From the NCBI GenBank assembly GCA_900696645.1, contig CAADGV010000021.1, positions 122,893-186,892 of the forward strand: a DNA stretch of 64,000 nucleotides, given 5' to 3'. Below are positions 1-64,000 of this stretch, one piece after another. The DNA comes from an uncultured Chlorobiota bacterium (GTDB lineage: Bacteria; Bacteroidota; Ignavibacteria; UBA10030; UBA6906). Position numbers and translations under genes: made by a program. The notes beneath the pieces are model-generated. The model saw nothing but the letters and a program-made list of their open reading frames with translations, was not told the DNA's origin and made no database searches. How positions within the stretch are numbered: position 1 is the first letter of the stretch; every line of letters starts with the position of its first letter.

Positions 1-140
1 ACAAGGTAGCCCGTCGGGTAGTTCGGGAATGCCTGTATACCGGCCATGCACAGTTCCATTGCCTGCTGCACTTCGTTGTTTCGCAGAAGGAGTGCCGCTT
101 CGCGTGCGAATGAAGCAGAGATATTGGTCGGACCCGGCAT
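1..140 (-). CDS. N-terminus of a probable TPR protein (truncated by the window edge)
   Basis: Manual translation from ATG at 140 gives MPGPTNISASFAREAALLLRNNEVQQAMELCMAGIQAFPNYPTGYL, open to position 1. The pattern is TPR-like (A..LC..G...FP.Y) and starts 8 nt after the GT2 stop. Confidence 0.6.
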   Translation of the reverse strand, partial: MPGPTNISASFAREAALLLRNNEVQQAMELCMAGIQAFPNYPTGYL

Positions 141-148
141 ACGAGCGA

Positions 149-1612
149 TTACCTCAGGTGGCGGCCAACAACCGCGTGTTTGATGGAGAGTGTAGCCGTG
201 AATGAAAACCCGAGCAAGAACAACAACTGGAACGGAACCGCTGCAAGCTCCAGAAAATACAACGACGAAAGCACGCCGAACAAGCAGTACACCGCAAGCA
301 CAATCTCAATCAAAACCGTCGAGCTGATTTTCACCGGAACATACTTCTTGTCCGTCCAGGAATCCTTCTTGTCCTTGATGTTATACTTCGGTGTGCGAAC
401 AAATTCGCTTTTCTTCTTGAACAATCCTTCGATTACAGCGCGGCTGTTATTGACCGCAAAGCCCATGCTGCCCGCCATGAAGACGGGGAATAAGAACAGC
501 CTTCTCTGCCAATCCGGGTACACGTCCTTTTGTGAGAAGAGATAGAACAAAAACGACCCGATGAACGCAAACACAAACACCGACATAAACACAAAATACT
601 GATCATGGAAGCCGGCATGCTTGATATGCACGAGCGGAACGTTCAAAATTCCCGCCAGAACGATAAAGGGAAAAACAAGATTGTTTGTCAGATGAAATGT
701 CGCATGAACTTTTACCTTCAGCGGAAGTTTGGATCTCCACACTTCGGGGAGCATCTTCCGCGCGGTTTCAATCGCGCCTTTTGTCCAACGAAACTGCTGC
801 GACTTGAGAGCGTTGATTTCCGACGGCAGTTCCGCGGGCGAAGTAACGTCGTTCAGGTAAATGAACTTCCATCCCTTCAACTGGGCGCGATAGCTCAGGT
901 CGAGATCTTCCGTCAGCGTATCGGCCTGCCAGTTGCCTGCGTCTTCGATGGTGGATTTGCGCCACACACCTGCGGTGCCGTTGAAGTTGATGAAATAACC
1001 GACCTTATTGCGGACGGATTGTTCGATCACGAAATGACCGTCGAGAGCCATTGCCTGTGTTCGCGTGAGCAGCGAGTAGTCGAAGTTCAGATGTTCCCAG
1101 CGGGTCTGTACCATCCCGATATTCGGGTTGGTGTTGAAGTGAGGGATAGTCTTCAGAAGAAAATCCTGTTTCGGGACAAAATCCGCGTCGAAAATGGCGA
1201 TAAACTCGCCGCGTGCCGTTACCAATCCTTCCTTTAATGCCCCTGCTTTGAATCCCTCTCTGTTCGTGCGGCGCACATGTCTGACGTCGAAGCCAAGCTT
1301 TTGATACTTCTCGACATGCGCGGCAACGACGTCAACCGTTTCATCCGTCGAATCATCAAGCACTTGAATCTCCAGCTTGTCCTTCGGATAGATCATCGCG
1401 CAGGAGGCATCAATCAAGCGGCCGACAACGTAGCGTTCGTTGTACACGGGCAACTGCACGGTGACAACCGGAAATTCGTCCAGTGATTGTACGGCGGGAC
1501 GTTTCTTGTCCTTGTACTTCAGGTAGTAGTAGATCATAATGAAGCCGTGCAATCCGAAGATGAACAGGATTGACAGTGAAGTGATGTAGGCAATCAGTAC
1601 AAATTCAGCCAT
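149..1612 (-). CDS. Processive GT2 glycosyltransferase, cellulose-synthase-like (CslA/CslC-like)
   Basis: Motifs LDDS, KAG, DADF, TED and QQFRW (D,D,D,QxxRW); N-terminal TM helix and several C-terminal TM helices. Confidence 0.9.
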   Translation of the reverse strand: MAEFVLIAYITSLSILFIFGLHGFIMIYYYLKYKDKKRPAVQSLDEFPVVTVQLPVYNERYVVGRLIDASCAMIYPKDKLEIQVLDDSTDETVDVVAAHVEKYQKLGFDVRHVRRTNREGFKAGALKEGLVTARGEFIAIFDADFVPKQDFLLKTIPHFNTNPNIGMVQTRWEHLNFDYSLLTRTQAMALDGHFVIEQSVRNKVGYFINFNGTAGVWRKSTIEDAGNWQADTLTEDLDLSYRAQLKGWKFIYLNDVTSPAELPSEINALKSQQFRWTKGAIETARKMLPEVWRSKLPLKVKVHATFHLTNNLVFPFIVLAGILNVPLVHIKHAGFHDQYFVFMSVFVFAFIGSFLFYLFSQKDVYPDWQRRLFLFPVFMAGSMGFAVNNSRAVIEGLFKKKSEFVRTPKYNIKDKKDSWTDKKYVPVKISSTVLIEIVLAVYCLFGVLSSLYFLELAAVPFQLLFLLGFSFTATLSIKHAVVGRHLR

Positions 1613-1654
1613 AATGACTTCTTTTTACACCTCTGATGTTGATACAATGATGGT

Positions 1655-2173
1655 TTACCAGCCGGATACTGTTTCGAGCAGAATATCTTCCGAGATCTTC
1701 TTCATTGCTTCTTCCAGTCCAAGCTGACGCTGGGCGAAGCCGCCCCCCGAATCGTAATCGCCGTAATTCGAGAATGTCTTCTCGTACACCTTCTTCCGCA
1801 TCTTCATATCCTGGAAAATCACTTTCACCGACATGTTGATGCGCCGTTTGTTCACCTGCTCGCTTCCCTGGGCTCCGGCGCCAACCGAAAGAATCTCATC
1901 ACGAATGGGAAGAATCACGGTTTCAAGAATCGAATCCGAAGCGCTGCGATCTGCCACCTCAAGACTGTTGTCGCTGATGAACAAATCCGTGAGCGTTGTT
2001 GTAAACTTTTCGCGCAAGCCTGCCTCGCCGAATCCCGATTGATCGTCCGCTAACGGAATGGCAATCGTCTTCAAATGGCTCGGCACGGATGCGCCGGTGA
2101 ATGAATAGCAACCTGCAAACGCAAGTAACGCGATGAAGCACAAGAAGGCGGTATTGGCGGTTCGCATTCTCAT
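1655..2173 (-). CDS. lptE: LptE-family LPS assembly lipoprotein
   Basis: Lipobox FAGC followed by YSFTGAS, typical of FCB LptE; lies downstream of the bEBP gene. Confidence 0.75.
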   Translation of the reverse strand: MRMRTANTAFLCFIALLAFAGCYSFTGASVPSHLKTIAIPLADDQSGFGEAGLREKFTTTLTDLFISDNSLEVADRSASDSILETVILPIRDEILSVGAGAQGSEQVNKRRINMSVKVIFQDMKMRKKVYEKTFSNYGDYDSGGGFAQRQLGLEEAMKKISEDILLETVSGW

Positions 2174-3318
2174 TCGAGATTGTATTCCTTGATTTTTCGG
2201 TACAACGTCCGCTCGCTGATGTTCAATGCCCGTGCCGCTGCACGCCGGTTGCCTCTCGAGCGATGCAGTGCTTCCACAATCATCCGGTGTTCCATTTCAG
2301 CAAGAGAAAGCGTCGAATCGGACTGTATTGCCATCGGATCGGTGACCTGCTGCGCGACGGTTGCCATTGCCGTTGAATGTTCCTGCAACGCATTCTTGAG
2401 TTCCAGAACATCTGCCTTGATTTCCAGCAACGCCCGAAGGATCAACTCCCGCTCCGCTTGTTCGACGCTCTTCCCCGTGATGGCGGGGAGGTTCCTCGAC
2501 TCGCTTTTCGGTGAGTGATACTCCTTCAGATATTTGCGGATGTCGTCGGCGTGCAGAAATTTTCCCCCCTCCAGCACAAGCATGCTTTCGGTAACGTTGC
2601 GCAGTTCACGCACGTTGCCCGGCCAATGATACTGCATCAACTCCTGCATTGCTTCGTCGGAAATACCGCCGAACTTCACGTTGTTCTTGGCGGAAAGTTC
2701 TTCGACGAACACCTTGAACAGCACGGGGACATCTTCCCTCCGGTCGCGCAACGGCGGAATGATGATGTTCACCGAACGAAGCCGATAGTACAAATCCGAG
2801 CGGAAATTGTTATTGCGGACTTCTCCCTCAAGATTCTTGTTCGTTGCGGCAATCACCCGTACGTTGACCCGGCGCGAAATTGATGAGCCTACGCGCAGAA
2901 ATTCTCCGTTTTCAAGAATACGCAGGAACTTCACCTGCGCCGACAGCGGCATCTCGCCAATCTCATCCAGAAAAATCGTTCCGTTGTCGGCAAGTTCGAA
3001 GTAGCCCTTCCGCTCGCCTGCGGCGCCGGTAAACGAGCCGCGCTCGTGTCCGAACAACTCGCTTTCGATTATACCTTCGGGAATCGCGCCGCTGTTTACG
3101 GTCACAAGCGGTTTTTTGCTTCTTGTACTGGCGGCATGAATCGCTTTCGCAATCACTTCCTTGCCGACGCCGCTTTCTCCCGTTATCAGCACAGTGATGT
3201 CTGTCGGGGCAACTTGCTGCACAACTTCAACAATCTTCTTCATGGCAACGGATTCGCCGAGAATGCCGTGTTCTTCCTGAAAACTGGAGGGTGACATGTG
3301 AAGTGCAGAACTTTCCAT
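2170..3318 (-). CDS. Sigma-54-interacting AAA+ transcriptional regulator with Fis HTH, no N-terminal sensor domain
   Basis: Walker A GESGVGKE, ESELFGHERGSFTGA, FLDEIGEM, WPGNVREL, C-terminal AARALNISERTLYRKI. Confidence 0.93.
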   Translation of the reverse strand: MESSALHMSPSSFQEEHGILGESVAMKKIVEVVQQVAPTDITVLITGESGVGKEVIAKAIHAASTRSKKPLVTVNSGAIPEGIIESELFGHERGSFTGAAGERKGYFELADNGTIFLDEIGEMPLSAQVKFLRILENGEFLRVGSSISRRVNVRVIAATNKNLEGEVRNNNFRSDLYYRLRSVNIIIPPLRDRREDVPVLFKVFVEELSAKNNVKFGGISDEAMQELMQYHWPGNVRELRNVTESMLVLEGGKFLHADDIRKYLKEYHSPKSESRNLPAITGKSVEQAERELILRALLEIKADVLELKNALQEHSTAMATVAQQVTDPMAIQSDSTLSLAEMEHRMIVEALHRSRGNRRAAARALNISERTLYRKIKEYNLE

Positions 3319-4097
3319 TACCGGATAACAACGATGTAGTTCATGTTGAATTCGCGACGGATTGCGTCACCCGTTGCCCGGGCTTCGCCATCCGTGCTGT
3401 ACGAGCCGACATACACAACGAACAACTCCCGCGAGCCGCTCATTTTTCTCTCAACTTCCGCCGGATAATTATGATATGTGAAGAATGATTTCTGCTTGTC
3501 TGCGTTCTCAAACGTCGAGAAGGCGCCAACTTGCAACGTGAATCTGCCTTGCGAGGCAGGTGGTTGCGTTACAGGCGGTTTCGACTCCTCCATTCTCGGG
3601 CTCGACTCCGGTTGTGATAACTCGATGCTCGGAGTTGTCGGCGGCTCGGTGAATGTCTCTGAAGTCTGCGTAGTTTCTGTTTTCTGTTCGGAAACTGCCG
3701 GCGCGGCAGGGGGCAAACCCGCAACGTATTTCGAGTCGGGGTAATCCCGTTTCAACTGTTCGAGTTTCAGATCCGCCGTTCGGAACAATCCGATAGCGTA
3801 GTAGAACTTGTAGACTCTGTGCAGCGCGTCGTCGGCCCATTCGCTTGCAGGATGGTTGTCAACGATATTCTGATACAGACGAACCGCCTCCGCTCCGTCC
3901 GTTGTCAACAACGCTTGCAGGTACAGCACGCCGGGGTTTTTCGAATGCTGATTCAAAAGAGAAGGAAGCTCGTTGCGCACAAGGTCGCTCTGCCCGTTCT
4001 CAATCAGCGCAATGTATGTTTCGATGTTCGGCGGTTGTGCGAACGATGTTACGTACAGCAAGGTCATCAACGCCAGTTTCAGAACAGATCGCTTCAT
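3318..4097 (-). CDS. Exported TPR + SPOR-domain protein
   Basis: Signal peptide, TPR-like helices (HPASEWADDAL, YPDSKY), Pro/Thr linker, C-terminal SPOR domain (FTLQVGAFS..NA; VYVGSY). Confidence 0.8.
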   Translation of the reverse strand: MKRSVLKLALMTLLYVTSFAQPPNIETYIALIENGQSDLVRNELPSLLNQHSKNPGVLYLQALLTTDGAEAVRLYQNIVDNHPASEWADDALHRVYKFYYAIGLFRTADLKLEQLKRDYPDSKYVAGLPPAAPAVSEQKTETTQTSETFTEPPTTPSIELSQPESSPRMEESKPPVTQPPASQGRFTLQVGAFSTFENADKQKSFFTYHNYPAEVERKMSGSRELFVVYVGSYSTDGEARATGDAIRREFNMNYIVVIR

Positions 4098-5443
4098 TGC
4101 GTCACCGCCTCCGTCTTGAATCCCGCCTTACAATCCGAATGCGCGCCCGGCCGTCTACCAAATAACGTCGCCGGATTGCAGCGTTCGATCACAATATCAA
4201 TATACTCGCCCGACGCTTCGCCGTTCTTCGAGAAAATGACTGTTCGGTTTGTATCCGTTCGTCCTGTCCACTCTTCATCGGATTTTTTGCTCGGGCCTTC
4301 GACGAGTACCTGCTCGACTTTCCCGATCAGTCTCTGATTTAGTTCGTGGGAGATTTTCTGTTGCAGTTGCGAGATTTCGAATACCCGCTGTCCCTTCACC
4401 TCTTCAGGAACATCATCCACCATTTCCCATGCCTTTGTATTTTCCCGCGGAGAGTATTTGAACGTATATGCGCCGTCGTACCGGACTTCCCGCATCAAGT
4501 CGACCGTCATCCGGTGTTCTTCTTCTGTTTCGGTCGGGAATCCGCTGATGATGTCGGTCGTGAGGCTCGCGTCGGGCATCGCTGTTCTGATCTTCTTAAC
4601 AAGCCCGAGATAATGTTCGATGGTATAGGTGCGGTTCATCAGTTCAAGAATTCTGTTCGAGCCCGACTGTACCGGCAGGTGAATGTACTTGCAGATATTG
4701 CTGTTCGCCGCAATCGTCTCAATCAGCCTGTCGCTCATATCCTGCGGGTGTGAGGTAGTGAAGCGAATCCGCATTGTGCGGTCGACTTCGGCAACACTGC
4801 GCATCAGGTCGGCAAAATCGTATTCGCCGTCCCTGTACGAATTGACGTTCTGTCCCAGCAACGTCACCTCTTTGAAGCCACGCTCTGCAAGGGTTCGAAC
4901 TTCTTCTACAACGCTTGCCAGCGACCGGCTGCGCTCGCGGCCGCGGGTAAACGGCACCACGCAGAACGAGCAGAACTTGTCGCATCCGCGCATCACGGAA
5001 AGCCACGCGCTGATGCCTTCCGTGCGGAGGGGGACGATATCTTCGTAGTTCTCGACCCGTGAAAGCCGGGTGGCGATTCCCTTTTCGCCCACAAAAGCGT
5101 TCTCAATAAGTTCGGGGAGTTTCCGGTACTCGTCCGGGCCAACGACGAGGTCGACCAGCTTTTCTTCTTCCACCAACTTGAAGCGGAGCCGCTCGGCCAT
5201 GCAGCCGAGAATGCCGATAAGCGTGCCCGGACGTTGCTTTTTGTACGTGCCGAACAGCCCGATCCGGCCGTAAATGCGCTGTTCGGCATGGTCGCGGATG
5301 GCGCAGGTATTCACCAGAATCACGTCCGCATCGGACATATCGTTGGTGAAGCCGTAGCCCCGCCGCGCGAGAATGCCGCCAACAACCTCGCTGTCTGCCA
5401 CGTTCATCTGGCAGCCATACGTTTCAATATAGACGCGCTTCAT
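4094..5443 (-). CDS. miaB: tRNA-i6A37 methylthiotransferase MiaB
   Basis: ETYGCQMN, radical-SAM motif CDKFCSFC and C-terminal TRAM domain. Start moved to ATG 5443 (MKRVYIE) because the upstream extension overlaps the promoter. Confidence 0.96.
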   Translation of the reverse strand: MKRVYIETYGCQMNVADSEVVGGILARRGYGFTNDMSDADVILVNTCAIRDHAEQRIYGRIGLFGTYKKQRPGTLIGILGCMAERLRFKLVEEEKLVDLVVGPDEYRKLPELIENAFVGEKGIATRLSRVENYEDIVPLRTEGISAWLSVMRGCDKFCSFCVVPFTRGRERSRSLASVVEEVRTLAERGFKEVTLLGQNVNSYRDGEYDFADLMRSVAEVDRTMRIRFTTSHPQDMSDRLIETIAANSNICKYIHLPVQSGSNRILELMNRTYTIEHYLGLVKKIRTAMPDASLTTDIISGFPTETEEEHRMTVDLMREVRYDGAYTFKYSPRENTKAWEMVDDVPEEVKGQRVFEISQLQQKISHELNQRLIGKVEQVLVEGPSKKSDEEWTGRTDTNRTVIFSKNGEASGEYIDIVIERCNPATLFGRRPGAHSDCKAGFKTEAVTQ

Positions 5444-5480
5444 TGAGTATGACAAAACTGAATGGGCTTGGGGGTGAAAA

Positions 5481-5509
5481 AATCTATCCAAAGCATGACA
5501 GATATACAA
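5481..5509 (-). promoter_or_regulatory. Sigma70-type promoter for the miaB operon
   Basis: TTGTAT-N17-TAGATT on the minus strand. Confidence 0.5.
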
Positions 5510-5690
5510 TCAGGGCGGGTTAAATGAGAGTTAAATGATTTTAATTGCTAAGGATTTTGTGCCAAGTGGAACGGGAAATGCCAATTCGTCACGACGAGAG
5601 TTGGAAGGGATGTATGACAAAAAGTGAGAGAAAGGGATTTAGTTTCACACGAAATACAATTACATTGGCTTCACAAAATCCCCCATAGCC

Positions 5691-6782
5691 ATGCAAATGT
5701 TTTTCGTAGCCGGCATTGGTATTGCCGTCTTTATTGAAATTTTGCTGATCAGTAAGAAGAACAAATCCGGATCGGACAAGATTCTTACCGTCTGGATGTT
5801 CCTGATTCTCGTCCATTTGTTTCTGTTCTATCTCTTCTTCACGAGGGACATTTTCACATTCCCCTTGCTGCTGGGTATTGAACAACCCCTCCCGTTGCTT
5901 CACGGCGTATTCCTCTACCTCTACGTTGCCTCCTTGACGAAACAGTTGCCCGAAAAGAGGCTGCTGGCGCTATTGCATTTCCTGCCTGCAGCCCTAATGT
6001 GCGCCTATCTCGCGACGTTCTTTGTTCTTTCTTCCGAACAGAAAATCGCGATTTACAAGAATCGCGGTGCGGGATATGAGACGTTCAATATGCTGAAATC
6101 CTACGCCTATTCGCTGTCGGGATTGTTCTATGTCATCTGGTCTACGATACTCCTTAAGAGACATCAACGGAACATCCGTGACCAATTCTCGACGCTCGAA
6201 AAAGTCAACCTGCAGTGGCTTCAAATTCTGACGTTCGGGCTGGGAGGAATCTGGTTTCTGGTGATATTCTTCGGAACCGACGCCCTCATCTTCTCGGGTG
6301 TCGTCGTTTTCATATTTCTGATAGGCTTTTTCGGTATTCGTCAGGCGGATATCTTTGCTCGAGGTTCCGCTGCCACTGAGGACAACGAGCCGAGGGAAAA
6401 GTACCAGAAATCAGGATTGACGGAAGATGCTTCCGAAGAACTGCACACGGAGTTGAAGCGGCTGATGACGGACGAGGCGCTGTACAAAAACAGTGACTTG
6501 TCTATCAGTGATCTCGCAACCAAACTCGGCGTTCACCCCAACTATCTTTCTCAAGTCATCAATCAGAGAGAGAAGAAGAACTTCTACGACTTTGTAACTG
6601 CTTACCGGATCGAAGAATTTAAGCGGCTGATCGGGCTGCAGAAAAACCGTCAGTTCACACTCCTTTCATTGGCCCACGAATGCGGATTTAGTTCAAAAAC
6701 TGCATTCAATCGAAGCTTCAAAAAGGCTACAGGACTAACTCCCTCCGAATACGCCACTAAGCAGAACTCATCGCCCGCCTGA
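5691..6782 (+). CDS. Membrane-embedded AraC-family regulator
   Basis: Multiple N-terminal TM helices; C-terminal AraC HTH (LSQVINQ..NFYDFV; LAHECGFSSKTAFNRSFKKATGLTPSEY). Confidence 0.9.
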   Translation: MQMFFVAGIGIAVFIEILLISKKNKSGSDKILTVWMFLILVHLFLFYLFFTRDIFTFPLLLGIEQPLPLLHGVFLYLYVASLTKQLPEKRLLALLHFLPAALMCAYLATFFVLSSEQKIAIYKNRGAGYETFNMLKSYAYSLSGLFYVIWSTILLKRHQRNIRDQFSTLEKVNLQWLQILTFGLGGIWFLVIFFGTDALIFSGVVVFIFLIGFFGIRQADIFARGSAATEDNEPREKYQKSGLTEDASEELHTELKRLMTDEALYKNSDLSISDLATKLGVHPNYLSQVINQREKKNFYDFVTAYRIEEFKRLIGLQKNRQFTLLSLAHECGFSSKTAFNRSFKKATGLTPSEYATKQNSSPA

Positions 6783-6866
6783 GATTAGCCCACAAGTCTC
6801 AACACAGGCAACCCTTTCTGCCATCTTGACTTAGCGCGTAGTTTCCAGACGAAAACGACATTCATA

Positions 6867-6920
6867 GTGCCGGCTTGCAAGGTGGCACCCGAAAATGCGT
6901 TCCGCCTTCCAAGGTGAACC
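6867..6920. promoter_or_regulatory. Tandem 22-bp imperfect repeats, candidate AraC operator
   Basis: GTGCCGGCTTGCAAGGTGGCAC (6867) and GTTCCGCCTTCCAAGGTGAACC (6899): 16/22 identical, 32-bp period, upstream of TATCTTTG at 6942. Confidence 0.5.
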
Positions 6921-6999
6921 GATTCCCCTGTATACCGACCGTATCTTTGCACCAGATGTACCTGATCAACATTTCATTAATCATAAATCTGGTGTACTT

Positions 7000-7980
7000 A
7001 TGAAAACACTATTCTTCACCCTTCTCGCGGCAGTACTTGCCGCGGCCACGCTTACCTCCTGCGAGACCGTCGAATGGAGCGAACCCGGAGCGCTGGTTCC
7101 CCTCACGGTTGACCAGGATCCCTCGCTGCCGTCCATTTCGGTGAACGGCACGCAGCTTCATGCCGAAACGTACGGCAATCCGAACGACCCGATGATTGTC
7201 GTGCTGCACGGCGGCCCCGGATCAGATTACCGGAGTCTGCTCAATTGCAGCAAGTTCGCGGCGGACGGCTACTTCGTCGTCTTCTACGATCAACGCGGCT
7301 CGGGATTATCCAAGCGGCACGGTAAGGAAGTCTACACGAAGCAGATATTCATAGACGATCTGAATGCCGTCATCAACTACTATCGGAAACCGGGGCAGAA
7401 GGTGATTCTCATGGGTCTTTCCTGGGGAGCCATGCTGGCAACGGCCTACGTGAATGAGCATCCGGCGGAGATCAGCGGTGTTGTTGTGATGGAGCCGGGA
7501 GGATTCATCTGGCGTGATGCCGAAGCATATATCAAGCGCTGCAGATCGCTTGAACTGTTCGGCGAGACGAGCAACGATTATCTCTTCATCGACCAGATCG
7601 TAACCGGACATGATCACAATGTGCTCGATTACAAGGCGGCCGTGCAAGCTGCTGCCGATTTCGCAAAAGGAAACAAAGTGGGAAATCAGGGCCCGTCGCC
7701 GTTCTGGCGGATCGGTGCGGTGTGCGCATCGGCGTCGTTCGAGTATGTTCGTGCGCATCCGTTCGACTACACGGCGAATCTGCAGCAGTACACGACGCGG
7801 GTTCTGTTCGTGTACAGCGAGCTGAACACGGCATACGGCAAAGCACACGCCGAACACGTCTCCTCGGCATACCCGAATGTGCAGCTTGTTGAAGTGAAGG
7901 GAACGGGACATGAGATTCCGTACTTCGGCTGGGCGGGATTCTATCCTGTTGCCAAAATGTATCTCGATACAATCAGATAA
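7000..7980 (+). CDS. Alpha/beta hydrolase lipoprotein (proline-iminopeptidase-like)
   Basis: Start at ATG 7000 (MKTLFF); lipobox LTSC; HGGPG, YDQRGSG, nucleophile motif GLSWG, catalytic His in GTGHE. Confidence 0.85.
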   Translation: MKTLFFTLLAAVLAAATLTSCETVEWSEPGALVPLTVDQDPSLPSISVNGTQLHAETYGNPNDPMIVVLHGGPGSDYRSLLNCSKFAADGYFVVFYDQRGSGLSKRHGKEVYTKQIFIDDLNAVINYYRKPGQKVILMGLSWGAMLATAYVNEHPAEISGVVVMEPGGFIWRDAEAYIKRCRSLELFGETSNDYLFIDQIVTGHDHNVLDYKAAVQAAADFAKGNKVGNQGPSPFWRIGAVCASASFEYVRAHPFDYTANLQQYTTRVLFVYSELNTAYGKAHAEHVSSAYPNVQLVEVKGTGHEIPYFGWAGFYPVAKMYLDTIR

Positions 7981-8002
7981 TTATTCCAACGGAGAAAACA
8001 TC

Positions 8003-8668
8003 ATGAAAAAGCTATTTGCAGCAACAATCATCCTGCTTGCGGTTGCTGAAGCAGGTTTGTCACAGAATATCAACTGGAGATCGTTAGGCGAGGATCAACG
8101 CAACATCATCCACTTGAATTTTGGATATGACTACGGAGTGACGGCCGAAGCGGGCTACGGCCGGATGTTCACGTTCATCAGGCCGGTTGTCGTGGGAGTG
8201 GATTTTTCTGTTCCGATGGGAGAGAATCTCGTTGACGACTTCAAAGCTAAAATCGGGGCACAGATTGAAGTTGTTGAGATGGGGGGATTTTCGGCCACGC
8301 TGCGTATCTTCTCGATTTTCAGACGATACGAGAATGAGTTGGTGAGAATCGTCAGCTTCGGCTCCGAATTGGGACTTGTGGCGGGATATTACAGTCCGAC
8401 GTGGCACGCCGCCGGCGAATTCGGATTCGACAAATCCATCGTGTCGCATCTGAAACATTCCGACGTCATGCGAAGCTCTTATCCGCGGATACGGAACGGC
8501 TGGTACATTCCGTCGGGGGGGCATTTCTATTACGGCATCCAGGCAGGCAAGACGCTTGGGGAAAGCCTTGACCTTTCGTTCCGGGTAGGCGCAACCGAGG
8601 CACAACATATCGACGAACAGGCCGCTGTACCGTACTATCTTCAATTGGGGTTGGGGATAAGATTCTGA
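8003..8668 (+). CDS. Exported protein, probable small outer-membrane beta-barrel
   Basis: GGAG SD, signal peptide MKKLFAATII.., alternating beta-strand pattern, C-terminal LGIRF. Confidence 0.65.
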   Translation: MKKLFAATIILLAVAEAGLSQNINWRSLGEDQRNIIHLNFGYDYGVTAEAGYGRMFTFIRPVVVGVDFSVPMGENLVDDFKAKIGAQIEVVEMGGFSATLRIFSIFRRYENELVRIVSFGSELGLVAGYYSPTWHAAGEFGFDKSIVSHLKHSDVMRSSYPRIRNGWYIPSGGHFYYGIQAGKTLGESLDLSFRVGATEAQHIDEQAAVPYYLQLGLGIRF

Positions 8669-8681
8669 CCGTGACGATCAG

Positions 8682-8777
8682 ATGAGAAAGTTGATAGAAA
8701 ACTCCTTCTGGATAGCACTCGTGGTCATCAGCGTGTCGCTTTGGCTTGCGGCGGTATGGCTGATGTTCCACGACTGA
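8682..8777 (+). CDS. Putative 31-aa single-TM small protein
   Basis: MRKLIENSFWIALVVISVSLWLAAVWLMFHD*, starting 13 nt after the upstream stop; below the ORF-track length cutoff. Confidence 0.4.
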   Translation: MRKLIENSFWIALVVISVSLWLAAVWLMFHD

Positions 8778-8799
8778 TGGGAAAACTTTAAGAATCCAA

Positions 8800-8847
8800 G
8801 TAGGGACGTTCAATTGTCCGAAGGACTCCTTTGGAGAACGTCCCTCC
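8800..8847. repeat. GTAG-type REP-like palindrome with a nested hairpin
   Basis: GTAGGGACGTTC(8800)...GAACGTCCCT(8845), enclosing TCCGAAGG-ACT-CCTTTGGA. Confidence 0.55.
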
Positions 8848-8958
8848 GGCTGGAAGAGCCTGCAATGACCTACCCCGAAAAAGCTACTCTCTCCAAACTT
8901 TCTTATCTTTAGTACAGCAGTTTTTCATCTCCAATTCATAGCTGAAAGAAATACGTCC

Positions 8959-9945
8959 ATGATGCCCTCAGAATTGATGAACAGCATACATCTCAAAGCG
9001 AAATCCCTCAAGAAATCCATCGTGCTGCCCGACGCAACGGATGAACGCGCCATTCAGGCGGCGCGGATTCTTCTCGATAAGGGACTCGTTGCCCCCATTC
9101 TCATCGGCGATGCGGGCGCTATTGAAGAGCAGGCGAAGAAAACAAGCGTGCAACTTGGTGGCATTCGCGTCATCGATCCGAAAAAATCCGAAAAGCTGAG
9201 CGACTTCTCACACATCTTCTTCAATCTCCGAAAGGAAAAAGGAATCACGTTTGAAGAAGCGCAGAAAGCGATGACGAACCCGCTTTACTTCGGTGCCATG
9301 ATGGTACGCGAGGGCATGGCCGATGGCAGCGTTGCCGGTTCGCTTTCCACCACAGGCGACGTCCTGCGTGCCGCCATTCAGGTGATCGGGCTGGCCGATG
9401 GAATTACGATTGTCTCCAGCTTTTTCCTGATGGTATTTCCGCATCAGGTGTTCTCGTTTGCCGATTGCGCCGTTGTGCCCGACCCGACGCCCGAGCAACT
9501 TGCCGACATCGCCGCCTCGACTGCCGATAATCACAAAAAGCTCACGGGCGAAGAACCGCGTGTTGCGATGCTTTCGTTCTCCACAAAAGGAAGCGCGAGC
9601 CATCCGCTTGTGGAGAAAGTGCAGCAGGCAACGGAGATTCTCAAAAAGAAGCGTGCCGATTTGCTGGTCGATGGCGAGTTGCAGCTCGATACGGCAATTG
9701 TTCCGAAGGTTGCACAAAGCAAAGCGCCCGGCTCGCCTATCGGCGGTCGTGCAAATGTGTTGGTCTTTCCTGACCTGAATGCCGGTAACATCGGCTACAA
9801 ACTCGGCCAGCGGTTAGGCGGCGCGGAGGCAATCGGCCCGGTGGTGCAGGGATTGCGCAAGCCGGCCTTCGACCTTTCCCGCGGGTGCAGCGTTGACGAC
9901 ATCGTGAATGTTGCGGCGATCAATGCCGTGGTCGGAACTGTGTGA
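8959..9945 (+). CDS. pta: Phosphate acetyltransferase
   Basis: [51 protein letters not shown]. Confidence 0.93.
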
Positions 9946-9967
9946 AGTTGAATTAATTGACTGAACC

Positions 9968-9996
9968 TTGAAGTACGTTTGTCTGGTTTGTACTTT
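9968..9996 (+). promoter_or_regulatory. Sigma70-type promoter for the expansin genes
   Basis: TTGAAG-N17-TACTTT, followed by an AGGAGG SD. Confidence 0.45.
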
Positions 9997-10022
9997 GAAT
10001 TGTCATTAACAGGAGGGGAGAT

Positions 10023-10742
10023 ATGAAGGGAATACAGTTATTGTTGGTTGCGTGGATTGTTCTTTTGCAACTTAGTTGCGCCGACAAAGCAGTCACGTCG
10101 AAAGAGCCCGAACAGATTTTGCATGATTGTTCCGATCCGCCCGTTGTACGTACGGGCGAAGCGACGTACTACACGTGGGCAAACGGCGGCGGCAATTGCA
10201 TGTTCGACCCGACGCCGAACGACTTGATGGTGGCGGCAATGAATCACGTTGATTATGCAGGTTCGGGCGTTTGCGGTTCGAGCGTGAGAATAACAGGTCC
10301 AAGCGGCGAAGTAACAGTCCGCATTGTGGATCAGTGCGGGGATTGTCCTGTCGGCAACATTGACTTAAGCCCGGCAGCATTCTCGCGCATCGCCGATATT
10401 TCGCTTGGGCGCGTGCCGATCACATGGCGCTTCGTCCCGACCGCTGTTCAGGGAAACATCATCTACCATTTCAAAGATGGCAGCAATCAATGGTGGACAG
10501 CGGTGCAAATCCGCAACCATCGCTATCCGATCGCGCGGGTTGAGTACAGAACGCAGCAGGGAACGTTCACGTCGGTGAACCGGACAGACTACAACTATTT
10601 CGTTGAACCGGGCGGAATGGGTCCGGGGCCGTACACGTTTCGTGTAACCGACATCTACGGTCATGTGTTGGTAGATAGCAATGTTGTACACCGCGAAAAT
10701 CAGAACGTGGCGGGAAGCGGGCAGTTTCCGTTGTGTAATTAG
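10023..10742 (+). CDS. Expansin EXLX1/YoaJ-like lipoprotein 1
   Basis: Lipobox-like QLSC; DPBB domain (GEATYY, GGNC, IVDQC, IDLSPAAF); CBM63 domain (KDGSNQWWTAVQ, RTDYNYF). Confidence 0.9.
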   Translation: MKGIQLLLVAWIVLLQLSCADKAVTSKEPEQILHDCSDPPVVRTGEATYYTWANGGGNCMFDPTPNDLMVAAMNHVDYAGSGVCGSSVRITGPSGEVTVRIVDQCGDCPVGNIDLSPAAFSRIADISLGRVPITWRFVPTAVQGNIIYHFKDGSNQWWTAVQIRNHRYPIARVEYRTQQGTFTSVNRTDYNYFVEPGGMGPGPYTFRVTDIYGHVLVDSNVVHRENQNVAGSGQFPLCN

Positions 10743-10761
10743 TACTGACTGTAGTTCATAA

Positions 10762-10823
10762 GCCACAGAGGCACCGAGACACGGACCCTTCTCAGGAGTT
10801 TCCGTTGCTTGCGACTCTGTGGC
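10762..10823. repeat. Intergenic palindromic element (REP-like)
   Basis: GCCACAGAG(10762)...CTCTGTGGC(10823) with a degenerate inner ACGGA/TCCGT arm. Confidence 0.5.
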
Positions 10824-10857
10824 AAACAATTGTTGATGTAAGTGAGGGAGAACGAAG

Positions 10858-11670
10858 ATGAAGGAATCGGCAAGAGTGATGATGACGGCAATGAAGGTTG
10901 CGGCAGTTCTTTTTCTGATTGTGATTTCCGGTTGTACCGACGCAACAGACGCGGTGAAGCCGCAAACGGCCGTCGAGGATGATGTGAATCAAGAAGTCTT
11001 CATTGAGGCGGGCGATTCTCTTTCTTTGATTGATGCGTTGGGGAGAAGATGTGACACGCCGTTGCGGACGGGCTTCGCTACATACTACATAGAAGCGAAC
11101 GGCGGCGGCAATTGCCTGTTCGACCCTACCCCGAACGATTTGCTGGTTGGCGCAATGAACTCGATTGATTACGCCAACTCGGATATCTGCGGCGCAACGG
11201 TTATGGTGTGGGGCCCGAAGGGCAGTGTGGCAGTGCGCATCGTTGACCAGTGCGGCGGGTGTTCGGAAGGTTCCATTGATTTGAGTCCGCTCGCGTTCTC
11301 ACGCATTGCCGATCTTCCGCAAGGTATTGTGCCTATCAAATGGAAACTAATTGCCGCGCGGGTACAGGGAAATATTCTCTACCATTTTAAAGACGGCAGC
11401 AACCAGTGGTGGACTGCGGTACAAGTTCGCAATCACCGCTACCCGATAGCGCGGCTGGAATATTTCTCCGGCGGGAGTTGGATAAACGTGCAGCGGCTCA
11501 GTTACAACTATTTTGTCGAATCAAACGGGATGGGCCCCGGTCCGTACACATTCCGCGTTACCGATCTGTTCGGCCACGTTCTGGTGGATAACGGCATTCC
11601 GCATATCGAAAACGGAAGCGTTCCGGGTGCACGACAATTTCCGTTGTGCACTGTTGTGAAGGAGTTCTGA
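10858..11670 (+). CDS. Expansin EXLX1/YoaJ-like lipoprotein 2
   Basis: Lipobox ISGC; same DPBB and CBM63 motifs (IDLSPLAF, SNQWWTAVQ, YNYF); paralog of 10023..10742. Confidence 0.9.
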   Translation: MKESARVMMTAMKVAAVLFLIVISGCTDATDAVKPQTAVEDDVNQEVFIEAGDSLSLIDALGRRCDTPLRTGFATYYIEANGGGNCLFDPTPNDLLVGAMNSIDYANSDICGATVMVWGPKGSVAVRIVDQCGGCSEGSIDLSPLAFSRIADLPQGIVPIKWKLIAARVQGNILYHFKDGSNQWWTAVQVRNHRYPIARLEYFSGGSWINVQRLSYNYFVESNGMGPGPYTFRVTDLFGHVLVDNGIPHIENGSVPGARQFPLCTVVKEF

Positions 11671-11717
11671 GAAATACAAGTTCCCGAAAAACAATCATCC
11701 GAAAATCCGGATACACT

Positions 11718-12650
11718 ATGCGATCAGTAGACTGCTGGGCTGTGTTGTGTGCTTGCATGACGGCCATTCTGCTCACTTCATGTGCTTCACAATCTGTGTA
11801 CATGCAAAATCTCACCTCCGACGGCACGATGGTCAAGCCGCCTCTGTTCATGACAGACGATACGAAAGAGGGTGATGTCCGGGTTGTTCCGAAGGTGTCT
11901 GTCGCGGCACGGCAGACTCTCGTCGGCAGGGCACACGAACATTCCAACGTTAACGACAGCGGCGTGTTTCAGGTGGATACAGTAATGCAGAACGGCACAA
12001 CGCAATACTTCGAGAGGGCGGGCGTGAACAAGAATTCTTTTCAGGGGAGGAATTTCCGCTGGGAGCCGCCGAGGGTAACAGCGTCGGTGGATTTCGAGTA
12101 CTTTGTGACGAAGACATTTTCCGTAGTTGCGGGGGCGAATTACTCATCGGGCAGTTCGCGGAGTTTCCTCGGCGCGGCGGGGGGAGTCGGCTTTTCGTTC
12201 GAAAGCAAGAATCTCGGCTTGCGTATCGATCTCGGCGCGCATTGGAGTTCGGTTGCGTACACCGTTGATTACGTCGTCGCGACGAAACTGTTCGGCGAGT
12301 CGGATCAGCGGGTTGAGTTTTTCCGCGAGTCGGGGAAATCATCCTACCTGAATTCGTACGGCGCCTTCACGCTCAACACAAAATTCAAGTCGTCGCCGAT
12401 TCAGGGATTTCTGCAGCTCGGCATCAACCGTCAGACGCTGGTTGAGATCGAGCGGCGGACATCGTTCGTCGGCAACTCGGTTGTGCTGCAATCTGCATCG
12501 TTCTTTATTGTGACGCCGGGGGTATTTTTCAACGTTGCGCCAGGGACAAGAATCGTTGCCGGGATACATTTGGCCGATGAGACCGAGTTGCTTGAAGCCG
12601 ATCCCGGAGTGTTGCTCTCGCCGTTTCTGCAAATAGAAATCGGGCTTTGA
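11718..12650 (+). CDS. Hypothetical lipoprotein with beta-barrel-like C-terminal region
   Basis: Probable start MRSVDCW; lipobox LTSC; amphipathic beta-strands; ends QIEIGL. Confidence 0.6.
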   Translation: MRSVDCWAVLCACMTAILLTSCASQSVYMQNLTSDGTMVKPPLFMTDDTKEGDVRVVPKVSVAARQTLVGRAHEHSNVNDSGVFQVDTVMQNGTTQYFERAGVNKNSFQGRNFRWEPPRVTASVDFEYFVTKTFSVVAGANYSSGSSRSFLGAAGGVGFSFESKNLGLRIDLGAHWSSVAYTVDYVVATKLFGESDQRVEFFRESGKSSYLNSYGAFTLNTKFKSSPIQGFLQLGINRQTLVEIERRTSFVGNSVVLQSASFFIVTPGVFFNVAPGTRIVAGIHLADETELLEADPGVLLSPFLQIEIGL

Positions 12651-12656
12651 CCCGTT

Positions 12657-13481
12657 CTATGCGCGAACCTGTCGAACCAGCCACGCAACACCCAAAACGG
12701 CTGATGCAACGGCCACCGCAGTGGGCGAAGTGGGAAAGTCGAGCTTGAACGCAAGAAACAACCCGACGATTGGTGAGAGCATCCCAAGAAGAACTGCAGT
12801 AAGAAAAATCCACTTTACCCGCTTTGCAATCAACATTGCGGCAACCGGCGGAACAACAAGAAAGCCGAAGACAAACACATCTCCCACCATGTGTGTCGCC
12901 ACCGAAATGACAACGGCGGCGATAATGTAGAATAGCATTTCCCAGAGGCCTGTGTTGTATCCCTGCGTGCCCGCCGTCTCCGCATCAAATGAGATGTACG
13001 AGAATTCTTTGAAGAAGAGAAGATGGACCGCCATCGTCACAACAAACACTCCTGCCATCAGATAGAACAACTCCGGCGTGACAAAAAGAATATCGCCGCG
13101 CAGAAGGTTTTCAATCTCCGAAGCTTCAACCTTCGGCGCTTTCTGCATAACGAGAATGCGTGCTGCAATCGAAAACACAAACACGAAGCCGAGAACGGCG
13201 TCCTTCGGGATGTGTTTTCCCGTGAGGAGTGTTGAGAGGATGATGACAGATGCAATCGTTACTACAAGCGACCCGATCGTGTGGGGGAGGGCGAACACCG
13301 GGAGAAACGTCAGAGCGAGACCCAGCACCGACACTTGTGTCAGAACAGCTCCCAAAAACACGACACGCTTTGCGACGATATACACCCCGAGGAACGCGCA
13401 GAGCGTCCCGACAAGCATGCTGCCGTACAGGGCATACGGAAACTCCCTGACAACGGTCAGGACAATGTCATGCGTTTCCAT
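12657..13481 (-). CDS. Zn/Mn ABC transporter permease (ZnuB/ABC-3 family)
   Basis: LGVYIVAKRVVFLG, LLRGDIL, SFDAETA, LVVPPVAA; multi-TM. Confidence 0.9.
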   Translation of the reverse strand: METHDIVLTVVREFPYALYGSMLVGTLCAFLGVYIVAKRVVFLGAVLTQVSVLGLALTFLPVFALPHTIGSLVVTIASVIILSTLLTGKHIPKDAVLGFVFVFSIAARILVMQKAPKVEASEIENLLRGDILFVTPELFYLMAGVFVVTMAVHLLFFKEFSYISFDAETAGTQGYNTGLWEMLFYIIAAVVISVATHMVGDVFVFGFLVVPPVAAMLIAKRVKWIFLTAVLLGMLSPIVGLFLAFKLDFPTSPTAVAVASAVLGVAWLVRQVRA

Positions 13482-14238
13482 TGTCTCCCCCCGCGCGAAT
13501 TATCTTGGCTCCACCCACGTTCGAGACAGTTACCGGCATTTCGTACAATGCAGAGAGGTTTTCCGCGGTAAGAATTTCGTCGACATCTCCCACCTGAAAA
13601 GCCGACCGCTCGACGAGCGCGATGCGCTTCACGTAGTTCGCAACATCATCCAATAGATGACTGACCATCAGCACCGTGAGCTTGTCGTGCTCATGCAAGT
13701 GGCGGACAAGCTGGAGAATGGAAAGTCGTGACGAGAGATCCATGCCGTTCGTCGGCTCGTCGAGAATGAGAACCTCCGGCTCGGAAGCAAGCGCACGGGC
13801 GATAAGCGTGCGCTGCTTCTGTCCGCCGGAAAGATCTTTGAACGCAACATGCTTCAGCTCGCTGATATCGACATGCTGAAGACTTTCATGCACAATTCTT
13901 CTATCATGTTGCGAAACCGATTTCAGCAAACCAACCTGACGGTAACGTCCCATCGCAACCACTTCTTCCACAGTGTATGGCATGACATAGTCTACCGTAT
14001 CGCGTTGCGGCACGTAGCCAAACCGGACGGGCTTCCCGTTGTTGTTCCGGACAATAACTTCCCCACTCATCGGCTTCAGTGTTCCGAGTATTGCGCGCAA
14101 GAGTGTTGTTTTGCCCGCCCCGTTCGGTCCAACAAGCCCGAAGAAATCGCCGTCGAGAATCGAGAACGATATGTCCTTCAGAACAATCTTCGGACCGTAA
14201 CCCAGCGTCGCATTGCGAAATTGAATCAGTGGTTGCAT
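13468..14238 (-). CDS. Zn/Mn ABC transporter ATPase (ZnuC-like)
   Basis: GPNGAGKTT, GYVPQ, LSGGQKQR, LDEPT, VSH. Confidence 0.92.
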   Translation of the reverse strand: MQPLIQFRNATLGYGPKIVLKDISFSILDGDFFGLVGPNGAGKTTLLRAILGTLKPMSGEVIVRNNNGKPVRFGYVPQRDTVDYVMPYTVEEVVAMGRYRQVGLLKSVSQHDRRIVHESLQHVDISELKHVAFKDLSGGQKQRTLIARALASEPEVLILDEPTNGMDLSSRLSILQLVRHLHEHDKLTVLMVSHLLDDVANYVKRIALVERSAFQVGDVDEILTAENLSALYEMPVTVSNVGGAKIIRAGGDNGNA

Positions 14239-14247
14239 TGCAGGTCC

Positions 14248-15132
14248 TTATTTCAATGCCTCAACGAGTGTACGAATATTGTAGTCCATCATCGAAATGT
14301 AATCCCTCGCTTCATCAACTCCTCCCACGGAAGTCGGAAGCCGGAGCACCGTGGCCGAGGTTGAGCGCGCAATTTGCTGCGGGGCGCTTGCATCATAGAA
14401 CGGCTCGACAACAATCGCCTTGATGTTTCCCGCCCTCACTTTTTGGATGAGTTGCGCCGTGTGGCCTGGCGACGGCTGTATGCCGGGCTTCGGCTCAACC
14501 TGATCAACGACGTCGAGGCCCAACCAAGCTGCAAAATACGACCAGCTTTTGTGAAAGGTGATGAGTTTTGCGCCTTTGAGCGGCCTCATCGCGTCTTCCC
14601 ACTCCGTAATCTTCGTATCAAGCTTTTTCAGAAATGCCTCAGCGTTTGTGCGAAAGAACTGCTCATCGGCGGGAGAGGATTTGATGAGAGACGCGACGAT
14701 CTCGTTGACGATGGCTCGAATATTTCGCGGATCAAGCCAGTAATGCGGATTACCGTACCGATGAACATCTCCCTGGCTTGCGTCAACTTTGTCGGGCACT
14801 TCCAGCTTGTGGATGGATTTTGAAAGATTGACAACGTCGAGGCGGGCATTGCGTGAGCCGTCAATAATCTGCGGGGCCCACATCTCCAACTCCATTCCAA
14901 TCATGAGAAACACGTCGGCCGATTTCAGCTTCATCATGTAGCTCGGTTTCACTTCCACAAAATGCGGGTTCTGATCTCCGCGAACGATGTGATCAACCGT
15001 AACTTTGTCGCCTCCAATCTGCCGGGCAAAATCGGCAAGATCGGGAAGCGTGGTGACGACGCGGACTGTTGCGTGTGCGACAATCGGCAGGGTCATCATA
15101 GCAAGAACTGCAAGTATCTTCTTCATGTTCAT
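14248..15132 (-). CDS. Metal ABC substrate-binding protein (ZnuA/TroA family)
   Basis: Start MNMKKIL with signal peptide; His ligands in NPHF, GNPHYWLDP and TFHKSW; EPKPGIQPS. Confidence 0.9.
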   Translation of the reverse strand: MNMKKILAVLAMMTLPIVAHATVRVVTTLPDLADFARQIGGDKVTVDHIVRGDQNPHFVEVKPSYMMKLKSADVFLMIGMELEMWAPQIIDGSRNARLDVVNLSKSIHKLEVPDKVDASQGDVHRYGNPHYWLDPRNIRAIVNEIVASLIKSSPADEQFFRTNAEAFLKKLDTKITEWEDAMRPLKGAKLITFHKSWSYFAAWLGLDVVDQVEPKPGIQPSPGHTAQLIQKVRAGNIKAIVVEPFYDASAPQQIARSTSATVLRLPTSVGGVDEARDYISMMDYNIRTLVEALK

Positions 15133-15145
15133 AGTCCTTTCACTG

Positions 15146-16276
15146 TTAGAAGGGATGCGCTTTATGCGGACCCAGCGAGAACAGCACCTGTAATGCAATC
15201 GAGTTTACCGACTGACTTACTCCGGCAATGTCCGTTCTGGTGTTTTGATACTGCAAACGAAGGCCCAGTGTTTCTTCAACAGGATAGTAACCGAAGAACA
15301 CGGCGATAGCCCGCGCTTTGTCATCATCGTCGTATGGTGATTGGCTCCAATCGAAGCGGGCACCGACGCTGTACGTTTTCAAGAACTGATAGTCGGCAAA
15401 GATGTACATGCCGGACGTTTTAATACTGCGTCGTTCCGGATTGCCGGCATCATCAACAAACTGGTTGAACTCGCGGTCTTGACGGCCTTTTCTGGTGTTG
15501 AACAGATATTCTCCCTGCAGCGTGAGCGACGTGTACATGTCGGGTTTATACTTGTATTTGAAATCGAAATTCCAATACCAGAACCGGTCGCGGTTGTACG
15601 GATCGTGAATGCCGGTGTACATGCTGATGCCGGTTTCAAGATCGCTGTAATCGGTCAGCGTGAAGAAACTCATCACGCGTCCCGACGTTGCATAGGTCGG
15701 CTTGGCTTCAGTGGTATCCTCAATTCCGGTCGCTTCGCCGATCGATGTTCCTCTGAGCAGATCGAAGGTGAGTTTAGTGTAGATGTTGCCGGTAGGAAGC
15801 AATGTGCTGACCGACAGGCCGAGATCGTTCAGTCCCTCGTCTCCGAAGAACCGTTCCTGCGAAAGGGGTTGTGTCACAAATGCCCATTGATGCGGGTGCA
15901 TCATGTTGATCTTGCCAAAGTCAACCCGGTACTTTCCCAGCCGTACGTTCAGGTCAAGCGGCAAGCCGCGGAATACTGTTGCGTATGCTTCTTCCAGACT
16001 GAAATCAACATGATCACCGTTGTGACTGTGCATCGCCAGGACAACATCGGCGCGTGAAAACGGATTGAGATACGATGACACGACAAGCTCGAGTTCCTGG
16101 AAACGGAAATCGGGGCGGCTGAATTCGCGAACGCCGTCTGCCAAGCGTTCTCCATCATGTGAATCAATGATGAAACGCGGGATAACACTGATATCGGGAT
16201 TAAGAGATGTTTGAGCATTGCCGGAAACGAACACAAGCGCGAGCAATGCCCCTGCACAAATTGCATGACGAAGCAT
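15146..16276 (-). CDS. Outer-membrane beta-barrel associated with metal uptake (plug-less, His-rich)
   Basis: Signal peptide, LNPDISVI, ELEL, EEAY, FGKINMMHPHQW, C-terminal GPHKAHPF; directly upstream of the SBP gene. Confidence 0.75.
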   Translation of the reverse strand: MLRHAICAGALLALVFVSGNAQTSLNPDISVIPRFIIDSHDGERLADGVREFSRPDFRFQELELVVSSYLNPFSRADVVLAMHSHNGDHVDFSLEEAYATVFRGLPLDLNVRLGKYRVDFGKINMMHPHQWAFVTQPLSQERFFGDEGLNDLGLSVSTLLPTGNIYTKLTFDLLRGTSIGEATGIEDTTEAKPTYATSGRVMSFFTLTDYSDLETGISMYTGIHDPYNRDRFWYWNFDFKYKYKPDMYTSLTLQGEYLFNTRKGRQDREFNQFVDDAGNPERRSIKTSGMYIFADYQFLKTYSVGARFDWSQSPYDDDDKARAIAVFFGYYPVEETLGLRLQYQNTRTDIAGVSQSVNSIALQVLFSLGPHKAHPF

Positions 16277-16280
16277 AAAA

Positions 16281-16333
16281 TCCTCCTTATTGGATTACTT
16301 ACGATAATTGGAAGCGTAAAAGAACAGGAGAAG
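16281..16333 (-). promoter_or_regulatory. SD-sequestering hairpin between the leader ORF and the OM barrel gene
   Basis: In the mRNA, UUCUCCU just after the leader stop can pair with the SD AGGAGGA (16287-16281); inner stem UUACG/CGUAA. Confidence 0.55.
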
Positions 16334-16681
16334 TTATGCGAAAGGCGGGCCGCGCTTGCCGGAATAAACTACATCTGTTTCAACTGTTTGCCCGGTATGC
16401 GAAGGGAATATGGCAATGGAAACAACGGCAGCATCAAATGTGAATGAGCGGCTGACATCAGCGGAAAAACGTTGCGCAAACTGTGAGCAGGCAAGGCAAT
16501 GACGCGCCTGATCGAGCGGGACGTGAATTTCCCTGGCGCCGCAGTCGTGGCTGGAGAGAACCGGCTCCGAATGCAGCGGCAGGTTTGCGTGATCGTGGTG
16601 GGCCAGATCGACCAGCGTGTTGCCAAGGAGGTACCCCAGAATGGCAAAAACGGAGAACGTATGTCGTAAGAACAAAGCCAT
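16334..16681 (-). CDS. DUF2946-like (CruR/CutF-type) leader protein with CxxC and C-terminal RGPP
   Basis: Hydrophobic N-terminus, HHDH, HCLAC, ends YSGKRGPPFA; start 16681 supported by the promoter position. Confidence 0.75.
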   Translation of the reverse strand: MALFLRHTFSVFAILGYLLGNTLVDLAHHDHANLPLHSEPVLSSHDCGAREIHVPLDQARHCLACSQFAQRFSADVSRSFTFDAAVVSIAIFPSHTGQTVETDVVYSGKRGPPFA

Positions 16682-16690
16682 TGCGTGTAG

Positions 16691-16719
16691 AATATATGCG
16701 AAGCGGGGGCGAGAAACAA
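16691..16719 (-). promoter_or_regulatory. Promoter of the metal-uptake operon
   Basis: TTGTTT-N17-TATATT, ending 9 nt before ATG 16681. Confidence 0.55.
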
Positions 16720-16887
16720 GCAACGTCTACAATCGTATCTTCACTCCGCCGTTCATCACAAACCCGTCCACGGGGGCAAAGAGGTCGTTGAAAATCGGAT
16801 TCGTGATTGTGCCTGTGTAAATGCTGCCGTATCGTGTCAGACACACAAATGGTTCGATCTGAGCTATCATGGGCAGGGGCTCAGTCC

Positions 16888-19800
16888 CTACTCGGTTTTT
16901 GCTGTCTTCCGCCTTGACTCAATCATGCTGTATATCAACGGCAGCGCAAACATTGTCAACAATGTTGACGTTATCAACCCCCCTATGACAACCGTTGCCA
17001 ACGGTCGCTGCACTTCAGCACCAGTCCCATGAGAAAGTGCCATGGGAATGAAACCGAGGCTTGCAACGAGTGCGGTCATTAGCACGGGACGTAACCGGTC
17101 TGATGCGCCTTTGATGACTGCAAACATCAGCTCGTGACCTTCCTTCAGAAGTTGGTTGATGTGGGAGATCATCACCACGCCATTGAGGACTGCGACTCCA
17201 AACAGTGCGATGAATCCGATCGAAGCAGACACACTCAGGGGAAGGTCACGGATGAACAGGGCTACCACTCCTCCGCATAACGCAAAGGGGAGATTCAGCA
17301 AGATGAGAAGCGAGTGGCGCAAGTTTCCGAAGGTCGTAAACAACAGGACAAAGATGATGAAAATGGACAATGGGACAACAACCAGCAGGCGTTGTGTGGC
17401 ACTCTCTTGATGCTCGAATTGACCGCCCCAGGTAATGTAGTACCCGGCAGGCAAGCTCACTGAGCGCTCAATACGCTGCTTTGCTTCTGCGACAAAAGTC
17501 CCGATGTCGGTTCCACGAACATTGCATTCGACGACTATCCTTCGCTGCCCGAACTCACGGCTCACCTGCACCGGCCCTTCCTCAGCAACGATGTGGGCGA
17601 CTTGTTTCAAGGGTATTGTTCCACCGCTCGGCAAGCTGACAAGGGTATTCTCGATACCCTGGATGTCTCCTCGAACACTCTCAGGATAACGGACAAGCAC
17701 CCCATATCTTGCCTGGCCTTCGATGACTTCTGTGGCAATCTTCCCGCCGATAGCGGTCTCAATGACACGCTGAACATCGGCGACATTCAGGGCGTAGCGT
17801 GCGATGGCGGCACGGTCAACATAGATGTTCAGATATGTTTGTCCTGCAACCTGCTCAGTCGATACATCGGCTGCTCCGGGAACGGTACGAACGATGTCGG
17901 CGATCTGATCCGCCTTCTCTTTGAGGATTGTGAGATCGTCCCCGAAAAGCTTGATGGCAATATCAGACTTAACTCCGGTGACAAGCTCGTCAACACGCAT
18001 GGCGATTGGCTGTGTGACATTGTAGTTCACGCCCGGAATGTGCTCCAGTTCTTTGACCATCTTATTCACAAGCTCTTCTTTGGTTTTCGCGGTCTTCCAT
18101 TCCGATTTGGGTTTGAGGGTCACATAAATGTCGCTCAGGTTTACTCCCATGGGATCCGTGGCTATGTCTGGACGACCCAAACGACCTACCACGAATTCCA
18201 CTTCCGGAAACTGCATAATGATCTGCTGGATCTTCTTCTCCATCTCAATGGATTCTGTCAGCGAGATGCTCGGCATGCGGATCGGCTGAATGAGAATGGA
18301 ACCTTCATCTAACTCGGGAATGAACTCTGTCCCGAGGCTCGGAACCAAAGCAAACGAGCCAACAAGAACCGCAAGGGCAATAGTGAATGTGATTGTTTTA
18401 CGCCTGACCGCTCTTTCGAGCAACGGCGTGTAAACCAAACGAATCCAGTGAATCAGCCTCGGTTCCTTGTGCGTTTTCTTTTCTCGCAACAGCAGACTGC
18501 TGACAACGGGAACGAATGTCAGCGTAAGTAACAGCGATCCTATCAATGCAAGCCCCACCGTCAACGCCATCGGCTTGAACATCTTTCCTTCGATGCCCTC
18601 CAGCGTTAGAATGGGGATGTACACCGCTATAATGATGAGAATGCCAAAGAGTATTGGGCGCCCCACTTCTTTTGCTGCGCTGGAGATCAATTGCAGTTTG
18701 GTCTCGTCGGCTTCCTTGTGTGTCAGTCTGCGAGTGAAGTTCTCCACCATCACCACAGAGCCGTCAACGATCATCCCAAAGTCAATTGCGCCAAGGCTCA
18801 TCAGGTTGGCTGTCAATCCAAGCCATTCCATCCCGATAAATGCAAACAGCATCGAAAGCGGGATAGTTGATGCGACGATGAGAGCAGCCCGAATGTCGCC
18901 AAGGAAAAGAAGCAGTACGGCAATTACAAGAAGTCCGCCTTCAACGAGGTTCGTGCGAACGGTGGTGATGGTCTTTTGAACAAGATCAGTTTGATCGTAG
19001 TACGGATGGATCTTGACATGCGGAGGAAGAGACTTGTTGATCTCTTCGACTTTTGCCTTGACACGCTGAATGACCTTCTGACTGTTCTCCCCTCTGAGCA
19101 TCATTACAATGGCAGCACTCACCTCGCCACGACCCTGCATGACAACTGCTCCCTGCCGGTTTTCAGGTCCGATTGTCACCCGTGCAACGTTCCTGATGTA
19201 TATAGGGGTGCCATGATCGTTCTTGACAACAATGTTCTCGAAGTCCTGCTCTTTGCTTGCAAGACCAATCCCCCGAATAATGTATTGCTCTGAGGCATGT
19301 TCGAGGTAGTTGCCGCCTGCGACGGAATTGCTTTTCTCCACAGCCTCAAACACCTCGTCGAGAGTAAGGTTGTAGCTCAACAGCTTGTTGGGATCCACGA
19401 TGATATGATACTGCTTCACAAGTCCGCCGAAGCTGTTCACTTCCGTTACGCCGGGCACTGTGCGCAGTTGTGGCTTGATGATCCAGTCCTGGATTGAGCG
19501 AAGTCCCATGAGGTCAAGACTATCGCTTTCAAGGAAGTACTGGTAGATTTCTCCCATCCCCGAAGCGATTGGCCCCATCTCCGGTTCGGGAACCGTCGGA
19601 GGGAGAGACTGCCTTGCTTTCTGGAGTCGTTCAAGAACAAGTTGCCGAGCGAAATAGATATCCACGCCATCTTCAAACACAACCGTTATCACGCTCAACC
19701 CATACTTGGAAATTGACCTGACTTCGGTGAGGCGAGGAAGGCCGTTCATTGCCACCTCGATGGGGAAGGTGACAAGCTTCTCCACCTCGACGGGGGAAAG

Positions 19801-19965
19801 CCCGTGTGCTTCGGCAATGATTTGCACTTGAACATTCGTCACATCGGGGAACGCATCAATGGGAATGTTGTTCAGCGAATACAACCCGAGAGCGGCAAGC
19901 AGGATTGTCATTGCAGCAACGAGCAAGCGCTGCTTGAGAGCAAAGTCTATTATTCGATCAATCAT
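16888..19965 (-). CDS. czcA: CzcA/CusA-family heavy-metal RND efflux pump
   Basis: IDAFPDVTNVQVQI, NLMSLGAIDFGMIVDGSVVMVEN, FIPELDEG, RLRPVLMTA, GAEVQRPLATVVIGG. Confidence 0.93.
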   Translation of the reverse strand: MIDRIIDFALKQRLLVAAMTILLAALGLYSLNNIPIDAFPDVTNVQVQIIAEAHGLSPVEVEKLVTFPIEVAMNGLPRLTEVRSISKYGLSVITVVFEDGVDIYFARQLVLERLQKARQSLPPTVPEPEMGPIASGMGEIYQYFLESDSLDLMGLRSIQDWIIKPQLRTVPGVTEVNSFGGLVKQYHIIVDPNKLLSYNLTLDEVFEAVEKSNSVAGGNYLEHASEQYIIRGIGLASKEQDFENIVVKNDHGTPIYIRNVARVTIGPENRQGAVVMQGRGEVSAAIVMMLRGENSQKVIQRVKAKVEEINKSLPPHVKIHPYYDQTDLVQKTITTVRTNLVEGGLLVIAVLLLFLGDIRAALIVASTIPLSMLFAFIGMEWLGLTANLMSLGAIDFGMIVDGSVVMVENFTRRLTHKEADETKLQLISSAAKEVGRPILFGILIIIAVYIPILTLEGIEGKMFKPMALTVGLALIGSLLLTLTFVPVVSSLLLREKKTHKEPRLIHWIRLVYTPLLERAVRRKTITFTIALAVLVGSFALVPSLGTEFIPELDEGSILIQPIRMPSISLTESIEMEKKIQQIIMQFPEVEFVVGRLGRPDIATDPMGVNLSDIYVTLKPKSEWKTAKTKEELVNKMVKELEHIPGVNYNVTQPIAMRVDELVTGVKSDIAIKLFGDDLTILKEKADQIADIVRTVPGAADVSTEQVAGQTYLNIYVDRAAIARYALNVADVQRVIETAIGGKIATEVIEGQARYGVLVRYPESVRGDIQGIENTLVSLPSGGTIPLKQVAHIVAEEGPVQVSREFGQRRIVVECNVRGTDIGTFVAEAKQRIERSVSLPAGYYITWGGQFEHQESATQRLLVVVPLSIFIIFVLLFTTFGNLRHSLLILLNLPFALCGGVVALFIRDLPLSVSASIGFIALFGVAVLNGVVMISHINQLLKEGHELMFAVIKGASDRLRPVLMTALVASLGFIPMALSHGTGAEVQRPLATVVIGGLITSTLLTMFALPLIYSMIESRRKTAKTE

Positions 19966-19980
19966 TTGATTCTCCGACGA

Positions 19981-21105
19981 CTAATGTTCTTCACCAAACG
20001 TTTCCTTGGCAAGCTCCGACTTGAGGAAGAAGCCGCCTTTGACAACAATTCTCTCTCCCACAAGCAAGCCGTCAAGAACCTCGGCAAACTCTCTTGTCTC
20101 AACTCCGGTGCGAACATCCCGGCGTTCAAATGTTGTATCATTCAGAGCGATGAAGACAAAATGCTTCTCGGTTTCTCCGAGAAGTGCGCTTGCCGGAATC
20201 TTGATCGTCTCTTTCCCGAATTGGGTCTGGACGTTTACCGTGCAGAACATCTCCGGCTTGAGTCTCCCGCGCTTGTTTGGAACGTCGACTCGTGCCTTTA
20301 CGGTTCGGGTTCTCTCGTCCAGCACATTGTAGATTGTTGAGATCGACCCCGGGAAGGAATCGGGATATGCAGCGACGATCACAAATGCTTTCATTCCTGC
20401 ACGCACAAGGGGGAGGTCCTTCTCATAGAGGTCGGCAAGTACCCACAGTGTCGAAAGGTCTGCAAGCTCAAAAAGCTCAGTGCCAACTTGCACATAGGCG
20501 CCACGACGAACATTGCTCTTGATGATGGTTCCTGCGAAGGGTGCTCGAATGTGAAGATGTGATTGAGGAACCCGGTTGACTTCCAGGTCATCCACCTCTG
20601 CATCGCTCAAACCGATGACGATAAGTTTTTGCTTTGCTGACTCGTAGATTGCCCTTGCCGCCACGCTGTCATCACTCGCTTTGGACCGAGAACGTTTCCA
20701 ACGCTCGGATGCCTGCAGGAATTCGTTCTGCAATGACAGGAATTCCTGGCTGAACAGTTCGAGAAGAACTGCGTCCTTGCCAGCGTAGTCATTGGTGAAG
20801 GCAGAGACATTTTCTATTCTTCCGCTGACACGGGCGGTGATTTGAGCAAGGTGACGCTCGTCGAAGCTGACATTGCCGGGCAGTGAAAGTGGAACAGCGA
20901 CGGACTTTCTTTGAACAGACTCGACTTTTATCCCGGCATGGAAAACCTTGTGCCTGTCGAGATGAACAACTGTTCCCGCAGCTTCCTCCTTCATGTGTTC
21001 ATTGTGGTCTTCGTCTGACTCTTTGGCTTGTTGCCGACAACCCGAAAGGGTAATGACTGCAGCAAGCGTAATGGCAAGTGCGTATGTCGTGTATGTCATG
21101 CTCAA
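19981..21105 (-). CDS. czcB: RND periplasmic adaptor (CzcB/CusB-like)
   Basis: Lipobox LSGC, His-rich N-terminus, IRAPFAGTI, LADLSTLWV, RTRTVKARV, LKPEMF. Confidence 0.88.
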   Translation of the reverse strand: MSMTYTTYALAITLAAVITLSGCRQQAKESDEDHNEHMKEEAAGTVVHLDRHKVFHAGIKVESVQRKSVAVPLSLPGNVSFDERHLAQITARVSGRIENVSAFTNDYAGKDAVLLELFSQEFLSLQNEFLQASERWKRSRSKASDDSVAARAIYESAKQKLIVIGLSDAEVDDLEVNRVPQSHLHIRAPFAGTIIKSNVRRGAYVQVGTELFELADLSTLWVLADLYEKDLPLVRAGMKAFVIVAAYPDSFPGSISTIYNVLDERTRTVKARVDVPNKRGRLKPEMFCTVNVQTQFGKETIKIPASALLGETEKHFVFIALNDTTFERRDVRTGVETREFAEVLDGLLVGERIVVKGGFFLKSELAKETFGEEH

Positions 21106-22364
21106 TCTCCTGAAGAAAACAAAGTGTCAAAGGGCAATTCACCGGACGCTTCCAATGCGGCAAGTGCTGCGGCGTGGTTGTACATCGCTCGAAGATGTTC
21201 GACTTGCGTTGCCTGATACGTGCGATAGATATCAAGCAAGTTGAGAATGTCTAGCTGGCTGTTCTGATACTGATTGATGGCGCTGGAGAGAATGTCGTCA
21301 GCATCCGCAAGAAGCGACGTATCGAAGGTGATCAATTGAGATTGCGTGGTTTTGACCGCCTCGATTGCGTTGCGAATGCTTGCCTGCACCTGCAACGCTA
21401 CGGCGTTCTGGTTCAATCTCGCAGCATCCCCGAGCACACGAGCTTCTTGAACTTGCCCGGCAGGTTCCTGCCAGAACCAGAGAGGGAGAGTCGCCTTTAA
21501 TTCGATCCCCCACAATGGAGCAACACTTCCACGGCGCTGATGTGCAAGACCAAGCTGGAAGTCCGGTAAGTATGTTGTCCTTGCCAGAGAGAGTATTTGG
21601 TCTTGGCGTTGGATACCAAGCTCTGCAATTCGCATTGTGGAGCTACGCTCACTGAGTGAAGCGGCGACCGAGTCGAGGTTCAAATGCAAAGGCAGCGTAG
21701 GGAAGTCATCGATGAGCACGATTGGCTGTTCAGCATCTCTGCCTAAGAGGAGATTGAGTTCATGCTTGTGTCGCTGCTGCTCTCGTTGCGCTTCGATGAT
21801 ATCATTCGTCAACCGTGCATGTTCGACTTTGGCTCGAAGGATTTCAAGGTACGAACTCGTCCCGGCCTGGTACTTTGCATTGAGCTGTTCCTGGAGGTCT
21901 CGGAAAAGAATGATCTGCCGGTCCAGATTCTTGACAACCCTTTGACTTAGGAGCAATCGGAAGTATGTCTGTTTTACCTCAGCGGCAATGAGAACAACTG
22001 CCCTGCCATAGCGAAGACGTGCAACTTGCACCTCGGTTGAGGCGACGTCAATCCTTGCGCTCCTCTTGGTTGGGAACTCAATTGGTTGGGTGATGCTGAT
22101 GTCTCTTTCGTTGGCCTCGTTCGGTTTGAGAATAGATTGACTTTCGTTCCAGGCAACGCCAAGTTCAGGATTTGGAATTCGTCCCGCCTGCAAGATGCGG
22201 GCGTCCGCAACTTCCTGAAACTTGCCGGCTTTGAGAACCGTTGGATTGTTCTGTAGTGCCACGATGATGGCATCAGAGAGGGAGAGTCGATCCTGGGTTT
22301 GTGCCCGTGCGGACATTGTGCCCATGAGCAAAAGCAATCCCGCCCGAATGAAATACATTCTCAA
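21102..22364 (-). CDS. czcC: TolC-family outer-membrane efflux protein (CzcC-like)
   Basis: LSLSDAI..ALQNNP, PNPEL, QPIEFPTKR, YQAG; first structural gene of the RND operon. Confidence 0.88.
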   Translation of the reverse strand: MRMYFIRAGLLLLMGTMSARAQTQDRLSLSDAIIVALQNNPTVLKAGKFQEVADARILQAGRIPNPELGVAWNESQSILKPNEANERDISITQPIEFPTKRSARIDVASTEVQVARLRYGRAVVLIAAEVKQTYFRLLLSQRVVKNLDRQIILFRDLQEQLNAKYQAGTSSYLEILRAKVEHARLTNDIIEAQREQQRHKHELNLLLGRDAEQPIVLIDDFPTLPLHLNLDSVAASLSERSSTMRIAELGIQRQDQILSLARTTYLPDFQLGLAHQRRGSVAPLWGIELKATLPLWFWQEPAGQVQEARVLGDAARLNQNAVALQVQASIRNAIEAVKTTQSQLITFDTSLLADADDILSSAINQYQNSQLDILNLLDIYRTYQATQVEHLRAMYNHAAALAALEASGELPFDTLFSSGD

Positions 22365-22411
22365 GGCGAACCTCGCTGCAAAGTGATAATTAGTTGAATA
22401 ACTGAGATTAT

Positions 22412-22444
22412 GGAGTTGGTCGTCGTATGCGACTGAGCAACTCC
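22412..22444 (-). promoter_or_regulatory. Hairpin between the leader ORF and czcC
   Basis: mRNA GGAGUUG-CUCA-GUCG-CAUA-CGAC-GAC-CAACUCC, 13 nt after the leader stop; no U-tract. Confidence 0.45.
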
Positions 22445-22457
22445 CGTAGGAATCTGC

Positions 22458-22784
22458 TTACGCAGTTATGGGAGGGCGAAACACCGACTTCTTTGGCGGT
22501 GAAGGAACCGTGAAAGAGAAAGAGGCGAAAGGCGGTTCAGCAGCCTGCGCGTAGCTGGGGGTGGCCGTTCTATGCACGACCGCAGGAACGTGACAGACAC
22601 AAGAGCAAGCAGAAGAGCCCATAGTAGATGGAGACTTTGTTGAGGAATCATGATTCCCCGACAGTGAACACACTAACGAGCTGCAACTATTCTCTGTTGT
22701 CCCATTCAGACAATCGGTATCGCCACACCAAACGATTGAGGCTGTAAAGCAAAAAAAGATAAGTATTTGGCTGAAAGTCATCAT
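22458..22784 (-). CDS. Cys-rich exported leader protein ending in FRPP, upstream of czcCBA
   Basis: Hydrophobic N-terminus, 8 Cys including CSCVCH, Pro-rich tail PSPPKKSVFRPPITA. Confidence 0.7.
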   Translation of the reverse strand: MMTFSQILIFFCFTASIVWCGDTDCLNGTTENSCSSLVCSLSGNHDSSTKSPSTMGSSACSCVCHVPAVVHRTATPSYAQAAEPPFASFSFTVPSPPKKSVFRPPITA

Positions 22785-22795
22785 AAGACTAAAGG

Positions 22796-22824
22796 AATAT
22801 ATCTAATCGGCATCGCAATTCCAA
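22796..22824 (-). promoter_or_regulatory. Promoter of the efflux operon
   Basis: TTGGAA-N17-TATATT, ending 11 nt before ATG 22784. Confidence 0.55.
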
Positions 22825-23055
22825 AAAACTGAGAGAGACGGTCTGAAACCGCAAATAACGCTAACTGTTGAAACGGCGAAGACATGCAACGTAATGATGA
22901 ATGCCATGACTCTCATGAATTTAACATTCGAAGAGATGTCATGAAATGAAACTGATGATATTCTTTCCTACCATCATTCACAAAAAATCACGTCATTACT
23001 GTAGCTCCCTTTCAGGAGCCCCGTCTTTCCCGACTTGTCTCAAGAGGAGAATGTA

Positions 23056-25179
23056 ATGTTCGTTCCGCGTGTGCGGGTTATTCTGTTGTGCCTCTCTATG
23101 CTCTCGGACGTTTATGCGACTGGAAATGACATGAATGCCACGCAACCCCCGATGGCGGAAATCAAACCGCATGTGTTGGAGAAACACGGCCATATCCGCA
23201 CCGACAATTACTACTGGCTGCGCGAGCGTGACAATCCGCAGGTTCTTGAATATCTCAACGCTGAAAACCGCTACACCGATGCCGTGATGGCTCCGGTGAA
23301 GCAATTTGAGCAGAAGCTGTTCGATGAAATGAAGGCACGCATCAAGCAGACCGACCTTTCTGTTCCATACAAACTGGATGACTACTTCTACTACACTAAA
23401 TACGAGAGCGGTAAAGAATACCCCATCTACTGCCGGAAACGGGGCTCACTTGATGCGCTGGAAGAAGTGATGCTCGATGGAAACGAGATGGCGAAAGGCC
23501 ACGGCTTCTTCAACATAGGAAGTACGGCAGTCAGTTTTCAGCAGGATATCGTTGCTTTCACTGTTGACACTGTTGGACGCCGCTTCTATACAATCCGTTT
23601 CAAGGATCTCAGATCCGGTGAAATCATGCCGGACGAGATACGCTCATCTACCGCAAATATCGCATGGGCAAACGACAACACAACTCTTTTTTATACGAAG
23701 CAGGATCCGGCCACCCTGCGGGCCCATAGAGTGTACCGTCATACGTTAGGTACAGACGCATCGAAGGACACTCTCGTTTATGAGGAAGAGGATAGCACGT
23801 TCAGTTGCAGCGTCTTCCGGACGAAATCCAAACAATACATAATGATTGCTTCACGGCAGACCCTCAGTACGGAGTATCGCTACTGTGATGCCAACACGCC
23901 GGACGGCCAGTTCAGAATCATTATGTCCAGAATGGATAATCACGAGTACTCCGTTGAACATTTCGAGAGCAACTTTTACATCCGGACGAATTACAAGGCA
24001 AAGAATTTCCGTCTGATGCGAACACCGGTATTGGACACGCGCATGCTTTCCTGGAGAGATGTGATTGTTCACAGGCGAGGTACGCTGCTGGAAGGATTCG
24101 CGATCTTCAAGGACTTTCTTGTTGTTACAGAGCGAAAGAACGGTCTGCGCCAGATACGCGTTCTTCCCTGGAGCGGCGGCGAGCATTACATCCAGTTCGA
24201 CGAGAGTGTCTACGCTGTAGGTGTCGGAATCAACCCGGATTTTGACACACATCTGCTTCGCTACAATTACCAATCATTGATCACTCCCAACTCCGTTGTT
24301 GAGTATGACATGGCGAGGCGGACGAGGACGGTGTTGAAGCAGGATGAAGTGTTGGGGGGCTACAATCCCGACAGGTACCAAACGGAGCGTGTGTTTGCAA
24401 AAGCGCCTGACGGACTCCTTGTCCCGATCTCGCTTGTCTATAAAAAGGGGATGAGAAGAAACGCAGACAATCCGTTGGTGCTGTATGGCTACGGCTCGTA
24501 CGGCATAAGCACGGACGCGACGTTCGCATCCAACCGGTTGAGTCTGCTCGACCGCGGGTTCATCTATGCTATCGCGCATGTTCGCGGGGGGCAGGAGCTT
24601 GGGCGCGAGTGGTATGAAGACGGAAAGATGCTGAAGAAAAAGAACACCTTCACCGACTTCATTGCGTGTGCCGAATTTCTCATTCAAGAACGGTATACAA
24701 CTCCCCGGAAACTCTTTGCACAGGGAGGAAGTGCCGGCGGCCTGTTGATGGGCGCGGTGATGAATATGGCGCCCAACTTCTTCAAGGGGATTGTAGCAAC
24801 CGTTCCCTTTGTTGATGTCGTCACGACGATGCTTGACGAGACGATTCCGCTGACAACATCGGAGTATGACGAATGGGGAAATCCGAACGAAAAAGAACAC
24901 TACGACTACATGCTTTCATATTCCCCCTATGATAACGTTGAGGCAAAGAACTATCCCAACCTGTTGGTGATGACGGGGTTGCATGACTCGCAGGTACAAT
25001 ACTGGGAGCCGGCCAAATGGGTTGCAAAACTCCGTGCTCTGAAAACCGACAACAATCTGCTTCTCCTCAAGACAAACATGGAAGCCGGACACGGCGGCTC
25101 CTCCGGCAGGTTTCGCAGGCTCCGCGAAACTGCGCTGCAATACGCGTTCATATTGCATCTCGTCGGGATAACAAGATAG
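23056..25179 (+). CDS. ptrB: Oligopeptidase B (S9A)
   Basis: DNYYWLRE, YGYGSYG, catalytic GGSAGG, HDSQV, AGHGG; start ATG 23056 after GAGGAG. Confidence 0.93.
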   Translation: MFVPRVRVILLCLSMLSDVYATGNDMNATQPPMAEIKPHVLEKHGHIRTDNYYWLRERDNPQVLEYLNAENRYTDAVMAPVKQFEQKLFDEMKARIKQTDLSVPYKLDDYFYYTKYESGKEYPIYCRKRGSLDALEEVMLDGNEMAKGHGFFNIGSTAVSFQQDIVAFTVDTVGRRFYTIRFKDLRSGEIMPDEIRSSTANIAWANDNTTLFYTKQDPATLRAHRVYRHTLGTDASKDTLVYEEEDSTFSCSVFRTKSKQYIMIASRQTLSTEYRYCDANTPDGQFRIIMSRMDNHEYSVEHFESNFYIRTNYKAKNFRLMRTPVLDTRMLSWRDVIVHRRGTLLEGFAIFKDFLVVTERKNGLRQIRVLPWSGGEHYIQFDESVYAVGVGINPDFDTHLLRYNYQSLITPNSVVEYDMARRTRTVLKQDEVLGGYNPDRYQTERVFAKAPDGLLVPISLVYKKGMRRNADNPLVLYGYGSYGISTDATFASNRLSLLDRGFIYAIAHVRGGQELGREWYEDGKMLKKKNTFTDFIACAEFLIQERYTTPRKLFAQGGSAGGLLMGAVMNMAPNFFKGIVATVPFVDVVTTMLDETIPLTTSEYDEWGNPNEKEHYDYMLSYSPYDNVEAKNYPNLLVMTGLHDSQVQYWEPAKWVAKLRALKTDNNLLLLKTNMEAGHGGSSGRFRRLRETALQYAFILHLVGITR

Positions 25180-25180
25180 C

Positions 25181-25645
25181 ATGAACCGATCCCAACATCA
25201 GAATCCCGCCGGATTCAAACCCTTGCCGCTATTCACAAAAATCCTGCTTGTCACGGCGGGAACGATATCGCTCGGCGTCGGCATCGTCGGGGCGTTTCTT
25301 CCTGTGCTGCCGACAACGCCGTTTGTGCTGCTTGCCGCAATCTGCTACGTTCGCAGTTCGCAACGTTTGTACGAGCGCCTGATGCAAAGCCGGTTTGCAA
25401 GCAAGCATGTCCACAACGTGCTGGCCGGGAAGGGCATTCCGCTCTCGGTCAAAGTCATTTCACTTTCTATCTCTGCAGTCATGATCGGGTATGTGAGCAT
25501 CTTCGTGACGGAACATTTCGTCGTTCGCATGTTGCTCGGCCTGCTGTATCTCGTACAACTCGGGTTTATGTTGAAGATGAAGACCCTGAAGCATCATCAG
25601 GCAGAAGCCGATTTTCCTGAAGGCCGTTTGCTGGACGAGGCGTGA
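25181..25645 (+). CDS. YbaN/DUF454-family inner-membrane protein
   Basis: GIVGAFLPVLPTTPFVLLAA.CY.RSS signature. Confidence 0.88.
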   Translation: MNRSQHQNPAGFKPLPLFTKILLVTAGTISLGVGIVGAFLPVLPTTPFVLLAAICYVRSSQRLYERLMQSRFASKHVHNVLAGKGIPLSVKVISLSISAVMIGYVSIFVTEHFVVRMLLGLLYLVQLGFMLKMKTLKHHQAEADFPEGRLLDEA

Positions 25646-25733
25646 TTCGTTTTCTACCGGAAGATGTATGCGGAGAAGTCTGTCGATTTTCGTATCTTCT
25701 TGATGCTGTTCTCACAAACTGAAAGATACGATC

Positions 25734-26819
25734 ATGCAAATCGGAATTGTCGGACTTCCGTTTTCCGGAAAATCCACGCTCTTCCAAACCATCACGAAAT
25801 CCCACTTTGATCCCGCGGCTCTTGGCAAGGCTGAAGCCCATCATGCCGTTGTGAAAGTGCCCGATGCCCGGCTGGATGAGTGTTCCCGAATCTTTTCCCC
25901 GAAACGGACAGTCAACGCTACCATTGAATTTGTCGATGTTGTTGGATTGAAAAAAGGCGAAACGGGCTCGACGCAATTCACAACGAACTTTCTCTCCAAC
26001 GTCAAGACGAACGACGCGCTTGTTCAGGTTGTACGCCTCTTTGCGAATGATGCCGTACCGCATCCCGACGGAACGATTGACGCACAACGGGATATTGATT
26101 CCTTCGAAACAGAGTTCATACTTTCGGATCTCGCCGTTGTGGAGAACCGGGTCGAGCGGCTGAAGAAGCAGGTGATGAAGTCGGGAGATGAGTTGGGCAA
26201 ACGCGAACTGCCAGTGTTGGAGAAATGCAAACACATTCTTGACTCGGCAACACCGCTGCGCGAACATGACTTCTCGAAAGAAGAACTTCAATTGCTGAAG
26301 ACGTATCAGCTTCTCTCCATCAAACCGATGTTGATCGCCTTGAACCTTGATGAATCGCAGCGCGATCAGGCCGATTCTCTGCGCAAAAAGGTCGCCGAAC
26401 TGAAGGAAGGGAAGCATACGAAAGTCGTTTCCTTCTTCGGCAAGATCGAAATGGAGATGTCGGAACTTGCGGATGAAGAAGCCTCTGTATTCATGCAGGA
26501 ATACGGCATCACCGAGTCTGCGCTTGACACACTGATTCGCGAGTCGTATGCAATGCTTGGCTTACAGTCATTCTTCACGGTTGGCGAAGACGAATGCCGT
26601 GCATGGACGATACGACGCGGGATGACAGCGCAGGAGGCGGCGGGCGTTATTCATTCTGACTTCTTTGCAAAGTTCATCCGTGCCGAGGTCGTGCATTATG
26701 ATGATTTCATTGCCCACGGCGGTTCGTTTGCGAAAGCAAAAGAGGCAGGCGTGTGGAGACTTGAGGGAAAAGAGTACATTGTGAAAGACGGGGATATAAT
26801 TTCGATTCGACACGGTTAA
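25734..26819 (+). CDS. ychF: Obg-family ATPase YchF
   Basis: GIVGLPFSGKSTLF, EFVDVVGL, FFTVGEDECRAW, AGVIHSDF, RLEGKEYIVKDGD. Confidence 0.93.
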   Translation: MQIGIVGLPFSGKSTLFQTITKSHFDPAALGKAEAHHAVVKVPDARLDECSRIFSPKRTVNATIEFVDVVGLKKGETGSTQFTTNFLSNVKTNDALVQVVRLFANDAVPHPDGTIDAQRDIDSFETEFILSDLAVVENRVERLKKQVMKSGDELGKRELPVLEKCKHILDSATPLREHDFSKEELQLLKTYQLLSIKPMLIALNLDESQRDQADSLRKKVAELKEGKHTKVVSFFGKIEMEMSELADEEASVFMQEYGITESALDTLIRESYAMLGLQSFFTVGEDECRAWTIRRGMTAQEAAGVIHSDFFAKFIRAEVVHYDDFIAHGGSFAKAKEAGVWRLEGKEYIVKDGDIISIRHG

Positions 26820-26846
26820 GCAGGGCGACGACATCCGTGTATGCAA

Positions 26847-26895
26847 CAACGCCATCCCACCGGTTTGACAGGCTGAGATGGCGTTGACGTTTTTG
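26847..26895. terminator. Hairpin between convergent ychF and rplS
   Basis: CAACGCCATC...GATGGCGTTG followed by ACGTTTTTG. Confidence 0.55.
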
Positions 26896-26904
26896 AAGAA
26901 TGAA

Positions 26905-27243
26905 TTACGAAGTCTTCTGCCGGATTTGCTTTGCTGCGAGGTGGCGCACATAATACATTTTTGCGCGACGCACCGAACCCTCCTTCACCCGCTCGATCTT
27001 AGCGATGCGTGGGGAGTGAAGGGGGAAAATACGCTCAACGCCCACCCCATCCGAAACCTTCCTGACAGTAAATGTTGCGCTCATGCCCGACCCGTGGCGG
27101 CCTATCACGACCCCTTGAAACTGCTGGATACGTTCCTTGTCCCCTTCGATGACCCGCACATGTACGTTGATGGTATCTCCTGCGGAGAACGCCGGAAGAT
27201 CGCTCTTCATTTGCGTCGCATCCACTAACTTTAGCTTTTCCAT
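26905..27243 (-). CDS. rplS: 50S ribosomal protein L19
   Basis: [33 protein letters not shown]. Confidence 0.97.
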
Positions 27244-27267
27244 GACTCCTTCTCCAAACTACGTATG

Positions 27268-27948
27268 TTATGATTGTTCAAGTAAATCTTTCCGGCGTTC
27301 CTCGGTGCGTTTTAGTCGCTGCTCCGCGCGCCATGCTTCAATTTCTTTATGATTGCCCGAAAGCAGAACATCGGGCACTTTCATTCCGTGGAACTCTTCA
27401 GGACGGGTGTACTGGGGTCCATCAAGCACACCGTGCTGGAATGAATCCGTCAACAACGATTCACCGTCCCCGATTACGCCAGGAATCAATCGCACGACGG
27501 CATCGATAAGCACAAGCGCCGGAAGTTCTCCCCCCGTCAGCACATAATCGCCAATGGAAATCTCCCTCGTGATAAGTGCTTTCCGGATGCGCTCATCGAT
27601 TCCCTTGTAATGCCCGCACAACAGAAGGAGGTTATCCTTCAGTGAGAGTTCGTTGGCGATCTTTTGCGTCAACCTTTCGCCATCGGCGCTGAGGTAGATC
27701 ACCTCATTGTAGTGCCGCTTCTTCTGCAGGGATTCGATACACGCAAACACCGGCTCGGCCTTCAGGATCATTCCCGCGCCGCCGCCGTACGGCGTATCAT
27801 CGATCGTTCTATGTTTGTCGGTTGCAAAGTCCCGAAGGTCGTGCAGTTCGATCTCGACGATCCCCTTTGCCTTCGCCCGCTTGATGATGCTTTCGTTCAG
27901 CGGACTGTGCATCAGATTGGGAAATCCTGTAACCACATCAATCCGCAT
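27268..27948 (-). CDS. trmD: tRNA (guanine37-N1)-methyltransferase
   Basis: Start MRIDVVT; DDTPYGGGAGM, CGHYKGIDER, SIGDYVLTGGE, LSGNH. Confidence 0.96.
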   Translation of the reverse strand: MRIDVVTGFPNLMHSPLNESIIKRAKAKGIVEIELHDLRDFATDKHRTIDDTPYGGGAGMILKAEPVFACIESLQKKRHYNEVIYLSADGERLTQKIANELSLKDNLLLLCGHYKGIDERIRKALITREISIGDYVLTGGELPALVLIDAVVRLIPGVIGDGESLLTDSFQHGVLDGPQYTRPEEFHGMKVPDVLLSGNHKEIEAWRAEQRLKRTEERRKDLLEQS

Positions 27949-28489
27949 CGGGTGCCTCCGACTCTTCGGCAGACTCGTCGAGCATTCCCTCAATAAGTCG
28001 TACCGTCATCGTTCCGGATTCCATGTCGATCTTCTTGATGAACTCTTTTACTGCTGGGAGCAGAACCTCGTTGCCGTACCGCTCCACGACGTACACATCG
28101 TTTGCAGGATATTTGAGAACATCTTTCACGACACCGATTGCCTCGTCATTCTCGCCAATGACGCGCAACCCGATAATGTTGTGAATGAAGTAACTTCCCT
28201 TCGGAAGTCGGACTGCATCCTTCTCATCTACAAAGAGAAGTGAACCGACGAGCTTTTCTGCTGCAGTTCTATCCGTAATGCCCCGGAGGGTAATGCGCAC
28301 GCCCCGCGGCTCAACACGAGCCGATAGAATGCCATAGTCGGCCACCTGAGCATCGGTCGGGCCGACCAGCACGTGTTTCAGTTTTCTAAACCGCGCCGGA
28401 TTGGTCGTCATGGGAAGCACAACAAGTTCACCCCTGATGCCGAACGGCTTGACGATTTTGCCGACTGCTAACAGTGTTCGACTGCTCAA
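27938..28489 (-). CDS. rimM: Ribosome maturation factor RimM
   Basis: VGKIVKPFGIRGE, PANDVY, LLPAV; conserved operon position. Confidence 0.93.
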   Translation of the reverse strand: MSSRTLLAVGKIVKPFGIRGELVVLPMTTNPARFRKLKHVLVGPTDAQVADYGILSARVEPRGVRITLRGITDRTAAEKLVGSLLFVDEKDAVRLPKGSYFIHNIIGLRVIGENDEAIGVVKDVLKYPANDVYVVERYGNEVLLPAVKEFIKKIDMESGTMTVRLIEGMLDESAEESEAPDAD

Positions 28490-28504
28490 TTCCTTCGCAA
28501 AGGC

Positions 28505-28735
28505 TTAGTCTGCAATCTCCAGAATTGCCCGTTTACCTTCCTTGGCTGCAACTGCCGCAAGCAATGTACGCATTGCCTGTGCTGTTCTGCCTTTTCGTCC
28601 GATCACTTTGCCGACATCTGCCTGCCCCACTTGAAGTTTGAATATCACCTTGCCGTCTTTCTCTTCCTGGTCGAGAATGACTTGCTCGGGATTATCCACG
28701 AGATGTTTGGCGATGAACGTTACAAATTCTCGCAT
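28505..28735 (-). CDS. khpA: KH-domain RNA-binding protein KhpA
   Basis: Start MREFV; LVDNPE, DVGKVIGRKGRTA (GxxG); between rpsP and rimM. Confidence 0.9.
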   Translation of the reverse strand: MREFVTFIAKHLVDNPEQVILDQEEKDGKVIFKLQVGQADVGKVIGRKGRTAQAMRTLLAAVAAKEGKRAILEIAD

Positions 28736-28759
28736 AGCGCGCCTCTTGAGTTGGTTGTT

Positions 28760-28888
28760 AGATCTTACCTGTCCTAAGACCGCCGTGCACTCCTTGCACA
28801 TGGTCTTTAAGATCTGACGTCTGTACGACAACCCCCGCCCTGTCGTGCGGGATGTTGCCAGCGAGAAGCCTGCTCGCCTCCGTGCGAG
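28760..28888 (-). ncRNA. Candidate structured cis-regulatory RNA between rpsP and khpA
   Basis: Three hairpins: CUCGC-ACGGAG-GCGAG; ACGACA/UGUCGU; nested AGAUCUUA/UAAGAUCU, AAGACC/GGUCUU, GUGCA-AGGAG-UGCAC. Confidence 0.45.
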
Positions 28889-28893
28889 TTAGG

Positions 28894-29331
28894 TCAGGCC
28901 GCGGCAGTTCCTGGTTCTGCCGGTGCCGGCTCGCCGCCGGCACTTTTTCGAGCCTTACGTTTTGCAGCAAGACGACGTGCTTTGCGCGCTTCATCGCGCT
29001 GTTGCTTTTCAGCCTGCGCCATTTGCCACTTCTCCATAGTGCTCGCAATTGTGGCTTCGTCCGTTCCTTTCTTGAGCAGGCTCCACTTCAGCCATGTGCC
29101 GTTCCGTTGCAGCAAACTGCGCAAGGTATCCGTGGGTCGCGCTCCGGTCTTCAGCCAATACATCAACCGCTGTTCTTTTGTTTCAATAAGCATCGGATTG
29201 CGCAGGGGCTCGTAGCGGCCGATTATTTCCAGAAACTTGCCGTTACGGGCTGCACGCGAATCCGCCGCGACGATGTGGTACTGCGGCATTTTCTTCTTGC
29301 CGACTCGTCGCAATCTGATACGTACTGCCAA
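28894..29331 (-). CDS. rpsP: 30S ribosomal protein S16 with C-terminal extension
   Basis: MAVRIRLRRVGKK, IVAADSRAARNGKFLE, GARPTDT. Confidence 0.97.
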   Translation of the reverse strand: MAVRIRLRRVGKKKMPQYHIVAADSRAARNGKFLEIIGRYEPLRNPMLIETKEQRLMYWLKTGARPTDTLRSLLQRNGTWLKWSLLKKGTDEATIASTMEKWQMAQAEKQQRDEARKARRLAAKRKARKSAGGEPAPAEPGTAAA

Positions 29332-29415
29332 TGGTTCCTCCTCTATGTTTGAACATTCTGTAGAGTAGTCATGCCTCCGCTCCTCGCCGGACGAGCGGAT
29401 TCACTTTCTTGCATC

Positions 29416-30744
29416 TCAAAACGCCGCTTTCATGCGTTGGGACATCTTGAACTTACCGCCCCCTTTTCCGAAACTCTTCATCATCTTTTGCATTTGCTCG
29501 AACTGCTTGATGAGTTTGTTGACTTCCTGAACCGATGTTCCGCTTCCGATCGCAATCCGCTTGCGCCTGCTGCCGTTCAGCACGTCGGGATTGTCCCGCT
29601 CCTTTTTCGTCATTGATTGAATGATGGCTTCGATGCGAACAAGTTCCTTGTCATCAACATTCACATCCTTCGGCAACTTGTTCATACCGGGCAGCATTCC
29701 CATCACCTGGCTGAGCGGCCCCATCTTCTTGATTTCCTGAAGCTGATCGAGAAAATCCTCGAACGTAAATTGCGACTTTCGAAGCTTTTGTTCAAGCTTG
29801 ACTGCCTTCGCCTGATCGAACGTCTGTTGTGCCTTCTCGACAAGCGTGACTATATCGCCCATGCCGAGAATGCGGCCTGCAAGCCGTTCGGGGTGAAACT
29901 TCTCCAGCGCATCAAGTTTCTCCCCCACACTGATAAACTTGATTGGCTTGCCGACAGTTGCACGCAACGAGAGTGCGGCACCACCCCGCGCATCGCCGTC
30001 CATTTTGGTCAGTACCGCGCCATCGAAATTCAGGCGGTCGTTGAACGCCTTTGCCGTGTTAATGGCATCCTGCCCTGTCATGGCATCGACGACGAAGAGG
30101 ATTTCATTCGGTTTGGTCGAGGCCTTGATCTCCTCAACTTCCTTCATCATCTCTTCATCAACGTGCAGGCGTCCTGCGGTGTCGATAATGACAACATCGC
30201 GGGCATTCTTTCGGGCGTGGTCGATGGATTGCTTTGCAATCTTCACGGCGCCGGAATCCCGTTCGGAATACACCGGAACGGATATCTGTTTTCCGAGCGT
30301 AATCAGTTGATCGATTGCGGCAGGCCGGTACACATCTGCGGCAACGAGCAGCGGGCTTCGACCCTGACCCTTCAGGTGGTTGGCCAACTTTCCTGCGAAC
30401 GTCGTTTTGCCCGATCCCTGCAATCCCGCCACCAGAATAACCGATGGCGGCATTGATGAGAACGAAAGCTCGACTTTCTTTTCGCCCAGTAACCGTACCA
30501 ACTCGTCGTAGATGATCTTGACAATGAGTTGCCCGGGGGTAATACTGGAAAGAACTTCTGCCCCGACTGCCCTTCTCTGGACGTCATCTACGAACTGTTT
30601 TGCAACTTTGTAGTTGACATCGGCATCAAGCAGCACTCGCCGGACTTCACGGAGAGTTTCAGCGACGTTTGCCTCTGAAATCTTTCCCTGACCCCGCAGC
30701 TTCTTCAGCACCCCATCTAATTTCTGACTCAGATCTTCAAACAT
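29416..30744 (-). CDS. ffh: Signal recognition particle protein
   Basis: GLQGSGKTT, DVYRPAA, DTAGR, TKMDGDARGG, Met-rich M domain. Confidence 0.97.
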   Translation of the reverse strand: MFEDLSQKLDGVLKKLRGQGKISEANVAETLREVRRVLLDADVNYKVAKQFVDDVQRRAVGAEVLSSITPGQLIVKIIYDELVRLLGEKKVELSFSSMPPSVILVAGLQGSGKTTFAGKLANHLKGQGRSPLLVAADVYRPAAIDQLITLGKQISVPVYSERDSGAVKIAKQSIDHARKNARDVVIIDTAGRLHVDEEMMKEVEEIKASTKPNEILFVVDAMTGQDAINTAKAFNDRLNFDGAVLTKMDGDARGGAALSLRATVGKPIKFISVGEKLDALEKFHPERLAGRILGMGDIVTLVEKAQQTFDQAKAVKLEQKLRKSQFTFEDFLDQLQEIKKMGPLSQVMGMLPGMNKLPKDVNVDDKELVRIEAIIQSMTKKERDNPDVLNGSRRKRIAIGSGTSVQEVNKLIKQFEQMQKMMKSFGKGGGKFKMSQRMKAAF

Positions 30745-30801
30745 CGGCCAAACAGGAGAAGTAGCACAAGAACAGAATCGTACCCATCAAGATGGGTGAT
30801 T

Positions 30802-30830
30802 AAAGTACAGAAAAACAAGAAGTTAAGCAA
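30802..30830 (-). promoter_or_regulatory. Promoter for ffh
   Basis: TTGCTT-N17-TACTTT. Confidence 0.45.
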
Positions 30831-30884
30831 GGCAGTCAGATTAAGAATTGTTGAGCTTGACTGGCATTTCCGCGCTTCTTTGCC

Positions 30885-30913
30885 TTGAAACTCACGCACC
30901 AATTGGGTAGAAT
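30885..30913 (+). promoter_or_regulatory. Promoter for the DUF3857 operon
   Basis: TTGAAA-N17-TAGAAT. Confidence 0.6.
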
Positions 30914-30951
30914 GAATTACGCATTTTCTGTCAAAACTGCTTGTAGGGAAC

Positions 30952-33900
30952 TTGATTGTGACAAGACTTCAGACACTCGTCTTAGCCCTTCCGTTCTGTT
31001 TCTGCGGAGCCGCTGCTTTTGCATCCACCTCAAATGATTTGGTTGAGAAGGGATGGAAAGCGCTTGAGCCGGCCGCGACCCCGGGAGGCGGACAATCCGA
31101 TGCTGAGAAGTTCTTCAAGGCGGCAATTGATGCGGATAAATCCAACACGCGGGCCTATCTCGGGCTTTCCTTATTATATGAGATGCAAGAACGGAAACCC
31201 GAAGCGTGGAATGCGTTTCGAAACGTGCTCACGACGGAGAAGAACTATTACCCCTATCTCTCGGCGCAATGGCTTTACACATGGGACGACAAGCTGCGCA
31301 ATTTGCCGAACTCCGGAATGATCGAGCTTCTGAAGCAACTCAGCGTCAACGCAAACCCTGACGGCATGATAAAAGCTCAGGCAGCCGAGCAACTTGGCAC
31401 ACACTTCATGAACCGGGGCGACCTGCCGCAGGCACGAGGCTGGTTCAATACAATGAATGCTATCACACAGTGGATGGTGATCGGGCCGTTTGATAATATC
31501 TCAGCGTCGGGGTTTGACAAGGTGTTTCCTTTGGAATATGAATTTGATTTGTCAAGAACGTACGAGGGGAAGAACGGCATTCCGGCCTCGTGGTTCGAGC
31601 CGAAGGCGATGCGATTTGACCGGTGGGTCGATTTCACGCGTTACTTTGCTTTCTCGCAGGCGGTGTACTATGCCAATAATTTCGTTTTCTCCCCGAAGAA
31701 GCAACCTGCGTGGATACGCATCGGAACGTCGGGATCGTTGAAAACTTTTCTGAACGATGAGGAGATCATTCAGTATTTCGATGAGAACAACAATGATCTC
31801 GACACCTATATCATCGAAACGGAACTGCAGGAGGGATGGAACCGCCTGCTCATCAAATGCGGCTACTCCGAAATCACGCGCTGCAATTTCATGGTACGCG
31901 TCACCGACTCGTCCGGTAATCCTATCGACGGATTGCAAATCTCTCTTTCTCCACAATCATATACAATGAAGCCGGGCGCCCCGAGCAGGCATGTCGAGAA
32001 TTTTGCCGAGGCGTTCTTCAAGGGAGAAATCAGGAATCATCCGGAGCGGCTGGAAAATTACGTTCTTCTTGCCCAAGTCTACCTCATGAATGACAAAGCT
32101 GTTGAGGCCGAACTGCAGTTGCGGCACGCTCTGAAACGTTCTCCCAACAACATTCTCCTGCTGAACAAAATGCTTGAGGCATACATTCGCGGACAGAAGT
32201 TCGACGAGATGACACAAACGCTCGAGAGACTGTTGACCATTCACCCGAACGTACCTTCGGCAATTCTGTACACGTTGCAACGTGCCATTGAGAACGAGGA
32301 TTTCGAAACAGCCGAGAAGTCATTGCAACAATTGAAGTCGCTTCTGCCGAATTCCGAGCAGGCATATCGTCAGGAGATTGCCTTCTATAGTAAGAAGAAA
32401 CAGAACGAGAAGGTGATTGAACTGAACAAAGAGGCATATGCGAAACATCCCGATGTCTGGGAGTTCGCATATCTCGAAGCGACGTTTGCCCAAACACGGC
32501 AGCGCAATACCGATCGCGCAAAGCAGATCGTTGCGCAATATCTGAAGAACAACTACAACGCAAACGTATTAAGCACGCTTGCGGAGTACAGCCTCGCTTC
32601 AAGCCTTTCCGAGTGGGAATCATACTATGCAAAGATGATCGAGCTGGAACCGGCCGCGCCCGGCTATCACTACAAAATGGCAAAAGTGTATTCCTCGCTT
32701 GAGTTGTACGACAAAGCCGTGCAGGCAATGCGCCGCGCGATCGACATCTGCCCCAACAGCGACTCATATTGGTCGGAACTGGGTGAGCTGTATCGCATCC
32801 GGAAAGACAATCTTCAGGCGATGGAGGCTTATCAATCGGCGTTGAAATTCAATCCCGCCAACTACGATGCGCGTGAAAAGCTGCGCGAGTTGCAGGGGAA
32901 GAAATCGACCTTTTCACATTTTCAATCTGCAAGCATAGACAGCGCGATCAAGGCCTCACCTAAATCGGGCGACTATCCGAATGATAACGGCGTCATCTTG
33001 CTGGACGATACGAAGCGTGTTGTGTTCGACAAGGGAACGTCAATGTCGCAACACGAATTGCTTGTGAAACTCTTCAACAAAACAGGGATTGACCAATACA
33101 AGGAGTTCGGCGTTCCGTACAATCCCTACACGGAAACGCTTATCATTGAAAAGGCTGTTGTCATCAAAAAGGACGGGTCGGAGGTGAAGGCCGACATTTC
33201 AAGAAATGCGATGGTGTTCAAACAGCTTGAGGAGAATGACTGCATTCATATCAAGTGGAAAACAAAGAACTACTACAACGGACGGCTTTCCAATCAATTC
33301 TGGGACGAAAACTATTTCAACGGCGGATACCCCGTTTTGCTTGCGCGATACAGTCTGCTTGTCCCCGAACAACTCGCGTTCAACCACCGGACGCAACACA
33401 TGCCCGATAGTCCTGTGAAACGAACAACCGAAGACGGCTTGCTGTACGAATGGACAGCCGGCAACGAGCCGGCAATTGTGTACGAGGCAGACATGCCTCC
33501 GCTCACCGACGTTGCAAAGGTGCTGTATATTTCCAGCATCCAGTCGTGGGACTATTTGGTGGATTGGTACACCGATCTGGCGAGAACCAAGACACGCAGC
33601 ACGTTTGAAATACGCGAACAGGTTGAGGAATTGTTTGAAGGGAAGAAGCATCTTTCGGAAGAAGAGAAAATCAGGATCGTGTACAACTTCATCACCGAGA
33701 ATATCCGGTACAGCAGCGTCCCCTTCAGGCAGTCGCCGCTTGTGCCGCAGAAAGCGCGGGATGTTCTTGTAAATCGTATAGGCGATTGCAAGGATGTTGC
33801 GACGCTGTGTATTGCCATGCTGCGTGAAGTCGGCATCACGGCGCATCATGTTCTCGTCAACACGGCCGATCAGGGATCGAATGCAAACATTCTTCCCACC

Positions 33901-34719
33901 ATTGCGTTCAATCATGCGATCGCTGCAGTGGAAACTGAGCAAGGAATCCGCTATCTCGATTTGACGGCGAATAACTTTCCGTACGGCTCAGCCCCGTTTC
34001 CCGACATTAATGCGTTCGCTCTTCTGATTGCCCCGAACAACACGAAGCCAGAGTATCTCGGCAAGAAGGAATTCAGTCCCACCAACGTGCATTGCACAAC
34101 AACGGTAACGATTGCCGCCGACAACAGCATCAGCGTCAGGCATGAATCGAAAAGAACTGGCGAAGAGACGGCGAGCGTGCGGTATTTCTATCGCGACAAA
34201 AGCCAACAGGACAGGGAGAAAGTCTATGTGCAGGAACTGACTGCGGATTTCCCGAACGTACGGTTGACATCGTTGAATTTCACCGGACTTGATACCGTAA
34301 CGAATGTTGTGACCGTGAGTTCCGGATTCGAAGTGCCCGACTATGTGTCCGAGTCGGGAAGGTTCAAGTTTCTCAAGCTTCCGTGGGCCGACAAGCTTGG
34401 CCCGAACCCGGCCCTCGTGTATGAGAGCCGTATGTATCCGATTGTGGATTATGGCCATGAAGACACGTTGCGAGAGCAGATCACCGTGAAGTTTCCCAAA
34501 GGATATGCTGTGGAAGGCCTTGCCCCGAAGGTAAGACTCTCCTCACCTGCGGCGGAGTATTCGGTTGTGTACAAACTTTCCGGTAACTCGCTGCTTGCAA
34601 CGCGGGAGTTTATCAGAAAGAAGAATACTGTTTCGCCCGAGGAATACGCTGCGTACAGAAAGTTCTACAACGATGTGCTGAAAGAAGATACAAGGCAGAT
34701 TGTGTTGAGGAAGAAATGA
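30952..34719 (+). CDS. Exported TPR + DUF3857 + transglutaminase-like protein
   Basis: Signal peptide; WMVIGPFDN beta-domain; many TPRs; Cys-His-Asp triad in GDCKD, FNHAI and YLDLT. Confidence 0.85.
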   Translation: MIVTRLQTLVLALPFCFCGAAAFASTSNDLVEKGWKALEPAATPGGGQSDAEKFFKAAIDADKSNTRAYLGLSLLYEMQERKPEAWNAFRNVLTTEKNYYPYLSAQWLYTWDDKLRNLPNSGMIELLKQLSVNANPDGMIKAQAAEQLGTHFMNRGDLPQARGWFNTMNAITQWMVIGPFDNISASGFDKVFPLEYEFDLSRTYEGKNGIPASWFEPKAMRFDRWVDFTRYFAFSQAVYYANNFVFSPKKQPAWIRIGTSGSLKTFLNDEEIIQYFDENNNDLDTYIIETELQEGWNRLLIKCGYSEITRCNFMVRVTDSSGNPIDGLQISLSPQSYTMKPGAPSRHVENFAEAFFKGEIRNHPERLENYVLLAQVYLMNDKAVEAELQLRHALKRSPNNILLLNKMLEAYIRGQKFDEMTQTLERLLTIHPNVPSAILYTLQRAIENEDFETAEKSLQQLKSLLPNSEQAYRQEIAFYSKKKQNEKVIELNKEAYAKHPDVWEFAYLEATFAQTRQRNTDRAKQIVAQYLKNNYNANVLSTLAEYSLASSLSEWESYYAKMIELEPAAPGYHYKMAKVYSSLELYDKAVQAMRRAIDICPNSDSYWSELGELYRIRKDNLQAMEAYQSALKFNPANYDAREKLRELQGKKSTFSHFQSASIDSAIKASPKSGDYPNDNGVILLDDTKRVVFDKGTSMSQHELLVKLFNKTGIDQYKEFGVPYNPYTETLIIEKAVVIKKDGSEVKADISRNAMVFKQLEENDCIHIKWKTKNYYNGRLSNQFWDENYFNGGYPVLLARYSLLVPEQLAFNHRTQHMPDSPVKRTTEDGLLYEWTAGNEPAIVYEADMPPLTDVAKVLYISSIQSWDYLVDWYTDLARTKTRSTFEIREQVEELFEGKKHLSEEEKIRIVYNFITENIRYSSVPFRQSPLVPQKARDVLVNRIGDCKDVATLCIAMLREVGITAHHVLVNTADQGSNANILPTIAFNHAIAAVETEQGIRYLDLTANNFPYGSAPFPDINAFALLIAPNNTKPEYLGKKEFSPTNVHCTTTVTIAADNSISVRHESKRTGEETASVRYFYRDKSQQDREKVYVQELTADFPNVRLTSLNFTGLDTVTNVVTVSSGFEVPDYVSESGRFKFLKLPWADKLGPNPALVYESRMYPIVDYGHEDTLREQITVKFPKGYAVEGLAPKVRLSSPAAEYSVVYKLSGNSLLATREFIRKKNTVSPEEYAAYRKFYNDVLKEDTRQIVLRKK

Positions 34720-35173
34720 AACGGTATCGCGTATACGCAGACACGTCTGTTTTCGGAGGATGCTTTGACGACGAGTTTCGTATGAGAGTATAAAATTCTT
34801 CGAAGAAGTGGCACAGCGGAAGTTCATACTGGTCTTGTCATAGGTAACATTGCGCGAATTAAACGAAGCCCCAGAGCATGTGCAAAGAACACTTGAGAAG
34901 ATCCCAGCAGACACCATCGAAGTAGTTGATGATGCGGAAGAGATTACATTGTTACGCGATTCATATATTGAAGCGGGTGTGCTTGGGCGGGCAAGCGCTG
35001 ACGATGCAGAACACATCGCAGCGGCTTCGGTCGCAGAGGCAGACTTCGTGGTAAGCTGGAACTTCAAACATATTGTTCACTACGAGAAAATACAGGGCTT
35101 TCAAGCTGTGAATCTTCTGAAAGGGTATAAACCAATTCGTATTTATTCACCGAGGGAGGTGGTCGAGTCATGA
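34716..35173 (+). pseudogene. PIN-domain toxin pseudogene
   Basis: MKRYRVYADTSVFGGCFDDEF, then a 1-nt frameshift at ~34780 (continues YESIKFFEEV..LVLS), an in-frame TAG at 34841, then DAEHIA, VSWNFKHIV, IYSPREV. Confidence 0.85.
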
Positions 35174-35355
35174 AGAGGGGAAAGAAATTCGATGCCGTTC
35201 AAATGAAGTGGGAAGTACAACGGAAGATCGCCGAGGAGTTTGCCAATGTTCCGGCATCGGAGGCGCGTAGGATTCAAATGGAACGAATCAAAAAGAACCC
35301 CATCCTTGGCGAGATTGTTCGCAAGGCGAGAAAAGGAACGGTTGCAGGTAAATGA
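35170..35355 (+). CDS. Small protein coupled to the PIN gene (putative antitoxin)
   Basis: MKRGKKFDAVQMKWEVQRKI..; ATGA overlaps on both sides. Confidence 0.65.
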   Translation: MKRGKKFDAVQMKWEVQRKIAEEFANVPASEARRIQMERIKKNPILGEIVRKARKGTVAGK

Positions 35356-36020
35356 TGCAAGTCCTGAAGATATTCCTCGTGTTGGCCTTCCTTCTCGATT
35401 GCTCGCTCGCTCAACAACGCATCTCCAGCGCCTTCAAAATAGCCCGCCTGAAATACTCCGGCGGCGGCGATTGGTACAACGATCAATCGGCGGAAGTCAA
35501 CCTGCTGAGATTTGTCAGGGAGAACACCACCATTCACGTCGAGCCGACGTATGAATTTGTGGATCTGAACAGCGAGCAACTCTTCACATACCCGATGCTG
35601 TTCATGACAGGACACGGCAATATCTCGTTCAGCGAACAGGAAGTTCGCCGTCTGCGAACGTATTTGGAGAATGGCGGCTTCCTCTATGCCGATGACGATT
35701 ACGGAATGGATAAAGCATTTCGCCGCGAGATGAAGAAAATTTTTCCGGGACAGGAACTCGTCGAGATGCCGTTCAGCCACGGCATCTACCGGAGCCGGTT
35801 CGAGTTTCCGAACGGCCCACCCAAAACGCATGAACACGACGGTAAGCCGGCGCAGGGCTTCGGGCTGTTTCACAACGGGCGGCTTGTGGTGTACTATACG
35901 TACGAGTCCAACCCGAGCGACGGCTGGGCCGATCCCGAAGTTCACAACAACACTCCCCAGAAGCGGGAAGAGGCATTGAAGTTCGGAACAAACATCATCG
36001 TGTGGGCGTTGACGAATTGA
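35352..36020 (+). CDS. DUF4159-domain protein
   Basis: IARLKYSGGGDWY, YPMLFMTGHG, YLENGGFLYADD, GTNI. Confidence 0.85.
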   Translation: MMQVLKIFLVLAFLLDCSLAQQRISSAFKIARLKYSGGGDWYNDQSAEVNLLRFVRENTTIHVEPTYEFVDLNSEQLFTYPMLFMTGHGNISFSEQEVRRLRTYLENGGFLYADDDYGMDKAFRREMKKIFPGQELVEMPFSHGIYRSRFEFPNGPPKTHEHDGKPAQGFGLFHNGRLVVYYTYESNPSDGWADPEVHNNTPQKREEALKFGTNIIVWALTN

Positions 36021-36041
36021 GAGCTAATCTGTGAACTGCGA

Positions 36042-39000
36042 ATGAGCGAAAACACGCCGAAAATACTCAGCGAGTTGATTGTCCGACTTGCATCCGTACG
36101 GAAGAAAGAGAATTCATCTTCACTTCTTTACGGCATCCTGTTTTCTGCTTCCTTGATTGTCGGCGCTGCGGGATTTGTGATTCTTGTTGAGCAGATATTC
36201 TATCTGCCGGTTCCGGCCAGAACGATCATTTTCTGGGTCGTCATCGCTGTGTCGGTTGGCTTGCTTGCATGGTTTGTTCTTCGCCCGCTGCTGAAGCGGT
36301 TCGAATTGCTACCGGCAGAAAGCAATGCACAAACGGCGGAGAAAGTCGGTAAAGCATTTCCGAACATCAACGACCATCTCATCAACATTCTTCAACTCTA
36401 TAACGAGCGGGAGAGCAGCCGGTTCTACTCGCCCGATCTCATTGATGCATCATTCGAAGATGTCCGGAAGGAAATCGAGCCGGTTGATTTCACGGCCGCG
36501 GTGAGTTTTGCCCGTCCCCGAAAATGGGGGAGAATTCTCGGTATTGTAACAGGCATCGCATTACTCCTGTTGGCAGTGTTTCCTTCAGGATTCTTGGGAG
36601 CCGCGAACAGGCTCTGGCACTACACCGAATCATTTGAAGCGCCGCTGCCCTTCCGGTTCATCGTCGAGCCCGGCAACAAGGAAGTCGTGAAGGGTGCTTC
36701 TGTGCCGATTGTTGTGAAGGTGGAAGGCGTGCCTCAAAAGCAGATCACGCTTTCGTCAAAGCCGTCGGGTCAAATTCAGTTTGACGAGAAGACTCTTGCG
36801 GCCAACGCTGACGGCACGTTCAGCTACGAAATGCCCGCATTGAAATCCACGACACTATACCGGGTAAGTTCCGGCGACGTTTCCAGCGAGGAGTACACGC
36901 TGACGGTTATCGACAGGCCGATGGTGAAAATGCTGCGGCTGAATCTCGCGTTTCCGTCGTACGCGAAACTCTCTTCCCGCCAACTCGATGATAATGTCGG
37001 AGACGTGACGGCGCTCAAGGGAACACGGATCACGTTTTCTCTCGAAGCCAACAAACCACTCGCCGTGGCGAAACTCATGTTCTCACAACCGGCGAATGAA
37101 ACGAAACCGAACGCACACTCTCTCACCGTTTCGGGAAGCAAAGCATCCGGTTCGCTTACGCTGCTCAAGGAGCAGACGTATTACATTCATCTCGTCGACG
37201 AGGAAAATGTCGCAAGCGCCGAGCCGATTGAGTACAGCCTCAAGATTGTGCCCGATGCATTCCCGACCGCACAGATTCTCTTTCCGGGAACGAACATCGA
37301 CATCGCCGAAAACAGCCGGCTGAACATGCTGTACAAGATCACCGACGACTTCGGCTTCTCGTCGTTGCGTCTTGCCTACCGGCTCATTCAGTCGCGCTAC
37401 GAACAGCCGTGGGAGGATTTTCGCTATCTCGCCGTTCCGATTCCGTCGGCAATCGTAACCGGGGGCGACATTGCCCATCTGTGGCCGCTTTCCGAACTCA
37501 ATCTCGTTCCGGAAGATGTTGTGAGTTACTATCTCGAAGTGTTTGATAACGACAATATTTCCGGCCCGAAGTCAGGCCGGAGCGAAATCTACACACTTCG
37601 TCTTCCATCTCTCGAAGAAGTCTTTGCCGATCTCAACCAGTCGCACGATGTGAGTCTCGAAGCGATGAAGGAGTCGTTGAAGCAAGCGGAGGAAGCAAAG
37701 AAAGAACTTGAGCAGCTTCAGCAAGAGATGAGGAAGAACCAGCAGAAAATGGATTGGCAGCAGCAGAAAAAAGCCGAGGAGATGCTGAAGAAATATGAAG
37801 AGATTCAGAAGAAGATGGAGGAAGTGAACAAAACCATCAACGAGATGGTGCAGAAGATGGAGAAGAACGAGGTTCTCTCGCAAGAGACGCTCGAAAAATA
37901 CCAGGAACTGCAACAGTTGATGGAGCAGATGAACTCGCCCGAGTTTGCCGAGGCGATGAAGAAAATGCAGCAGGCAATGCAGCAGATGAATACCGAGCAG
38001 ATGCGGCAGGCGATGCAGAATTTCCAGTTCAACGAAGAGAACTTTCGGAAAAGCATCGAGCGGACGATGAATCTTCTGAAGCGGATACAAATCGAGCAAA
38101 AGGTCGACGAGGCGATCAAGCGTGCCGAAGAGATGATGAAGAAGCAGGAGGAATTGCAGAAGCAGACTGAACAGACGAATCCTTCTGACAGAAACAAACT
38201 CGACGATCTTGCCCAGCAACAGAAAGATCTGAAGGAAATGCTCGACCAATTGCAGAAGGAGCTTGCCGAGTTGCAGAAAAAGATGCAGGAATTCCCCGCC
38301 GAAATGCCTCTCGACGAGATGCAGAAAGCGCAGGAACAACTCGACCAGAGCCAGCTTGACGAGATGATGGAACAGATTGCCCAACAGATGCAGCAACAAC
38401 AACTCTCGCAGGCAATGCAGAACCAGCAAAGTGCCCGGCAGAAGATGCAGCAATTCATGCAACAGATGCAGCAAATGCAGCAGGCGATGCGGCAGAACCA
38501 GCAGCGACAAATTGTTAACGAAATGCGGCGAGCATTGCAGGATGTGCTGAATCTCTCGAAGCGCCAGGAACAACTCAAGAACCAGTCGCAGCGCATGGAG
38601 CCGAACTCGCAGCAGTACCGCGACAACGCACAACAGCAGATGGATGTTCTGCGCGATCTTGCCAACGTCACGCAGGGACTTTCACGCCTCTCGCAGAAAA
38701 CATTCGCCATCACGCCCGAGCTCGGCAAATCCATCGGCGATGCGATGCGGCAGATGAGCCAGGCAATGCAGTCGCTTGACCAGCGTAGCGGCAACCAGGC
38801 GGCGGGACAGCAGCAGGGCGCGATGGGTTCGCTCAATGAAGCTGCCGAACAACTCCAGAGCGGCATCAACGGCATGATGCAGGGGGGACAAGGAATGGGG
38901 ATGGGCATGGCGGGTTTTATGCAGCGCTTGCAACAAATGTCGGGACAGCAGCAGGGCATCAACCAAGGAACGCAGAACCTAGGCGGTATGTCGGCGCAGC

Positions 39001-39458
39001 AGCAGGCGGAGATGGGCCGGCTTGCGGCCGAGCAGGGAATGGTGCGCAAGTCGCTTGAGCAGCTTGCGAAAGAGGCGGCGCAAAGTGGCGAGTTGAGCAA
39101 GATGTTGGGCGACCTGAACCGTGTTGCCCAGGAGATGCGCGAGGTACAGACCGACCTCGCTCAGGGCAACGTGAACCCCGAAACGATGAAGAAGCAGGAA
39201 CGGATACTCTCACGCCTGCTCGACTCGCAACGCTCGGCGCGTGAGCGTGACTTCGAGAAGAAGCGGCGGGCCGAATCAGGAACGAACGTTGCCCGCAAAA
39301 GTCCCGGCGAAATTGACCTGAACACGCAGGAAGGCCGCAACCGCCTCCGCCAGGATTTGCAAAAGGCGATCGAGGAAGGCTACGCAAAAGACTACCAAGA
39401 GTTGATTAAGAAATACTACGAGGCGCTGGAGAGGTTGGAGAGTGCGCCTCAATACTGA
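36042..39458 (+). CDS. Large membrane-anchored Ig + Gln-rich coiled-coil protein (DUF4175-like)
   Basis: Three TM helices, Ig-like segments (DDFGF, FDNDNISGPK), long Q/M/E-rich coiled coil, C-terminal YQELIKKYY. Confidence 0.8.
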   Translation: MSENTPKILSELIVRLASVRKKENSSSLLYGILFSASLIVGAAGFVILVEQIFYLPVPARTIIFWVVIAVSVGLLAWFVLRPLLKRFELLPAESNAQTAEKVGKAFPNINDHLINILQLYNERESSRFYSPDLIDASFEDVRKEIEPVDFTAAVSFARPRKWGRILGIVTGIALLLLAVFPSGFLGAANRLWHYTESFEAPLPFRFIVEPGNKEVVKGASVPIVVKVEGVPQKQITLSSKPSGQIQFDEKTLAANADGTFSYEMPALKSTTLYRVSSGDVSSEEYTLTVIDRPMVKMLRLNLAFPSYAKLSSRQLDDNVGDVTALKGTRITFSLEANKPLAVAKLMFSQPANETKPNAHSLTVSGSKASGSLTLLKEQTYYIHLVDEENVASAEPIEYSLKIVPDAFPTAQILFPGTNIDIAENSRLNMLYKITDDFGFSSLRLAYRLIQSRYEQPWEDFRYLAVPIPSAIVTGGDIAHLWPLSELNLVPEDVVSYYLEVFDNDNISGPKSGRSEIYTLRLPSLEEVFADLNQSHDVSLEAMKESLKQAEEAKKELEQLQQEMRKNQQKMDWQQQKKAEEMLKKYEEIQKKMEEVNKTINEMVQKMEKNEVLSQETLEKYQELQQLMEQMNSPEFAEAMKKMQQAMQQMNTEQMRQAMQNFQFNEENFRKSIERTMNLLKRIQIEQKVDEAIKRAEEMMKKQEELQKQTEQTNPSDRNKLDDLAQQQKDLKEMLDQLQKELAELQKKMQEFPAEMPLDEMQKAQEQLDQSQLDEMMEQIAQQMQQQQLSQAMQNQQSARQKMQQFMQQMQQMQQAMRQNQQRQIVNEMRRALQDVLNLSKRQEQLKNQSQRMEPNSQQYRDNAQQQMDVLRDLANVTQGLSRLSQKTFAITPELGKSIGDAMRQMSQAMQSLDQRSGNQAAGQQQGAMGSLNEAAEQLQSGINGMMQGGQGMGMGMAGFMQRLQQMSGQQQGINQGTQNLGGMSAQQQAEMGRLAAEQGMVRKSLEQLAKEAAQSGELSKMLGDLNRVAQEMREVQTDLAQGNVNPETMKKQERILSRLLDSQRSARERDFEKKRRAESGTNVARKSPGEIDLNTQEGRNRLRQDLQKAIEEGYAKDYQELIKKYYEALERLESAPQY

Positions 39459-39530
39459 GCGGAGCGAAGTATCCTCATCTCGAAGAAACTTGAATGCCGG
39501 GATCACGCGACCATAAGAAAGGGAATATGA

Positions 39531-39571
39531 GGACATGACGGCCTACGGCTGATAGAGAGTCATGTCCCTAC
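39531..39571. repeat. Degenerate GTAG-type REP-like palindrome
   Basis: GGACATGAC...GTCATGTCCCTAC, enclosing GCC-TAC-GGC. Confidence 0.45.
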
Positions 39572-39642
39572 AGGATGTTCTCCACGAACTCACGACAAAT
39601 GAGCAGTAACAAGTGTCGTGACAGAACACGCCGGTACTTAAG

Positions 39643-39671
39643 TTGTAAATCCTGTTTGGAATAATTAGATT
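39643..39671 (+). promoter_or_regulatory. Promoter for the M14 peptidase
   Basis: TTGTAA-N17-TAGATT. Confidence 0.45.
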
Positions 39672-39702
39672 AAGCGTCACATATTCCGCTCAGGATTTAT
39701 TC

Positions 39703-40926
39703 ATGGCATTTGCGAGATTACTCAAGGGGAAAGACCCCGCCCGGACTCCCAACACGCTGGCCCGCCATCTTTTTTCTTCCTATGAACAGTATCGTCTCGA
39801 CCATCTTGGCCCCCACAATTGCAATCACACCGAGATAACCGCAGCCGTTCATTCTGTGGTTGCAAGCAGCAGGGGGTTGTTGGATTTTCAGGAGGCCGGA
39901 AAATCGCTTGAGGGGAGAAGCATCAATCTCATCTCCTGCGGAAAAGGAAACAAGCGCATTCTTCTCTGGTCACAGATGCACGGCGATGAATACACTGCAA
40001 CTCTTGCGTTGATGGATATCTTGAACATGCTCGTCCGCAGATCTTCTGAAGAGAAGTGGATTCACGAGATGTTCGACGAGGCGACGCTATATTTCCTTCC
40101 GATGCTGAATCCCGACGGAGCCGAACGGCGGCAGCGGCGTACCGCGCAGAATATCGATATGAACCGCGATGCGCGGGCGCTGATAACACCGGAAGCGCAA
40201 CTGTTACGCAACCTGCAGCACCGCCTCAAGCCGCAGTTCGGATTCAACTTGCATGATCAGGAACTGTGGGCTGTCGGCGATACGAAGGAAATCTCGGCGA
40301 TTGCGTTGCTGGCCCCGGCACTTGACCACAAGCGTTCATCACCGATGGTTCGCGTACGTGCCATGCGTGTTGCCGCGCTGATTACCCGCGTGCTGGCACA
40401 ATTCATCCCGAAAAACCTTGCAACGTACGATGATGCATTTGAGCCGCGGGCGTTCGGTGACAACATGCAGTTATGGGGAACAAGCACCGTGCTTGTCGAA
40501 TCGGGACATTGGCCGGGAGATAGGGCGAAGAAGTTCATTCGCAAGCTGAACTTTGTCGGTATACTCACTGCCTTGCGGTGTATCGCCAACGGTTCGTATC
40601 AGGATGCCGAACTTGATTTGTACAAAGAGCTTCCTCAGAACGGCAAGGCAATCTATGACATCATTATCCGCGACGTCGTACTCAAACATTCTCTCAACGG
40701 AACGTCCGAGTGGGCTCAGAGTGTTGACATCGGGTTGAGCATACCCGTCAACACCAATCCTGATCCTGTCGTTGTTACTGTCAAGGATATTGGCGACTTG
40801 AGTACGTACGCAACTCTTGAAACGATCAACGGCAACAAGCGCTCAATTGCATCCTCCCTGCTGACGTTGGAACAGGAAATCCCTCTTTCAGGGTTGCTCA
40901 ATGCGCTGCAACTCTACCACCGGTAG
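39703..40926 (+). CDS. M14-family zinc carboxypeptidase
   Basis: GKSLEGR, QMHGDE, NPDG, DMNRD, NLHDQ, LVESG. Confidence 0.88.
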   Translation: MAFARLLKGKDPARTPNTLARHLFSSYEQYRLDHLGPHNCNHTEITAAVHSVVASSRGLLDFQEAGKSLEGRSINLISCGKGNKRILLWSQMHGDEYTATLALMDILNMLVRRSSEEKWIHEMFDEATLYFLPMLNPDGAERRQRRTAQNIDMNRDARALITPEAQLLRNLQHRLKPQFGFNLHDQELWAVGDTKEISAIALLAPALDHKRSSPMVRVRAMRVAALITRVLAQFIPKNLATYDDAFEPRAFGDNMQLWGTSTVLVESGHWPGDRAKKFIRKLNFVGILTALRCIANGSYQDAELDLYKELPQNGKAIYDIIIRDVVLKHSLNGTSEWAQSVDIGLSIPVNTNPDPVVVTVKDIGDLSTYATLETINGNKRSIASSLLTLEQEIPLSGLLNALQLYHR

Positions 40927-41025
40927 TACGCGATATTGCTTACAAACACGGCTTGAATGTCGGGGGCTAATGTCGTAACTTGGCTCGTGAGGTAACTATG
41001 TTATGTTCAATCTTCCCGGAACTCC

Positions 41026-41598
41026 ATGGCGCGGGCTGCCGTTACGCAAAAACAACGTGAATTTCAGGGTGAAGCCCTTCCACACATGGACTTTCTGTAC
41101 AACTATGCCTTGCGAATGACTTTCAATGCGGCCGATGCCGAGGACCTTGTGCAGGAGACGTTTTTGAAGGCGTTCCGGTTCTGGGACTCGTACGAGAAGG
41201 GAACGAATATTCGCGCGTGGTTGTTCAGAATCATGAAGAATGCGTTCATCAACCGCTACCGGAAGGAGAAGAAAGAGCCGGAGACGGTTGAGTACCAGGA
41301 AGTCGAGAACTTCTACAACAGCGTCCGCGAAAGCGCGGTTGAAACCAGCGACCTGCAAGAATCTGTTTTCAAAAATCTGCTGGAGGATGAAGTAGCCGTT
41401 GCGATTGCAGAGTTACCGGAAGATTTTCGTACCGTGGTCATCCTCTGCGACATCGAAGAGTTGACCTACGAGGAGGTTGCAGAATTCATAGATTGTCCCA
41501 TCGGAACCGTTCGTTCACGGCTTCATCGTGGCAGGAAACTGTTGCGGGCCCGGCTTATGGAGTATGCCCGGAAGCGCGGTTACGTTGAAGAAAAATAA
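41026..41598 (+). CDS. ECF sigma factor (SigH/SigR-like)
   Basis: DAEDLVQETFLKA, AWLFRI, PIGTVRSRLHRGR. Confidence 0.93.
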   Translation: MARAAVTQKQREFQGEALPHMDFLYNYALRMTFNAADAEDLVQETFLKAFRFWDSYEKGTNIRAWLFRIMKNAFINRYRKEKKEPETVEYQEVENFYNSVRESAVETSDLQESVFKNLLEDEVAVAIAELPEDFRTVVILCDIEELTYEEVAEFIDCPIGTVRSRLHRGRKLLRARLMEYARKRGYVEEK

Positions 41599-41645
41599 TA
41601 GAAAGAAATCTACTGCTTATTTGCTAATAGTCCGGTCAGGTTAAC

Positions 41646-42482
41646 GTGGAGTGTAGGAAATATCAAGAGCATATTACGGCCGCGGTCGACAATGCTCTGG
41701 AAAAGACGGAGAGAGATGCGCTGGAATTGCATCTCGCCGATTGCCCTTCGTGCAGAAACGAATTTGAAGTGGAGAAGCTGACACGCAACCTTGTGAGAAC
41801 GCGTTGTCAGCGCAAGCGTGCCCCCGGCTACGTGCTGCAGCAGATTTCCCAACGCCTCGAACATGAAGATCAGCCAACACGACAAGTGTCATGGTGGAAG
41901 ACGCTTGTCGGTTCTACCTACTTCAAGCCGGCGGTTGCCTTTGCCACTGCGTGTGTCGCAATTATCTTCCTGGTTAACAATCCCTCGCTAAACAGTCCGA
42001 GAGTGATTGAAGCATCTCTTCTTCCCCAAAATGACATCATCAAACAATCACTTGCCAATCATGTTGCAGTGGTTGCGGGAGAAATAACCCCGCAAGTGGT
42101 TTCCAATCAAGCCGAATTTGTTCAGGGATTCTTTGCAGGAAAGACAAAATTCCCGGTTGTGCTGCCGAAGATGACGGATTGTACATTGGTGGGCGGTGTA
42201 CTCAACGACTTCGGCGGTGAAGCGCTGGCTCACGTTGTGTACAGTTACAACAGCTCGGAAATCATTTACGTGTATGAGGCCTGCTGGAAAACCGTCTTGA
42301 ATGGCTCGCCATTTCATCTCAGCCGGGATGTTGTTGATGAGTTGCAACGCACACAGCGGTACAGCACAACCACTCCCGATGGACGCTCGCTTGTGCTTTG
42401 GACTGACGGCAGAACCCTCTGTGCTGCTGTCTCGCGTATCGAGGTCGCCGCACTCATTGCGTGCCTCGACGCGGCACGATAG
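41646..42482 (+). CDS. Zinc-binding (ZAS/zf-HC2) transmembrane anti-sigma factor
   Basis: HLADCPSC motif, one TM helix and a periplasmic domain; follows the ECF sigma gene. Confidence 0.85.
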   Translation: MECRKYQEHITAAVDNALEKTERDALELHLADCPSCRNEFEVEKLTRNLVRTRCQRKRAPGYVLQQISQRLEHEDQPTRQVSWWKTLVGSTYFKPAVAFATACVAIIFLVNNPSLNSPRVIEASLLPQNDIIKQSLANHVAVVAGEITPQVVSNQAEFVQGFFAGKTKFPVVLPKMTDCTLVGGVLNDFGGEALAHVVYSYNSSEIIYVYEACWKTVLNGSPFHLSRDVVDELQRTQRYSTTTPDGRSLVLWTDGRTLCAAVSRIEVAALIACLDAAR

Positions 42483-42547
42483 CTCTGTATTGCGCTTGTT
42501 GGCGGTTTTGTAGCCGTGTGAATCACTCTTCATGAAAGGCAGATTGC

Positions 42548-42973
42548 ATGTATTCGCGCATACTCGTCCCTACCGATTTTTCAAGATCATCCTTCGTTGC
42601 ATTTAAGCCCGCTCTCGAAATAGCAAAACGGTTCAAAGCAAAAATCTACCTGCTGCATGTTACAGAGGAAGTACCTGTGTATGCGTACCGCATCGGCATT
42701 TCGCAGAGTGAATTCAGTGAACGCTTTCTCGAGCACGCGGCAAATGAAATGCGCAAGGCGGCAAAACGCCTCGGCGATCCCGGGGCCGAATTGCTGATCC
42801 GTCGGGGTGTGGTGCTGAAAGAGATTCTCAATATCGTGAAGGATAAGAAGATCGACTTGATAGTTATGAGCACACATGGCCGGACGGGACTTGCGCACGC
42901 CGTTGTGGGAAGTATTGCGGAAAAAGTCGTGCGGCGGGCGCCGTGCCAAGTGCTAACCGTCAAGCCGAAGTAG
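42548..42973 (+). CDS. Universal stress protein
   Basis: ILVPTDFS, DLIVMSTHGRTG, GSIAEKVVR.APC. Confidence 0.93.
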   Translation: MYSRILVPTDFSRSSFVAFKPALEIAKRFKAKIYLLHVTEEVPVYAYRIGISQSEFSERFLEHAANEMRKAAKRLGDPGAELLIRRGVVLKEILNIVKDKKIDLIVMSTHGRTGLAHAVVGSIAEKVVRRAPCQVLTVKPK

Positions 42974-43030
42974 CCTCCCGGGCTTTCTATTCAGGAGTAA
43001 GATGAGTCATAGTGTCCGCCCCTGCATTTC

Positions 43031-43059
43031 TTGACATCCCTTCTTTATCTTGGTATATT
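43031..43059 (+). promoter_or_regulatory. Strong promoter for lon
   Basis: TTGACA-N17-TATATT with extended TGn. Confidence 0.7.
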
Positions 43060-43131
43060 TTTTCGAGTGAACATAAAGGTGTCGTGCCGACACCTTTTTC
43101 TTTCGTTGAATTCGACAGGGTCAGTTACTTC

Positions 43132-45513
43132 ATGCAATCAGATTCGCTAACAGGAGGCGGGCCGCAGTACAGCGATCAGCTCGATGCGATTCCCAATCAA
43201 CTGCCGGTGTTGCCGCTTCGCGACGTCGTTGTCTTTCCCTACATGATTTTTCCCGTTCTCGTGGGACGTGAGTCATCGCTCAAAGCGGTGAATGAAGCGC
43301 TTGAACGCGACAAATTCATTTTTCTTGCTGCGCAGCGCAACTCCGTGACGGAAGAACCCGGCATTGAGGATATCTATCATGAAGGTACGATCGCCAAGAT
43401 CATCCAGATTCTCAAGCTTCCCAACGGGTTGATGAAAATTCTGGTGGATGGTGTTGTACAGGCCTCCGTCAAACGCTTCATCTCCAACGGAAAGTTTCTT
43501 GAAGCGGAGCTGAAGATCAATTTCGACCATGTGGCGATGGACTCCGAGCTTGATGCACTTCTCCGTCATACCTCAAGCCTGTTTGCCGAATACGTTCACC
43601 TGAATCGCAACGTGCCGAGCGAGGTGTTGCTTGCGTTTGAGAACACCAAAGACGTGCAGCGAAAGGTGTTCTATATCGCGTCGAACATCCTGCAGAATGT
43701 GGACGTCAAGCAGAAAGTTCTGCAAATCACCACCACCCGCGAGCAACTGCACGAGTTGATACGGATTCTGAATTCCGAAAATGATGTCCTGAAGATTGAG
43801 AAGGAAATCGATTCGAAGGTTCATGACAACATTGCCAAATCGCAGCGGAAGTTTTTCATCCAGGAACAGATCAGAATCCTTCAGGATGAGTTGGGTGATG
43901 AAGATTCATCTCCCGAACTCCTGAAACTTCGCGACGACATCAGGAAAGCAAAGATGCCGAAGCCGGTGGAGGAGAAGGCTGTCGAGGAGTTCGGCAAACT
44001 GAAGAAGACACCGCCGCTCTCACCCGAATCGACCGTCATTCGCAGTTATCTCGATTGGATGGTGAACGTCCCGTGGCACAAGCGAACCAAGGATAATCTG
44101 AATGTTCAACACGTCAAGGCAATTCTGGACGAAGATCATTTCGGCCTTGACAAGCCGAAAGAGAGAATTCTGGAACACATCGCCGTTCTGAATCTTGTAC
44201 GCGAAATGAAGGGACAAATCCTGTGCTTTGTGGGCCCGCCGGGTGTGGGGAAAACGTCCCTCGCGAAATCCATCGCCCGCGCGCTGGGGCGCAAGCTTGT
44301 GCGCATTTCTCTTGGCGGTGTGCGCGACGAAGCCGAAATTCGGGGGCATCGCAGAACGTACATCGGGTCCATGCCCGGCAAAATCATCCAGTCAATGAAA
44401 CGGGCAGGTGTCATCAATCCCGTTATTCTGTTGGATGAAGTGGATAAGATGAGCATGGATTTCCGCGGTGATCCTTCTTCGGCCTTACTCGAAGTTCTCG
44501 ATCCCGAGCAGAACTCCACATTCAACGATCACTATCTTGATGTAGACTACGATCTGTCGCATGTCATGTTCATCACGACTGCAAACGTCCGGTATCAAAT
44601 ACCGTTGCCGTTGCAGGATCGGATGGAGATTATCGAACTCGCGGGGTACTTGCAGCACGACAAGCGTGAAATCGCGAAACGGCACATTATCCCGAAGCAA
44701 CTGGAAGAACATGGTCTCACGAAGAACAATGTTGAATTCCAGGATGCTGCCATCGACAAGGTCATCTCCGCCTATACGCGTGAAGCGGGCGTACGCAACC
44801 TCGAACGTGAATTGGCTTCCGTGTGCCGGAAAATTGCCAAAGAGATTGTCGTCGGAAATCAGAAGAATGGAAAGAAAGAACGGCAGGCACTTTCGCTTGC
44901 TGTCACTCCGGAAAAGGTGGAGGAGTACCTCGGCGTTCCCAAGTTCCGTAGCCGGTTGCGTGCCGAAACAAACCGCGTCGGTTCGGTAACGGGGTTGGCA
45001 TGGACGAGTGTCGGCGGCGACATTCTGCATGTGGATGTGACTATCATGAATGGGAAAGACAAGCTGACACTCACCGGGCAGTTGGGTGACGTGATGAAAG
45101 AGTCGGCTCAGGCAGCCCTCAGTTATCTTCGGTCCAATGCTGAAGCGTTTGGTCTTGGGCCCGACTTCTATAAGGACAAGGAGATTCACATTCACTTGCC
45201 TGAGGGCGCTATTCCGAAAGACGGCCCGTCGGCAGGGATAACAATGGTTATGGCGATGTACTCCGCTGTGAGCGGCAAGCCCGCACGGGCTGAAGTGGCG
45301 ATGACGGGCGAGATTACGTTGAGGGGCGAAGTTCTGGCCATCGGCGGGTTGAACGAAAAACTGATTGCTGCACAGCGCAGCGGCATTACCACTGTCCTGA
45401 TTCCTCAGGAGAACGTGAAGGACCTGACGGAAATTCAGGCGAAAGTGAAGGAAGGATTGTCGATCATTCCGGTCAATAAAATTGAGGAAGCGCTTCAATA
45501 CGTCTTCCCGTAA
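43132..45513 (+). CDS. lon: ATP-dependent protease La
   Basis: Start ATG 43132 downstream of the promoter; LPVLPLRDVVVFP, GPPGVGKT, PKDGPSAG, IGGLNEK. Confidence 0.97.
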   Translation: MQSDSLTGGGPQYSDQLDAIPNQLPVLPLRDVVVFPYMIFPVLVGRESSLKAVNEALERDKFIFLAAQRNSVTEEPGIEDIYHEGTIAKIIQILKLPNGLMKILVDGVVQASVKRFISNGKFLEAELKINFDHVAMDSELDALLRHTSSLFAEYVHLNRNVPSEVLLAFENTKDVQRKVFYIASNILQNVDVKQKVLQITTTREQLHELIRILNSENDVLKIEKEIDSKVHDNIAKSQRKFFIQEQIRILQDELGDEDSSPELLKLRDDIRKAKMPKPVEEKAVEEFGKLKKTPPLSPESTVIRSYLDWMVNVPWHKRTKDNLNVQHVKAILDEDHFGLDKPKERILEHIAVLNLVREMKGQILCFVGPPGVGKTSLAKSIARALGRKLVRISLGGVRDEAEIRGHRRTYIGSMPGKIIQSMKRAGVINPVILLDEVDKMSMDFRGDPSSALLEVLDPEQNSTFNDHYLDVDYDLSHVMFITTANVRYQIPLPLQDRMEIIELAGYLQHDKREIAKRHIIPKQLEEHGLTKNNVEFQDAAIDKVISAYTREAGVRNLERELASVCRKIAKEIVVGNQKNGKKERQALSLAVTPEKVEEYLGVPKFRSRLRAETNRVGSVTGLAWTSVGGDILHVDVTIMNGKDKLTLTGQLGDVMKESAQAALSYLRSNAEAFGLGPDFYKDKEIHIHLPEGAIPKDGPSAGITMVMAMYSAVSGKPARAEVAMTGEITLRGEVLAIGGLNEKLIAAQRSGITTVLIPQENVKDLTEIQAKVKEGLSIIPVNKIEEALQYVFP

Positions 45514-45543
45514 TGGAGTTTTCAATTTTTCCCCTTGTGATCT

Positions 45544-47277
45544 ATGAGTGACTACATCGTTACCGCCCGCAAATATCGTCCGATGAAGTTCGATGATGTT
45601 GAAGCGCAGGGTCACGTGACGCAAACGCTGAAGAATGCCATCAAGCAGAAACGCCTTGCGCATGCATATCTGTTTGCCGGGCCGCGCGGTGTCGGAAAGA
45701 CCACGACCGCCCGCTTGCTTGCAAAGCTTGTCAACTGCCAGAATCCGACGAAGGACTTCGAACCTGACAATACATGCGAGATCTGCCGGGAGATTACGGA
45801 GGGAAGAAGCTTTGATGTTCTGGAAATTGACGGCGCCTCAAATCGCGGTGTAGAGGAAATCCGCAACCTGCGCGAGTCGGTACGGTACGCTCCCGCCAAG
45901 GGTGCATACAAAGTGTACATCATCGACGAAGTACACATGCTGACAAAGGAGGCATTCAACGCGCTTCTTAAAACGCTCGAAGAGCCGCCGCCGCACGTGA
46001 TGTTCATCTTTGCGACAACCGAAATCCACAAGCTTCCCGCTACAATCATTTCACGCTGCCAGCGATTCGATTTCCGCCGCATTTCGATTGAGGAGATCAT
46101 GGCCAACCTCGGCAGCATTGCGAAGAAGGAAGGGCTGGAGATTGACAATGATGCGCTGCTGTTGATTGCAAAGAAGGGCGACGGGTCGATGCGCGACTCG
46201 CAGAGCATCTTCGATCAGATTGTGGCCTTATGCGGCTCAACGATTGCGAAGGATCAGATTCTACAAGCTCTCAACATCGTCGATCAGGATTTCTATTTCC
46301 GTGTCACCGATCTCATCAAGACGAAAAACGCAAAAGGCGGGCTTGATCTCGTTCAGGATATCATGAATCGCGGCTACGACATCAAGGAGTTTCTGGGCGG
46401 GCTGACGGAACATCTCCGCAACATCTTGACGACAGTAACAACCGGATCGACCGCCTTCATTGAGGAATCCGACTTCTACAAACAGAAATATGTCGATGTC
46501 GCGAAACAGTTTTCCGTTGCCGACGTGCTGCGGTTGCTGAAGTTCGTAAACAGCACCGAAGCTGCCATCAAGTGGAGTGCCCAACCCCGTTTCAAGCTTG
46601 AGACGGATATTGTTCAGATGATTACAATGAACAGTGCTGCCGAAGTTGGAGAGGTTCTGAAAAGAATTGACGACTTGTCAAAAGGTATCCCGCAGGAGAA
46701 AAAAAAACTCCATGAAGATAACCGCGCCCCGGTAGTTCGAGCCGCCGCGCCTCCCGTTGAAGAACGGCAGCCGGAAGCAGGATTTGTCTCTCCTCAAACG
46801 TCAACCACAACATCACGATTTGCTGTACGCCCGACCTTCGTGCGTCCAGCGGCCCGGACGAAAAGCGACGAATCCCCTGCGCATGATGCTGCCATTCAGA
46901 CATCACTTTCGGAAGGAGAAGTTGTTTCGCGATGGGATGAGTTTCTTGCCGAAGTTCGCCGTCAGCGTATTGCTGTGGGAACCGCGCTTGAATCGGCAGA
47001 CCTGCTTGGTGTCAGCGGGATAACGATCCGTGTGCGGGCAAGTGATTTCACCGCCTCGTCGATAACCCGTAACCGGGAGTTACTGGCAACAATTATCCAA
47101 AGAGTATTCAATACGCGCGGCAGAATAGAAGTTGAAATCGGCCAGGAGAAGGAGTCGGCAGTATCTCCCGATACACATTCCGCTTCCTCGACCGAACTTC
47201 CGCCGCCTGACCGGTTGGAGAAGGAACATCCCGTCATCAAAGCAATGATCCGTGAACTTGGCGTCGAGCCGCTGTGA
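45544..47277 (+). CDS. dnaX: DNA polymerase III subunit gamma/tau
   Basis: ARKYRP, GPRGVGKTT, EIDGASNRG, IIDEVHML, SRCQ. Confidence 0.96.
   Translation: MSDYIVTARKYRPMKFDDVEAQGHVTQTLKNAIKQKRLAHAYLFAGPRGVGKTTTARLLAKLVNCQNPTKDFEPDNTCEICREITEGRSFDVLEIDGASNRGVEEIRNLRESVRYAPAKGAYKVYIIDEVHMLTKEAFNALLKTLEEPPPHVMFIFATTEIHKLPATIISRCQRFDFRRISIEEIMANLGSIAKKEGLEIDNDALLLIAKKGDGSMRDSQSIFDQIVALCGSTIAKDQILQALNIVDQDFYFRVTDLIKTKNAKGGLDLVQDIMNRGYDIKEFLGGLTEHLRNILTTVTTGSTAFIEESDFYKQKYVDVAKQFSVADVLRLLKFVNSTEAAIKWSAQPRFKLETDIVQMITMNSAAEVGEVLKRIDDLSKGIPQEKKKLHEDNRAPVVRAAAPPVEERQPEAGFVSPQTSTTTSRFAVRPTFVRPAARTKSDESPAHDAAIQTSLSEGEVVSRWDEFLAEVRRQRIAVGTALESADLLGVSGITIRVRASDFTASSITRNRELLATIIQRVFNTRGRIEVEIGQEKESAVSPDTHSASSTELPPPDRLEKEHPVIKAMIRELGVEPL
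46699..46715 (+). other. A9 slippage/frameshift site predicted to yield the gamma subunit
   Basis: GAG AAA AAA AAA CTC; the -1 frame reads ACT CCA TGA (stop at 46713-46715). Confidence 0.6.
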
Positions 47278-47527
47278 TGCAAGGAATGTGAGGAAGGCCA
47301 AATGTCGTCACCCCATTCATTCTGCAATCAGCCTAATTTTGCCGTATTGTGAAGGTTCGGTGACGGTGAATGTGATCTTGAGCCTTGATTTTCAAGCCTC
47401 ATTTTCTGATTATGAAGCCACAAACTCAGGAGAGCCCTTACTGCAAGCATGATACAGTGCTGTATGTAGTTCACTGTAAACTTAATCCGTCCGGCCAACA
47501 GGCCGGTGTATTTTCGAGAGGTGAAAG

Positions 47528-48586
47528 ATGAAAGCTCGTTGGTGTGCAATCGTGTTGTTGATGTGTGCGGCCTCTTTCGGGGCAATGGCCGGTGGCACGA
47601 GTGTCGCAAAGTATGCCGGGGAATTTACCTCGATTGGAGTTGGAGGAAGGGCTCTCGGTATGGGCGGCGCATTTGTGGCGCTCGCCAATGATGTGACCGC
47701 GGGATATTGGAATCCGGCAGGACTCTCGCACATTATGTATCCGCAAGCGGCGCTAATGCACGAAGAACGGTTCGGAAGTGCCGTCAATTACGACTACGGT
47801 GCAATTGCATTTCCGCAGGGGACCAATACGAGTTGGGGATTCAGCGTCATCCGCATTGGTGTTGATGATATTCAGGATACCCGCAACGCTGCAATTGATG
47901 CAAGCGGACGTTTGGTTGATTACCAGACATACATTCAGAATCCGGAAAACTACCGGATTGACCCGAGCCGCGTTACGTACTTCAATGCGGCGGATTGGGC
48001 CTTCTTCTTTACCTATTCAAAAAAGCAATCGGAAGATTTCTCGTACGGAGCAAGCCTCAAGGTGATCCGTCGTGAATTGGGTGATGCGTCGGCAACAGGC
48101 TTGGGGCTCGACATCGGCGTATGGTACATGCCGATGGATAATGTCATGCTGGGCGTAAATCTTCAGGATATTACCACGACATTTCTTGCGTGGAATACCG
48201 GCACCAACGAGCTGATTTCCCCGACAATGAAAATAGGCTCGGCATACTTCATCGAAGCATTCGGCGGGCGGTTTGCACCGGCAATTGATTTTGATATCCG
48301 TTTTGAGAATCGCAAGTCGGCATCAACCTTCGCCCTCGGTCCGGTGAGTTTCGATGCGCATATCGGAACGGAGTTTCTGTTCAGGAATCTCGTCGCATTC
48401 CGTGTCGGCTACAATGATGTGAAACAGGTATCATTTGGCGCTGGGCTTCATCTCCCGAAACTCAGCATCGACTATTCGTTTGCGCGGTTCGCACAATCCG
48501 CCGGAGATCGTCTTGACGATACCCACCGCATTTCGTTGATGTTCACGCTTGAAGCAGAACAGTTCAGGAGAGTGGACGGCTATTGA
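47528..48586 (+). CDS. PorV/PorQ-like (UPF0164) outer-membrane barrel
   Basis: GVGGRALGMGGAFVALANDVTAGYWNPAGL, IDYSF, THRISL. Confidence 0.82.
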   Translation: MKARWCAIVLLMCAASFGAMAGGTSVAKYAGEFTSIGVGGRALGMGGAFVALANDVTAGYWNPAGLSHIMYPQAALMHEERFGSAVNYDYGAIAFPQGTNTSWGFSVIRIGVDDIQDTRNAAIDASGRLVDYQTYIQNPENYRIDPSRVTYFNAADWAFFFTYSKKQSEDFSYGASLKVIRRELGDASATGLGLDIGVWYMPMDNVMLGVNLQDITTTFLAWNTGTNELISPTMKIGSAYFIEAFGGRFAPAIDFDIRFENRKSASTFALGPVSFDAHIGTEFLFRNLVAFRVGYNDVKQVSFGAGLHLPKLSIDYSFARFAQSAGDRLDDTHRISLMFTLEAEQFRRVDGY

Positions 48587-48608
48587 GTTTGATGGTGTTG
48601 CGATGATG

Positions 48609-48646
48609 AGAGGTGTGTTCAGGGATTGAGCACACCTTTTCTGTTT
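48609..48646 (+). terminator. Intrinsic terminator
   Basis: AGAGGTGTGTTC...GAGCACACCTTTTCTGTTT between convergent genes. Confidence 0.7.
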
Positions 48647-48661
48647 CAGGAGGAGAAAGGG

Positions 48662-50851
48662 CTACTTTGTTGTCAATTCGAATACCCCGCTCCAATCGGC
48701 AGGAGGCGGATTGCGCTTGAAGAAGCCTGCGCGTTCAGTGTACAACTGTGAAGGGTAGTCGTCTTTCCGAAGCATTGCCGCTTCGCTGAATTTTCGTTCC
48801 GCTTCGTCCCACTTTCTCAATCTGTACAGATGCAATCCTTCCGTGAAGAGTTGAACAAATCTCTCCAGCGCAGGATCAAGGTCCGCATCCCGTTGTTGAA
48901 TCAACTCGAATGTTCGTACGGGTTCCGAGCGTCCCTTTACGGAGAGCAGGTCGAGTTCACGTCCGAGTATACTGTGTTTCACAGCCTCATACGTTGTCTC
49001 GCTGACGATGATCCCCGTTCGATACACTTTATTTGCTCCCTCAAGGCGTGAGGCAATGTTGACACTATCCCCAATAACAGTATAATCGAACTTCTCCGCG
49101 CCACCCATGTTGCCGACAACCATTTCACCCGTGTTAATCCCGATGCGCGTGTAGATCATCGGTCTGCCGTCCTGTTTCCAGCGATTCCGGATTTCCGCCA
49201 GTTTGTTCTGCATTTCCAAAGCTGCGGCACATGCGCGCAATGCGTGATCTTCTTGCGATAGCGGCGCCCCCCAGAATGCGATCACCGCATCGCCAAAAAA
49301 CTTGTCGAGTGTGCCGTTGTTGCGGAGAATAATGCTGCTCATTTCCCCGAAATACTCGTTCAACAATGCAACAAGCGCATCGGACTCCATTTTCTCGGAA
49401 ATCGAGGTGAAGCCTTCAATATCACTGAACATGACAGTAAGCTGCTTGCGTTCTCCCCCCAACTTCAGCTTCTCCGGGTTGGCTATCAGCTCATCAACAA
49501 CGGTCGGATTGACGTAGGTGCTGAACATTGTTTTGATCATGAGCCGCTGCTTGCGCTCGGTGACGAAGTGATACCCCGTGCTGGCGACATATCCGCCAAG
49601 CACTGCCACAATGGGGCTGATTGCCGCCATGACAAATTGAGAGTGGATAAACAGCCAGAGCGTTGCTACTGCAATCACCGCAAGTTCGAACATCAGAAAC
49701 AGGAAACCGAATAACTCGAAGACAAAGTGCCGCTTGCTTCGTCCGCTTCTCAGGGCGGATGTGACATAGAATGTGAAGAGCGAAAAGAACAGAACAAGAA
49801 GAATCTCCGATCGGGCTGACTGCTTGTACAGAAAGTTGTTCCGGAAGATGCTCTCGATAACATTGGCGTGTATTTCCACACCATACATGAGATTGTCGCC
49901 GCGTTGCAACCCTTGTGCAATTGAGACAGGAAAGAGATCATGATCTTCGGGAAGTGTCGAACCGACAAGAACAATCTTGTCCGTAAACGTGCCGTCATAG
50001 AGGTACCCGTAGTCGGGGTCGCTGAACGTATTAATCGATTCGCCCGTTTCCGTTTCCTCGTTGGTGACGATGTCTTCGTCATCGATAACATCCGCAAACT
50101 TGACACGGCGAAATGTGCCGCTGGGTCCGAAGAAATTGATAAGCAGGGAGGAAGGATCGTATTGCGGAATCATTCTTCCGGCATACGTGAACCGTTTCTC
50201 TTCAACCGTTGCAACGTGCAGGGGAGGCAGCCCGAAGTATTTGTTGAGAACGGCAAAGCCGAATGTCGGTACGCGTACAGTGTCGTGCCGCCTGATGTGT
50301 GTTGCCTCCCAGAACGGGCTGTAGCGCCTGTACACGCCATCCGGGTCGTTACGGATATTGACGAGCCCGAGTGAACTATCCACCGTGAAGAAAATGTTGC
50401 CAAAGTGTTCATCGGCTTCAACCAATGTATAGTCCTGCTGCTTCGTTTCCAGCTTGCCGGCCAGAATAACAATGCCTGTTTCGCGAATTGCCGCCCGCAG
50501 ATCGTCGTCGTTCTCCGGAGACTGTATCTCCGCTTCGCTCAGGATGATATCGATTCCGACGGCTTTTGCACCGGCCGCCTTCAGATTGCGAACAAGGCGG
50601 GCATAGTACGAGCGGGGCCACGGCCAGCGGTCGGGCAGCGACCTGTACGACTCATCGTTGACTTCCACAATCACGACATGACTGGATTCACGCAAGCCGG
50701 GATATGCACCGCGTGCCTGAAAGCGGTAGTCCAGGGTTGCCATCTCAAGCCGTTGCACAACTCCCAGTTGGAGTATATCGTCATGTGTGAGAATGATGGT
50801 GAGAACGGCGACAACAATGGCGACGAGTAGTTTTCTGACCTGCGGGTTCAT
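48662..50851 (-). CDS. CHASE2-domain class III adenylate cyclase with C-terminal TPR
   Basis: CHASE2 (WPWPRS, DPDGVYRR, YGVEIHAN), 3 TM helices, FSDIEGFT, DKFFGDA, DYTVIGDSVNIASRLE; K and D residues indicate ATP specificity. Confidence 0.93.
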   Translation of the reverse strand: MNPQVRKLLVAIVVAVLTIILTHDDILQLGVVQRLEMATLDYRFQARGAYPGLRESSHVVIVEVNDESYRSLPDRWPWPRSYYARLVRNLKAAGAKAVGIDIILSEAEIQSPENDDDLRAAIRETGIVILAGKLETKQQDYTLVEADEHFGNIFFTVDSSLGLVNIRNDPDGVYRRYSPFWEATHIRRHDTVRVPTFGFAVLNKYFGLPPLHVATVEEKRFTYAGRMIPQYDPSSLLINFFGPSGTFRRVKFADVIDDEDIVTNEETETGESINTFSDPDYGYLYDGTFTDKIVLVGSTLPEDHDLFPVSIAQGLQRGDNLMYGVEIHANVIESIFRNNFLYKQSARSEILLVLFFSLFTFYVTSALRSGRSKRHFVFELFGFLFLMFELAVIAVATLWLFIHSQFVMAAISPIVAVLGGYVASTGYHFVTERKQRLMIKTMFSTYVNPTVVDELIANPEKLKLGGERKQLTVMFSDIEGFTSISEKMESDALVALLNEYFGEMSSIILRNNGTLDKFFGDAVIAFWGAPLSQEDHALRACAAALEMQNKLAEIRNRWKQDGRPMIYTRIGINTGEMVVGNMGGAEKFDYTVIGDSVNIASRLEGANKVYRTGIIVSETTYEAVKHSILGRELDLLSVKGRSEPVRTFELIQQRDADLDPALERFVQLFTEGLHLYRLRKWDEAERKFSEAAMLRKDDYPSQLYTERAGFFKRNPPPADWSGVFELTTK

Positions 50852-50857
50852 TGCACG

Positions 50858-53296
50858 TCAGAAATCGAAGCGGTATTTGACGCTCCAGAAATCATCGTTC
50901 GGAAGGCCTATGTTGCCAAAGAGGCTGTACTGGAGGATGATGTTCATTGCCCGTGCCACAGCCCATTGAGCAGACAGATCGAATGTGACCCGCTTGAAAT
51001 CGCCAAATGTCGGACTGACGGTGCAGGAAATTGACGCAACGTCATCTGGAAGTGTGTACACACCGTTGGCGAACACGTTTGTATACCGCAGCCGCATGCG
51101 CGCCCCGAACGGTCCGGGATAATTATTGTAATTGTGCGTGAACCCCATTGTGGTTTGAAGCGGTATCCGGTATCGCGTATTGAGATTCAAGGCCACGGAG
51201 GTGTTGCGCACGTCGAGGTTTTGCGGCGTGTAATCATTCCGTTTTGACCCGGACAGACTGATGGATGCGGTATGTGATGCGTGGAAGTTGAACCGCTGAG
51301 CAAGAAGAACAAAAAGCCTGTTCGTCTGATCGTCCACTGCGCCGATCACGAATCGTGGAGAAAGGTTGTTGATGTTTCGATAATGTGTGAAACCCACGGC
51401 TATGCTCGGTAAGATCGAACGCGGATCGTAGTTGACAGCAACATTGTACGTTGTAAAGTGGGTTGTTACCGCTTTTGATTTGCTGGTATTGTCCGAAAGA
51501 CGCTCGTACCCGAGAGTGATGAAGAGATTCTGAGCCGGAAGCTTGATCCGATCGGTGATATTAAAGCCCGCTATGTCCGTTCGCAGGAACGTCTGTCCGA
51601 ATGAATTGTAGTCGCTTCCCCGAAACTGGTAGTTGATTCTGAATGCGTTATCGAAGTAGTTCAGGGCAAGGCCCACGTCGTACGCAACAGTTGAGAGTTT
51701 TTTGAACGACAGAGGCCGGAGGTTATCGTTAACCGTAATGAAACTCTTCAGAATATCCCGCGCATTTTTGATGGCAGCCGCATCCTTCTTGTACACCGAG
51801 TCGATATACGCATCGGTGAAGCTGCCGCTTGAAATATCATTATTGTATGCGCTGAATGCAAACTGTCCGGTTAACTCAATTCTGCTGTTATCGAAGCGCG
51901 ACAACAAATCCGCTCCCAGCACAAGATTTTCCTTCGGTCTCGTTCCGTACCGGATTGAGTTTATGTCGTCTTTTGACTTCAGCCAGGTGAAGCCAATCTG
52001 GTATGTCTCGCCCGATCCGAAACTCGGCCGCACAGCAAAAAGGCTGCGCGAGTAGGTTCCGTAATTGTACTTTCCCCAGAGAAGCGAATCGATTTTTGCA
52101 TAGGCCGCCAGGGAGTCGATCTGCTGTTCGTACGCAAGCTGTTCGATGGGAATAACTTTCAGCAGAGTTCCCTCAACATCCCGGACTGTTCTTCCGGCTG
52201 CAACTTCCACGTTGAATTTACCGAGCCTGATTGCAGAATTCAGCCCGCGGACTCGTTTTCCATTCAAGATCAGACTTGGAAAGTACGGGTAACTGTCGCC
52301 GTATCCAACAAGAAGCCATTTCGATTCCAATCCGGCATAGTATCTGTTCTGCGGCTGTCGATTCAAGCGTTCATCCGATGTGACGAAGGCATTAGCATTG
52401 AAACGCCACGCCCCCTGGCTGCCGTTGAAGCGGAAGTTGCCCCGATTGTACCACGTTTCTTCGCGGTTCACTTTCTCGCGCCTGAGCTCAAGGTCAACCG
52501 ATCCTGTTGACACAAATGCTGTACCTCCCCGTTCGGGTGGTTGTCCCTCTGCAAGCACATTGAATGACGTTGTGACCTGCCGGTGCAACAATCCCTGGCG
52601 GTTGTACAACAGCACCGAAGCCGTGTAACGTCCCGGCTTGAGAGTGACTCCATGATTGGCCGGAACATACACGAGAATGTCATCGCTGATAACAATATGG
52701 CGCGTAACATTTGTATTGTTCAGAAAGAGTTGTGTCGCCCTCTTGACAACCATCGTATCCGCCCTGTACAGCGAAACGGAAATCAGCACATCGTTCGTCT
52801 CATAGGATGCGTTTGGTTCAGGACTGAGGAACACCGCCTGCACATCATCTTCCTTCTTCATAACAGGAAGCTGAAGGGTTTTCCCGGGTGCATTGGAAAG
52901 CGGGTCGGGGTTTTCGCTTACAGGGTATGATTCAAGCTGCCCCGAACGATTCACGAGCACGATATAGTATTCAAGAAACGGCGGTGATACATGTCTGGGA
53001 GGAACTCGTGCTATTGCCGTGTTTCCCATCAGTTCCATCTCCACTCTTGTCCAGCCCGACTCGGTGAATGAGCGGTAGAGAAAGTACACACGTTCGATCG
53101 TTTCTCCATGCCGCAGCTCGGCACGGACTACCAACGGTGATTCGCTAACAGCCTCAGATGGCGAGAACGAAGAGATGCTCGTTGAAACCTGGGCCTGTAG
53201 CGATGAAGCACAGACGAGAAGAGAACAGAGCAGGAACAGAGTATGCAGAACACGGCAACGGCACCTCGATAGGGTCGGCGAAAAGCCAATTGTCAT
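50858..53296 (-). CDS. Large exported protein: N-terminal Ig-like domains plus probable OM beta-barrel
   Basis: Signal peptide (..SLQAQ), LEYYI-type Ig strand, long amphipathic beta region, C-terminal YRFDF; exact start uncertain (53296-53305). Confidence 0.7.
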   Translation of the reverse strand: MTIGFSPTLSRCRCRVLHTLFLLCSLLVCASSLQAQVSTSISSFSPSEAVSESPLVVRAELRHGETIERVYFLYRSFTESGWTRVEMELMGNTAIARVPPRHVSPPFLEYYIVLVNRSGQLESYPVSENPDPLSNAPGKTLQLPVMKKEDDVQAVFLSPEPNASYETNDVLISVSLYRADTMVVKRATQLFLNNTNVTRHIVISDDILVYVPANHGVTLKPGRYTASVLLYNRQGLLHRQVTTSFNVLAEGQPPERGGTAFVSTGSVDLELRREKVNREETWYNRGNFRFNGSQGAWRFNANAFVTSDERLNRQPQNRYYAGLESKWLLVGYGDSYPYFPSLILNGKRVRGLNSAIRLGKFNVEVAAGRTVRDVEGTLLKVIPIEQLAYEQQIDSLAAYAKIDSLLWGKYNYGTYSRSLFAVRPSFGSGETYQIGFTWLKSKDDINSIRYGTRPKENLVLGADLLSRFDNSRIELTGQFAFSAYNNDISSGSFTDAYIDSVYKKDAAAIKNARDILKSFITVNDNLRPLSFKKLSTVAYDVGLALNYFDNAFRINYQFRGSDYNSFGQTFLRTDIAGFNITDRIKLPAQNLFITLGYERLSDNTSKSKAVTTHFTTYNVAVNYDPRSILPSIAVGFTHYRNINNLSPRFVIGAVDDQTNRLFVLLAQRFNFHASHTASISLSGSKRNDYTPQNLDVRNTSVALNLNTRYRIPLQTTMGFTHNYNNYPGPFGARMRLRYTNVFANGVYTLPDDVASISCTVSPTFGDFKRVTFDLSAQWAVARAMNIILQYSLFGNIGLPNDDFWSVKYRFDF

Positions 53297-53319
53297 TGTA
53301 TCCAAGCGGAGAATGATTC

Positions 53320-53356
53320 AAAAAAAAGCCCTGCAGAACATCACATCCACAGGGCT
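53320..53356 (-). terminator. Intrinsic terminator after the FecR-domain gene
   Basis: mRNA AGCCCUGUGGA..UCUGCAGGGCU followed by a U-run. Confidence 0.65.
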
Positions 53357-53375
53357 ACTTGCGTGTGAACGTCAC

Positions 53376-54071
53376 TTATCTGAATTTGATTTCGATATTC
53401 TTCTTGTTGCCCCCGCCATCTTTCAACTCGATATCAAGTCTGCCATCCTGCTCTCCTGTACGCGAGGAAAGCTCGGCGGCTACTTTTTCTTCGGGTGTTG
53501 AAGGGCGGACTTGCAAAGTGCCATCGGGATAGGAAAGTCCCGTAAACCCACCGCCTACATCGACAGCTCGCGATGAAACCTTGCTTGAAAGTACAACCAG
53601 TCCGTCGAGGACGATCAACTTGTCCAACGAATCCGAGGCGCTGAATTGTCCGCTTGTTCCCCGCACCGACGCAACAGAAGTCGGCGACGAAAAGCGGAAG
53701 CCCTCACCCTGCTGCTGCTTCTTGATGCTGAAGCCGATAACGCCACGCTCGAACTCCGTCGATTTCAGGGTTGAAGTTCCATCCTTCAGATCGTTAAGCA
53801 GAACCTCGGTCTTTTCCCGCACGCGCAACATGCTGTTATCCTTGAATTTGATTACCGCGATCGATTTCTCGCCGGTTTTCAAACGTTCGCCCGACGAAAG
53901 CATTTCACCCCGCTTGGCTGCCTGCCAGGCTTTGTCGGGTTGTTTGCGCGTAACGTCGAGAATAACTCTGCTGATAAGCGCGATTGTTGTATTCTGTGTC
54001 GGGGGAGGAACTGCGCCCGGAAGCACACAGAGCATCACCAAAATCAAGCCTGCTAAACCTGTTGTTTTCAT
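53376..54071 (-). CDS. Exported FecR-domain protein
   Basis: Start MKTTG; GERLKTGEKS.A.I.F.D.S.LRV and SPTSVASVRGT signatures; no cytoplasmic anti-sigma domain. Confidence 0.85.
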   Translation of the reverse strand: MKTTGLAGLILVMLCVLPGAVPPPTQNTTIALISRVILDVTRKQPDKAWQAAKRGEMLSSGERLKTGEKSIAVIKFKDNSMLRVREKTEVLLNDLKDGTSTLKSTEFERGVIGFSIKKQQQGEGFRFSSPTSVASVRGTSGQFSASDSLDKLIVLDGLVVLSSKVSSRAVDVGGGFTGLSYPDGTLQVRPSTPEEKVAAELSSRTGEQDGRLDIELKDGGGNKKNIEIKFR

Positions 54072-54087
54072 TGTCAGACTCCCCTGA

Positions 54088-55158
54088 TTATTCAACGATT
54101 ACCGAACTGACTGATTCCGGGCTTGACCGGATATCATTCAATGCGTTTAACAAGTCGGCCAAAGAAATAGGGGAGCCATTAAACCGGAATGTTCCGGACG
54201 GGCTGAGATCCTGGGCGCGAATTTGATCGAACACGGGTTTGTATGAAGGAGGCAGTGCATCTTCCAATTCCTGAAGAAGCCAATCCAGGGAACTTCTGCG
54301 CTGAGTCGAAACAGAGAATGACCGCAAAGCGCTTCGAAGTTCGAGATCTGTTCCGCCCGCTGTGCCAACCAATCCCTTGACGTGCCACACGTATGTCCGG
54401 CCAGGCATCAGAGGGCGCGCCCCTGTTACAGGATAGCGGAATGATCGCGTTGAAACGGTTGCGGTTATCTGGGGAGTACCGGAAGCCACTTCTTCAAGGC
54501 TCCGCTGACCGGGAAGCATTTCATAGATACTAATTGTTGCGCGCGGCCCGTCGTATTGCCATTCAAACAACGGCAACTCTTCCACCACTGTCTCGCCCGC
54601 TGCAGGTGCAAGCAACACAGGGGATGACGGATTGGTTAGATTGAATTCGAAGATCCCCTGGCCCGTGGCATTGCCAGCGGTGACATCCACCGTAAACCTG
54701 TACGTGCCTGCCGGCATCGAGCCGCTCGGAAGGGCGATCTCCTGAAATGCCGCCTTCGCCTGTGGGTTGAATATGTAACCATCAACATCGCGCTGCGGTA
54801 TGCCTCTTCCTCTTCCAAGTTCGAGGTTGGTAACAGTTCTGGTACCATCCAACATGAATGGCTTCGAGATGAACTTCGCGGCATTCACGTAGGTTTCACC
54901 GGCAGCCAAATAGACATCAAGGTTGATCGTGAGTATCACTTCAACCGATTGAGGCGACGACATAGTGATTGTAAAAAGCCACTTCGGTGTGGTCGCATTG
55001 AGAAAATCAAGGTCGCTAATACTCAAAGTATTAACGGGTGCACGAAGGGTGGTAACGGTGATTTGGCTCTGTGAGGTGGCCGGCCACAGAAGAACTGTCA
55101 AGCAGAAAAGAACCCCAAGGACTCGCCCAGTCCTTTTCCCATCAAACACATTCTTCAT
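54088..55158 (-). CDS. Exported Ig/Fn3-like hypothetical protein
   Basis: Signal peptide; MPAGTYRF, PVLLAP, PLFEW, LMPGRTYVWHV pattern. Confidence 0.7.
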   Translation of the reverse strand: MKNVFDGKRTGRVLGVLFCLTVLLWPATSQSQITVTTLRAPVNTLSISDLDFLNATTPKWLFTITMSSPQSVEVILTINLDVYLAAGETYVNAAKFISKPFMLDGTRTVTNLELGRGRGIPQRDVDGYIFNPQAKAAFQEIALPSGSMPAGTYRFTVDVTAGNATGQGIFEFNLTNPSSPVLLAPAAGETVVEELPLFEWQYDGPRATISIYEMLPGQRSLEEVASGTPQITATVSTRSFRYPVTGARPLMPGRTYVWHVKGLVGTAGGTDLELRSALRSFSVSTQRRSSLDWLLQELEDALPPSYKPVFDQIRAQDLSPSGTFRFNGSPISLADLLNALNDIRSSPESVSSVIVE

Positions 55159-55202
55159 AATTGTTCCCCTTCAGATTATGAATAGACAAGATTCCCCTTG
55201 AA

Positions 55203-55231
55203 ATGATAAGAAAAACCCCATTGGATAGCAA
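55203..55231 (-). promoter_or_regulatory. Promoter for the Ig-FecR-barrel-cyclase cluster
   Basis: TTGCTA-N17-TATCAT. Confidence 0.5.
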
Positions 55232-55262
55232 ACCCGATAATCTTTGCGATTGTTCAACGCAC

Positions 55263-55296
55263 AAAAAAGGGAGGGCTCTTCAAAATGCCCTCCCTT
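55263..55296 (-). terminator. Intrinsic terminator after rseP
   Basis: AAGGGAGGGC/GCCCTCCCTT 10-bp stem with a U-tract on the minus strand. Confidence 0.8.
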
Positions 55297-55324
55297 AGCC
55301 CGATTCACCTCCGGCGATGGCGAC

Positions 55325-56641
55325 TTAGAAATTTCTGATGTCGTTGAATACGACAAAGGCCATAAATGCGAGGAGGAGGAAGAATCCCGCTCGTTGCACC
55401 GCAAGCTTGATTTTCGTCGGGATTTCTCGCCCCATTATTCCCTCAATTCCGAGAAACACAAGGTGCCCGCCATCAAGGGCAGGGATTGGCAGGATATTCA
55501 GGATGGCGAGACTGATGCTGAGAAACGCCATAAAGGTCAAGTAGGTAATGATGCCAAGTTCGGCTGTCTGCGAAGCGAGTTGTGCAATCTTGATTGGCCC
55601 CGCGACGGACTCACGGAACGGGGTCTTGCCGCTGACTATACTTCCAATTCCTTTGACTGTCAGCCCGACCACATTGCTGATGCTAACAATGCCCTCATTC
55701 AGGGCTTCGAACAGTGAATAGTTCGTGTGTTTGACCGGCCCGTTGTAACGCAACCCGAACGAGATACCTATCAATCCTTTGTCACTTGGCACAACCGTGC
55801 CCGACATCAGCGAGTCACCTCGTCGCCATTCAACAGCCAGCGGTTTGCTTGCATGTGCACGCACGATTTCGTTTACCCTGCGATCGTAGCGGATTGGCTG
55901 ATTGTCGAGCGAGATGAGAACATCACCCGGCTTGAGTCCCAACTCCGCGGCGGGCCTGCCCGGATCAACCGTATTGATAACGAGTTCCGTGTGGTTTGGC
56001 GTAATGCCGAATGATCCTTCGTTGAGGGATTGCAGAGTCTGTTCCGGGGCGTTGACGGTTACTTTATTCCCGTCCCGCAAGACAACGAAGTGAAGTTCCT
56101 TCCCGATATTCTGGAGATAGATGTGGTTCCTGACATCATCCCAATGCTCAATCGTCTTGTCGTTGATTGTCAGGATTTTGTCGCCGCTCCGTAAGCCGGC
56201 CGCTTCGGCAGGGCTGCCTTCAAGTACGTAGCCGATTTCCGTCGTGTCCGAAACACTCTTGCCTTGCGAGTAATGGATTCCCCAGAAAATTCCGACGGCG
56301 AGAAGAATGTTCATTATGACGCCTGCAGAAATGACGATCATTCTCTGCCAGATTGGTTTCGAACGGTATTCCCACGATTGAGGTTCTTGTTGCAAGTATT
56401 CGGTATCAAAGCTCTCGTCGATCATGCCGGCGATCTTGACATACCCGCCTATCGGAATCCAGGAGATGCAGTAATCCGTTTCGCCGATCTTCTTGCCGAA
56501 GGCGCGTGGGGGAAAGCCGAGCGAGAAGACATCAACCCGCATACCGAACATTTTCGCCGCAAGAAAATGCCCCAGCTCGTGGATAAACACCAGAATACCT
56601 AACGTGACAACAAAATAGAATATCGTGTTGATGACTTCCAT
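55325..56641 (-). CDS. rseP: RIP metalloprotease RseP
   Basis: HELGH, GGYVKI, two PDZ domains, NILPIPALDGGH. Confidence 0.95.
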   Translation of the reverse strand: MEVINTIFYFVVTLGILVFIHELGHFLAAKMFGMRVDVFSLGFPPRAFGKKIGETDYCISWIPIGGYVKIAGMIDESFDTEYLQQEPQSWEYRSKPIWQRMIVISAGVIMNILLAVGIFWGIHYSQGKSVSDTTEIGYVLEGSPAEAAGLRSGDKILTINDKTIEHWDDVRNHIYLQNIGKELHFVVLRDGNKVTVNAPEQTLQSLNEGSFGITPNHTELVINTVDPGRPAAELGLKPGDVLISLDNQPIRYDRRVNEIVRAHASKPLAVEWRRGDSLMSGTVVPSDKGLIGISFGLRYNGPVKHTNYSLFEALNEGIVSISNVVGLTVKGIGSIVSGKTPFRESVAGPIKIAQLASQTAELGIITYLTFMAFLSISLAILNILPIPALDGGHLVFLGIEGIMGREIPTKIKLAVQRAGFFLLLAFMAFVVFNDIRNF

Positions 56642-56653
56642 GCGATTCCTTCG

Positions 56654-57814
56654 TTACTGTACCGTTGTAGAGAATTCGTGAGCACGCTGACGCGTCTCAG
56701 CATCAATACGCACGATCTGTTCGTACGTTGCATTGTGAACCACTGTGTGTGAACGCAGCGCCTCTTCGATGACATCAGGAATGGACGAAAAAGGGATTTC
56801 TTCACTCAAGAACTTCTGTACGGCGACTTCATTGGCGGCGTTGAGAACGGTGGTTGCCGTCCCTCCTTTCTCCAATGCCGTGAACGCGAGATCGAGGCAT
56901 TTGAACTTCTCGTAATCCGGTTCATCAAAAGTCATTTCCTTCAAGGTCGAGAAATCGAGCCTCTTGTGTGGCGCTGCGGGGCGTTCGGGATACATCAGTG
57001 CGTATTGTATCGGGACTTTCATATCCGGCATGCCGAGCTGCGCCTTCGTCGATCCGTCCTTGAATTCCACCATTGAATGAATGATAGACTGCGGATGAAT
57101 CACAACGTCAATGCATTCGTGCGGTAACCCGAACAGCCAGTGTGCTTCTATTATTTCAAGCCCTTTGTTCATCATTGTTGCCGAGTCGATCGTGATCTTG
57201 TTTCCCATGCTCCACGTCGGATGATTCAATGCATCAGCAACCGTGATCGTATGAAAGAGTTCTTTCTCCATCCGCCGGAACGGCCCTCCCGATGCTGTAA
57301 GAATCAGCCGCTCGACACTTCCGATCTCTTCGCCTTGCAGACATTGGAGGATGGCGCTATGCTCGCTGTCCACCGGAAACATCCTGACTCCGTATTTCCT
57401 GACAGCGTTCATCATGATTTCGCCCGCAACAACAAGCGTTTCCTTGTTCGCAAGGGCGATATCCTTTCCGGCCTCAATGGCATGCAACGTCGGTTTCAGT
57501 CCGGCAAACCCGACCAGGGAACTCACAACAACATCAACATCCTCACGCTGAACAATCTCACAGAATGCATCTTCGCCGGAAAGGACTTCTGTTGTTCCGT
57601 TGACGAATTTTCTCAGAACCGATGCATTGCACTCGTCAAGCACAACAACCGCACGCGGGTTGAATTGCCGGATCTGCTTCTGCAACAAGTCGATATTCTT
57701 GTGCCCCGTCAGATAGGTAACGCGGAAGCGGTCGGGAAACAGGGAAATAACATCAAGTGTGCTGCGCCCGATGGAACCTGTGGAACCGAGGATGGCTATG
57801 TTTTTCTTTCTCAC
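56654..57814 (-). CDS. dxr: 1-deoxy-D-xylulose-5-phosphate reductoisomerase
   Basis: LGSTGSIG, LANKE, PVDSEHSA, HPTWSMG, NKGLE. Confidence 0.97.
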   Translation of the reverse strand: MRKKNIAILGSTGSIGRSTLDVISLFPDRFRVTYLTGHKNIDLLQKQIRQFNPRAVVVLDECNASVLRKFVNGTTEVLSGEDAFCEIVQREDVDVVVSSLVGFAGLKPTLHAIEAGKDIALANKETLVVAGEIMMNAVRKYGVRMFPVDSEHSAILQCLQGEEIGSVERLILTASGGPFRRMEKELFHTITVADALNHPTWSMGNKITIDSATMMNKGLEIIEAHWLFGLPHECIDVVIHPQSIIHSMVEFKDGSTKAQLGMPDMKVPIQYALMYPERPAAPHKRLDFSTLKEMTFDEPDYEKFKCLDLAFTALEKGGTATTVLNAANEVAVQKFLSEEIPFSSIPDVIEEALRSHTVVHNATYEQIVRIDAETRQRAHEFSTTVQ

Positions 57815-57846
57815 TATCGAAAATCACTCTCTCACAAAGAAACAAA

Positions 57847-57885
57847 ATCACCAAGAGATTCGTTCTTGAATCAAAGCTTGGTGAT
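57847..57885. repeat. Intergenic inverted repeat in the dxr leader
   Basis: ATCACCAAG..GATTC..GAATC..CTTGGTGAT. Confidence 0.4.
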
Positions 57886-58046
57886 GAAAAAACGTCGTTT
57901 CAAATCAGCAAAAAGGTACGTAAATCGCATTTCGTTCGCAAGGAATGCGCTGCGAAGCAACATAACAACCGGGCTTCCTTATGGGATAGAAACACGCTTA
58001 TTCCCCGCATATTGTATAGTTATGTGAATTTGGTATATTATTTCAC

Positions 58047-59936
58047 ATGAATCGAAATGTCCTGAAAAAAACTTGCCTTCTGCCTGCAATACTCTGCGCG
58101 ATTACGGTGTGGCCTTGTGCCGGAACGTTTCGGGTTGCTGCTCAGTCTCCCGATACGAACAATCGTTACCGGTTGGCGCAAAGCTACGAGCAAGGCGGCG
58201 ATTTTGAGAATGCGGCAAAGTTGTACCGCGAGCTTCTCCTTGCCGATCCTGCGAATTACGTGTTCTTCGACGGACTCAGGAGGTCGTACTTTCAGCTTAA
58301 GAGATATGATGATGCGATTATTCTGATTCGCCAGCGTTTGATTTCGAACCCGCGAGACTTGAATCTGCTTTGCCATCTCGGCAGCGCGCAATATCAGTCC
58401 GGCCAGGAACGTGAGGCAAGCGCATCGTGGGAGCAGGCGACTGAGGTCGATCCGAAGAATGCCAACGTCTACCGTATTGTTGCAAACACACTTATTGAAA
58501 ACCGTCTGCTTGAGAAAACCGCCGAACTGTACCGCCGGGCACGTGTTGCGTGCAACGATCCGAATCTTTTCACACTCGAACTTGCGCAGCTTCTTTCCGC
58601 AACAATGGACTATGCCGGCGCAACAACGGAGTTCCTCCGGTATTTGCAACAGATTCCCACACAACTCGGCTATGTACAGAGCCGGATGTCGCAATACACG
58701 GGGAAAGAAGATGCACGCAACGCGGCAATTGATGTTGTTCGCTCGGCACAGCGTCGCTCCGACGACCTGAACCTTCACCGCCTTCTTGCGTGGCTGATGA
58801 TGGAGGCAAAGAATTTCGGCGAGGCGTTCAGTGTGTATAAAAGGATCGACGCGTTAACGAATGCCCAAGGGGTTGAACTTCACTCCTTTGCCGACCGGGC
58901 ATACAAAGAAGGCGCGTTTGGCATTGCCGCGGAAGCGTACAGGGCTGCAATCGCTACACCTCTCGCGTCGCAGCGGCTTCCGCACGCAAAGTTCGGGCTT
59001 GCACTTGCCGTCAAAGAGTTGAGCATTCTTGAAGACTCCATCAAAGGAACTTTGCAAGCCGCAGGCACTGTGCCTGAGTCCCAATCAAGGTTTGTTACGG
59101 CGATTGATCATTTCAGAACGCTGATAACAGAATATCCCAACAGCGAGTTTGCTGCCCGTGCATATCATCAGATCGGGCTGCTCCAGTTTGAAAAGTATTT
59201 TGATCTCGACGGCGCGCTGGCGTCGTTTCAGAATGTTGAAAAGGGATTGTCCCCGATGAATCCCGTCAGATTCGATGCACTGATCAAGCTGGGAGAGGTG
59301 TTGACGGCGAAAGGCGACACTGCCACGGCAGCAATCCGGTTTCGTTCCGTAATGGCTGCACCCAACGCAACGCCTGATCAGCAGGACGAAGCAACGTACA
59401 GGCTTGCCGAGCTGGAATATTTTGCCGGGCACTTCAACGAAGCAATCCGGAACCTTGATGCTATCAGCACAAACCTGAAAGCCGACTACACGAACGATGC
59501 GTTGCTGCTCCGCTCCTTTCTGCAGGAGAATTCGCAAGGAGCCGAAATCCCCCTCAAGGAATTTGCACGGGCCGACTATCTTGCCCGACAGAAGAAATAC
59601 ACCGAGGCAATATCATTGTTTCAGAATGTCATCGACAAAAACCCCCAGGCGCTGTTTGTTGATGATGGTATGATGAGGATTGCAACGTTGCAAACGAAGG
59701 CAACGCGGTATGCCGATGCGCTTGCAACGTATCAGGCCTTGGTGTCGCAATTCAAGGAGAGCAGTATCGCGCTTGACAAGGCGCAGTTCAGTATCGCAGA
59801 ATTGTATGACTACAATTTGAACAACAAGGTGCAAGCTATAGCGGCGTACGAGAAACTGCTGGCTGACCATCCGCAGTCGCTGCTGAATGAAAAAGCACGC
59901 CGGAGGATCAGAGAGTTGAGAGGAGATTCTTTATGA
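58047..59936 (+). CDS. Exported TPR-repeat protein
   Basis: Signal peptide, serial TPRs (YPNSEFA, HPQSL); ATGA overlap with the next gene. Confidence 0.85.
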   Translation: MNRNVLKKTCLLPAILCAITVWPCAGTFRVAAQSPDTNNRYRLAQSYEQGGDFENAAKLYRELLLADPANYVFFDGLRRSYFQLKRYDDAIILIRQRLISNPRDLNLLCHLGSAQYQSGQEREASASWEQATEVDPKNANVYRIVANTLIENRLLEKTAELYRRARVACNDPNLFTLELAQLLSATMDYAGATTEFLRYLQQIPTQLGYVQSRMSQYTGKEDARNAAIDVVRSAQRRSDDLNLHRLLAWLMMEAKNFGEAFSVYKRIDALTNAQGVELHSFADRAYKEGAFGIAAEAYRAAIATPLASQRLPHAKFGLALAVKELSILEDSIKGTLQAAGTVPESQSRFVTAIDHFRTLITEYPNSEFAARAYHQIGLLQFEKYFDLDGALASFQNVEKGLSPMNPVRFDALIKLGEVLTAKGDTATAAIRFRSVMAAPNATPDQQDEATYRLAELEYFAGHFNEAIRNLDAISTNLKADYTNDALLLRSFLQENSQGAEIPLKEFARADYLARQKKYTEAISLFQNVIDKNPQALFVDDGMMRIATLQTKATRYADALATYQALVSQFKESSIALDKAQFSIAELYDYNLNNKVQAIAAYEKLLADHPQSLLNEKARRRIRELRGDSL

Positions 59937-61219
59937 GAAGTTTCTGCACCCTGGCGGGAATACGTTTTCTGCTTTTCGGCATGCTTGCGTACAATGCCGC
60001 GGCAGCTCAATCGAAAGTTCTCATCCCGATGGATTTATCCCAGACGGATCATCTGAAGGCATACGGCATTGCTTACTGGGCCCTGACCAAAGGAATTGAG
60101 ATTGACTGGCTGCTGAACTATCGCGGCGGCTCATTCATGATAGATGATCACAGCGTGGTTTCGGCAGAATGCCGTATACGCGGTGTCGGTTTCACGTTTG
60201 TCAGCGCTTCCGAGGCTTCGCAGATTTACTCCGAAGTCCAGCAGGAAGACAACAATATGGATGTTATCCGATTGGAGAAAGCGCCGAAAGTTGCCGTGTA
60301 CGTGCCGCCGGGTTTCCAGCCCTGGGACGACGCTGTCACGCTCGCCCTCGAATATGCCGAGATCAAATACGACAAGTTGTGGGATACCGAAGTAATGGCG
60401 GACAAGTTGAACGAGTACGACTGGCTTCACCTGCATCATGAAGATTTTACCGGCCAGTACGGGAAGTTCTACGCGTCGTTCGCCCAGGCAACGTGGTACA
60501 TTGAACAGCAGGTGACACTTGAGCGGGAGGCCAAGAAGCTCGGATTCAAGAAGGTTTCCGAATTGAAGAAAGCCGTTGCGCGAAAAATCAAAGAGTATGT
60601 CGGCAGCGGCGGGTTCATGTTTGCCATGTGTTCTGCAACGGACACGTACGATATTGCACTGGCCGCCGAGAATACCGATATGTGTGATGTGATGTACGAC
60701 GGCGACCCGCCGGACCCGAACGCGCAGCAAAAACTGGATTTCAGCAAGACACTGGCATTCACGAACTTCACTCTTGAAAAGAATCCTCTGCGATATGAGT
60801 ACTCCGACATCGATCAACCGCCGAGTGATCTGTTGGGATTGCAGAATCCTGAAACCGATTATTTTACGTTGTTTGAGTTCTCCGCCAAATTCGATCCCGT
60901 GCCGACAATGCTCACGCAGAACCACGTCAACGTGCTGAAGGCATTTCTCGGGCAAACGACAAACTTCAAGAAGAACCTGATCAAGAACACTGTTACGATT
61001 CTTGCGGAGAAAGAGGGATTGGATCAGGTGCGGTACCTGCACGGCAATTTCGGACGGGGAACGTTCACGTTCTATGGTGGGCACGACCCTGAAGACTATC
61101 AACACGCGGTCGGCGACCCGCCGACGGATTTGTCACTGCACAAGAATTCTCCAGGGTACAGACTCATTCTTAATAACATTCTCTTCCCGGCCGCAAAGAA
61201 GAAGCAACAAAAGACTTGA
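59933..61219 (+). CDS. Conserved exported FCB protein of a family often labelled 'asparagine synthetase B'; GATase-like fold suspected
   Basis: Signal peptide, LIPMD..Q..HLKAYG, WLLNYRGGSF, WLHLHHEDFTGQYGKF, FAMCSATD, GHDPEDY. Confidence 0.7.
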   Translation: MRSFCTLAGIRFLLFGMLAYNAAAAQSKVLIPMDLSQTDHLKAYGIAYWALTKGIEIDWLLNYRGGSFMIDDHSVVSAECRIRGVGFTFVSASEASQIYSEVQQEDNNMDVIRLEKAPKVAVYVPPGFQPWDDAVTLALEYAEIKYDKLWDTEVMADKLNEYDWLHLHHEDFTGQYGKFYASFAQATWYIEQQVTLEREAKKLGFKKVSELKKAVARKIKEYVGSGGFMFAMCSATDTYDIALAAENTDMCDVMYDGDPPDPNAQQKLDFSKTLAFTNFTLEKNPLRYEYSDIDQPPSDLLGLQNPETDYFTLFEFSAKFDPVPTMLTQNHVNVLKAFLGQTTNFKKNLIKNTVTILAEKEGLDQVRYLHGNFGRGTFTFYGGHDPEDYQHAVGDPPTDLSLHKNSPGYRLILNNILFPAAKKKQQKT

Positions 61220-61283
61220 AGCCGGGAATAATAACCAAGCATATATCCATTTCATTCAATAACGAACAAGTAAAGGAGATACT

Positions 61284-61910
61284 ATGAAAAAACTCGTGCT
61301 GGCGTTAGCGGCCTTGATTATTCTTGCTGCACCATCGTTCGCAGCAGGGCCTGTGAGTTTTGGTTTGCAGGCAACAGGGGCAAACATCAATATTGACGGG
61401 CCGCTGAAAGACGTGTATGGTTTTGGTTTCGGTGGCGGGGCACATCTTGACATCAACCTGCCGGTATTGTTTGCCATTCGGCTTCAGGCGGACTATATAA
61501 CATTCTCCCCCGACAACGGGAAGTATCAAGCGCTGATCGCCGGTCTGATTCCCGGGTCAGCGTCAGCAGATTTTTCGATTGATGGAGGGAGAATAAATAT
61601 CTTTTCGGCCAATGCCAACGGCAAACTGAGTCCGCTGCCTCTTCCCATTATCTCCCCTTACATTACAGGGGGAGTTGGATTGGCAAATCTCGGTGCAAGT
61701 GATGCAACGATCAAATATCAGGGCAATCCGCTTCAGGGGGGCACAATCCCGGGAGCAAAATCGGAAACCAATACATCTGCAAATCTCGGTGTAGGCGTTG
61801 ACCTTGACCTGCTCGTGCTCAAGCTCTACGTTGAGGCGCGCTACACATGGATCTTCACTTCGGGTGCGACAAGCACATACATCCCCGTATCGCTGGGCGT
61901 AACATTCTAG
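61284..61910 (+). CDS. Small outer-membrane beta-barrel protein
   Basis: AAGGAG SD, signal peptide, PYITGGVG, VEARY, C-terminal LGVTF. Confidence 0.8.
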   Translation: MKKLVLALAALIILAAPSFAAGPVSFGLQATGANINIDGPLKDVYGFGFGGGAHLDINLPVLFAIRLQADYITFSPDNGKYQALIAGLIPGSASADFSIDGGRINIFSANANGKLSPLPLPIISPYITGGVGLANLGASDATIKYQGNPLQGGTIPGAKSETNTSANLGVGVDLDLLVLKLYVEARYTWIFTSGATSTYIPVSLGVTF

Positions 61911-61936
61911 TCACACAAAATCTTCACATGAAAAAC

Positions 61937-61970
61937 AAAGGGCGAGCCGGTTTCGACTCGCCCTTTTTTT
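61937..61970. terminator. Probably bidirectional intrinsic terminator
   Basis: AAAGGGCGAG..CTCGCCCTTTTTTT between convergent genes. Confidence 0.85.
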
Positions 61971-61997
61971 ATGCCGGTGATTTCGATTGCTCGACCT

Positions 61998-64000
61998 CTA
62001 CTTGAGGAGGATCATCTTCTTCAGACTTGTGAAGTTCTGATCTCCCGCCGTTGATGTTGCTTCCATCCGGTAGAAGTAGATGCCGCTGCTCACCTTGCTT
62101 CCCGCCTTGTTCGTTCCATCCCACGTTGCGAGGAAGTACCCCGCATTCCTGACCTCGTCGGCAATCGTAATGATTTCCTGTCCGAGCAGGTTGTAGATGG
62201 TCAACTTCACCCTGCTTTCCGTCGGTAGTCCGAACTTGATGGTTGTTGCCGGATTGAACGGGTTGGGATAGTTCTGCGTTAATGTGTATTCTTCCGGAAC
62301 TCCCAATCCGGCTTCCGTCACTCCGGTCGACCCGGTCACGAGTAGGCGGACCGGCACGCGAAGCGTATCTGCCAGCGACGAATTTGTGGCTACAACCGAA
62401 ATTTCGCCAAAGTAATTGCCGGGGTGGTTGCTAATCGATGTGTCCGTCGCATCAAAGTACGCTGTCATGAGTACCGAGTCTCCCACCGCCACCGAGCCTT
62501 GGATCGGCTCAAGGGAGAGCCATGTTCCGCCGGAGATGTCGATGCCGCAGTGTGCCATCAGGTTGGAGGTGTTTGCAAACGGCAGAGGGCAGCTTGCGCC
62601 GACGAGAGATGCCAGTCTTCTCACACCTGAAATGCCGGTATGATATGTCGAAATTCCGGTGCCAACTCTCGCGCATTGATTGATGTCTATAACCAGACTC
62701 TGCGTCGGGTCGTACGCAAACGGGATATCGAGATCAATACTCAGCCAGTCGCCAATTGCGGCTACCGAGAGGGAATCCGTTGCCCGGGAATAGACGGTTT
62801 GCATCGGCCCCGCGTACCAGTCGGTCGATGGCAACTCGGTAAGTGTTGTTTGCCCCATCTTGATCTCTAATTGAGAGAACACACCGGAACCGACCGTGGA
62901 AATCCTGAAGTGAAGTCTTGTGATTCTGCCTTGCGGAGCCGGTGTTGGCTGAGAGAAATCTCCCGGCAGGTAGATCCATTGAATACGCTTTCCTGCAGTT
63001 ACATTGAACGGAAATGTATTGCCTGCACCGCCGGTGTTGAAGTTGTAATGCATCGGAATGGCTGCTACTCCGTTTCCTCTCGACAAATCTTCCGGGGTCG
63101 AGGGATCGTACCCGTCCGTTATCGGATCGGGGCTGCCTGATGCGACTGCGTTGGCGGGTTTGACCGTGACCGGAACGGTAATCGGCTGCGACTTTTCACC
63201 GCCGGGTCTTTGCGGGAACATCCTGACAAGCGCTCTGAACTCGCCGTTGCCGGTGCCCGCGTTTCGCATGTAGAATTGGATCGAGTCGCGATTTCCGCCC
63301 TGAAGGGTTCTTGTCAGCGAGTCGGCACGTACGCGGAATGCTGGCGCGCCAAGGCTGGATGCATACAGTTGTACCGACGGAGCAGCCGGATCATTCGACA
63401 CAAAATTCATCGTGCCTGTGTGTGGCGCTCCGGGTGCAGGGGCGGTAAATGTGACATGTACTGTTTGTGAATCAAGTGACGCCAGCGTGAAACTCGTCGG
63501 GCTTGCCGAGAAGTTCGCGTTGCTCATTGTAATGTTGGTGACCGTCAATGTTGCGCCGCCGATGTTTCGCACAAGAAGGGCGCGTGACCTGCTCGAATCA
63601 ATCTGTACGGCTCCGAAGTTCAACGAATCCTTGTTAACAGCGAGGCGTGCGCCTGCGGGTGGTATGACGAATAACCGTGACGGTACTCTCAACGTATCAG
63701 CCAAGGCGGAATTGGTTGCGATAACGTCGAGTCTGCCAAAATAATTGCCCGGATTGCCGTAAATGGACTCTTCCGTTGCATCGAAGTATGCCTTCATCGT
63801 TATCGAGTCGTTGATGGCAACTGTTCCTGTAGTCGGAGCAACCGAGAACCAGTTGCCGGTGCCAACCTCGGTGTTCCACGTCGATGCAATCTCAACATCA
63901 GAGAGTGCCCTGCTGTACATGCGGAATTCATCCATCAGCCCGCCTGCGGGAATACCGGTGGAGGTAGAATATGCCCCGACTCTGAATGGGGCTGTTCCGT
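61998..64000 (-). CDS. C-terminal part of a large T9SS-secreted multidomain protein (LamG end, repeated Ig modules, ASH/choice-of-anchor D, type A CTD)
   Basis: Frame open to the window end (FRVGAY..GLMDEFRMYSRAL); LNFG..VRNIG..SNDP; QNYPNPFNP..SGIYFY..KKMILLK. Confidence 0.88.
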   Translation of the reverse strand, partial: GTAPFRVGAYSTSTGIPAGGLMDEFRMYSRALSDVEIASTWNTEVGTGNWFSVAPTTGTVAINDSITMKAYFDATEESIYGNPGNYFGRLDVIATNSALADTLRVPSRLFVIPPAGARLAVNKDSLNFGAVQIDSSRSRALLVRNIGGATLTVTNITMSNANFSASPTSFTLASLDSQTVHVTFTAPAPGAPHTGTMNFVSNDPAAPSVQLYASSLGAPAFRVRADSLTRTLQGGNRDSIQFYMRNAGTGNGEFRALVRMFPQRPGGEKSQPITVPVTVKPANAVASGSPDPITDGYDPSTPEDLSRGNGVAAIPMHYNFNTGGAGNTFPFNVTAGKRIQWIYLPGDFSQPTPAPQGRITRLHFRISTVGSGVFSQLEIKMGQTTLTELPSTDWYAGPMQTVYSRATDSLSVAAIGDWLSIDLDIPFAYDPTQSLVIDINQCARVGTGISTYHTGISGVRRLASLVGASCPLPFANTSNLMAHCGIDISGGTWLSLEPIQGSVAVGDSVLMTAYFDATDTSISNHPGNYFGEISVVATNSSLADTLRVPVRLLVTGSTGVTEAGLGVPEEYTLTQNYPNPFNPATTIKFGLPTESRVKLTIYNLLGQEIITIADEVRNAGYFLATWDGTNKAGSKVSSGIYFYRMEATSTAGDQNFTSLKKMILLK

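Follow-up and report, generated by a model that had tools for sequence, protein, structure and literature searches.

Two tandem minus-strand operons of an uncultured Chlorobiota bacterium, one for metal efflux and one for metal uptake, each begin with a small gene that we judge rather likely to encode an independent cis-acting sensor leader, made up of an export helix, Cys/His ligands and a proline arrest motif 44 residues (leader 1) or 38 residues (leader 2) past the last Cys. Both leaders are real, conserved genes within the window, the 64,000-nt stretch of DNA analysed, and by anatomy both look like functional relatives of the copper-sensing leader peptides CruR and CutF. They have in common the export helix, a Cys/His motif, a spacer of fixed length, a C-terminal xPP, the first place in the operon and an outer-membrane gene next to them. 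The original prediction, which read both as arrest leaders of one paired circuit related to DUF2946, stands in so far as this anatomy matches that of published metal-sensing arrest leaders and the tails are conserved, whereas the paired circuit and the DUF2946 relation were not supported.

Layout of the leader operons

All elements of the predicted layout, namely promoters, leaders, hairpins and downstream genes, were found on the minus strand (Table 1). No Shine-Dalgarno (SD) sequence precedes either leader ORF. Since only 11 nt separate TATATT from the leader 2 ATG at 22784, its mRNA probably has no 5' leader or a very short one; the leader 1 ATG at 16681 lies 9 nt past TATATT. A promoter scan of the region returned 10 sites, not above the 7.7 +/- 2.9 expected by chance, and picked up only the leader 2 site of the two. 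The leader 1 promoter was called because its -35, -10 and ATG are conserved in six aligned loci, where they are the only conserved blocks, and the same promoter-to-ATG layout is seen in loci L001-L006. Contigs from the RNA libraries of two studies, whose strand and 5' ends are not readable and which may contain DNA, span both junctions: for leader 1 and the OMP gene, X13 covers 15511-16673 and X11 covers 15345-16610; for leader 2 and the OEP gene, X13 covers 22286-22771 and X11 covers 22001-22761. The latter two stop at 22771 and 22761 without a loose end, a weak hint at the 5' end of the leader 2 mRNA.

Leader 2 is separated from the OEP gene by a spacer of 93 nt. The OEP gene starts with TTG, preceded by a GAGG SD, and GAGGTnnnnCTTGAAA at this gene is kept in closer relatives. 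For the MFP, TIGR01730 passes its cut-off and the best specific model, CzcB/NccB, stays below it; the best models for the importer genes, AztC/AztA/AztB, are every one below cut-off. The clusters nearest to the 376-aa OMP are unnamed (ranks 1-3; 24 of 30 matches), and ranks 5 and 18 are taken by clusters of the porin family.

Table 1. Features of the two leader operons (positions in the window)
Feature	Position	Strand	Basis
Promoter-like site of leader 2, TTGGAA-N17-TATATT	22796..22824	-	Site read from sequence; promoter scan
Leader 2, 108-aa exported Cys-rich ORF	22458..22784	-	Family with at least 105 clusters (representatives, E<=1e-3)
Codons of CSCVCH (residues 60-65), leader 2	22590..22607	-	C60, C62, C64, H65 conserved in >=90% of 56 sequences
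Codons of F-R-P-P (UUU CGC CCU CCC), candidate stall site of leader 2	22470..22481	-	Family alignment, codon bias
Hairpin GGGAGUUG...CAACUCC in 93-nt spacer	22412..22444	-	Present in both MFE and centroid structure
TolC-like outer-membrane efflux protein (OEP)	21102..22364	-	PF02321, 121.5 bits
HlyD-type periplasmic adaptor (MFP), CusB/CzcB type	19981..21105	-	HlyD_D23, 197.7 bits
Heavy-metal efflux RND pump, CusA/CzcA family	16888..19965	-	TIGR00914, 1304.4 bits (cut-off 701); ACR_tran
Promoter-like site of leader 1, TTGTTT-N17-TATATT	16691..16719	-	Conserved in 6 aligned loci
Leader 1, 115-aa ORF with N-terminal membrane helix	16334..16681	-	Conserved homologs
Codons of C62-L-A-C65, CxxC of leader 1	16487..16498	-	C62, A64, C65 invariant in 15 sequences
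Codons of R-G-P-P (CGC GGC CCG CCU), candidate arrest site of leader 1	16343..16354	-	Alignments; PMC12992588 (available part)
Two-helix stem-loop, leader 1 stop region with OMP start/SD	16273..16339	-	RNA folding
Porin-like OMP, 376 aa, signal peptide, C-terminal Phe	15146..16276	-	BBP2, 19.4 bits (weak, below cut-off)
Zn/Mn-type ABC importer	12657..15198	-	ZnuA, 217.8 bits; ABC_tran; ABC-3
ZnuA/AztC-like binding protein	15198 or 15132 to 14248	-	
Importer ATPase (ZnuC-type)	14238-13468	-	
Importer permease (ZnuB-type)	13481-12657	-	
Terminator-like hairpin past permease	12654-12641	-	

Conservation of tails and spacers

Leader 1 carries a hydrophobic N-terminus, HDCGAREIH (HxCGxxExH), CLAC (CxxC) and the tail GKRGPPFA*. 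Nine homologs were found in the database and six as genome loci, with matches in 92 of the 277 genomes of the order. G-K-R-G-P-P is invariant in 15 of 15 sequences, and RGPP is kept, 2-10 residues from the C-terminal end, in 24/24 relatives including those at E about 1e-8. The distance from CxxC to RGPP is 44 residues in 19 of the 24 (range 42-46). The gene that follows encodes a porin-like OMP or a TonB receptor, and the order from leader 1 to the OMP gene is kept in relatives.

Leader 2 combines a hydrophobic N-terminus, lacking in this genome a positive charge ahead of it, with WCGDTDC, SCSSLVC, CSCVCH and the tail VFRPPITA*. Its family comprises at least 105 clusters (representatives, E<=1e-3) on the plan CxCxCH, 38 residues, [RH]PP, and is matched in 58/277 genomes of the order. 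PP lies within the last nine residues of 86 of 107 members; of these 86, 78 have R or H before PP, 84 have two or three residues after it and 83 have a spacer of 38 residues from CxCxCH. The next gene is an OEP gene in the window and in six of seven relatives, and a TonB receptor gene in one. Spacers of both families are fixed in length without being conserved in sequence. The original prediction had made tail conservation in homologs its own test, and the xPP tails of both leaders are indeed conserved. The combination of features goes beyond chance: in 24529 stop-to-stop ORFs of at least 70 aa from the whole genome, 62 end in [RH][AG]?PP plus one to six residues, 14 of the 62 carry a Cys pair 25-60 residues upstream, and of these 14 only three reach a hydrophobicity score >=1.7 in an N-terminal window, namely both leaders and an unrelated 369-aa ORF.

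According to the available part of PMC12992588, RGPP is the most robust and strongest EF-P-refractory arrest core, RAPP is also robust, and both show C-terminal enrichment in small secreted proteins encoded upstream of metal genes. The FRPP/HPP of leader 2 is not a RAPP-type core, because its R stands one place nearer to PP. As far as PMC9426467 is available, the CruR spacer of 45 residues is conserved within one or two and an addition of five residues breaks regulation; the 44 residues of leader 1 are similar. Neither leader folds compactly in its AlphaFold model, which shows only an N-terminal helix (leader 1, helix 2-33 confident and the remainder at pLDDT below 50; leader 2, helix 4-20), as reported in the same part of that source for CruR. 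Neither leader passes the Pfam DUF2946 model, nor does profile-profile comparison with same-phylum DUF2946 members place either in that family. Leader 2 gave a weak match to the CopL family, and leaders 1 and 2 are unrelated to each other.

Predicted pairing of the leader 1 stop region with the OMP Shine-Dalgarno sequence

The 57-nt spacer between leader 1 and the OMP gene folds as a hairpin (-15.6 kcal/mol, z -2.13; 7/200 shuffles fold as well). In the window, GCAUAA, the last codon and stop of leader 1, pairs with UUAUGC at the OMP start codon, and UUCUCCU after the stop pairs with the SD AGGAGGA, which together form a two-part helix of 13 bp. The probability that this SD is paired is 0.97, entirely with the stretch that runs from the R codon to stop+15. 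Values of at least 0.8 were obtained in 10/15 leader 1 loci as compared to 31% of 231 control genes with strong SDs, in which mean in-silico pairing is 0.67 and thus common too. In 10 of the 15 loci the SD finds its partner between the R codon and stop+15; in five of the 15 this stall zone does not pair with the SD. In six of the 15, at most 1/100 synonymous recodings pair as well. SDs of GGAGGA strength are uncommon in this genome (177 of 2051 long ORFs).

Codon choice backs a pairing role of the G-P-P codons in leader 1 relatives. CCT encodes the first Pro in 10/15 loci (57/320 other Pro codons) and GGT the Gly in 11/15 (14/86 other Gly codons); the biased codons yield GGUCCUCC, the complement of GGAGGAYC, and themselves pair with the OMP start/SD region. 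The window is an exception to this bias (GGC CCG CCU), and in the narrow stall-zone test its leader 1 did no better than recoded controls (55/100); the case in the window rests on the helix formed from the last codon onwards. Leader 2 loci use CCT for the first Pro in 8/8, compared with 41/148 for their remaining Pro codons. As the loci are kin, these counts and Fisher tests overstate independence. RNAalifold found no consensus structure in the spacers of either leader set (eight leader 2 loci), and therefore no alignment-level covariation. The leader 1 pairing fits a SecM/CutF-type switch in which a stall opens the RBS. Occlusion of the SD was also considered for leader 2 and rejected: zone-SD pairing occurs in only 2/8 loci, and SD pairing probabilities resemble those of controls.

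Genomic association of the two leaders

The 277 genomes of the order were surveyed for co-occurrence. Both families are present in 26 (19.3 expected), and only in this genome are they adjacent, which does not bear out the proposed paired circuit. In none of the other 25 do the two share a contig at a distance of 10 kb or less; in one they are 528 kb apart. In three relatives an S9 peptidase gene directly adjoins leader 1 and the site of the RND module is intergenic DNA; hence the module was either inserted here or lost there.

Alternative explanations

The leaders might instead be stable metal-binding accessory proteins, periplasmic or anchored in the membrane, that act in trans as metallochaperones or CzcI-like regulators, with xPP as a docking or degradation signal. 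Invariant ligand-like His/Cys/Glu residues span about 40 residues of leader 1 (H28, H45, C47, E51, H53, C62, C65), leader 2 has three Cys clusters and a C-terminal third modelled at pLDDT 74-88, and CzcI, a DUF2946-like protein encoded upstream of czcCBA, is described in the available part of PMC9973294 as lacking the proline motif and as a presumed metal sensor with a regulatory role. We nevertheless regard this as unlikely, given that the spacers keep length and not sequence, that no compact fold is predicted and that the leader gene is always first in its operon. Invariance of RGPP so close to the end is likewise unexpected for a word that the available part of PMC12992588 ranks as the most avoided of four residues in many bacterial phyla, and the nucleotide-level bias at the G-P-P codons and the pairing of the SD with the stop region also speak against a trans-acting protein.

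Zn uptake and efflux operons are usually controlled by Zur, ZntR or CzcRS, and a distant transcription factor of Zur/Fur or other type could mainly control both operons, with the small ORFs adding little or nothing. The circuit had been proposed to work without transcription factors. No regulator domain was detected in the island and its flanks (12 ORFs scanned, 10858 to 25179); one Fur-family gene is present elsewhere in the genome, on contig C42, and a trans-acting regulator of this kind could take part. A Caulobacter DUF2946 gene upstream of czrCBA has a predicted Zur box (PMC4176598, available part), whereas the six aligned leader 1 promoters contain no palindrome or AT-rich box, and invariant tails, rulers and SD pairing would be left unexplained. 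We rate distant control as the least probable of the alternatives. It is compatible with sensor leaders and does not exclude them.

For leader 2, control could also act on transcription as in CruR, a stalled ribosome blocking Rho-dependent or other termination in the 93-nt spacer, so that read-through and not SD access is regulated. The lack of support for SD occlusion points this way, as do the stable spacer hairpin, which has no U-tract after it, and the length of the spacer, 77-111 nt in eight loci; a long spacer, of 162 nt, is also reported for cruR (PMC9426467, available part). The hairpin was not terminator-like in the terminator scan. It is not conserved as a consensus, however, and CruR-type control has been described for import, not efflux; we give this reading a low probability.

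Proposed mechanism

We favor two sensor leaders acting in cis. On leader 1 the ribosome would arrest with the two Pro codons in its P and A sites and cover the last codons and the stop, i.e. the base of the stem-loop that would otherwise hide the start codon and strong AGGAGGA SD of the porin-like gene. Because the arrested ribosome would cover this base, porin and Zn/Mn-type ABC importer would be translated only during the stall, and metal binding by the nascent chain would set its duration. Leader 2 would be the same kind of sensor at the head of the TolC/MFP/RND exporter. CruR and CutF had both been taken to sense periplasmic metal; since CruR is proposed, in the available part of PMC9426467, to be a cytoplasmic copper sensor that does not need its signal peptide, periplasmic sensing is the CutF model and not common to the two. 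Conservation, motifs, spacer lengths, gene order, RNA pairing in silico and codon bias are what the analysis shows; stalling, the identity of the metal and the direction of each response are what we infer for leaders that would be variants of the RAPP/RGPP and CutF-like metal-sensing type. By analogy with CruR, metal may release the stall on leader 1 and switch uptake off; by analogy with CutF and CopL, metal on the exported cysteines of leader 2 may prolong the stall and switch efflux on, so that the uptake and efflux leaders would respond oppositely to metal.

Organization of the two leader operons

Both leaders are the first gene of a metal-homeostasis operon: leader 1 (115 aa, C-terminus GKRGPPFA) stands in front of a porin-like outer-membrane protein (OMP) gene and ZnuABC-type importer genes, and leader 2 (108 aa, C-terminus VFRPPITA) in front of OEP, adaptor and RND pump genes. 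The original prediction had described the region correctly in every particular. A scan of the 12 ORFs in 10858-25179 revealed no regulator domain. Neither leader ATG is preceded by a Shine-Dalgarno (SD) sequence. If the TATATT boxes are true promoters, both leader mRNAs would be leaderless or nearly so. No conserved operator was seen in the leader-1 promoter, and no Rfam match at E≤1 was obtained in 12400-23200. On the minus strand, intrinsic terminators were listed neither in the interval from leader 2 to the OEP gene nor in that from the RND stop codon to leader 1.

Features of the two leader operons, listed in the direction of transcription (window coordinates)
Feature	Coordinates	Strand	Remarks
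Leader-2 promoter-like TTGGAA-N17-TATATT	22824-22796	-	11 nt before ATG
Leader 2, 108 aa	22784-22458	-	followed by a 93-nt spacer
TolC-like OEP gene	22364-21102	-	PF02321, 121.5 bits
CusB/HlyD-type adaptor	21105-19981	-	
CusA/CzcA-family RND pump	19965-16888	-	TIGR00914, 1304.4 bits (curated cut-off 701.45)
Leader-1 promoter-like TTGTTT-N17-TATATT	16719-16691	-	9 nt before ATG
Leader 1, 115 aa	16681-16334	-	followed by a 57-nt spacer
Porin-like OMP gene, 376 aa	16276-15146	-	
ZnuA-type binding protein, ATPase, ABC-3 permease	3' of OMP gene, end 12657	-	Pfam ZnuA 217.8, ABC_tran 104.4, ABC-3 142.1 bits
Terminator-like hairpin	12654-12641		3' of permease gene

The leader-1 operon unites a ZnuA-fold binding protein, an ABC-3 permease and an ATPase, as is characteristic of cluster A-I metal ABC importers. 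The importer equivalog models (AztC/A/B, MntC, ZnuA) all scored under their cut-offs, so the metal of the importer is not fixed. For the island as a whole, the metal is probably divalent (Zn/Cd/Co-type), because the pump is of the CusA/CzcA family, the best adaptor and OEP models are divalent-metal types and the best ABC models are AztABC, the specific adaptor, OEP and ABC models behind this call all lying under their cut-offs.

A tandem pair of paralogous genes on the plus strand (10023-10742 and 10858-11670) encodes secreted proteins that carry a DPBB (RlpA/expansin-like) domain, the second protein matching PF03330 with 31.1 bits; one homolog is retained 3' of the Znu operon in L003 and L005, two of the loci of relatives. 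Convergent with the Znu permease gene lies a 334-aa ORF (11646-12650, plus strand) without Pfam or NCBIfam family, which occupies the same position in the relatives' loci L002, L003 and L005 (41-47% identity).

Four sequencing runs are on record as RNA, in which the region is represented by Logan contigs only, so that 5' ends, strand and levels are not readable. Contigs bridging leader 1 and the OMP gene were present in runs X13 (15511-16673) and X11 (15345-16610), and contigs bridging leader 2 and the OEP gene in X13 (22286-22771), X11 (22001-22761) and X6 (21699-23100). The X13 contig stopped 8 nt into leader 1, and the X13 and X11 contigs stopped 13 and 23 nt, respectively, into leader 2, without loose ends; the X11 contig end at 16610 is adapter sequence. 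X13 covers leader 2 and the beginning of the OEP gene and has no cover in 16732-22093, a gap that proves nothing; X6 shows even cover throughout and may hold DNA. Such contigs would fit co-transcription and 5' ends located at the ATGs, for which they give a weak hint. Near-identical DNA or RNA of the region was found in activated-sludge, wastewater and bioreactor libraries from 10 studies (runs X1-X20).

Conservation of the leaders and of their downstream genes

Leader 1 had 9 homologs with 39-95% identity in a collection of 5.8 billion proteins, and six leader-1 loci were located in species genomes titled Ignavibacteria, Ignavibacteriales or Bacteroidota. Within the order, the family is present in 92 of 277 genomes, and a sample of 301 genomes spread over the phylum Bacteroidota gave 11 matches, all of them from this same order. 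Invariant among 15 aligned sequences were L23, H28, H45, C47, G48, E51, H53, C62, A64, C65, R71 and the block G108-K-R-G-P-P113. RGPP was retained in 24 of 24 relatives and, even in those matching at E ~1e-8, is followed by 2-10 residues to the end. The distance from the last Cys to the Arg or His of the tail, which we refer to as the ruler, amounts to 44 residues in leader 1 of the window and in 19 of the 24 relatives (range 42-46).

A word search with leader 2 retrieved one homolog only; a HMMER scan of 1.84 billion representatives returned 105 clusters at E≤1e-3, 53 of these at E≤1e-10, and the family is present in 58 of the 277 genomes of the order. In an alignment of 56 of them, the motifs WCGDxDC, CxSLxC and CxCVCH were conserved, as was [FY][RH]PP at the C-terminus with 2-3 residues after it. 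The leader-2 ruler measures 38 residues in 83 of the 86 sequences containing both motifs (21 of 107 sequences missed one motif under the patterns used). In both families the ruler segment is conserved in length and not in sequence. The tails, whose lack of conservation the original prediction had named as an argument against itself, are thus conserved among the homologs of either leader. A leader-2 family match with an in-frame TAA in another genome (G308:C16:8508-8840) may represent a degenerate copy or a mistake in the assembly.

For both leaders an N-terminal signal peptide or an N-in/C-out membrane segment is predicted, leader 2 of the window being without a positive n-region; the hydrophobic N-terminal windows scored 1.71 and 2.26. 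AlphaFold2 with the family alignments gave a confident N-terminal helix (residues 2-33 in leader 1, 4-20 in leader 2) and no compact fold for either protein (mean pLDDT 52 and 71 for leaders 1 and 2, respectively, pTM 0.27-0.28). When all ORFs of the genome were scanned for such a tail combined with an upstream Cys pair and a hydrophobic N-terminus, only the two leaders and one unrelated 369-aa ORF were recovered, and no further leaders of the same kind were found. Homology of leader 1 to leader 2 was rejected (BLASTP E 8.7, hhalign probabilities 0.1% and 0.7%); by sequence and profile comparison the two families are unrelated.

Across the relatives' loci of both families, the gene after the leader is always an outer-membrane gene, in agreement with the layout first noticed in the window. 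The order leader 1, porin-like OMP gene, ZnuA gene is retained in five of these loci (L001-L005), with ATPase and permease genes visible in L002, L003 and L005, and the layout TTGnnT-N17-TATATTG-N8-9-ATG in six (L001-L006). The ZnuA-type gene of L003 (6974-8719) appears as a 581-aa ORF running into the ATPase region, which might reflect a gene fusion, a frameshift or an ORF-listing artefact. More distant leader-1 relatives stand before genes for members of the same OMP family, for other OMPs or for TonB receptors (L032, L033). Of 7 loci of leader-2 relatives, 6 have an OEP gene next to the leader and one has a TonB receptor gene. In L023 (G133:C102), a leader-2 member ending in SIFRPPII precedes a TonB-dependent receptor gene, not an efflux OEP gene, and the leader-2 family is therefore not bound to export only.

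Relation to DUF2946, CopL and other arrest leaders

The original prediction had likened both leaders to the DUF2946 class (PF11162, gathering score 23.7 bits). Membership was rejected by HMM and profile-profile comparison. Neither leader matched PF11162 at E≤0.1, nor did any of 10 leader-1 relatives at E≤10, and no protein of the whole genome exceeded the cut-off; one of 56 leader-2 relatives touched the model (E 0.0047). Against a small reference set of seq­uences from the same phylum (7 DUF2946 proteins), hhalign probabilities were 1.7% for leader 1, covering a 10-residue tail only, and 4.7% for leader 2. DUF2946 itself exceeded its cut-off in 4 of the 301 genomes of the phylum sample, one of them from the same order. 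The latter, L010 (G157:C8), is a marginal true DUF2946 match (23.8 bits) ending in HRGPPIILG; RGPP is therefore found within DUF2946 as well as in the leader-1 family.

With respect to motifs, leader 1 carries RGPP plus 2 residues, compared with RAPP about 3 residues before the end in DUF2946, and leader 2 carries FRPP plus 3 residues, its Arg being shifted by one place relative to RAPP. A CxxC pair is present in leader 1 only (C62-x-x-C65, invariant); the Cys pattern of leader 2 comprises CxCxCH and two CxxxxC pairs and is not of the CXXC/CxxxC form. Likewise, leader 1 alone is a small protein that has a localisation signal, carries R-[AG]-P-P close to its C-terminus and is followed by a gene on the same strand. 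Leader 2 scored 20.5 bits (E 5.9e-4) with the CopL model NF033807, below the curated cut-off of 40, its residues 50-106 aligning to positions 69-128 of 129 at the C-terminal end of the profile; 6 of 56 family members matched this model at E≤0.01 (best 5.2e-6). Since no family cut-off was passed and the profile matches were weak, we class both leaders as proteins that would work like these regulators, not as members of their families.

Leader 1 resembles CruR (Bp2923) of Bordetella pertussis as described in PMC9426467. Both are small first genes with an N-terminal export or membrane segment, carry CxxC followed by a ruler (45 residues in CruR, 44 in leader 1) and R-[AG]-P-P shortly before the stop codon, precede an outer-membrane import gene and further uptake genes, and are predicted to be largely unstructured. 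The CXXC-to-RAPP distance of CruR stays within 1-2 residues of 45 in more than 2000 proteins, and insertion of 5 residues abolishes regulation (PMC9426467). Leader 1 differs by RGPP instead of RAPP, by an additional invariant HxCGxxExH block, by a porin-like OMP and ZnuABC-type importer downstream instead of a TonB receptor with PepSY, by a 57-nt spacer with an SD-burying stem instead of 162 nt with Rho-dependent termination, by a probably leaderless start, and by its lineage, Ignavibacteria. It also shares a C-terminal RGPP, a small localised protein and a same-strand downstream gene in metal homeostasis with the RAPP/RGPP arrest peptides (ApdA, ApdP, SecM-like; PMC12992588). There, RGPP and RAPP are reported as the most robust EF-P-refractory arrest cores, depleted from proteomes and enriched at the C-termini of small secreted proteins 5' of Sec, TonB-receptor, YcnI, PCuAC and PepSY genes; among these downstream classes the main text, as distinct from the supplementary lists, names neither zinc nor porins, neither efflux nor ABC transporters.

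CutF of Rhodobacter capsulatus and CutF-like proteins share with the leaders described here export, Cys-richness with several Cys pairs, and a proline stall motif, candidate in the leaders, 2-3 residues from the stop codon (PMC9973294; 10.1101/2025.02.05.636593). CutF is needed in cis, and the SD of the next gene is hidden by a stem-loop (PMC9973294; 10.1101/2025.02.05.636593). The commonest neighbours of CutF-like genes, whose network includes CopL and CzcI, are OEP/RND efflux genes, followed by TonB receptors (PMC9973294). Leader 2 shares the OEP/RND context and differs by CxCxCH and [RH]PP instead of CxxxC and PPP. CopL, on which metal induction of the following gene likewise depends in cis (PMC9973294), is encoded 5' of copAB in Xanthomonas and Stenotrophomonas, a different phylum, and precedes a multicopper oxidase gene instead of an RND exporter operon. 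CzcI/CC2720-type DUF2946 genes 5' of czcCBA/czrCBA, among them that before czrCBA of Caulobacter (PMC4176598), resemble leader 2 as small exported Cys/His genes before a divalent-metal RND operon (PMC9973294; PMC4176598); CzcI is without a proline motif (PMC9973294), whereas leader 2 retains a strict 38-residue ruler and [RH]PP.

Predicted pairing of the putative leader-1 stall zone with the SD of the OMP gene

In the window, the minimum free energy fold of the leader-1 spacer consists of two helices (-15.6 kcal/mol, z -2.13): GCAUAA, comprising the last codon and the stop codon of leader 1, pairs with UUAUGC at the OMP start codon, and UUCUCCU pairs with AGGAGGA, the SD of the OMP gene. Among 15 non-redundant leader-1 loci, which are kin, the SD is paired with a probability of ≥0.8 in 10, compared with 31% of 231 genes of the same genome with an equally strong SD, and the pairing partner lies between the Arg codon and 15 nt past the stop codon in 10. 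In six loci the G-P-P codons themselves provide this partner (GGUCCUCC pairing to GGAGGAYC), and no more than 1 in 100 synonymous recodings pairs equally well. Codon choice is in line with such pairing: CCT serves as the first Pro codon in 10 of these 15 related loci, as against 57 of the 320 remaining Pro codons there, and GGT as the Gly codon in 11 of 15 versus 14 of 86 others. The 16S rRNA 3' end of this genome is the canonical CCUCC, and strong SDs are rare, 177 of 2051 ORFs (≥300 aa) reaching GGAGGA strength with the best early start taken. The AAGGAGGA ahead of the porin-like gene is conspicuous against this rarity.

Other results count against such pairing. In the window itself, the G-P-P codons (GGC CCG CCU) depart from the favoured ones, and when pairing was restricted to a narrow zone, window leader 1 paired with the SD no better than recoded controls (55/100). 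Pairing between stall zone and SD was absent in 5 of the 15 loci. RNAalifold yielded 0 consensus pairs in 13 leader-1 and 8 leader-2 loci, a null result that is weak given gappy alignments and a shifting pairing register.

The first Pro codon of leader 2 is CCT in 8 of 8 loci. The SD of the OEP gene is GAGG, situated before a conserved TTG start; pairing of this SD with the putative stall zone is predicted in no more than 2 of 8 loci. The leader-2 spacer hairpin (22444-22412) is not conserved across the 8 loci. CutF-type SD occlusion has some support for leader 1, in the window and in 10 of 15 loci but with no consensus structure, and is not supported for leader 2, whose read-out could be long-range occlusion, CruR-like Rho-type termination or another mechanism.

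Genomic association of the two leader operons

The original prediction had joined both leaders in a paired circuit, and this part found no support. In the order, both families occur together in 26 of 277 genomes versus 19.3 expected (odds ratio 1.9, uncorrected for kinship). In the other 25 genomes they are never on the same contig within 10 kb. Some of these assemblies consist of only 3-10 contigs; in G447, one of the 25 genomes, 528 kb separate the two. In the relatives' loci L003, L004 and L005, an S9 prolyl-oligopeptidase gene is directly divergent from leader 1. In the window (16682-23034 in this comparison), the module of leader 2, OEP, MFP and RND genes lies between leader 1 and the S9 peptidase gene, which stands upstream of leader 2, and a conserved block of the ancestral spacer (ATAATGAAG..GATTTTCGG..GATGGTAG-like) is still found beside the peptidase gene. 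The peptidase gene abutting leader 1 in relatives and the retained spacer block therefore indicate that the 6-kb module was either inserted here or lost elsewhere. Judged from these genome comparisons, the tandem layout of the two operons is incidental. Overall, what the original prediction had observed is confirmed, and its interpretation is partly supported.

Proposed mechanism and implications

From geometry, a ribosome held with Pro112 and Pro113 of leader 1 in the P and A sites would reach about to the stop codon and would open the basal helix. The logic of leader 1 would be CruR-like, with import on during the stall and metal freeing the ribosome, and its read-out SecM/CutF-like, the stall opening the RBS. 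Leader 2 would act in a CutF/CopL-like manner: metal on the exported cysteines would prolong the stall, and efflux would be induced. It is a tentative and rather unlikely proposition that leader 1 is the first zinc-type (non-copper) nascent-chain sensor, in which an RGPP arrest peptide is read from a leaderless mRNA, the arrest codons (GGU-CCU-CC) or the stop region serve as the anti-SD arm, and dwell time is converted into exposure of the strong SD of the porin/ZnuABC operon, so that, together with leader 2 ([RH]PP, 38-residue ruler) on the RND exporter, one organism would set divalent-metal import and export by translation arrest alone, with opposite signs.

By their sequence features, leaders 1 and 2 are two new families of a known kind of putative regulator, one of them in a new context, the ZnuABC-type importer with a porin, which is absent from the main texts on CruR, CutF and RAPP/RGPP leaders. 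A full-text literature search found no case of a bacterial zinc/ZnuA ribosome-stalling uORF; the supplementary member lists of the CruR, CutF and RAPP/RGPP papers, outside its scope, may already include the leader families.

Metal-sensing arrest leaders (CruR, CutF) have been worked out for copper only, mainly in Proteobacteria. Both families lie outside the Pfam model used for mapping the CruR/CutF class, and their host lineage, Ignavibacteria, belongs to the phylum Bacteroidota, in which copper-related RAPP/RGPP uORFs were reported not to be found (PMC12992588). The candidate arrest codons would constitute a testable link to the SD, and the strict 44- and 38-residue rulers, together with Pro codons as a putative anti-SD arm, make sharp and cheap predictions as to how ligand binding by the nascent chain would be coupled to ribosome release. 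Natural variants are plentiful, with at least 105 leader-2 clusters and 92 leader-1 genomes of one order. Even if the mechanism should be wrong, two conserved, unannotated small-protein families linked to metal transport would remain.

Follow-up and report, generated by a model that had tools for sequence, protein, structure and literature searches.

A candidate metal-sensing arrest leader at the head of a ZnuA-type uptake operon

Described arrest leaders and the present locus

Zinc uptake is normally attributed to Zur, and surveys of small arrest leaders have mainly returned copper-related, TonB-related, RND-efflux and Ni/Co neighbours. To our knowledge, metal-sensing arrest leaders have been shown experimentally for copper only, namely CruR, with a TonB-dependent transporter as its target, and CutF, with a multicopper oxidase. 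The hallmarks of CruR (Bp2923 of Bordetella pertussis, a DUF2946 protein) are a CXXC motif, 45 intervening residues kept to within 1-2, and RAPP three residues from the end, with an export signal in > 95% of the family members (PMC9426467). CutF of Rhodobacter capsulatus, also small and exported, ends in a proline motif that a Cys motif precedes by ~45 residues (PMC9973294; bioRxiv 10.1101/2025.02.05.636593), and neither CutF nor CopL acts in trans (PMC9973294). ApdA, ApdP, ApcA and SecM are described as small secretory or membrane proteins with a C-terminal R-(A/G)-P-P (PMC10987492, PMC12992588, PMC10951233). According to PMC12992588, ribosomes arrest robustly at RGPP and RAPP, in an EF-P-refractory manner, and small secretory proteins encoded ahead of metal genes are enriched for these motifs close to their C-terminus.

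In the window, by which we mean the whole 64,000-nucleotide stretch of DNA analysed here, we take a 115-aa ORF with moderate confidence to encode an arrest leader that senses metal and acts in cis, belongs to the CruR/CutF (DUF2946-like) class and opens an uptake operon of five genes. Their order is leader, porin-like barrel, ZnuA-type binding protein, ATPase and permease. Like CruR, the leader is the small first gene of a putative metal-uptake operon, and its N-terminal helix may serve as an export signal; a CXXC lies ~45 residues before an R-x-P-P that ends 2-3 residues from the stop, an outer-membrane uptake protein follows downstream, and the proposed logic is that of CruR, with arrest as the ON state and metal as the releasing signal. 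The two systems nevertheless differ in several respects. RGPP stands here in place of RAPP, a conserved H-x-C-G-x-x-E-x-H block is added, and no Pfam DUF2946 match reaches threshold. The spacer to the next gene measures 57 nt instead of the 162 nt in CruR, and a strong Shine-Dalgarno (SD) sequence is buried in a predicted hairpin. In place of a TonB-dependent transporter, the target combines a porin-like barrel with a ZnuA-type ABC importer, the lineage is Ignavibacteria/Bacteroidota-like rather than proteobacterial, and the metal is probably Zn rather than Cu.

With CutF the locus shares a small, presumably exported protein with the Cys and proline motifs at this distance, an anti-SD stem-loop between the leader and the next gene, and a presumed action in cis. 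In contrast, CutF carries CxxxC and an EF-P-sensitive PPP and turns on a detoxifying oxidase with Cu, whereas CxxC and RGPP precede an importer here. Because of this importer target, a response of opposite sign would be expected. In addition, the window anti-SD is predicted to lie beyond the reach of a Pro-Pro-arrested ribosome. SecM-type leaders control a downstream gene via an SD-sequestering structure, as is proposed for the locus; however, ApdA, ApdP, ApcA and SecM report on the activity of Sec or YidC and are encoded ahead of sec or yidC genes, and MifM and VemP belong to the same group of monitoring substrates. Neither secA, secDF nor yidC was found downstream of the present leader, where the barrel and the metal ABC genes are located, and its nascent chain harbors a conserved His/Cys site. 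Zur-regulated ZnuABC and AztABCD contain the same three transporter components, and AztC, AztA and AztB are the best NCBIfam models for the proteins encoded here. All three scores are nonetheless below the cut-offs, and the operon in the window additionally has an outer-membrane barrel and a leader of the arrest type.

Within the texts and supplements that could be searched, such a leader was not found described ahead of a ZnuABC-type operon; the leader family may already be present, unnamed, in published neighbour lists such as File S1 of the CutF study or the supplements of PMC12992588. If the proposed reading is true, a mechanism described for copper genes extends to a new kind of transporter, and the family offers a test case for nascent-chain arrest as a general mode of periplasmic metal sensing, including that of zinc.

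The leader protein and its family

The leader gene, with its elements in coding order, comprises:

16334..16681, minus strand: leader gene, 115 aa, ATG at 16681 and TAA at 16336-16334, C-terminal end ...SGKRGPPFA followed by the stop
16598..16678, minus strand: predicted membrane anchor or signal helix, residues 2-28, from the AlphaFold2 helix and hydropathy
16487..16549, minus strand: putative metal-sensing residues H45-x-C47-G48-x-x-E51-x-H53 and C62-L-A-C65, from conservation
16343..16354, minus strand: codons CGC GGC CCG CCU of the RGPP arrest motif, residues 110-113

The protein is laid out as an N-terminal hydrophobic helix, a His/Cys sensor region, a variable spacer, SGKRGPP and a 2-residue tail. 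The earlier note had placed the feature at 16277..16719. Its statements on the sequence hold on the minus strand, while the upper bound, 16719, belongs to a -35-like box outside the ORF. The leader does end in KRGPPFA before its stop, with RGPP at residues 110-113 (16354-16343); CLAC, said to lie 44 residues before RGPP, occupies residues 62-65, which leaves a gap of 44 residues from C65 to R110, and the additional His are found in HHDH (residues 28-31) and HDC (residues 45-47). This RGPP is the sole R[AG]PP in the window, as judged from 42,641 residues in all stop-to-stop frames of at least 100 aa. Its Arg codon is CGC in 7/7 loci, these being the window and six related loci (L001-L006) that were taken from a 10-sequence alignment search and compared for their DNA context.

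The AlphaFold2 model of the leader is of moderate confidence (mean pLDDT 71.8), with a helix at residues 2-28 modelled at pLDDT > 90 and mostly coil beyond it. The helix is flanked by R6 on its N side and H28-H-D-H on its C side, and the Kyte-Doolittle maximum over 19 residues (1.62) is located at residue 1. As for the metal, the site in the sensor region would also fit Cu(I) or Cd, both being compatible with Cys-rich sites.

The family was represented by 148 clusters of relatives (E <= 1e-3), and residue conservation was taken from a selected 110-sequence alignment. R[G/A/S]PP occurs near the C-terminus in 146/148 relatives (130 RGPP, 15 RAPP and 1 RSPP), the remaining two being C-terminally truncated fragments. 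The tail past PP amounts to 1-6 residues in 142/146 relatives; CxxC is absent in four of the 146, and in the other 142 it is separated from the Arg by 42-46 residues (exactly 44 in 98). In the 110-sequence alignment, H45, C47, G48, E51 and H53 are at least 90% conserved and C62 and C65 are invariant. The mean frequency of the commonest residue is 0.46 in the sensor region, drops to 0.21 in spacer residues 72-106 and reaches 0.77 in the arrest motif. Such a profile fits a putative ruler, of fixed length (44 +/- 2) and free sequence. The hydrophobic N-terminal helix is likewise retained across the family. Judging from this conservation, the leader ORF is a real, conserved gene.

The earlier note had further suggested a search against DUF2946, which went against membership: PF11162 has no match to the window protein, even at E <= 1. 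Among the 110 relatives, 12 match PF11162 weakly and below threshold (best E 9.4e-4), and it is the top family there. The nearest Atlas cluster is annotated 'DUF2946 domain-containing protein' (score 0.97, 187 shared features), and 36% of its members carry PF11162. Searches of the leader against Pfam and NCBIfam gave nothing usable, none of 25 profile matches carries a precomputed Pfam domain, and the family profile matched 0 PDB sequences at E <= 1. On these profile comparisons, the leader is a remote relative of DUF2946 outside the Pfam model. The idea of an arrest leader of the CruR/CutF kind thus stands in its motifs, spacing and operon position and falls in its Pfam DUF2946 match, and these features support the leader as a candidate of that type.

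Promoter, downstream operon and synteny

The elements flanking and following the leader are:

16691..16719, minus strand: promoter-like element, TTGTTT (16719-16714), 17-nt spacer, TATATT (16696-16691)
15146..16276, minus strand: outer-membrane beta-barrel (porin-like), 376 aa, weak BBP2 Pfam match (19.4 bits, cut-off 26.2)
14248..15132, minus strand: ZnuA/TroA-type (cluster A-I) metal substrate-binding protein, Pfam ZnuA 217.8 bits
13468..14238, minus strand: ABC transporter ATPase, Pfam ABC_tran 104.4 bits
12657..13481, minus strand: ABC-3 family permease, Pfam ABC-3 142.1 bits
12641..12654, minus strand: terminator-like hairpin and T-run directly past the permease stop, from a consensus scan only

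The promoter-like element ends 9 nt 5' of the leader ATG, which implies a leaderless or nearly leaderless leader mRNA, if the element is used. By eye, the pattern TTG(T/C)(T/A)T(C/T)TC - N14-17 - TAT(A/T)(T/G)T - N4-9 - ATG/GTG is recognised in 7/7 loci, and 6/7 align in register (the window and 5/6 related loci). A TTG start at 16723, giving a 129-aa frame, was rejected since the conserved promoter would fall inside the extension; ATG 16681 is therefore taken as the start. A simple promoter scan did not list the leader's element, as its -35 box matches in 3/6 positions only. No Zur-box-like palindrome was seen by eye in the conserved promoter, and an Rfam search of both strands over 15900-17000 gave 0 matches at E <= 1.

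Genes 5' of the leader vary among the loci. In the window, they include a czcCBA efflux operon, and a scan found no minus-strand terminator between czcA and the leader, so transcriptional read-through from the efflux operon into the leader is possible. The notion that the leader is part of this upstream operon was rejected, since the six related loci lack czc genes and a conserved promoter belongs to the leader itself. A small Cys-rich ORF that ends in FRPP (22458-22784) precedes the adjacent czcCBA operon. It is unrelated to the leader, and a paralogue relationship was rejected at an hhalign probability of 0.5%.

The barrel protein displays an N-terminal signal-like sequence, an HPHQW motif and a C-terminal GPHKAHPF. 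It is 71-76% identical to the post-leader gene product in L002-L005, and its Atlas neighbours include porin clusters. The structural model is of low confidence (pLDDT 51.9) and contains 12 strands; Foldseek matched it to generic outer-membrane barrels only, at TM <= 0.42. The best NCBIfam models of the three importer proteins all score below their cut-offs, with AztC at 144 bits (cut-off 350) for the binding protein, AztA at 190 bits (220) for the ATPase and AztB at 118 bits (280) for the permease. A ZnuA-fold binding protein, an ABC-3 permease and an ATPase are thereby found in one operon, as in a cluster A-I importer, and the terminator-like hairpin past the permease likely marks its end.

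The best PDB match of the binding protein is Synechocystis ZnuA (chains 2ov1/1pq4), with which the His residues of PHF, PHYW and FHKSW align. The three aligned His of 2ov1/1pq4 are presumably the Zn ligands. Mn-type binding proteins have a Glu at the third position of the metal site, whereas Zn-type proteins have three His. By analogy with such importers, the metal is probably Zn, the metal and the direction of the response both being read from the importer context only.

The arrangement is shared among the related loci. In L001-L005, the leader is followed by a barrel of ~375-398 aa, with ZnuA and ABC genes behind it as in the window, and L006 ends in an open ORF at the contig end. The spacer between the leader and the next gene ranges over 46-77 nt in the seven loci. 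At the level of gene context, the proposed extension of the mechanism to a ZnuABC-type importer is thus borne out, with the barrel, ZnuA-type binding protein, ATPase and ABC-3 permease conserved.

The predicted hairpin over the barrel start and the proposed arrested ribosome

The minimum free energy (MFE) fold of the region between the leader and the barrel contains:

16326..16339, minus strand: 5' arms of the hairpin, GCAUAA (16339-16334) and anti-SD CUUCUCCU (16333-16326)
16299..16319, minus strand: inner stem UUACG/CGUAA at the top of the hairpin
16273..16287, minus strand: 3' arms of the hairpin, SD AGGAGGA (16287-16281) and UUAUGC (16278-16273)

As claimed earlier, the anti-SD starts at the first base past the stop; its UUCUCCU pairs with the SD over 7 bp, including one G-U, and the inner stem of UUACG (16319-16315) with CGUAA (16303-16299) is present. 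The fold adds an outer helix that had not been noted, in which GCAUAA (an Ala codon and the stop) pairs with UUAUGC, which contains the barrel AUG. The SD is therefore not left open, and both the SD and the AUG of the barrel are predicted to be paired, with pairing probabilities of 0.92-1.0 for the 5' arms. The barrel SD is the longest among 39 inspected ORFs of at least 200 aa and the most occluded of the window's 8 genes with a 5-mer SD (P(unpaired) 0.07 vs 0.33-0.70). In 6/6 SD-bearing loci, the GGAGG core has a P(unpaired) of 0.00-0.11; the barrel gene of L001 has no SD. The 91-nt fold reaches z = -1.72, and 14/200 shuffles fold as well. The protein motif is clearly beyond chance, and the evidence for the hairpin is weak.

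In the reading we prefer, the operon would be transcribed from its own promoter with its 5' UTR almost absent, and the N-terminal helix of the leader would route the nascent chain to the membrane. With the ribosome at Pro112/Pro113 of RGPP, peptide-bond formation would stall. At this stall, CxxC would be 47-50 residues from the peptidyl-transferase centre and hence freshly emerged, while H-x-C...E-x-H would already be outside. Under scarcity of the metal, most likely Zn, the arrest would persist, and the ribosome parked at the leader end would keep the barrel start region open and/or Rho off the G-poor spacer, allowing the operon to be made. Binding of metal to the His/Cys site would compact the chain and exert a pull, leading to release of the arrest and completion of the leader. 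The hairpin would then shut over SD and AUG and expression would drop, following the logic of CruR. Sequence analysis shows the motifs with their spacing and conservation, the synteny, the promoter and the predicted pairing of SD and AUG; we infer the remainder, namely that the ribosome arrests, which metal is sensed, which way the response runs and through which step it acts. Only tentatively, and with more doubt than belief, do we extend this to a nascent-chain zinc sensor that controls a ZnuABC-type importer and its dedicated outer-membrane channel post-transcriptionally, with periplasmic metal on a just-exported His/Cys site releasing the RGPP arrest. With the FRPP-ending ORF ahead of czcCBA as a second leader, uptake and efflux of one class of metals would then both be set by co-translational sensors, not by Zur-type or two-component regulators.

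One element of the earlier proposal, that the stalled ribosome melts the anti-SD, does not agree with the geometry of the window, where 16-17 nt separate the first P-site base from the beginning of the anti-SD on its 3' side. We placed Pro112/Pro113 in the P and A sites and masked -13 to +15 as an assumed footprint. In this frame the window anti-SD pairs at +17 to +21, at or past the edge of the modelled Pro-Pro-arrested ribosome, and does not fit melting by it. The SD core stays closed when the arrested ribosome is masked (P(unpaired) 0.02 to 0.02) and opens when a terminating ribosome is masked (0.26-0.53). The intergenic regions of the seven loci do not align, and the position of the SD partner shifts among the loci: it lies past the stop in the window and L002, in upstream codons in L003, L004 and L006, and in the Gly-Pro-Pro codons in L005. 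For L005, where the Pro-Pro codons (0 to +4) pair with the SD, the arrested-ribosome mask opens the SD to 0.39-0.51; in both L004 and L005, the arrested ribosome covers or abuts the anti-SD.

The masks bear directly on an alternative that follows CutF, in which binding of metal prolongs the arrest rather than releasing it, and which we judge unlikely. Either the arrested ribosome opens the hairpin and metal induces the operon, or, as would apply to the window, only ribosomes at the stop open the anti-SD and a metal-prolonged arrest, by keeping ribosomes from reaching the stop, switches the importer off. The precedent is that Cu prolongs the stalling of CutF and melts a stem-loop over the cutO SD (PMC9973294; bioRxiv 10.1101/2025.02.05.636593); opening of the window SD core under the terminating but not the arrested ribosome agrees with the second version, and disulfides of the kind proposed for CutF could form among the three conserved Cys. 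However, it would be physiologically senseless for a metal to induce its own importer, and the second version requires the opposite RNA logic in L005 and L004, so that orthologous operons would be wired oppositely. Moreover, RGPP and RAPP are reported to be intrinsically strong and EF-P-refractory, unlike the PPP of CutF (PMC12992588), which fits arrest as the default state.

Opening of the window SD by a terminating ribosome is also what simple translational coupling would give. This is part of a further alternative, to which we attach a similarly low probability, that the small protein is itself a working part of uptake, a membrane-anchored periplasmic metal-binding or chaperone subunit, with RGPP as at most a pause and the hairpin as ordinary coupling. 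The best-conserved block outside RGPP is indeed a His/Cys/Glu cluster suited to metal binding, and the gene is always co-located with transporter genes. Yet such a role leaves unexplained why an invariant R-x-P-P stays 1-6 residues from the stop in 142/146 relatives and why the spacer keeps its length (42-46) at almost no sequence conservation (0.21). It also sits poorly with the model of the leader, mostly coil past the anchor helix, and with the use of a motif that is strongly avoided in proteomes (PMC12992588) and is unique among the frames of the window.

Whether the hairpin contributes at all is the subject of the remaining alternative, in which arrest acts as in CruR only, shielding the transcript from Rho-dependent termination, while the SD/anti-SD pairing merely results from a G-poor spacer rich in pyrimidines lying opposite a purine-rich SD. 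G is scarce in the spacers of 7/7 loci (29 G in 298 nt), and the position of the anti-SD varies, with no SD in L001. Sequences shuffled at constant composition come close to the native SD pairing (mean P(unpaired) 0.10-0.15): the window GGAGG core is paired as well by 45/200 composition-matched shuffles of the upstream part, and the corresponding counts are 94/200 in L002, 49/200 in L003, 23/200 in L006, 5/200 in L004 and 1/200 in L005. SD pairing thus beats composition in L004 and L005 only, and not in 4/6 SD-bearing loci. In addition, CruR acts via Rho (PMC9426467). Against an output through Rho only, the spacers of 46-77 nt compare with 162 nt in cruR-bfrG (PMC9973294) and are short for Rho loading, unless the untranslated start of the barrel serves for it. 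Pairing does exceed the shuffles in L004 and L005, and GGU CCU as the Gly-Pro codons in 5/7 loci makes the codons of the arrest site an anti-SD. On balance this alternative, too, appears improbable.

On the tentative zinc-sensor reading, the codons GGU CCU CCN that several relatives use for Gly-Pro-Pro double as the anti-SD, so that the arrest site and the RNA switch would share nucleotides. The loci differ in whether the anti-SD lies inside the arrest codons or past the stop, and a comparison of such loci could separate an RNA-switch output from an anti-termination output.

The leader and the operon behind it

The leader lies on the minus strand directly ahead of the gene for a porin-like outer-membrane protein, here called the barrel.

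16681 to 16336-16334 (ATG to TAA), minus strand: leader ORF, 115 residues, ends ...SGKRGPPFA*
15146-16276, minus strand: barrel gene

As an earlier note had read from this strand, the leader ends KRGPPFA*, with CLAC 44 residues before RGPP and additional HHDH and HDC stretches. The RGPP motif occupies residues 110-113 and CLAC residues 62-65, leaving a gap of 44 residues between C65 and R110; the His-rich stretches span residues 28-31 (HHDH) and 45-47 (HDC). The RGPP of the leader is the sole R[AG]PP across the window's long reading frames, 42,641 residues in all. The AlphaFold2 model displays a confident helix at residues 2-28 followed mostly by coil, with a mean pLDDT of 71.8.

Four same-strand genes follow the leader, encoding the 376-aa barrel, a ZnuA-family binding protein (217.8 bits), an ABC ATPase and an ABC-3 permease, with a terminator-like hairpin downstream of the permease gene. 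The barrel has a signal-like N-terminus and a weak match to the porin model BBP2 (19.4 bits, under the cut-off). For the binding protein, ATPase and permease, the best NCBIfam models are AztC, AztA and AztB of a zinc system, all under their cut-offs. The closest PDB match of the binding protein is to Synechocystis ZnuA chains, where the His residues of its PHF, PHYW and FHKSW motifs align with His; these three are putative zinc ligands.

A genome scan for leader loci returned six, from Ignavibacteria, Chitinophagales and Bacteroidota MAGs, with leaders 44-51% identical to that of the window. In five of them (L001-L005) a gene for a 375-398 aa protein stands directly after the leader, with ZnuA and ABC genes next. 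The sequence of the sixth, L006, stops 115 codons into the ORF after the leader, and the gene context of the family rests on 7 loci. The barrel is 32% identical to the post-leader protein of L001 and 71-76% identical to those of L002-L005, a better conservation than that of the leader (about 50% for the same four loci). Its alignment retains two His-containing motifs, HPHQW and the C-terminal GPHKAHPF, which may line a metal-selective channel. In L003 (6974-8719, plus strand), a single 581-aa ORF covers both the binding protein of ZnuA type and the ATPase; this could be a natural fusion or else an assembly or frameshift artefact.

Upstream of the leader, on the same strand, lies a CzcC-CzcB-CzcA-type RND efflux operon. 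The genes at this position vary by locus (YfhO-like, divergent prolyl oligopeptidase, HD protein), and the czc operon was therefore ruled out as part of the leader unit. A promoter-like element, TTGTTTCTC - spacer - TATATT, sits 4-9 nt before the leader start codon in all seven loci by eye and in register in 6/7 in the alignment, and thus the leader is the first gene. Its mRNA is probably leaderless or near-leaderless, which explains why the leader has no SD.

The leader family and published arrest leaders

A word-index search yielded nine relatives of 38-95% identity, whose C-termini all consist of SGKRGPP and a variable tail of 2-4 residues. Searching 1.84 billion representatives with a profile extended the family to 148 members at E <= 1e-3, 73 of these at <= 1e-10. 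R[GAS]PP is present in 146 (RGPP 130, RAPP 15, RSPP 1), the other two being C-terminally truncated fragments. Among these 146, 142 have 1-6 residues after PP, and the CxxC-to-Arg spacing is 42-46 residues in 142 and exactly 44 in 98; CxxC is absent from four. In a 110-sequence alignment picked by eye, from which mostly long gene calls, fragments and CxxC-less sequences were excluded, conservation reaches 90% or more at H28, H45, C47, G48, E51 and H53. On average it is highest in SGKRGPP (0.77), intermediate across sensor residues 28-71 (0.46) and lowest over the spacer, residues 72-106 (0.21). A molecular ruler would have just this form: a metal motif and an arrest motif joined by a spacer fixed in length and free in sequence.

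The window leader shares the architectural hallmarks of the published CruR/CutF-type and RAPP/RGPP leaders, with its predicted N-terminal helix as the putative export signal. Roy et al. characterised CruR, a DUF2946 protein, by CXXC, RAPP three residues from the end, 45 residues between the two that vary by no more than 1-2, and an export signal in > 95% of the family; in their model RAPP arrest keeps a TonB-dependent transporter operon on, and copper relieves the arrest, allowing Rho termination (PMC9426467). According to Öztürk et al., who list 5,334 CutF-like proteins, Cu-bound CutF stalls longer, and the stall melts an anti-SD stem-loop ahead of cutO (PMC9973294; bioRxiv 10.1101/2025.02.05.636593). 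Fujiwara et al. describe RAPP and RGPP as the most robust, EF-P-refractory arrest cores, avoided in proteomes yet over-represented at the C-terminal end of small secretory proteins encoded ahead of metal genes, and place the two Pro codons of CruR in the P and A sites (PMC12992588). The mechanism class is already known, and surveys already suggest metals beyond copper. The literature and supplements searched, which cover the published lists in part, contain neither a ZnuA-type/ABC-importer context nor an SGKRGPP sequence, and the family may already figure in those lists uncommented.

The earlier note had set the leader beside DUF2946; a Pfam search with the leader gave no DUF2946 match at any listed E-value, so that the Pfam model does not bear out membership. 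Among 110 relatives, 12 match this model weakly, the best at E 9.4e-4, and no other family has as many matches. The 25 profile matches inspected are all named 'hypothetical protein', and none comes with a precomputed Pfam domain. In the ESM Atlas, the closest cluster (score 0.97) bears the name 'DUF2946 domain-containing protein', and PF11162 occurs in 36% of its members. In our reading the family is a distant branch of the DUF2946 superfamily, still without annotation and putatively CruR/CutF-like in action.

On balance we lean toward a metal-sensing arrest leader with CruR logic, for which we infer which metal is sensed, in which direction the operon responds and at what step the output acts. 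RGPP arrest would be the default state of leader translation; it would sustain expression of the uptake operon by exposing the start region or, alternatively, by keeping Rho away. Metal bound at the just-emerged His/Cys site would then pull the chain, release the arrest and shut the operon down. Judged by the binding protein and by the His/Cys/Glu set of ligands, zinc is our best guess for the metal, with Mn, Fe, Cu and Cd also possible. One rival is CutF logic, under which metal would prolong the stall.

The predicted hairpin over the barrel start

Two short elements lie between the leader and the barrel gene.

16333-16326, minus strand: anti-SD CUUCUCCU, eight bases right after the leader stop
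16287-16281, minus strand: barrel SD AGGAGGA, 4 nt before the barrel ATG (16276); pairs with UUCUCCU, 7 bp, one G-U

The earlier note described this helix, with its one G-U pair, and an inner UUACG/CGUAA stem. Both are present in the sequence and in the MFE fold of 16350-16260 (-15.6 kcal/mol), and every statement of that observation is therefore correct. The fold adds a third helix, in which GCAUAA (last sense codon plus stop of the leader) pairs with UUAUGC, containing the barrel AUG.

In free mRNA the GGAGG core is predicted to be paired at all six SD-bearing loci (P(unpaired) 0.00-0.11); the gene after the leader in L001 has no SD. When the upstream part was shuffled with dinucleotide content kept (n=200 per locus), native pairing was matched or beaten by 45/200 shuffles in the window, 94/200 in L002, 49/200 in L003 and 23/200 in L006, and by only 5/200 in L004 and 1/200 in L005; in the first four loci, composition alone thus occludes the SD almost to the native degree. 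The SD partner also shifts between loci: in the window and L002, whose spacers cannot be aligned but which have the two-helix design in common, it comes immediately behind the stop; in L005 it is the Gly-Pro-Pro codons GGU CCU CCU; and in L003, L004 and L006 it is Ser-Ser or Ile-Leu codons located 13-22 nt before the P site. A putative RNA switch over the barrel SD is present but weak.

Three points count in favour of meaningful structure, namely occlusion of the barrel SD, joint occlusion of SD and AUG, and RGPP codon bias. The barrel SD is the most occluded among eight window genes with a 5-mer SD (0.07 vs 0.33-0.70), and SD and AUG are both below 0.1 (P unpaired) in two of 18 tested genes, the barrel and the czcC-like gene. 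Across the seven loci, RGPP is encoded with Arg CGC in 7/7, Gly GGU in 6/7 and first Pro CCU in 5/7; the leader's other invariant Arg uses four codons, as does one of its invariant Gly residues.

SD use in the window is moderate (5-mer in 8/39 ORFs of >= 200 aa, at least 4-mer in 18/39, with crude ATG-only starts), and the longest SD among these ORFs is the barrel's AAGGAGGA. In L002-L006, five of the seven loci, the Gly-Pro-Pro codons GGU CCU CC(U/C) spell an anti-SD (UCCUCC) within the arrest site; those of the window are GGC CCG CCU, and its anti-SD sits right after the stop instead.

A ribosome covers about -13 to +15. With Pro112 in the P site, the window anti-SD pairs at +17 to +21, outside this footprint, and an arrested-ribosome mask leaves the SD closed (0.02), contrary to the earlier proposal that a stalled ribosome melts the anti-SD. 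The same mask leaves the SD closed in L002, opens it in L005 (0.39-0.51) and partly opens it in L004, L003 and L006. In a cut-off model, the arrested ribosome frees the outer helix with the barrel AUG, whose P(unpaired) rises from 0.03 to 0.39 in the window. A terminating-ribosome mask opens the window SD (0.26-0.53); a rival explanation sees plain translational coupling here, with the leader in a structural or chaperone role. A further rival takes Rho-based output alone and explains the hairpin as a by-product of base composition. The leader-to-next-gene spacers are G-poor in 7/7 loci (29 G in 298 nt), which would also suit Rho-dependent output.

A second small ORF and other window features

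Another Cys-rich ORF precedes the czcC-like gene by 93 nt.

22458-22784, minus strand: second small ORF, 108 aa, ends ...KKSVFRPPITA*
22796-22824, minus strand: promoter-like TTGGAA-17-TATATT, 11 nt before its ATG

A Pfam search with it gave no match, and a profile comparison showed no similarity to the main leader family. In its one homologue, 42% identical, WCGDTDC, SLVC, CSCVCHV and the C-terminal VFRPPIxA* are retained. The 3' region of the window ORF folds with z = -2.57, and occlusion is predicted for both the SD and the AUG of the czcC-like gene. This ORF looks like a CutF-like leader of the efflux operon.

In L003-L005, the leader's immediate upstream neighbour is a divergent prolyl oligopeptidase gene. 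In the window (16888-25179), a gene of the same kind (23056-25179, plus strand) is set apart from the leader by the second small ORF together with czcCBA; the efflux block was therefore either inserted in the window or lost in those loci. Unrelated to the leader, two adjacent paralogous ORFs (10023-10742 and 10858-11670, plus strand) encode DPBB_1 (lytic transglycosylase-like) domains.
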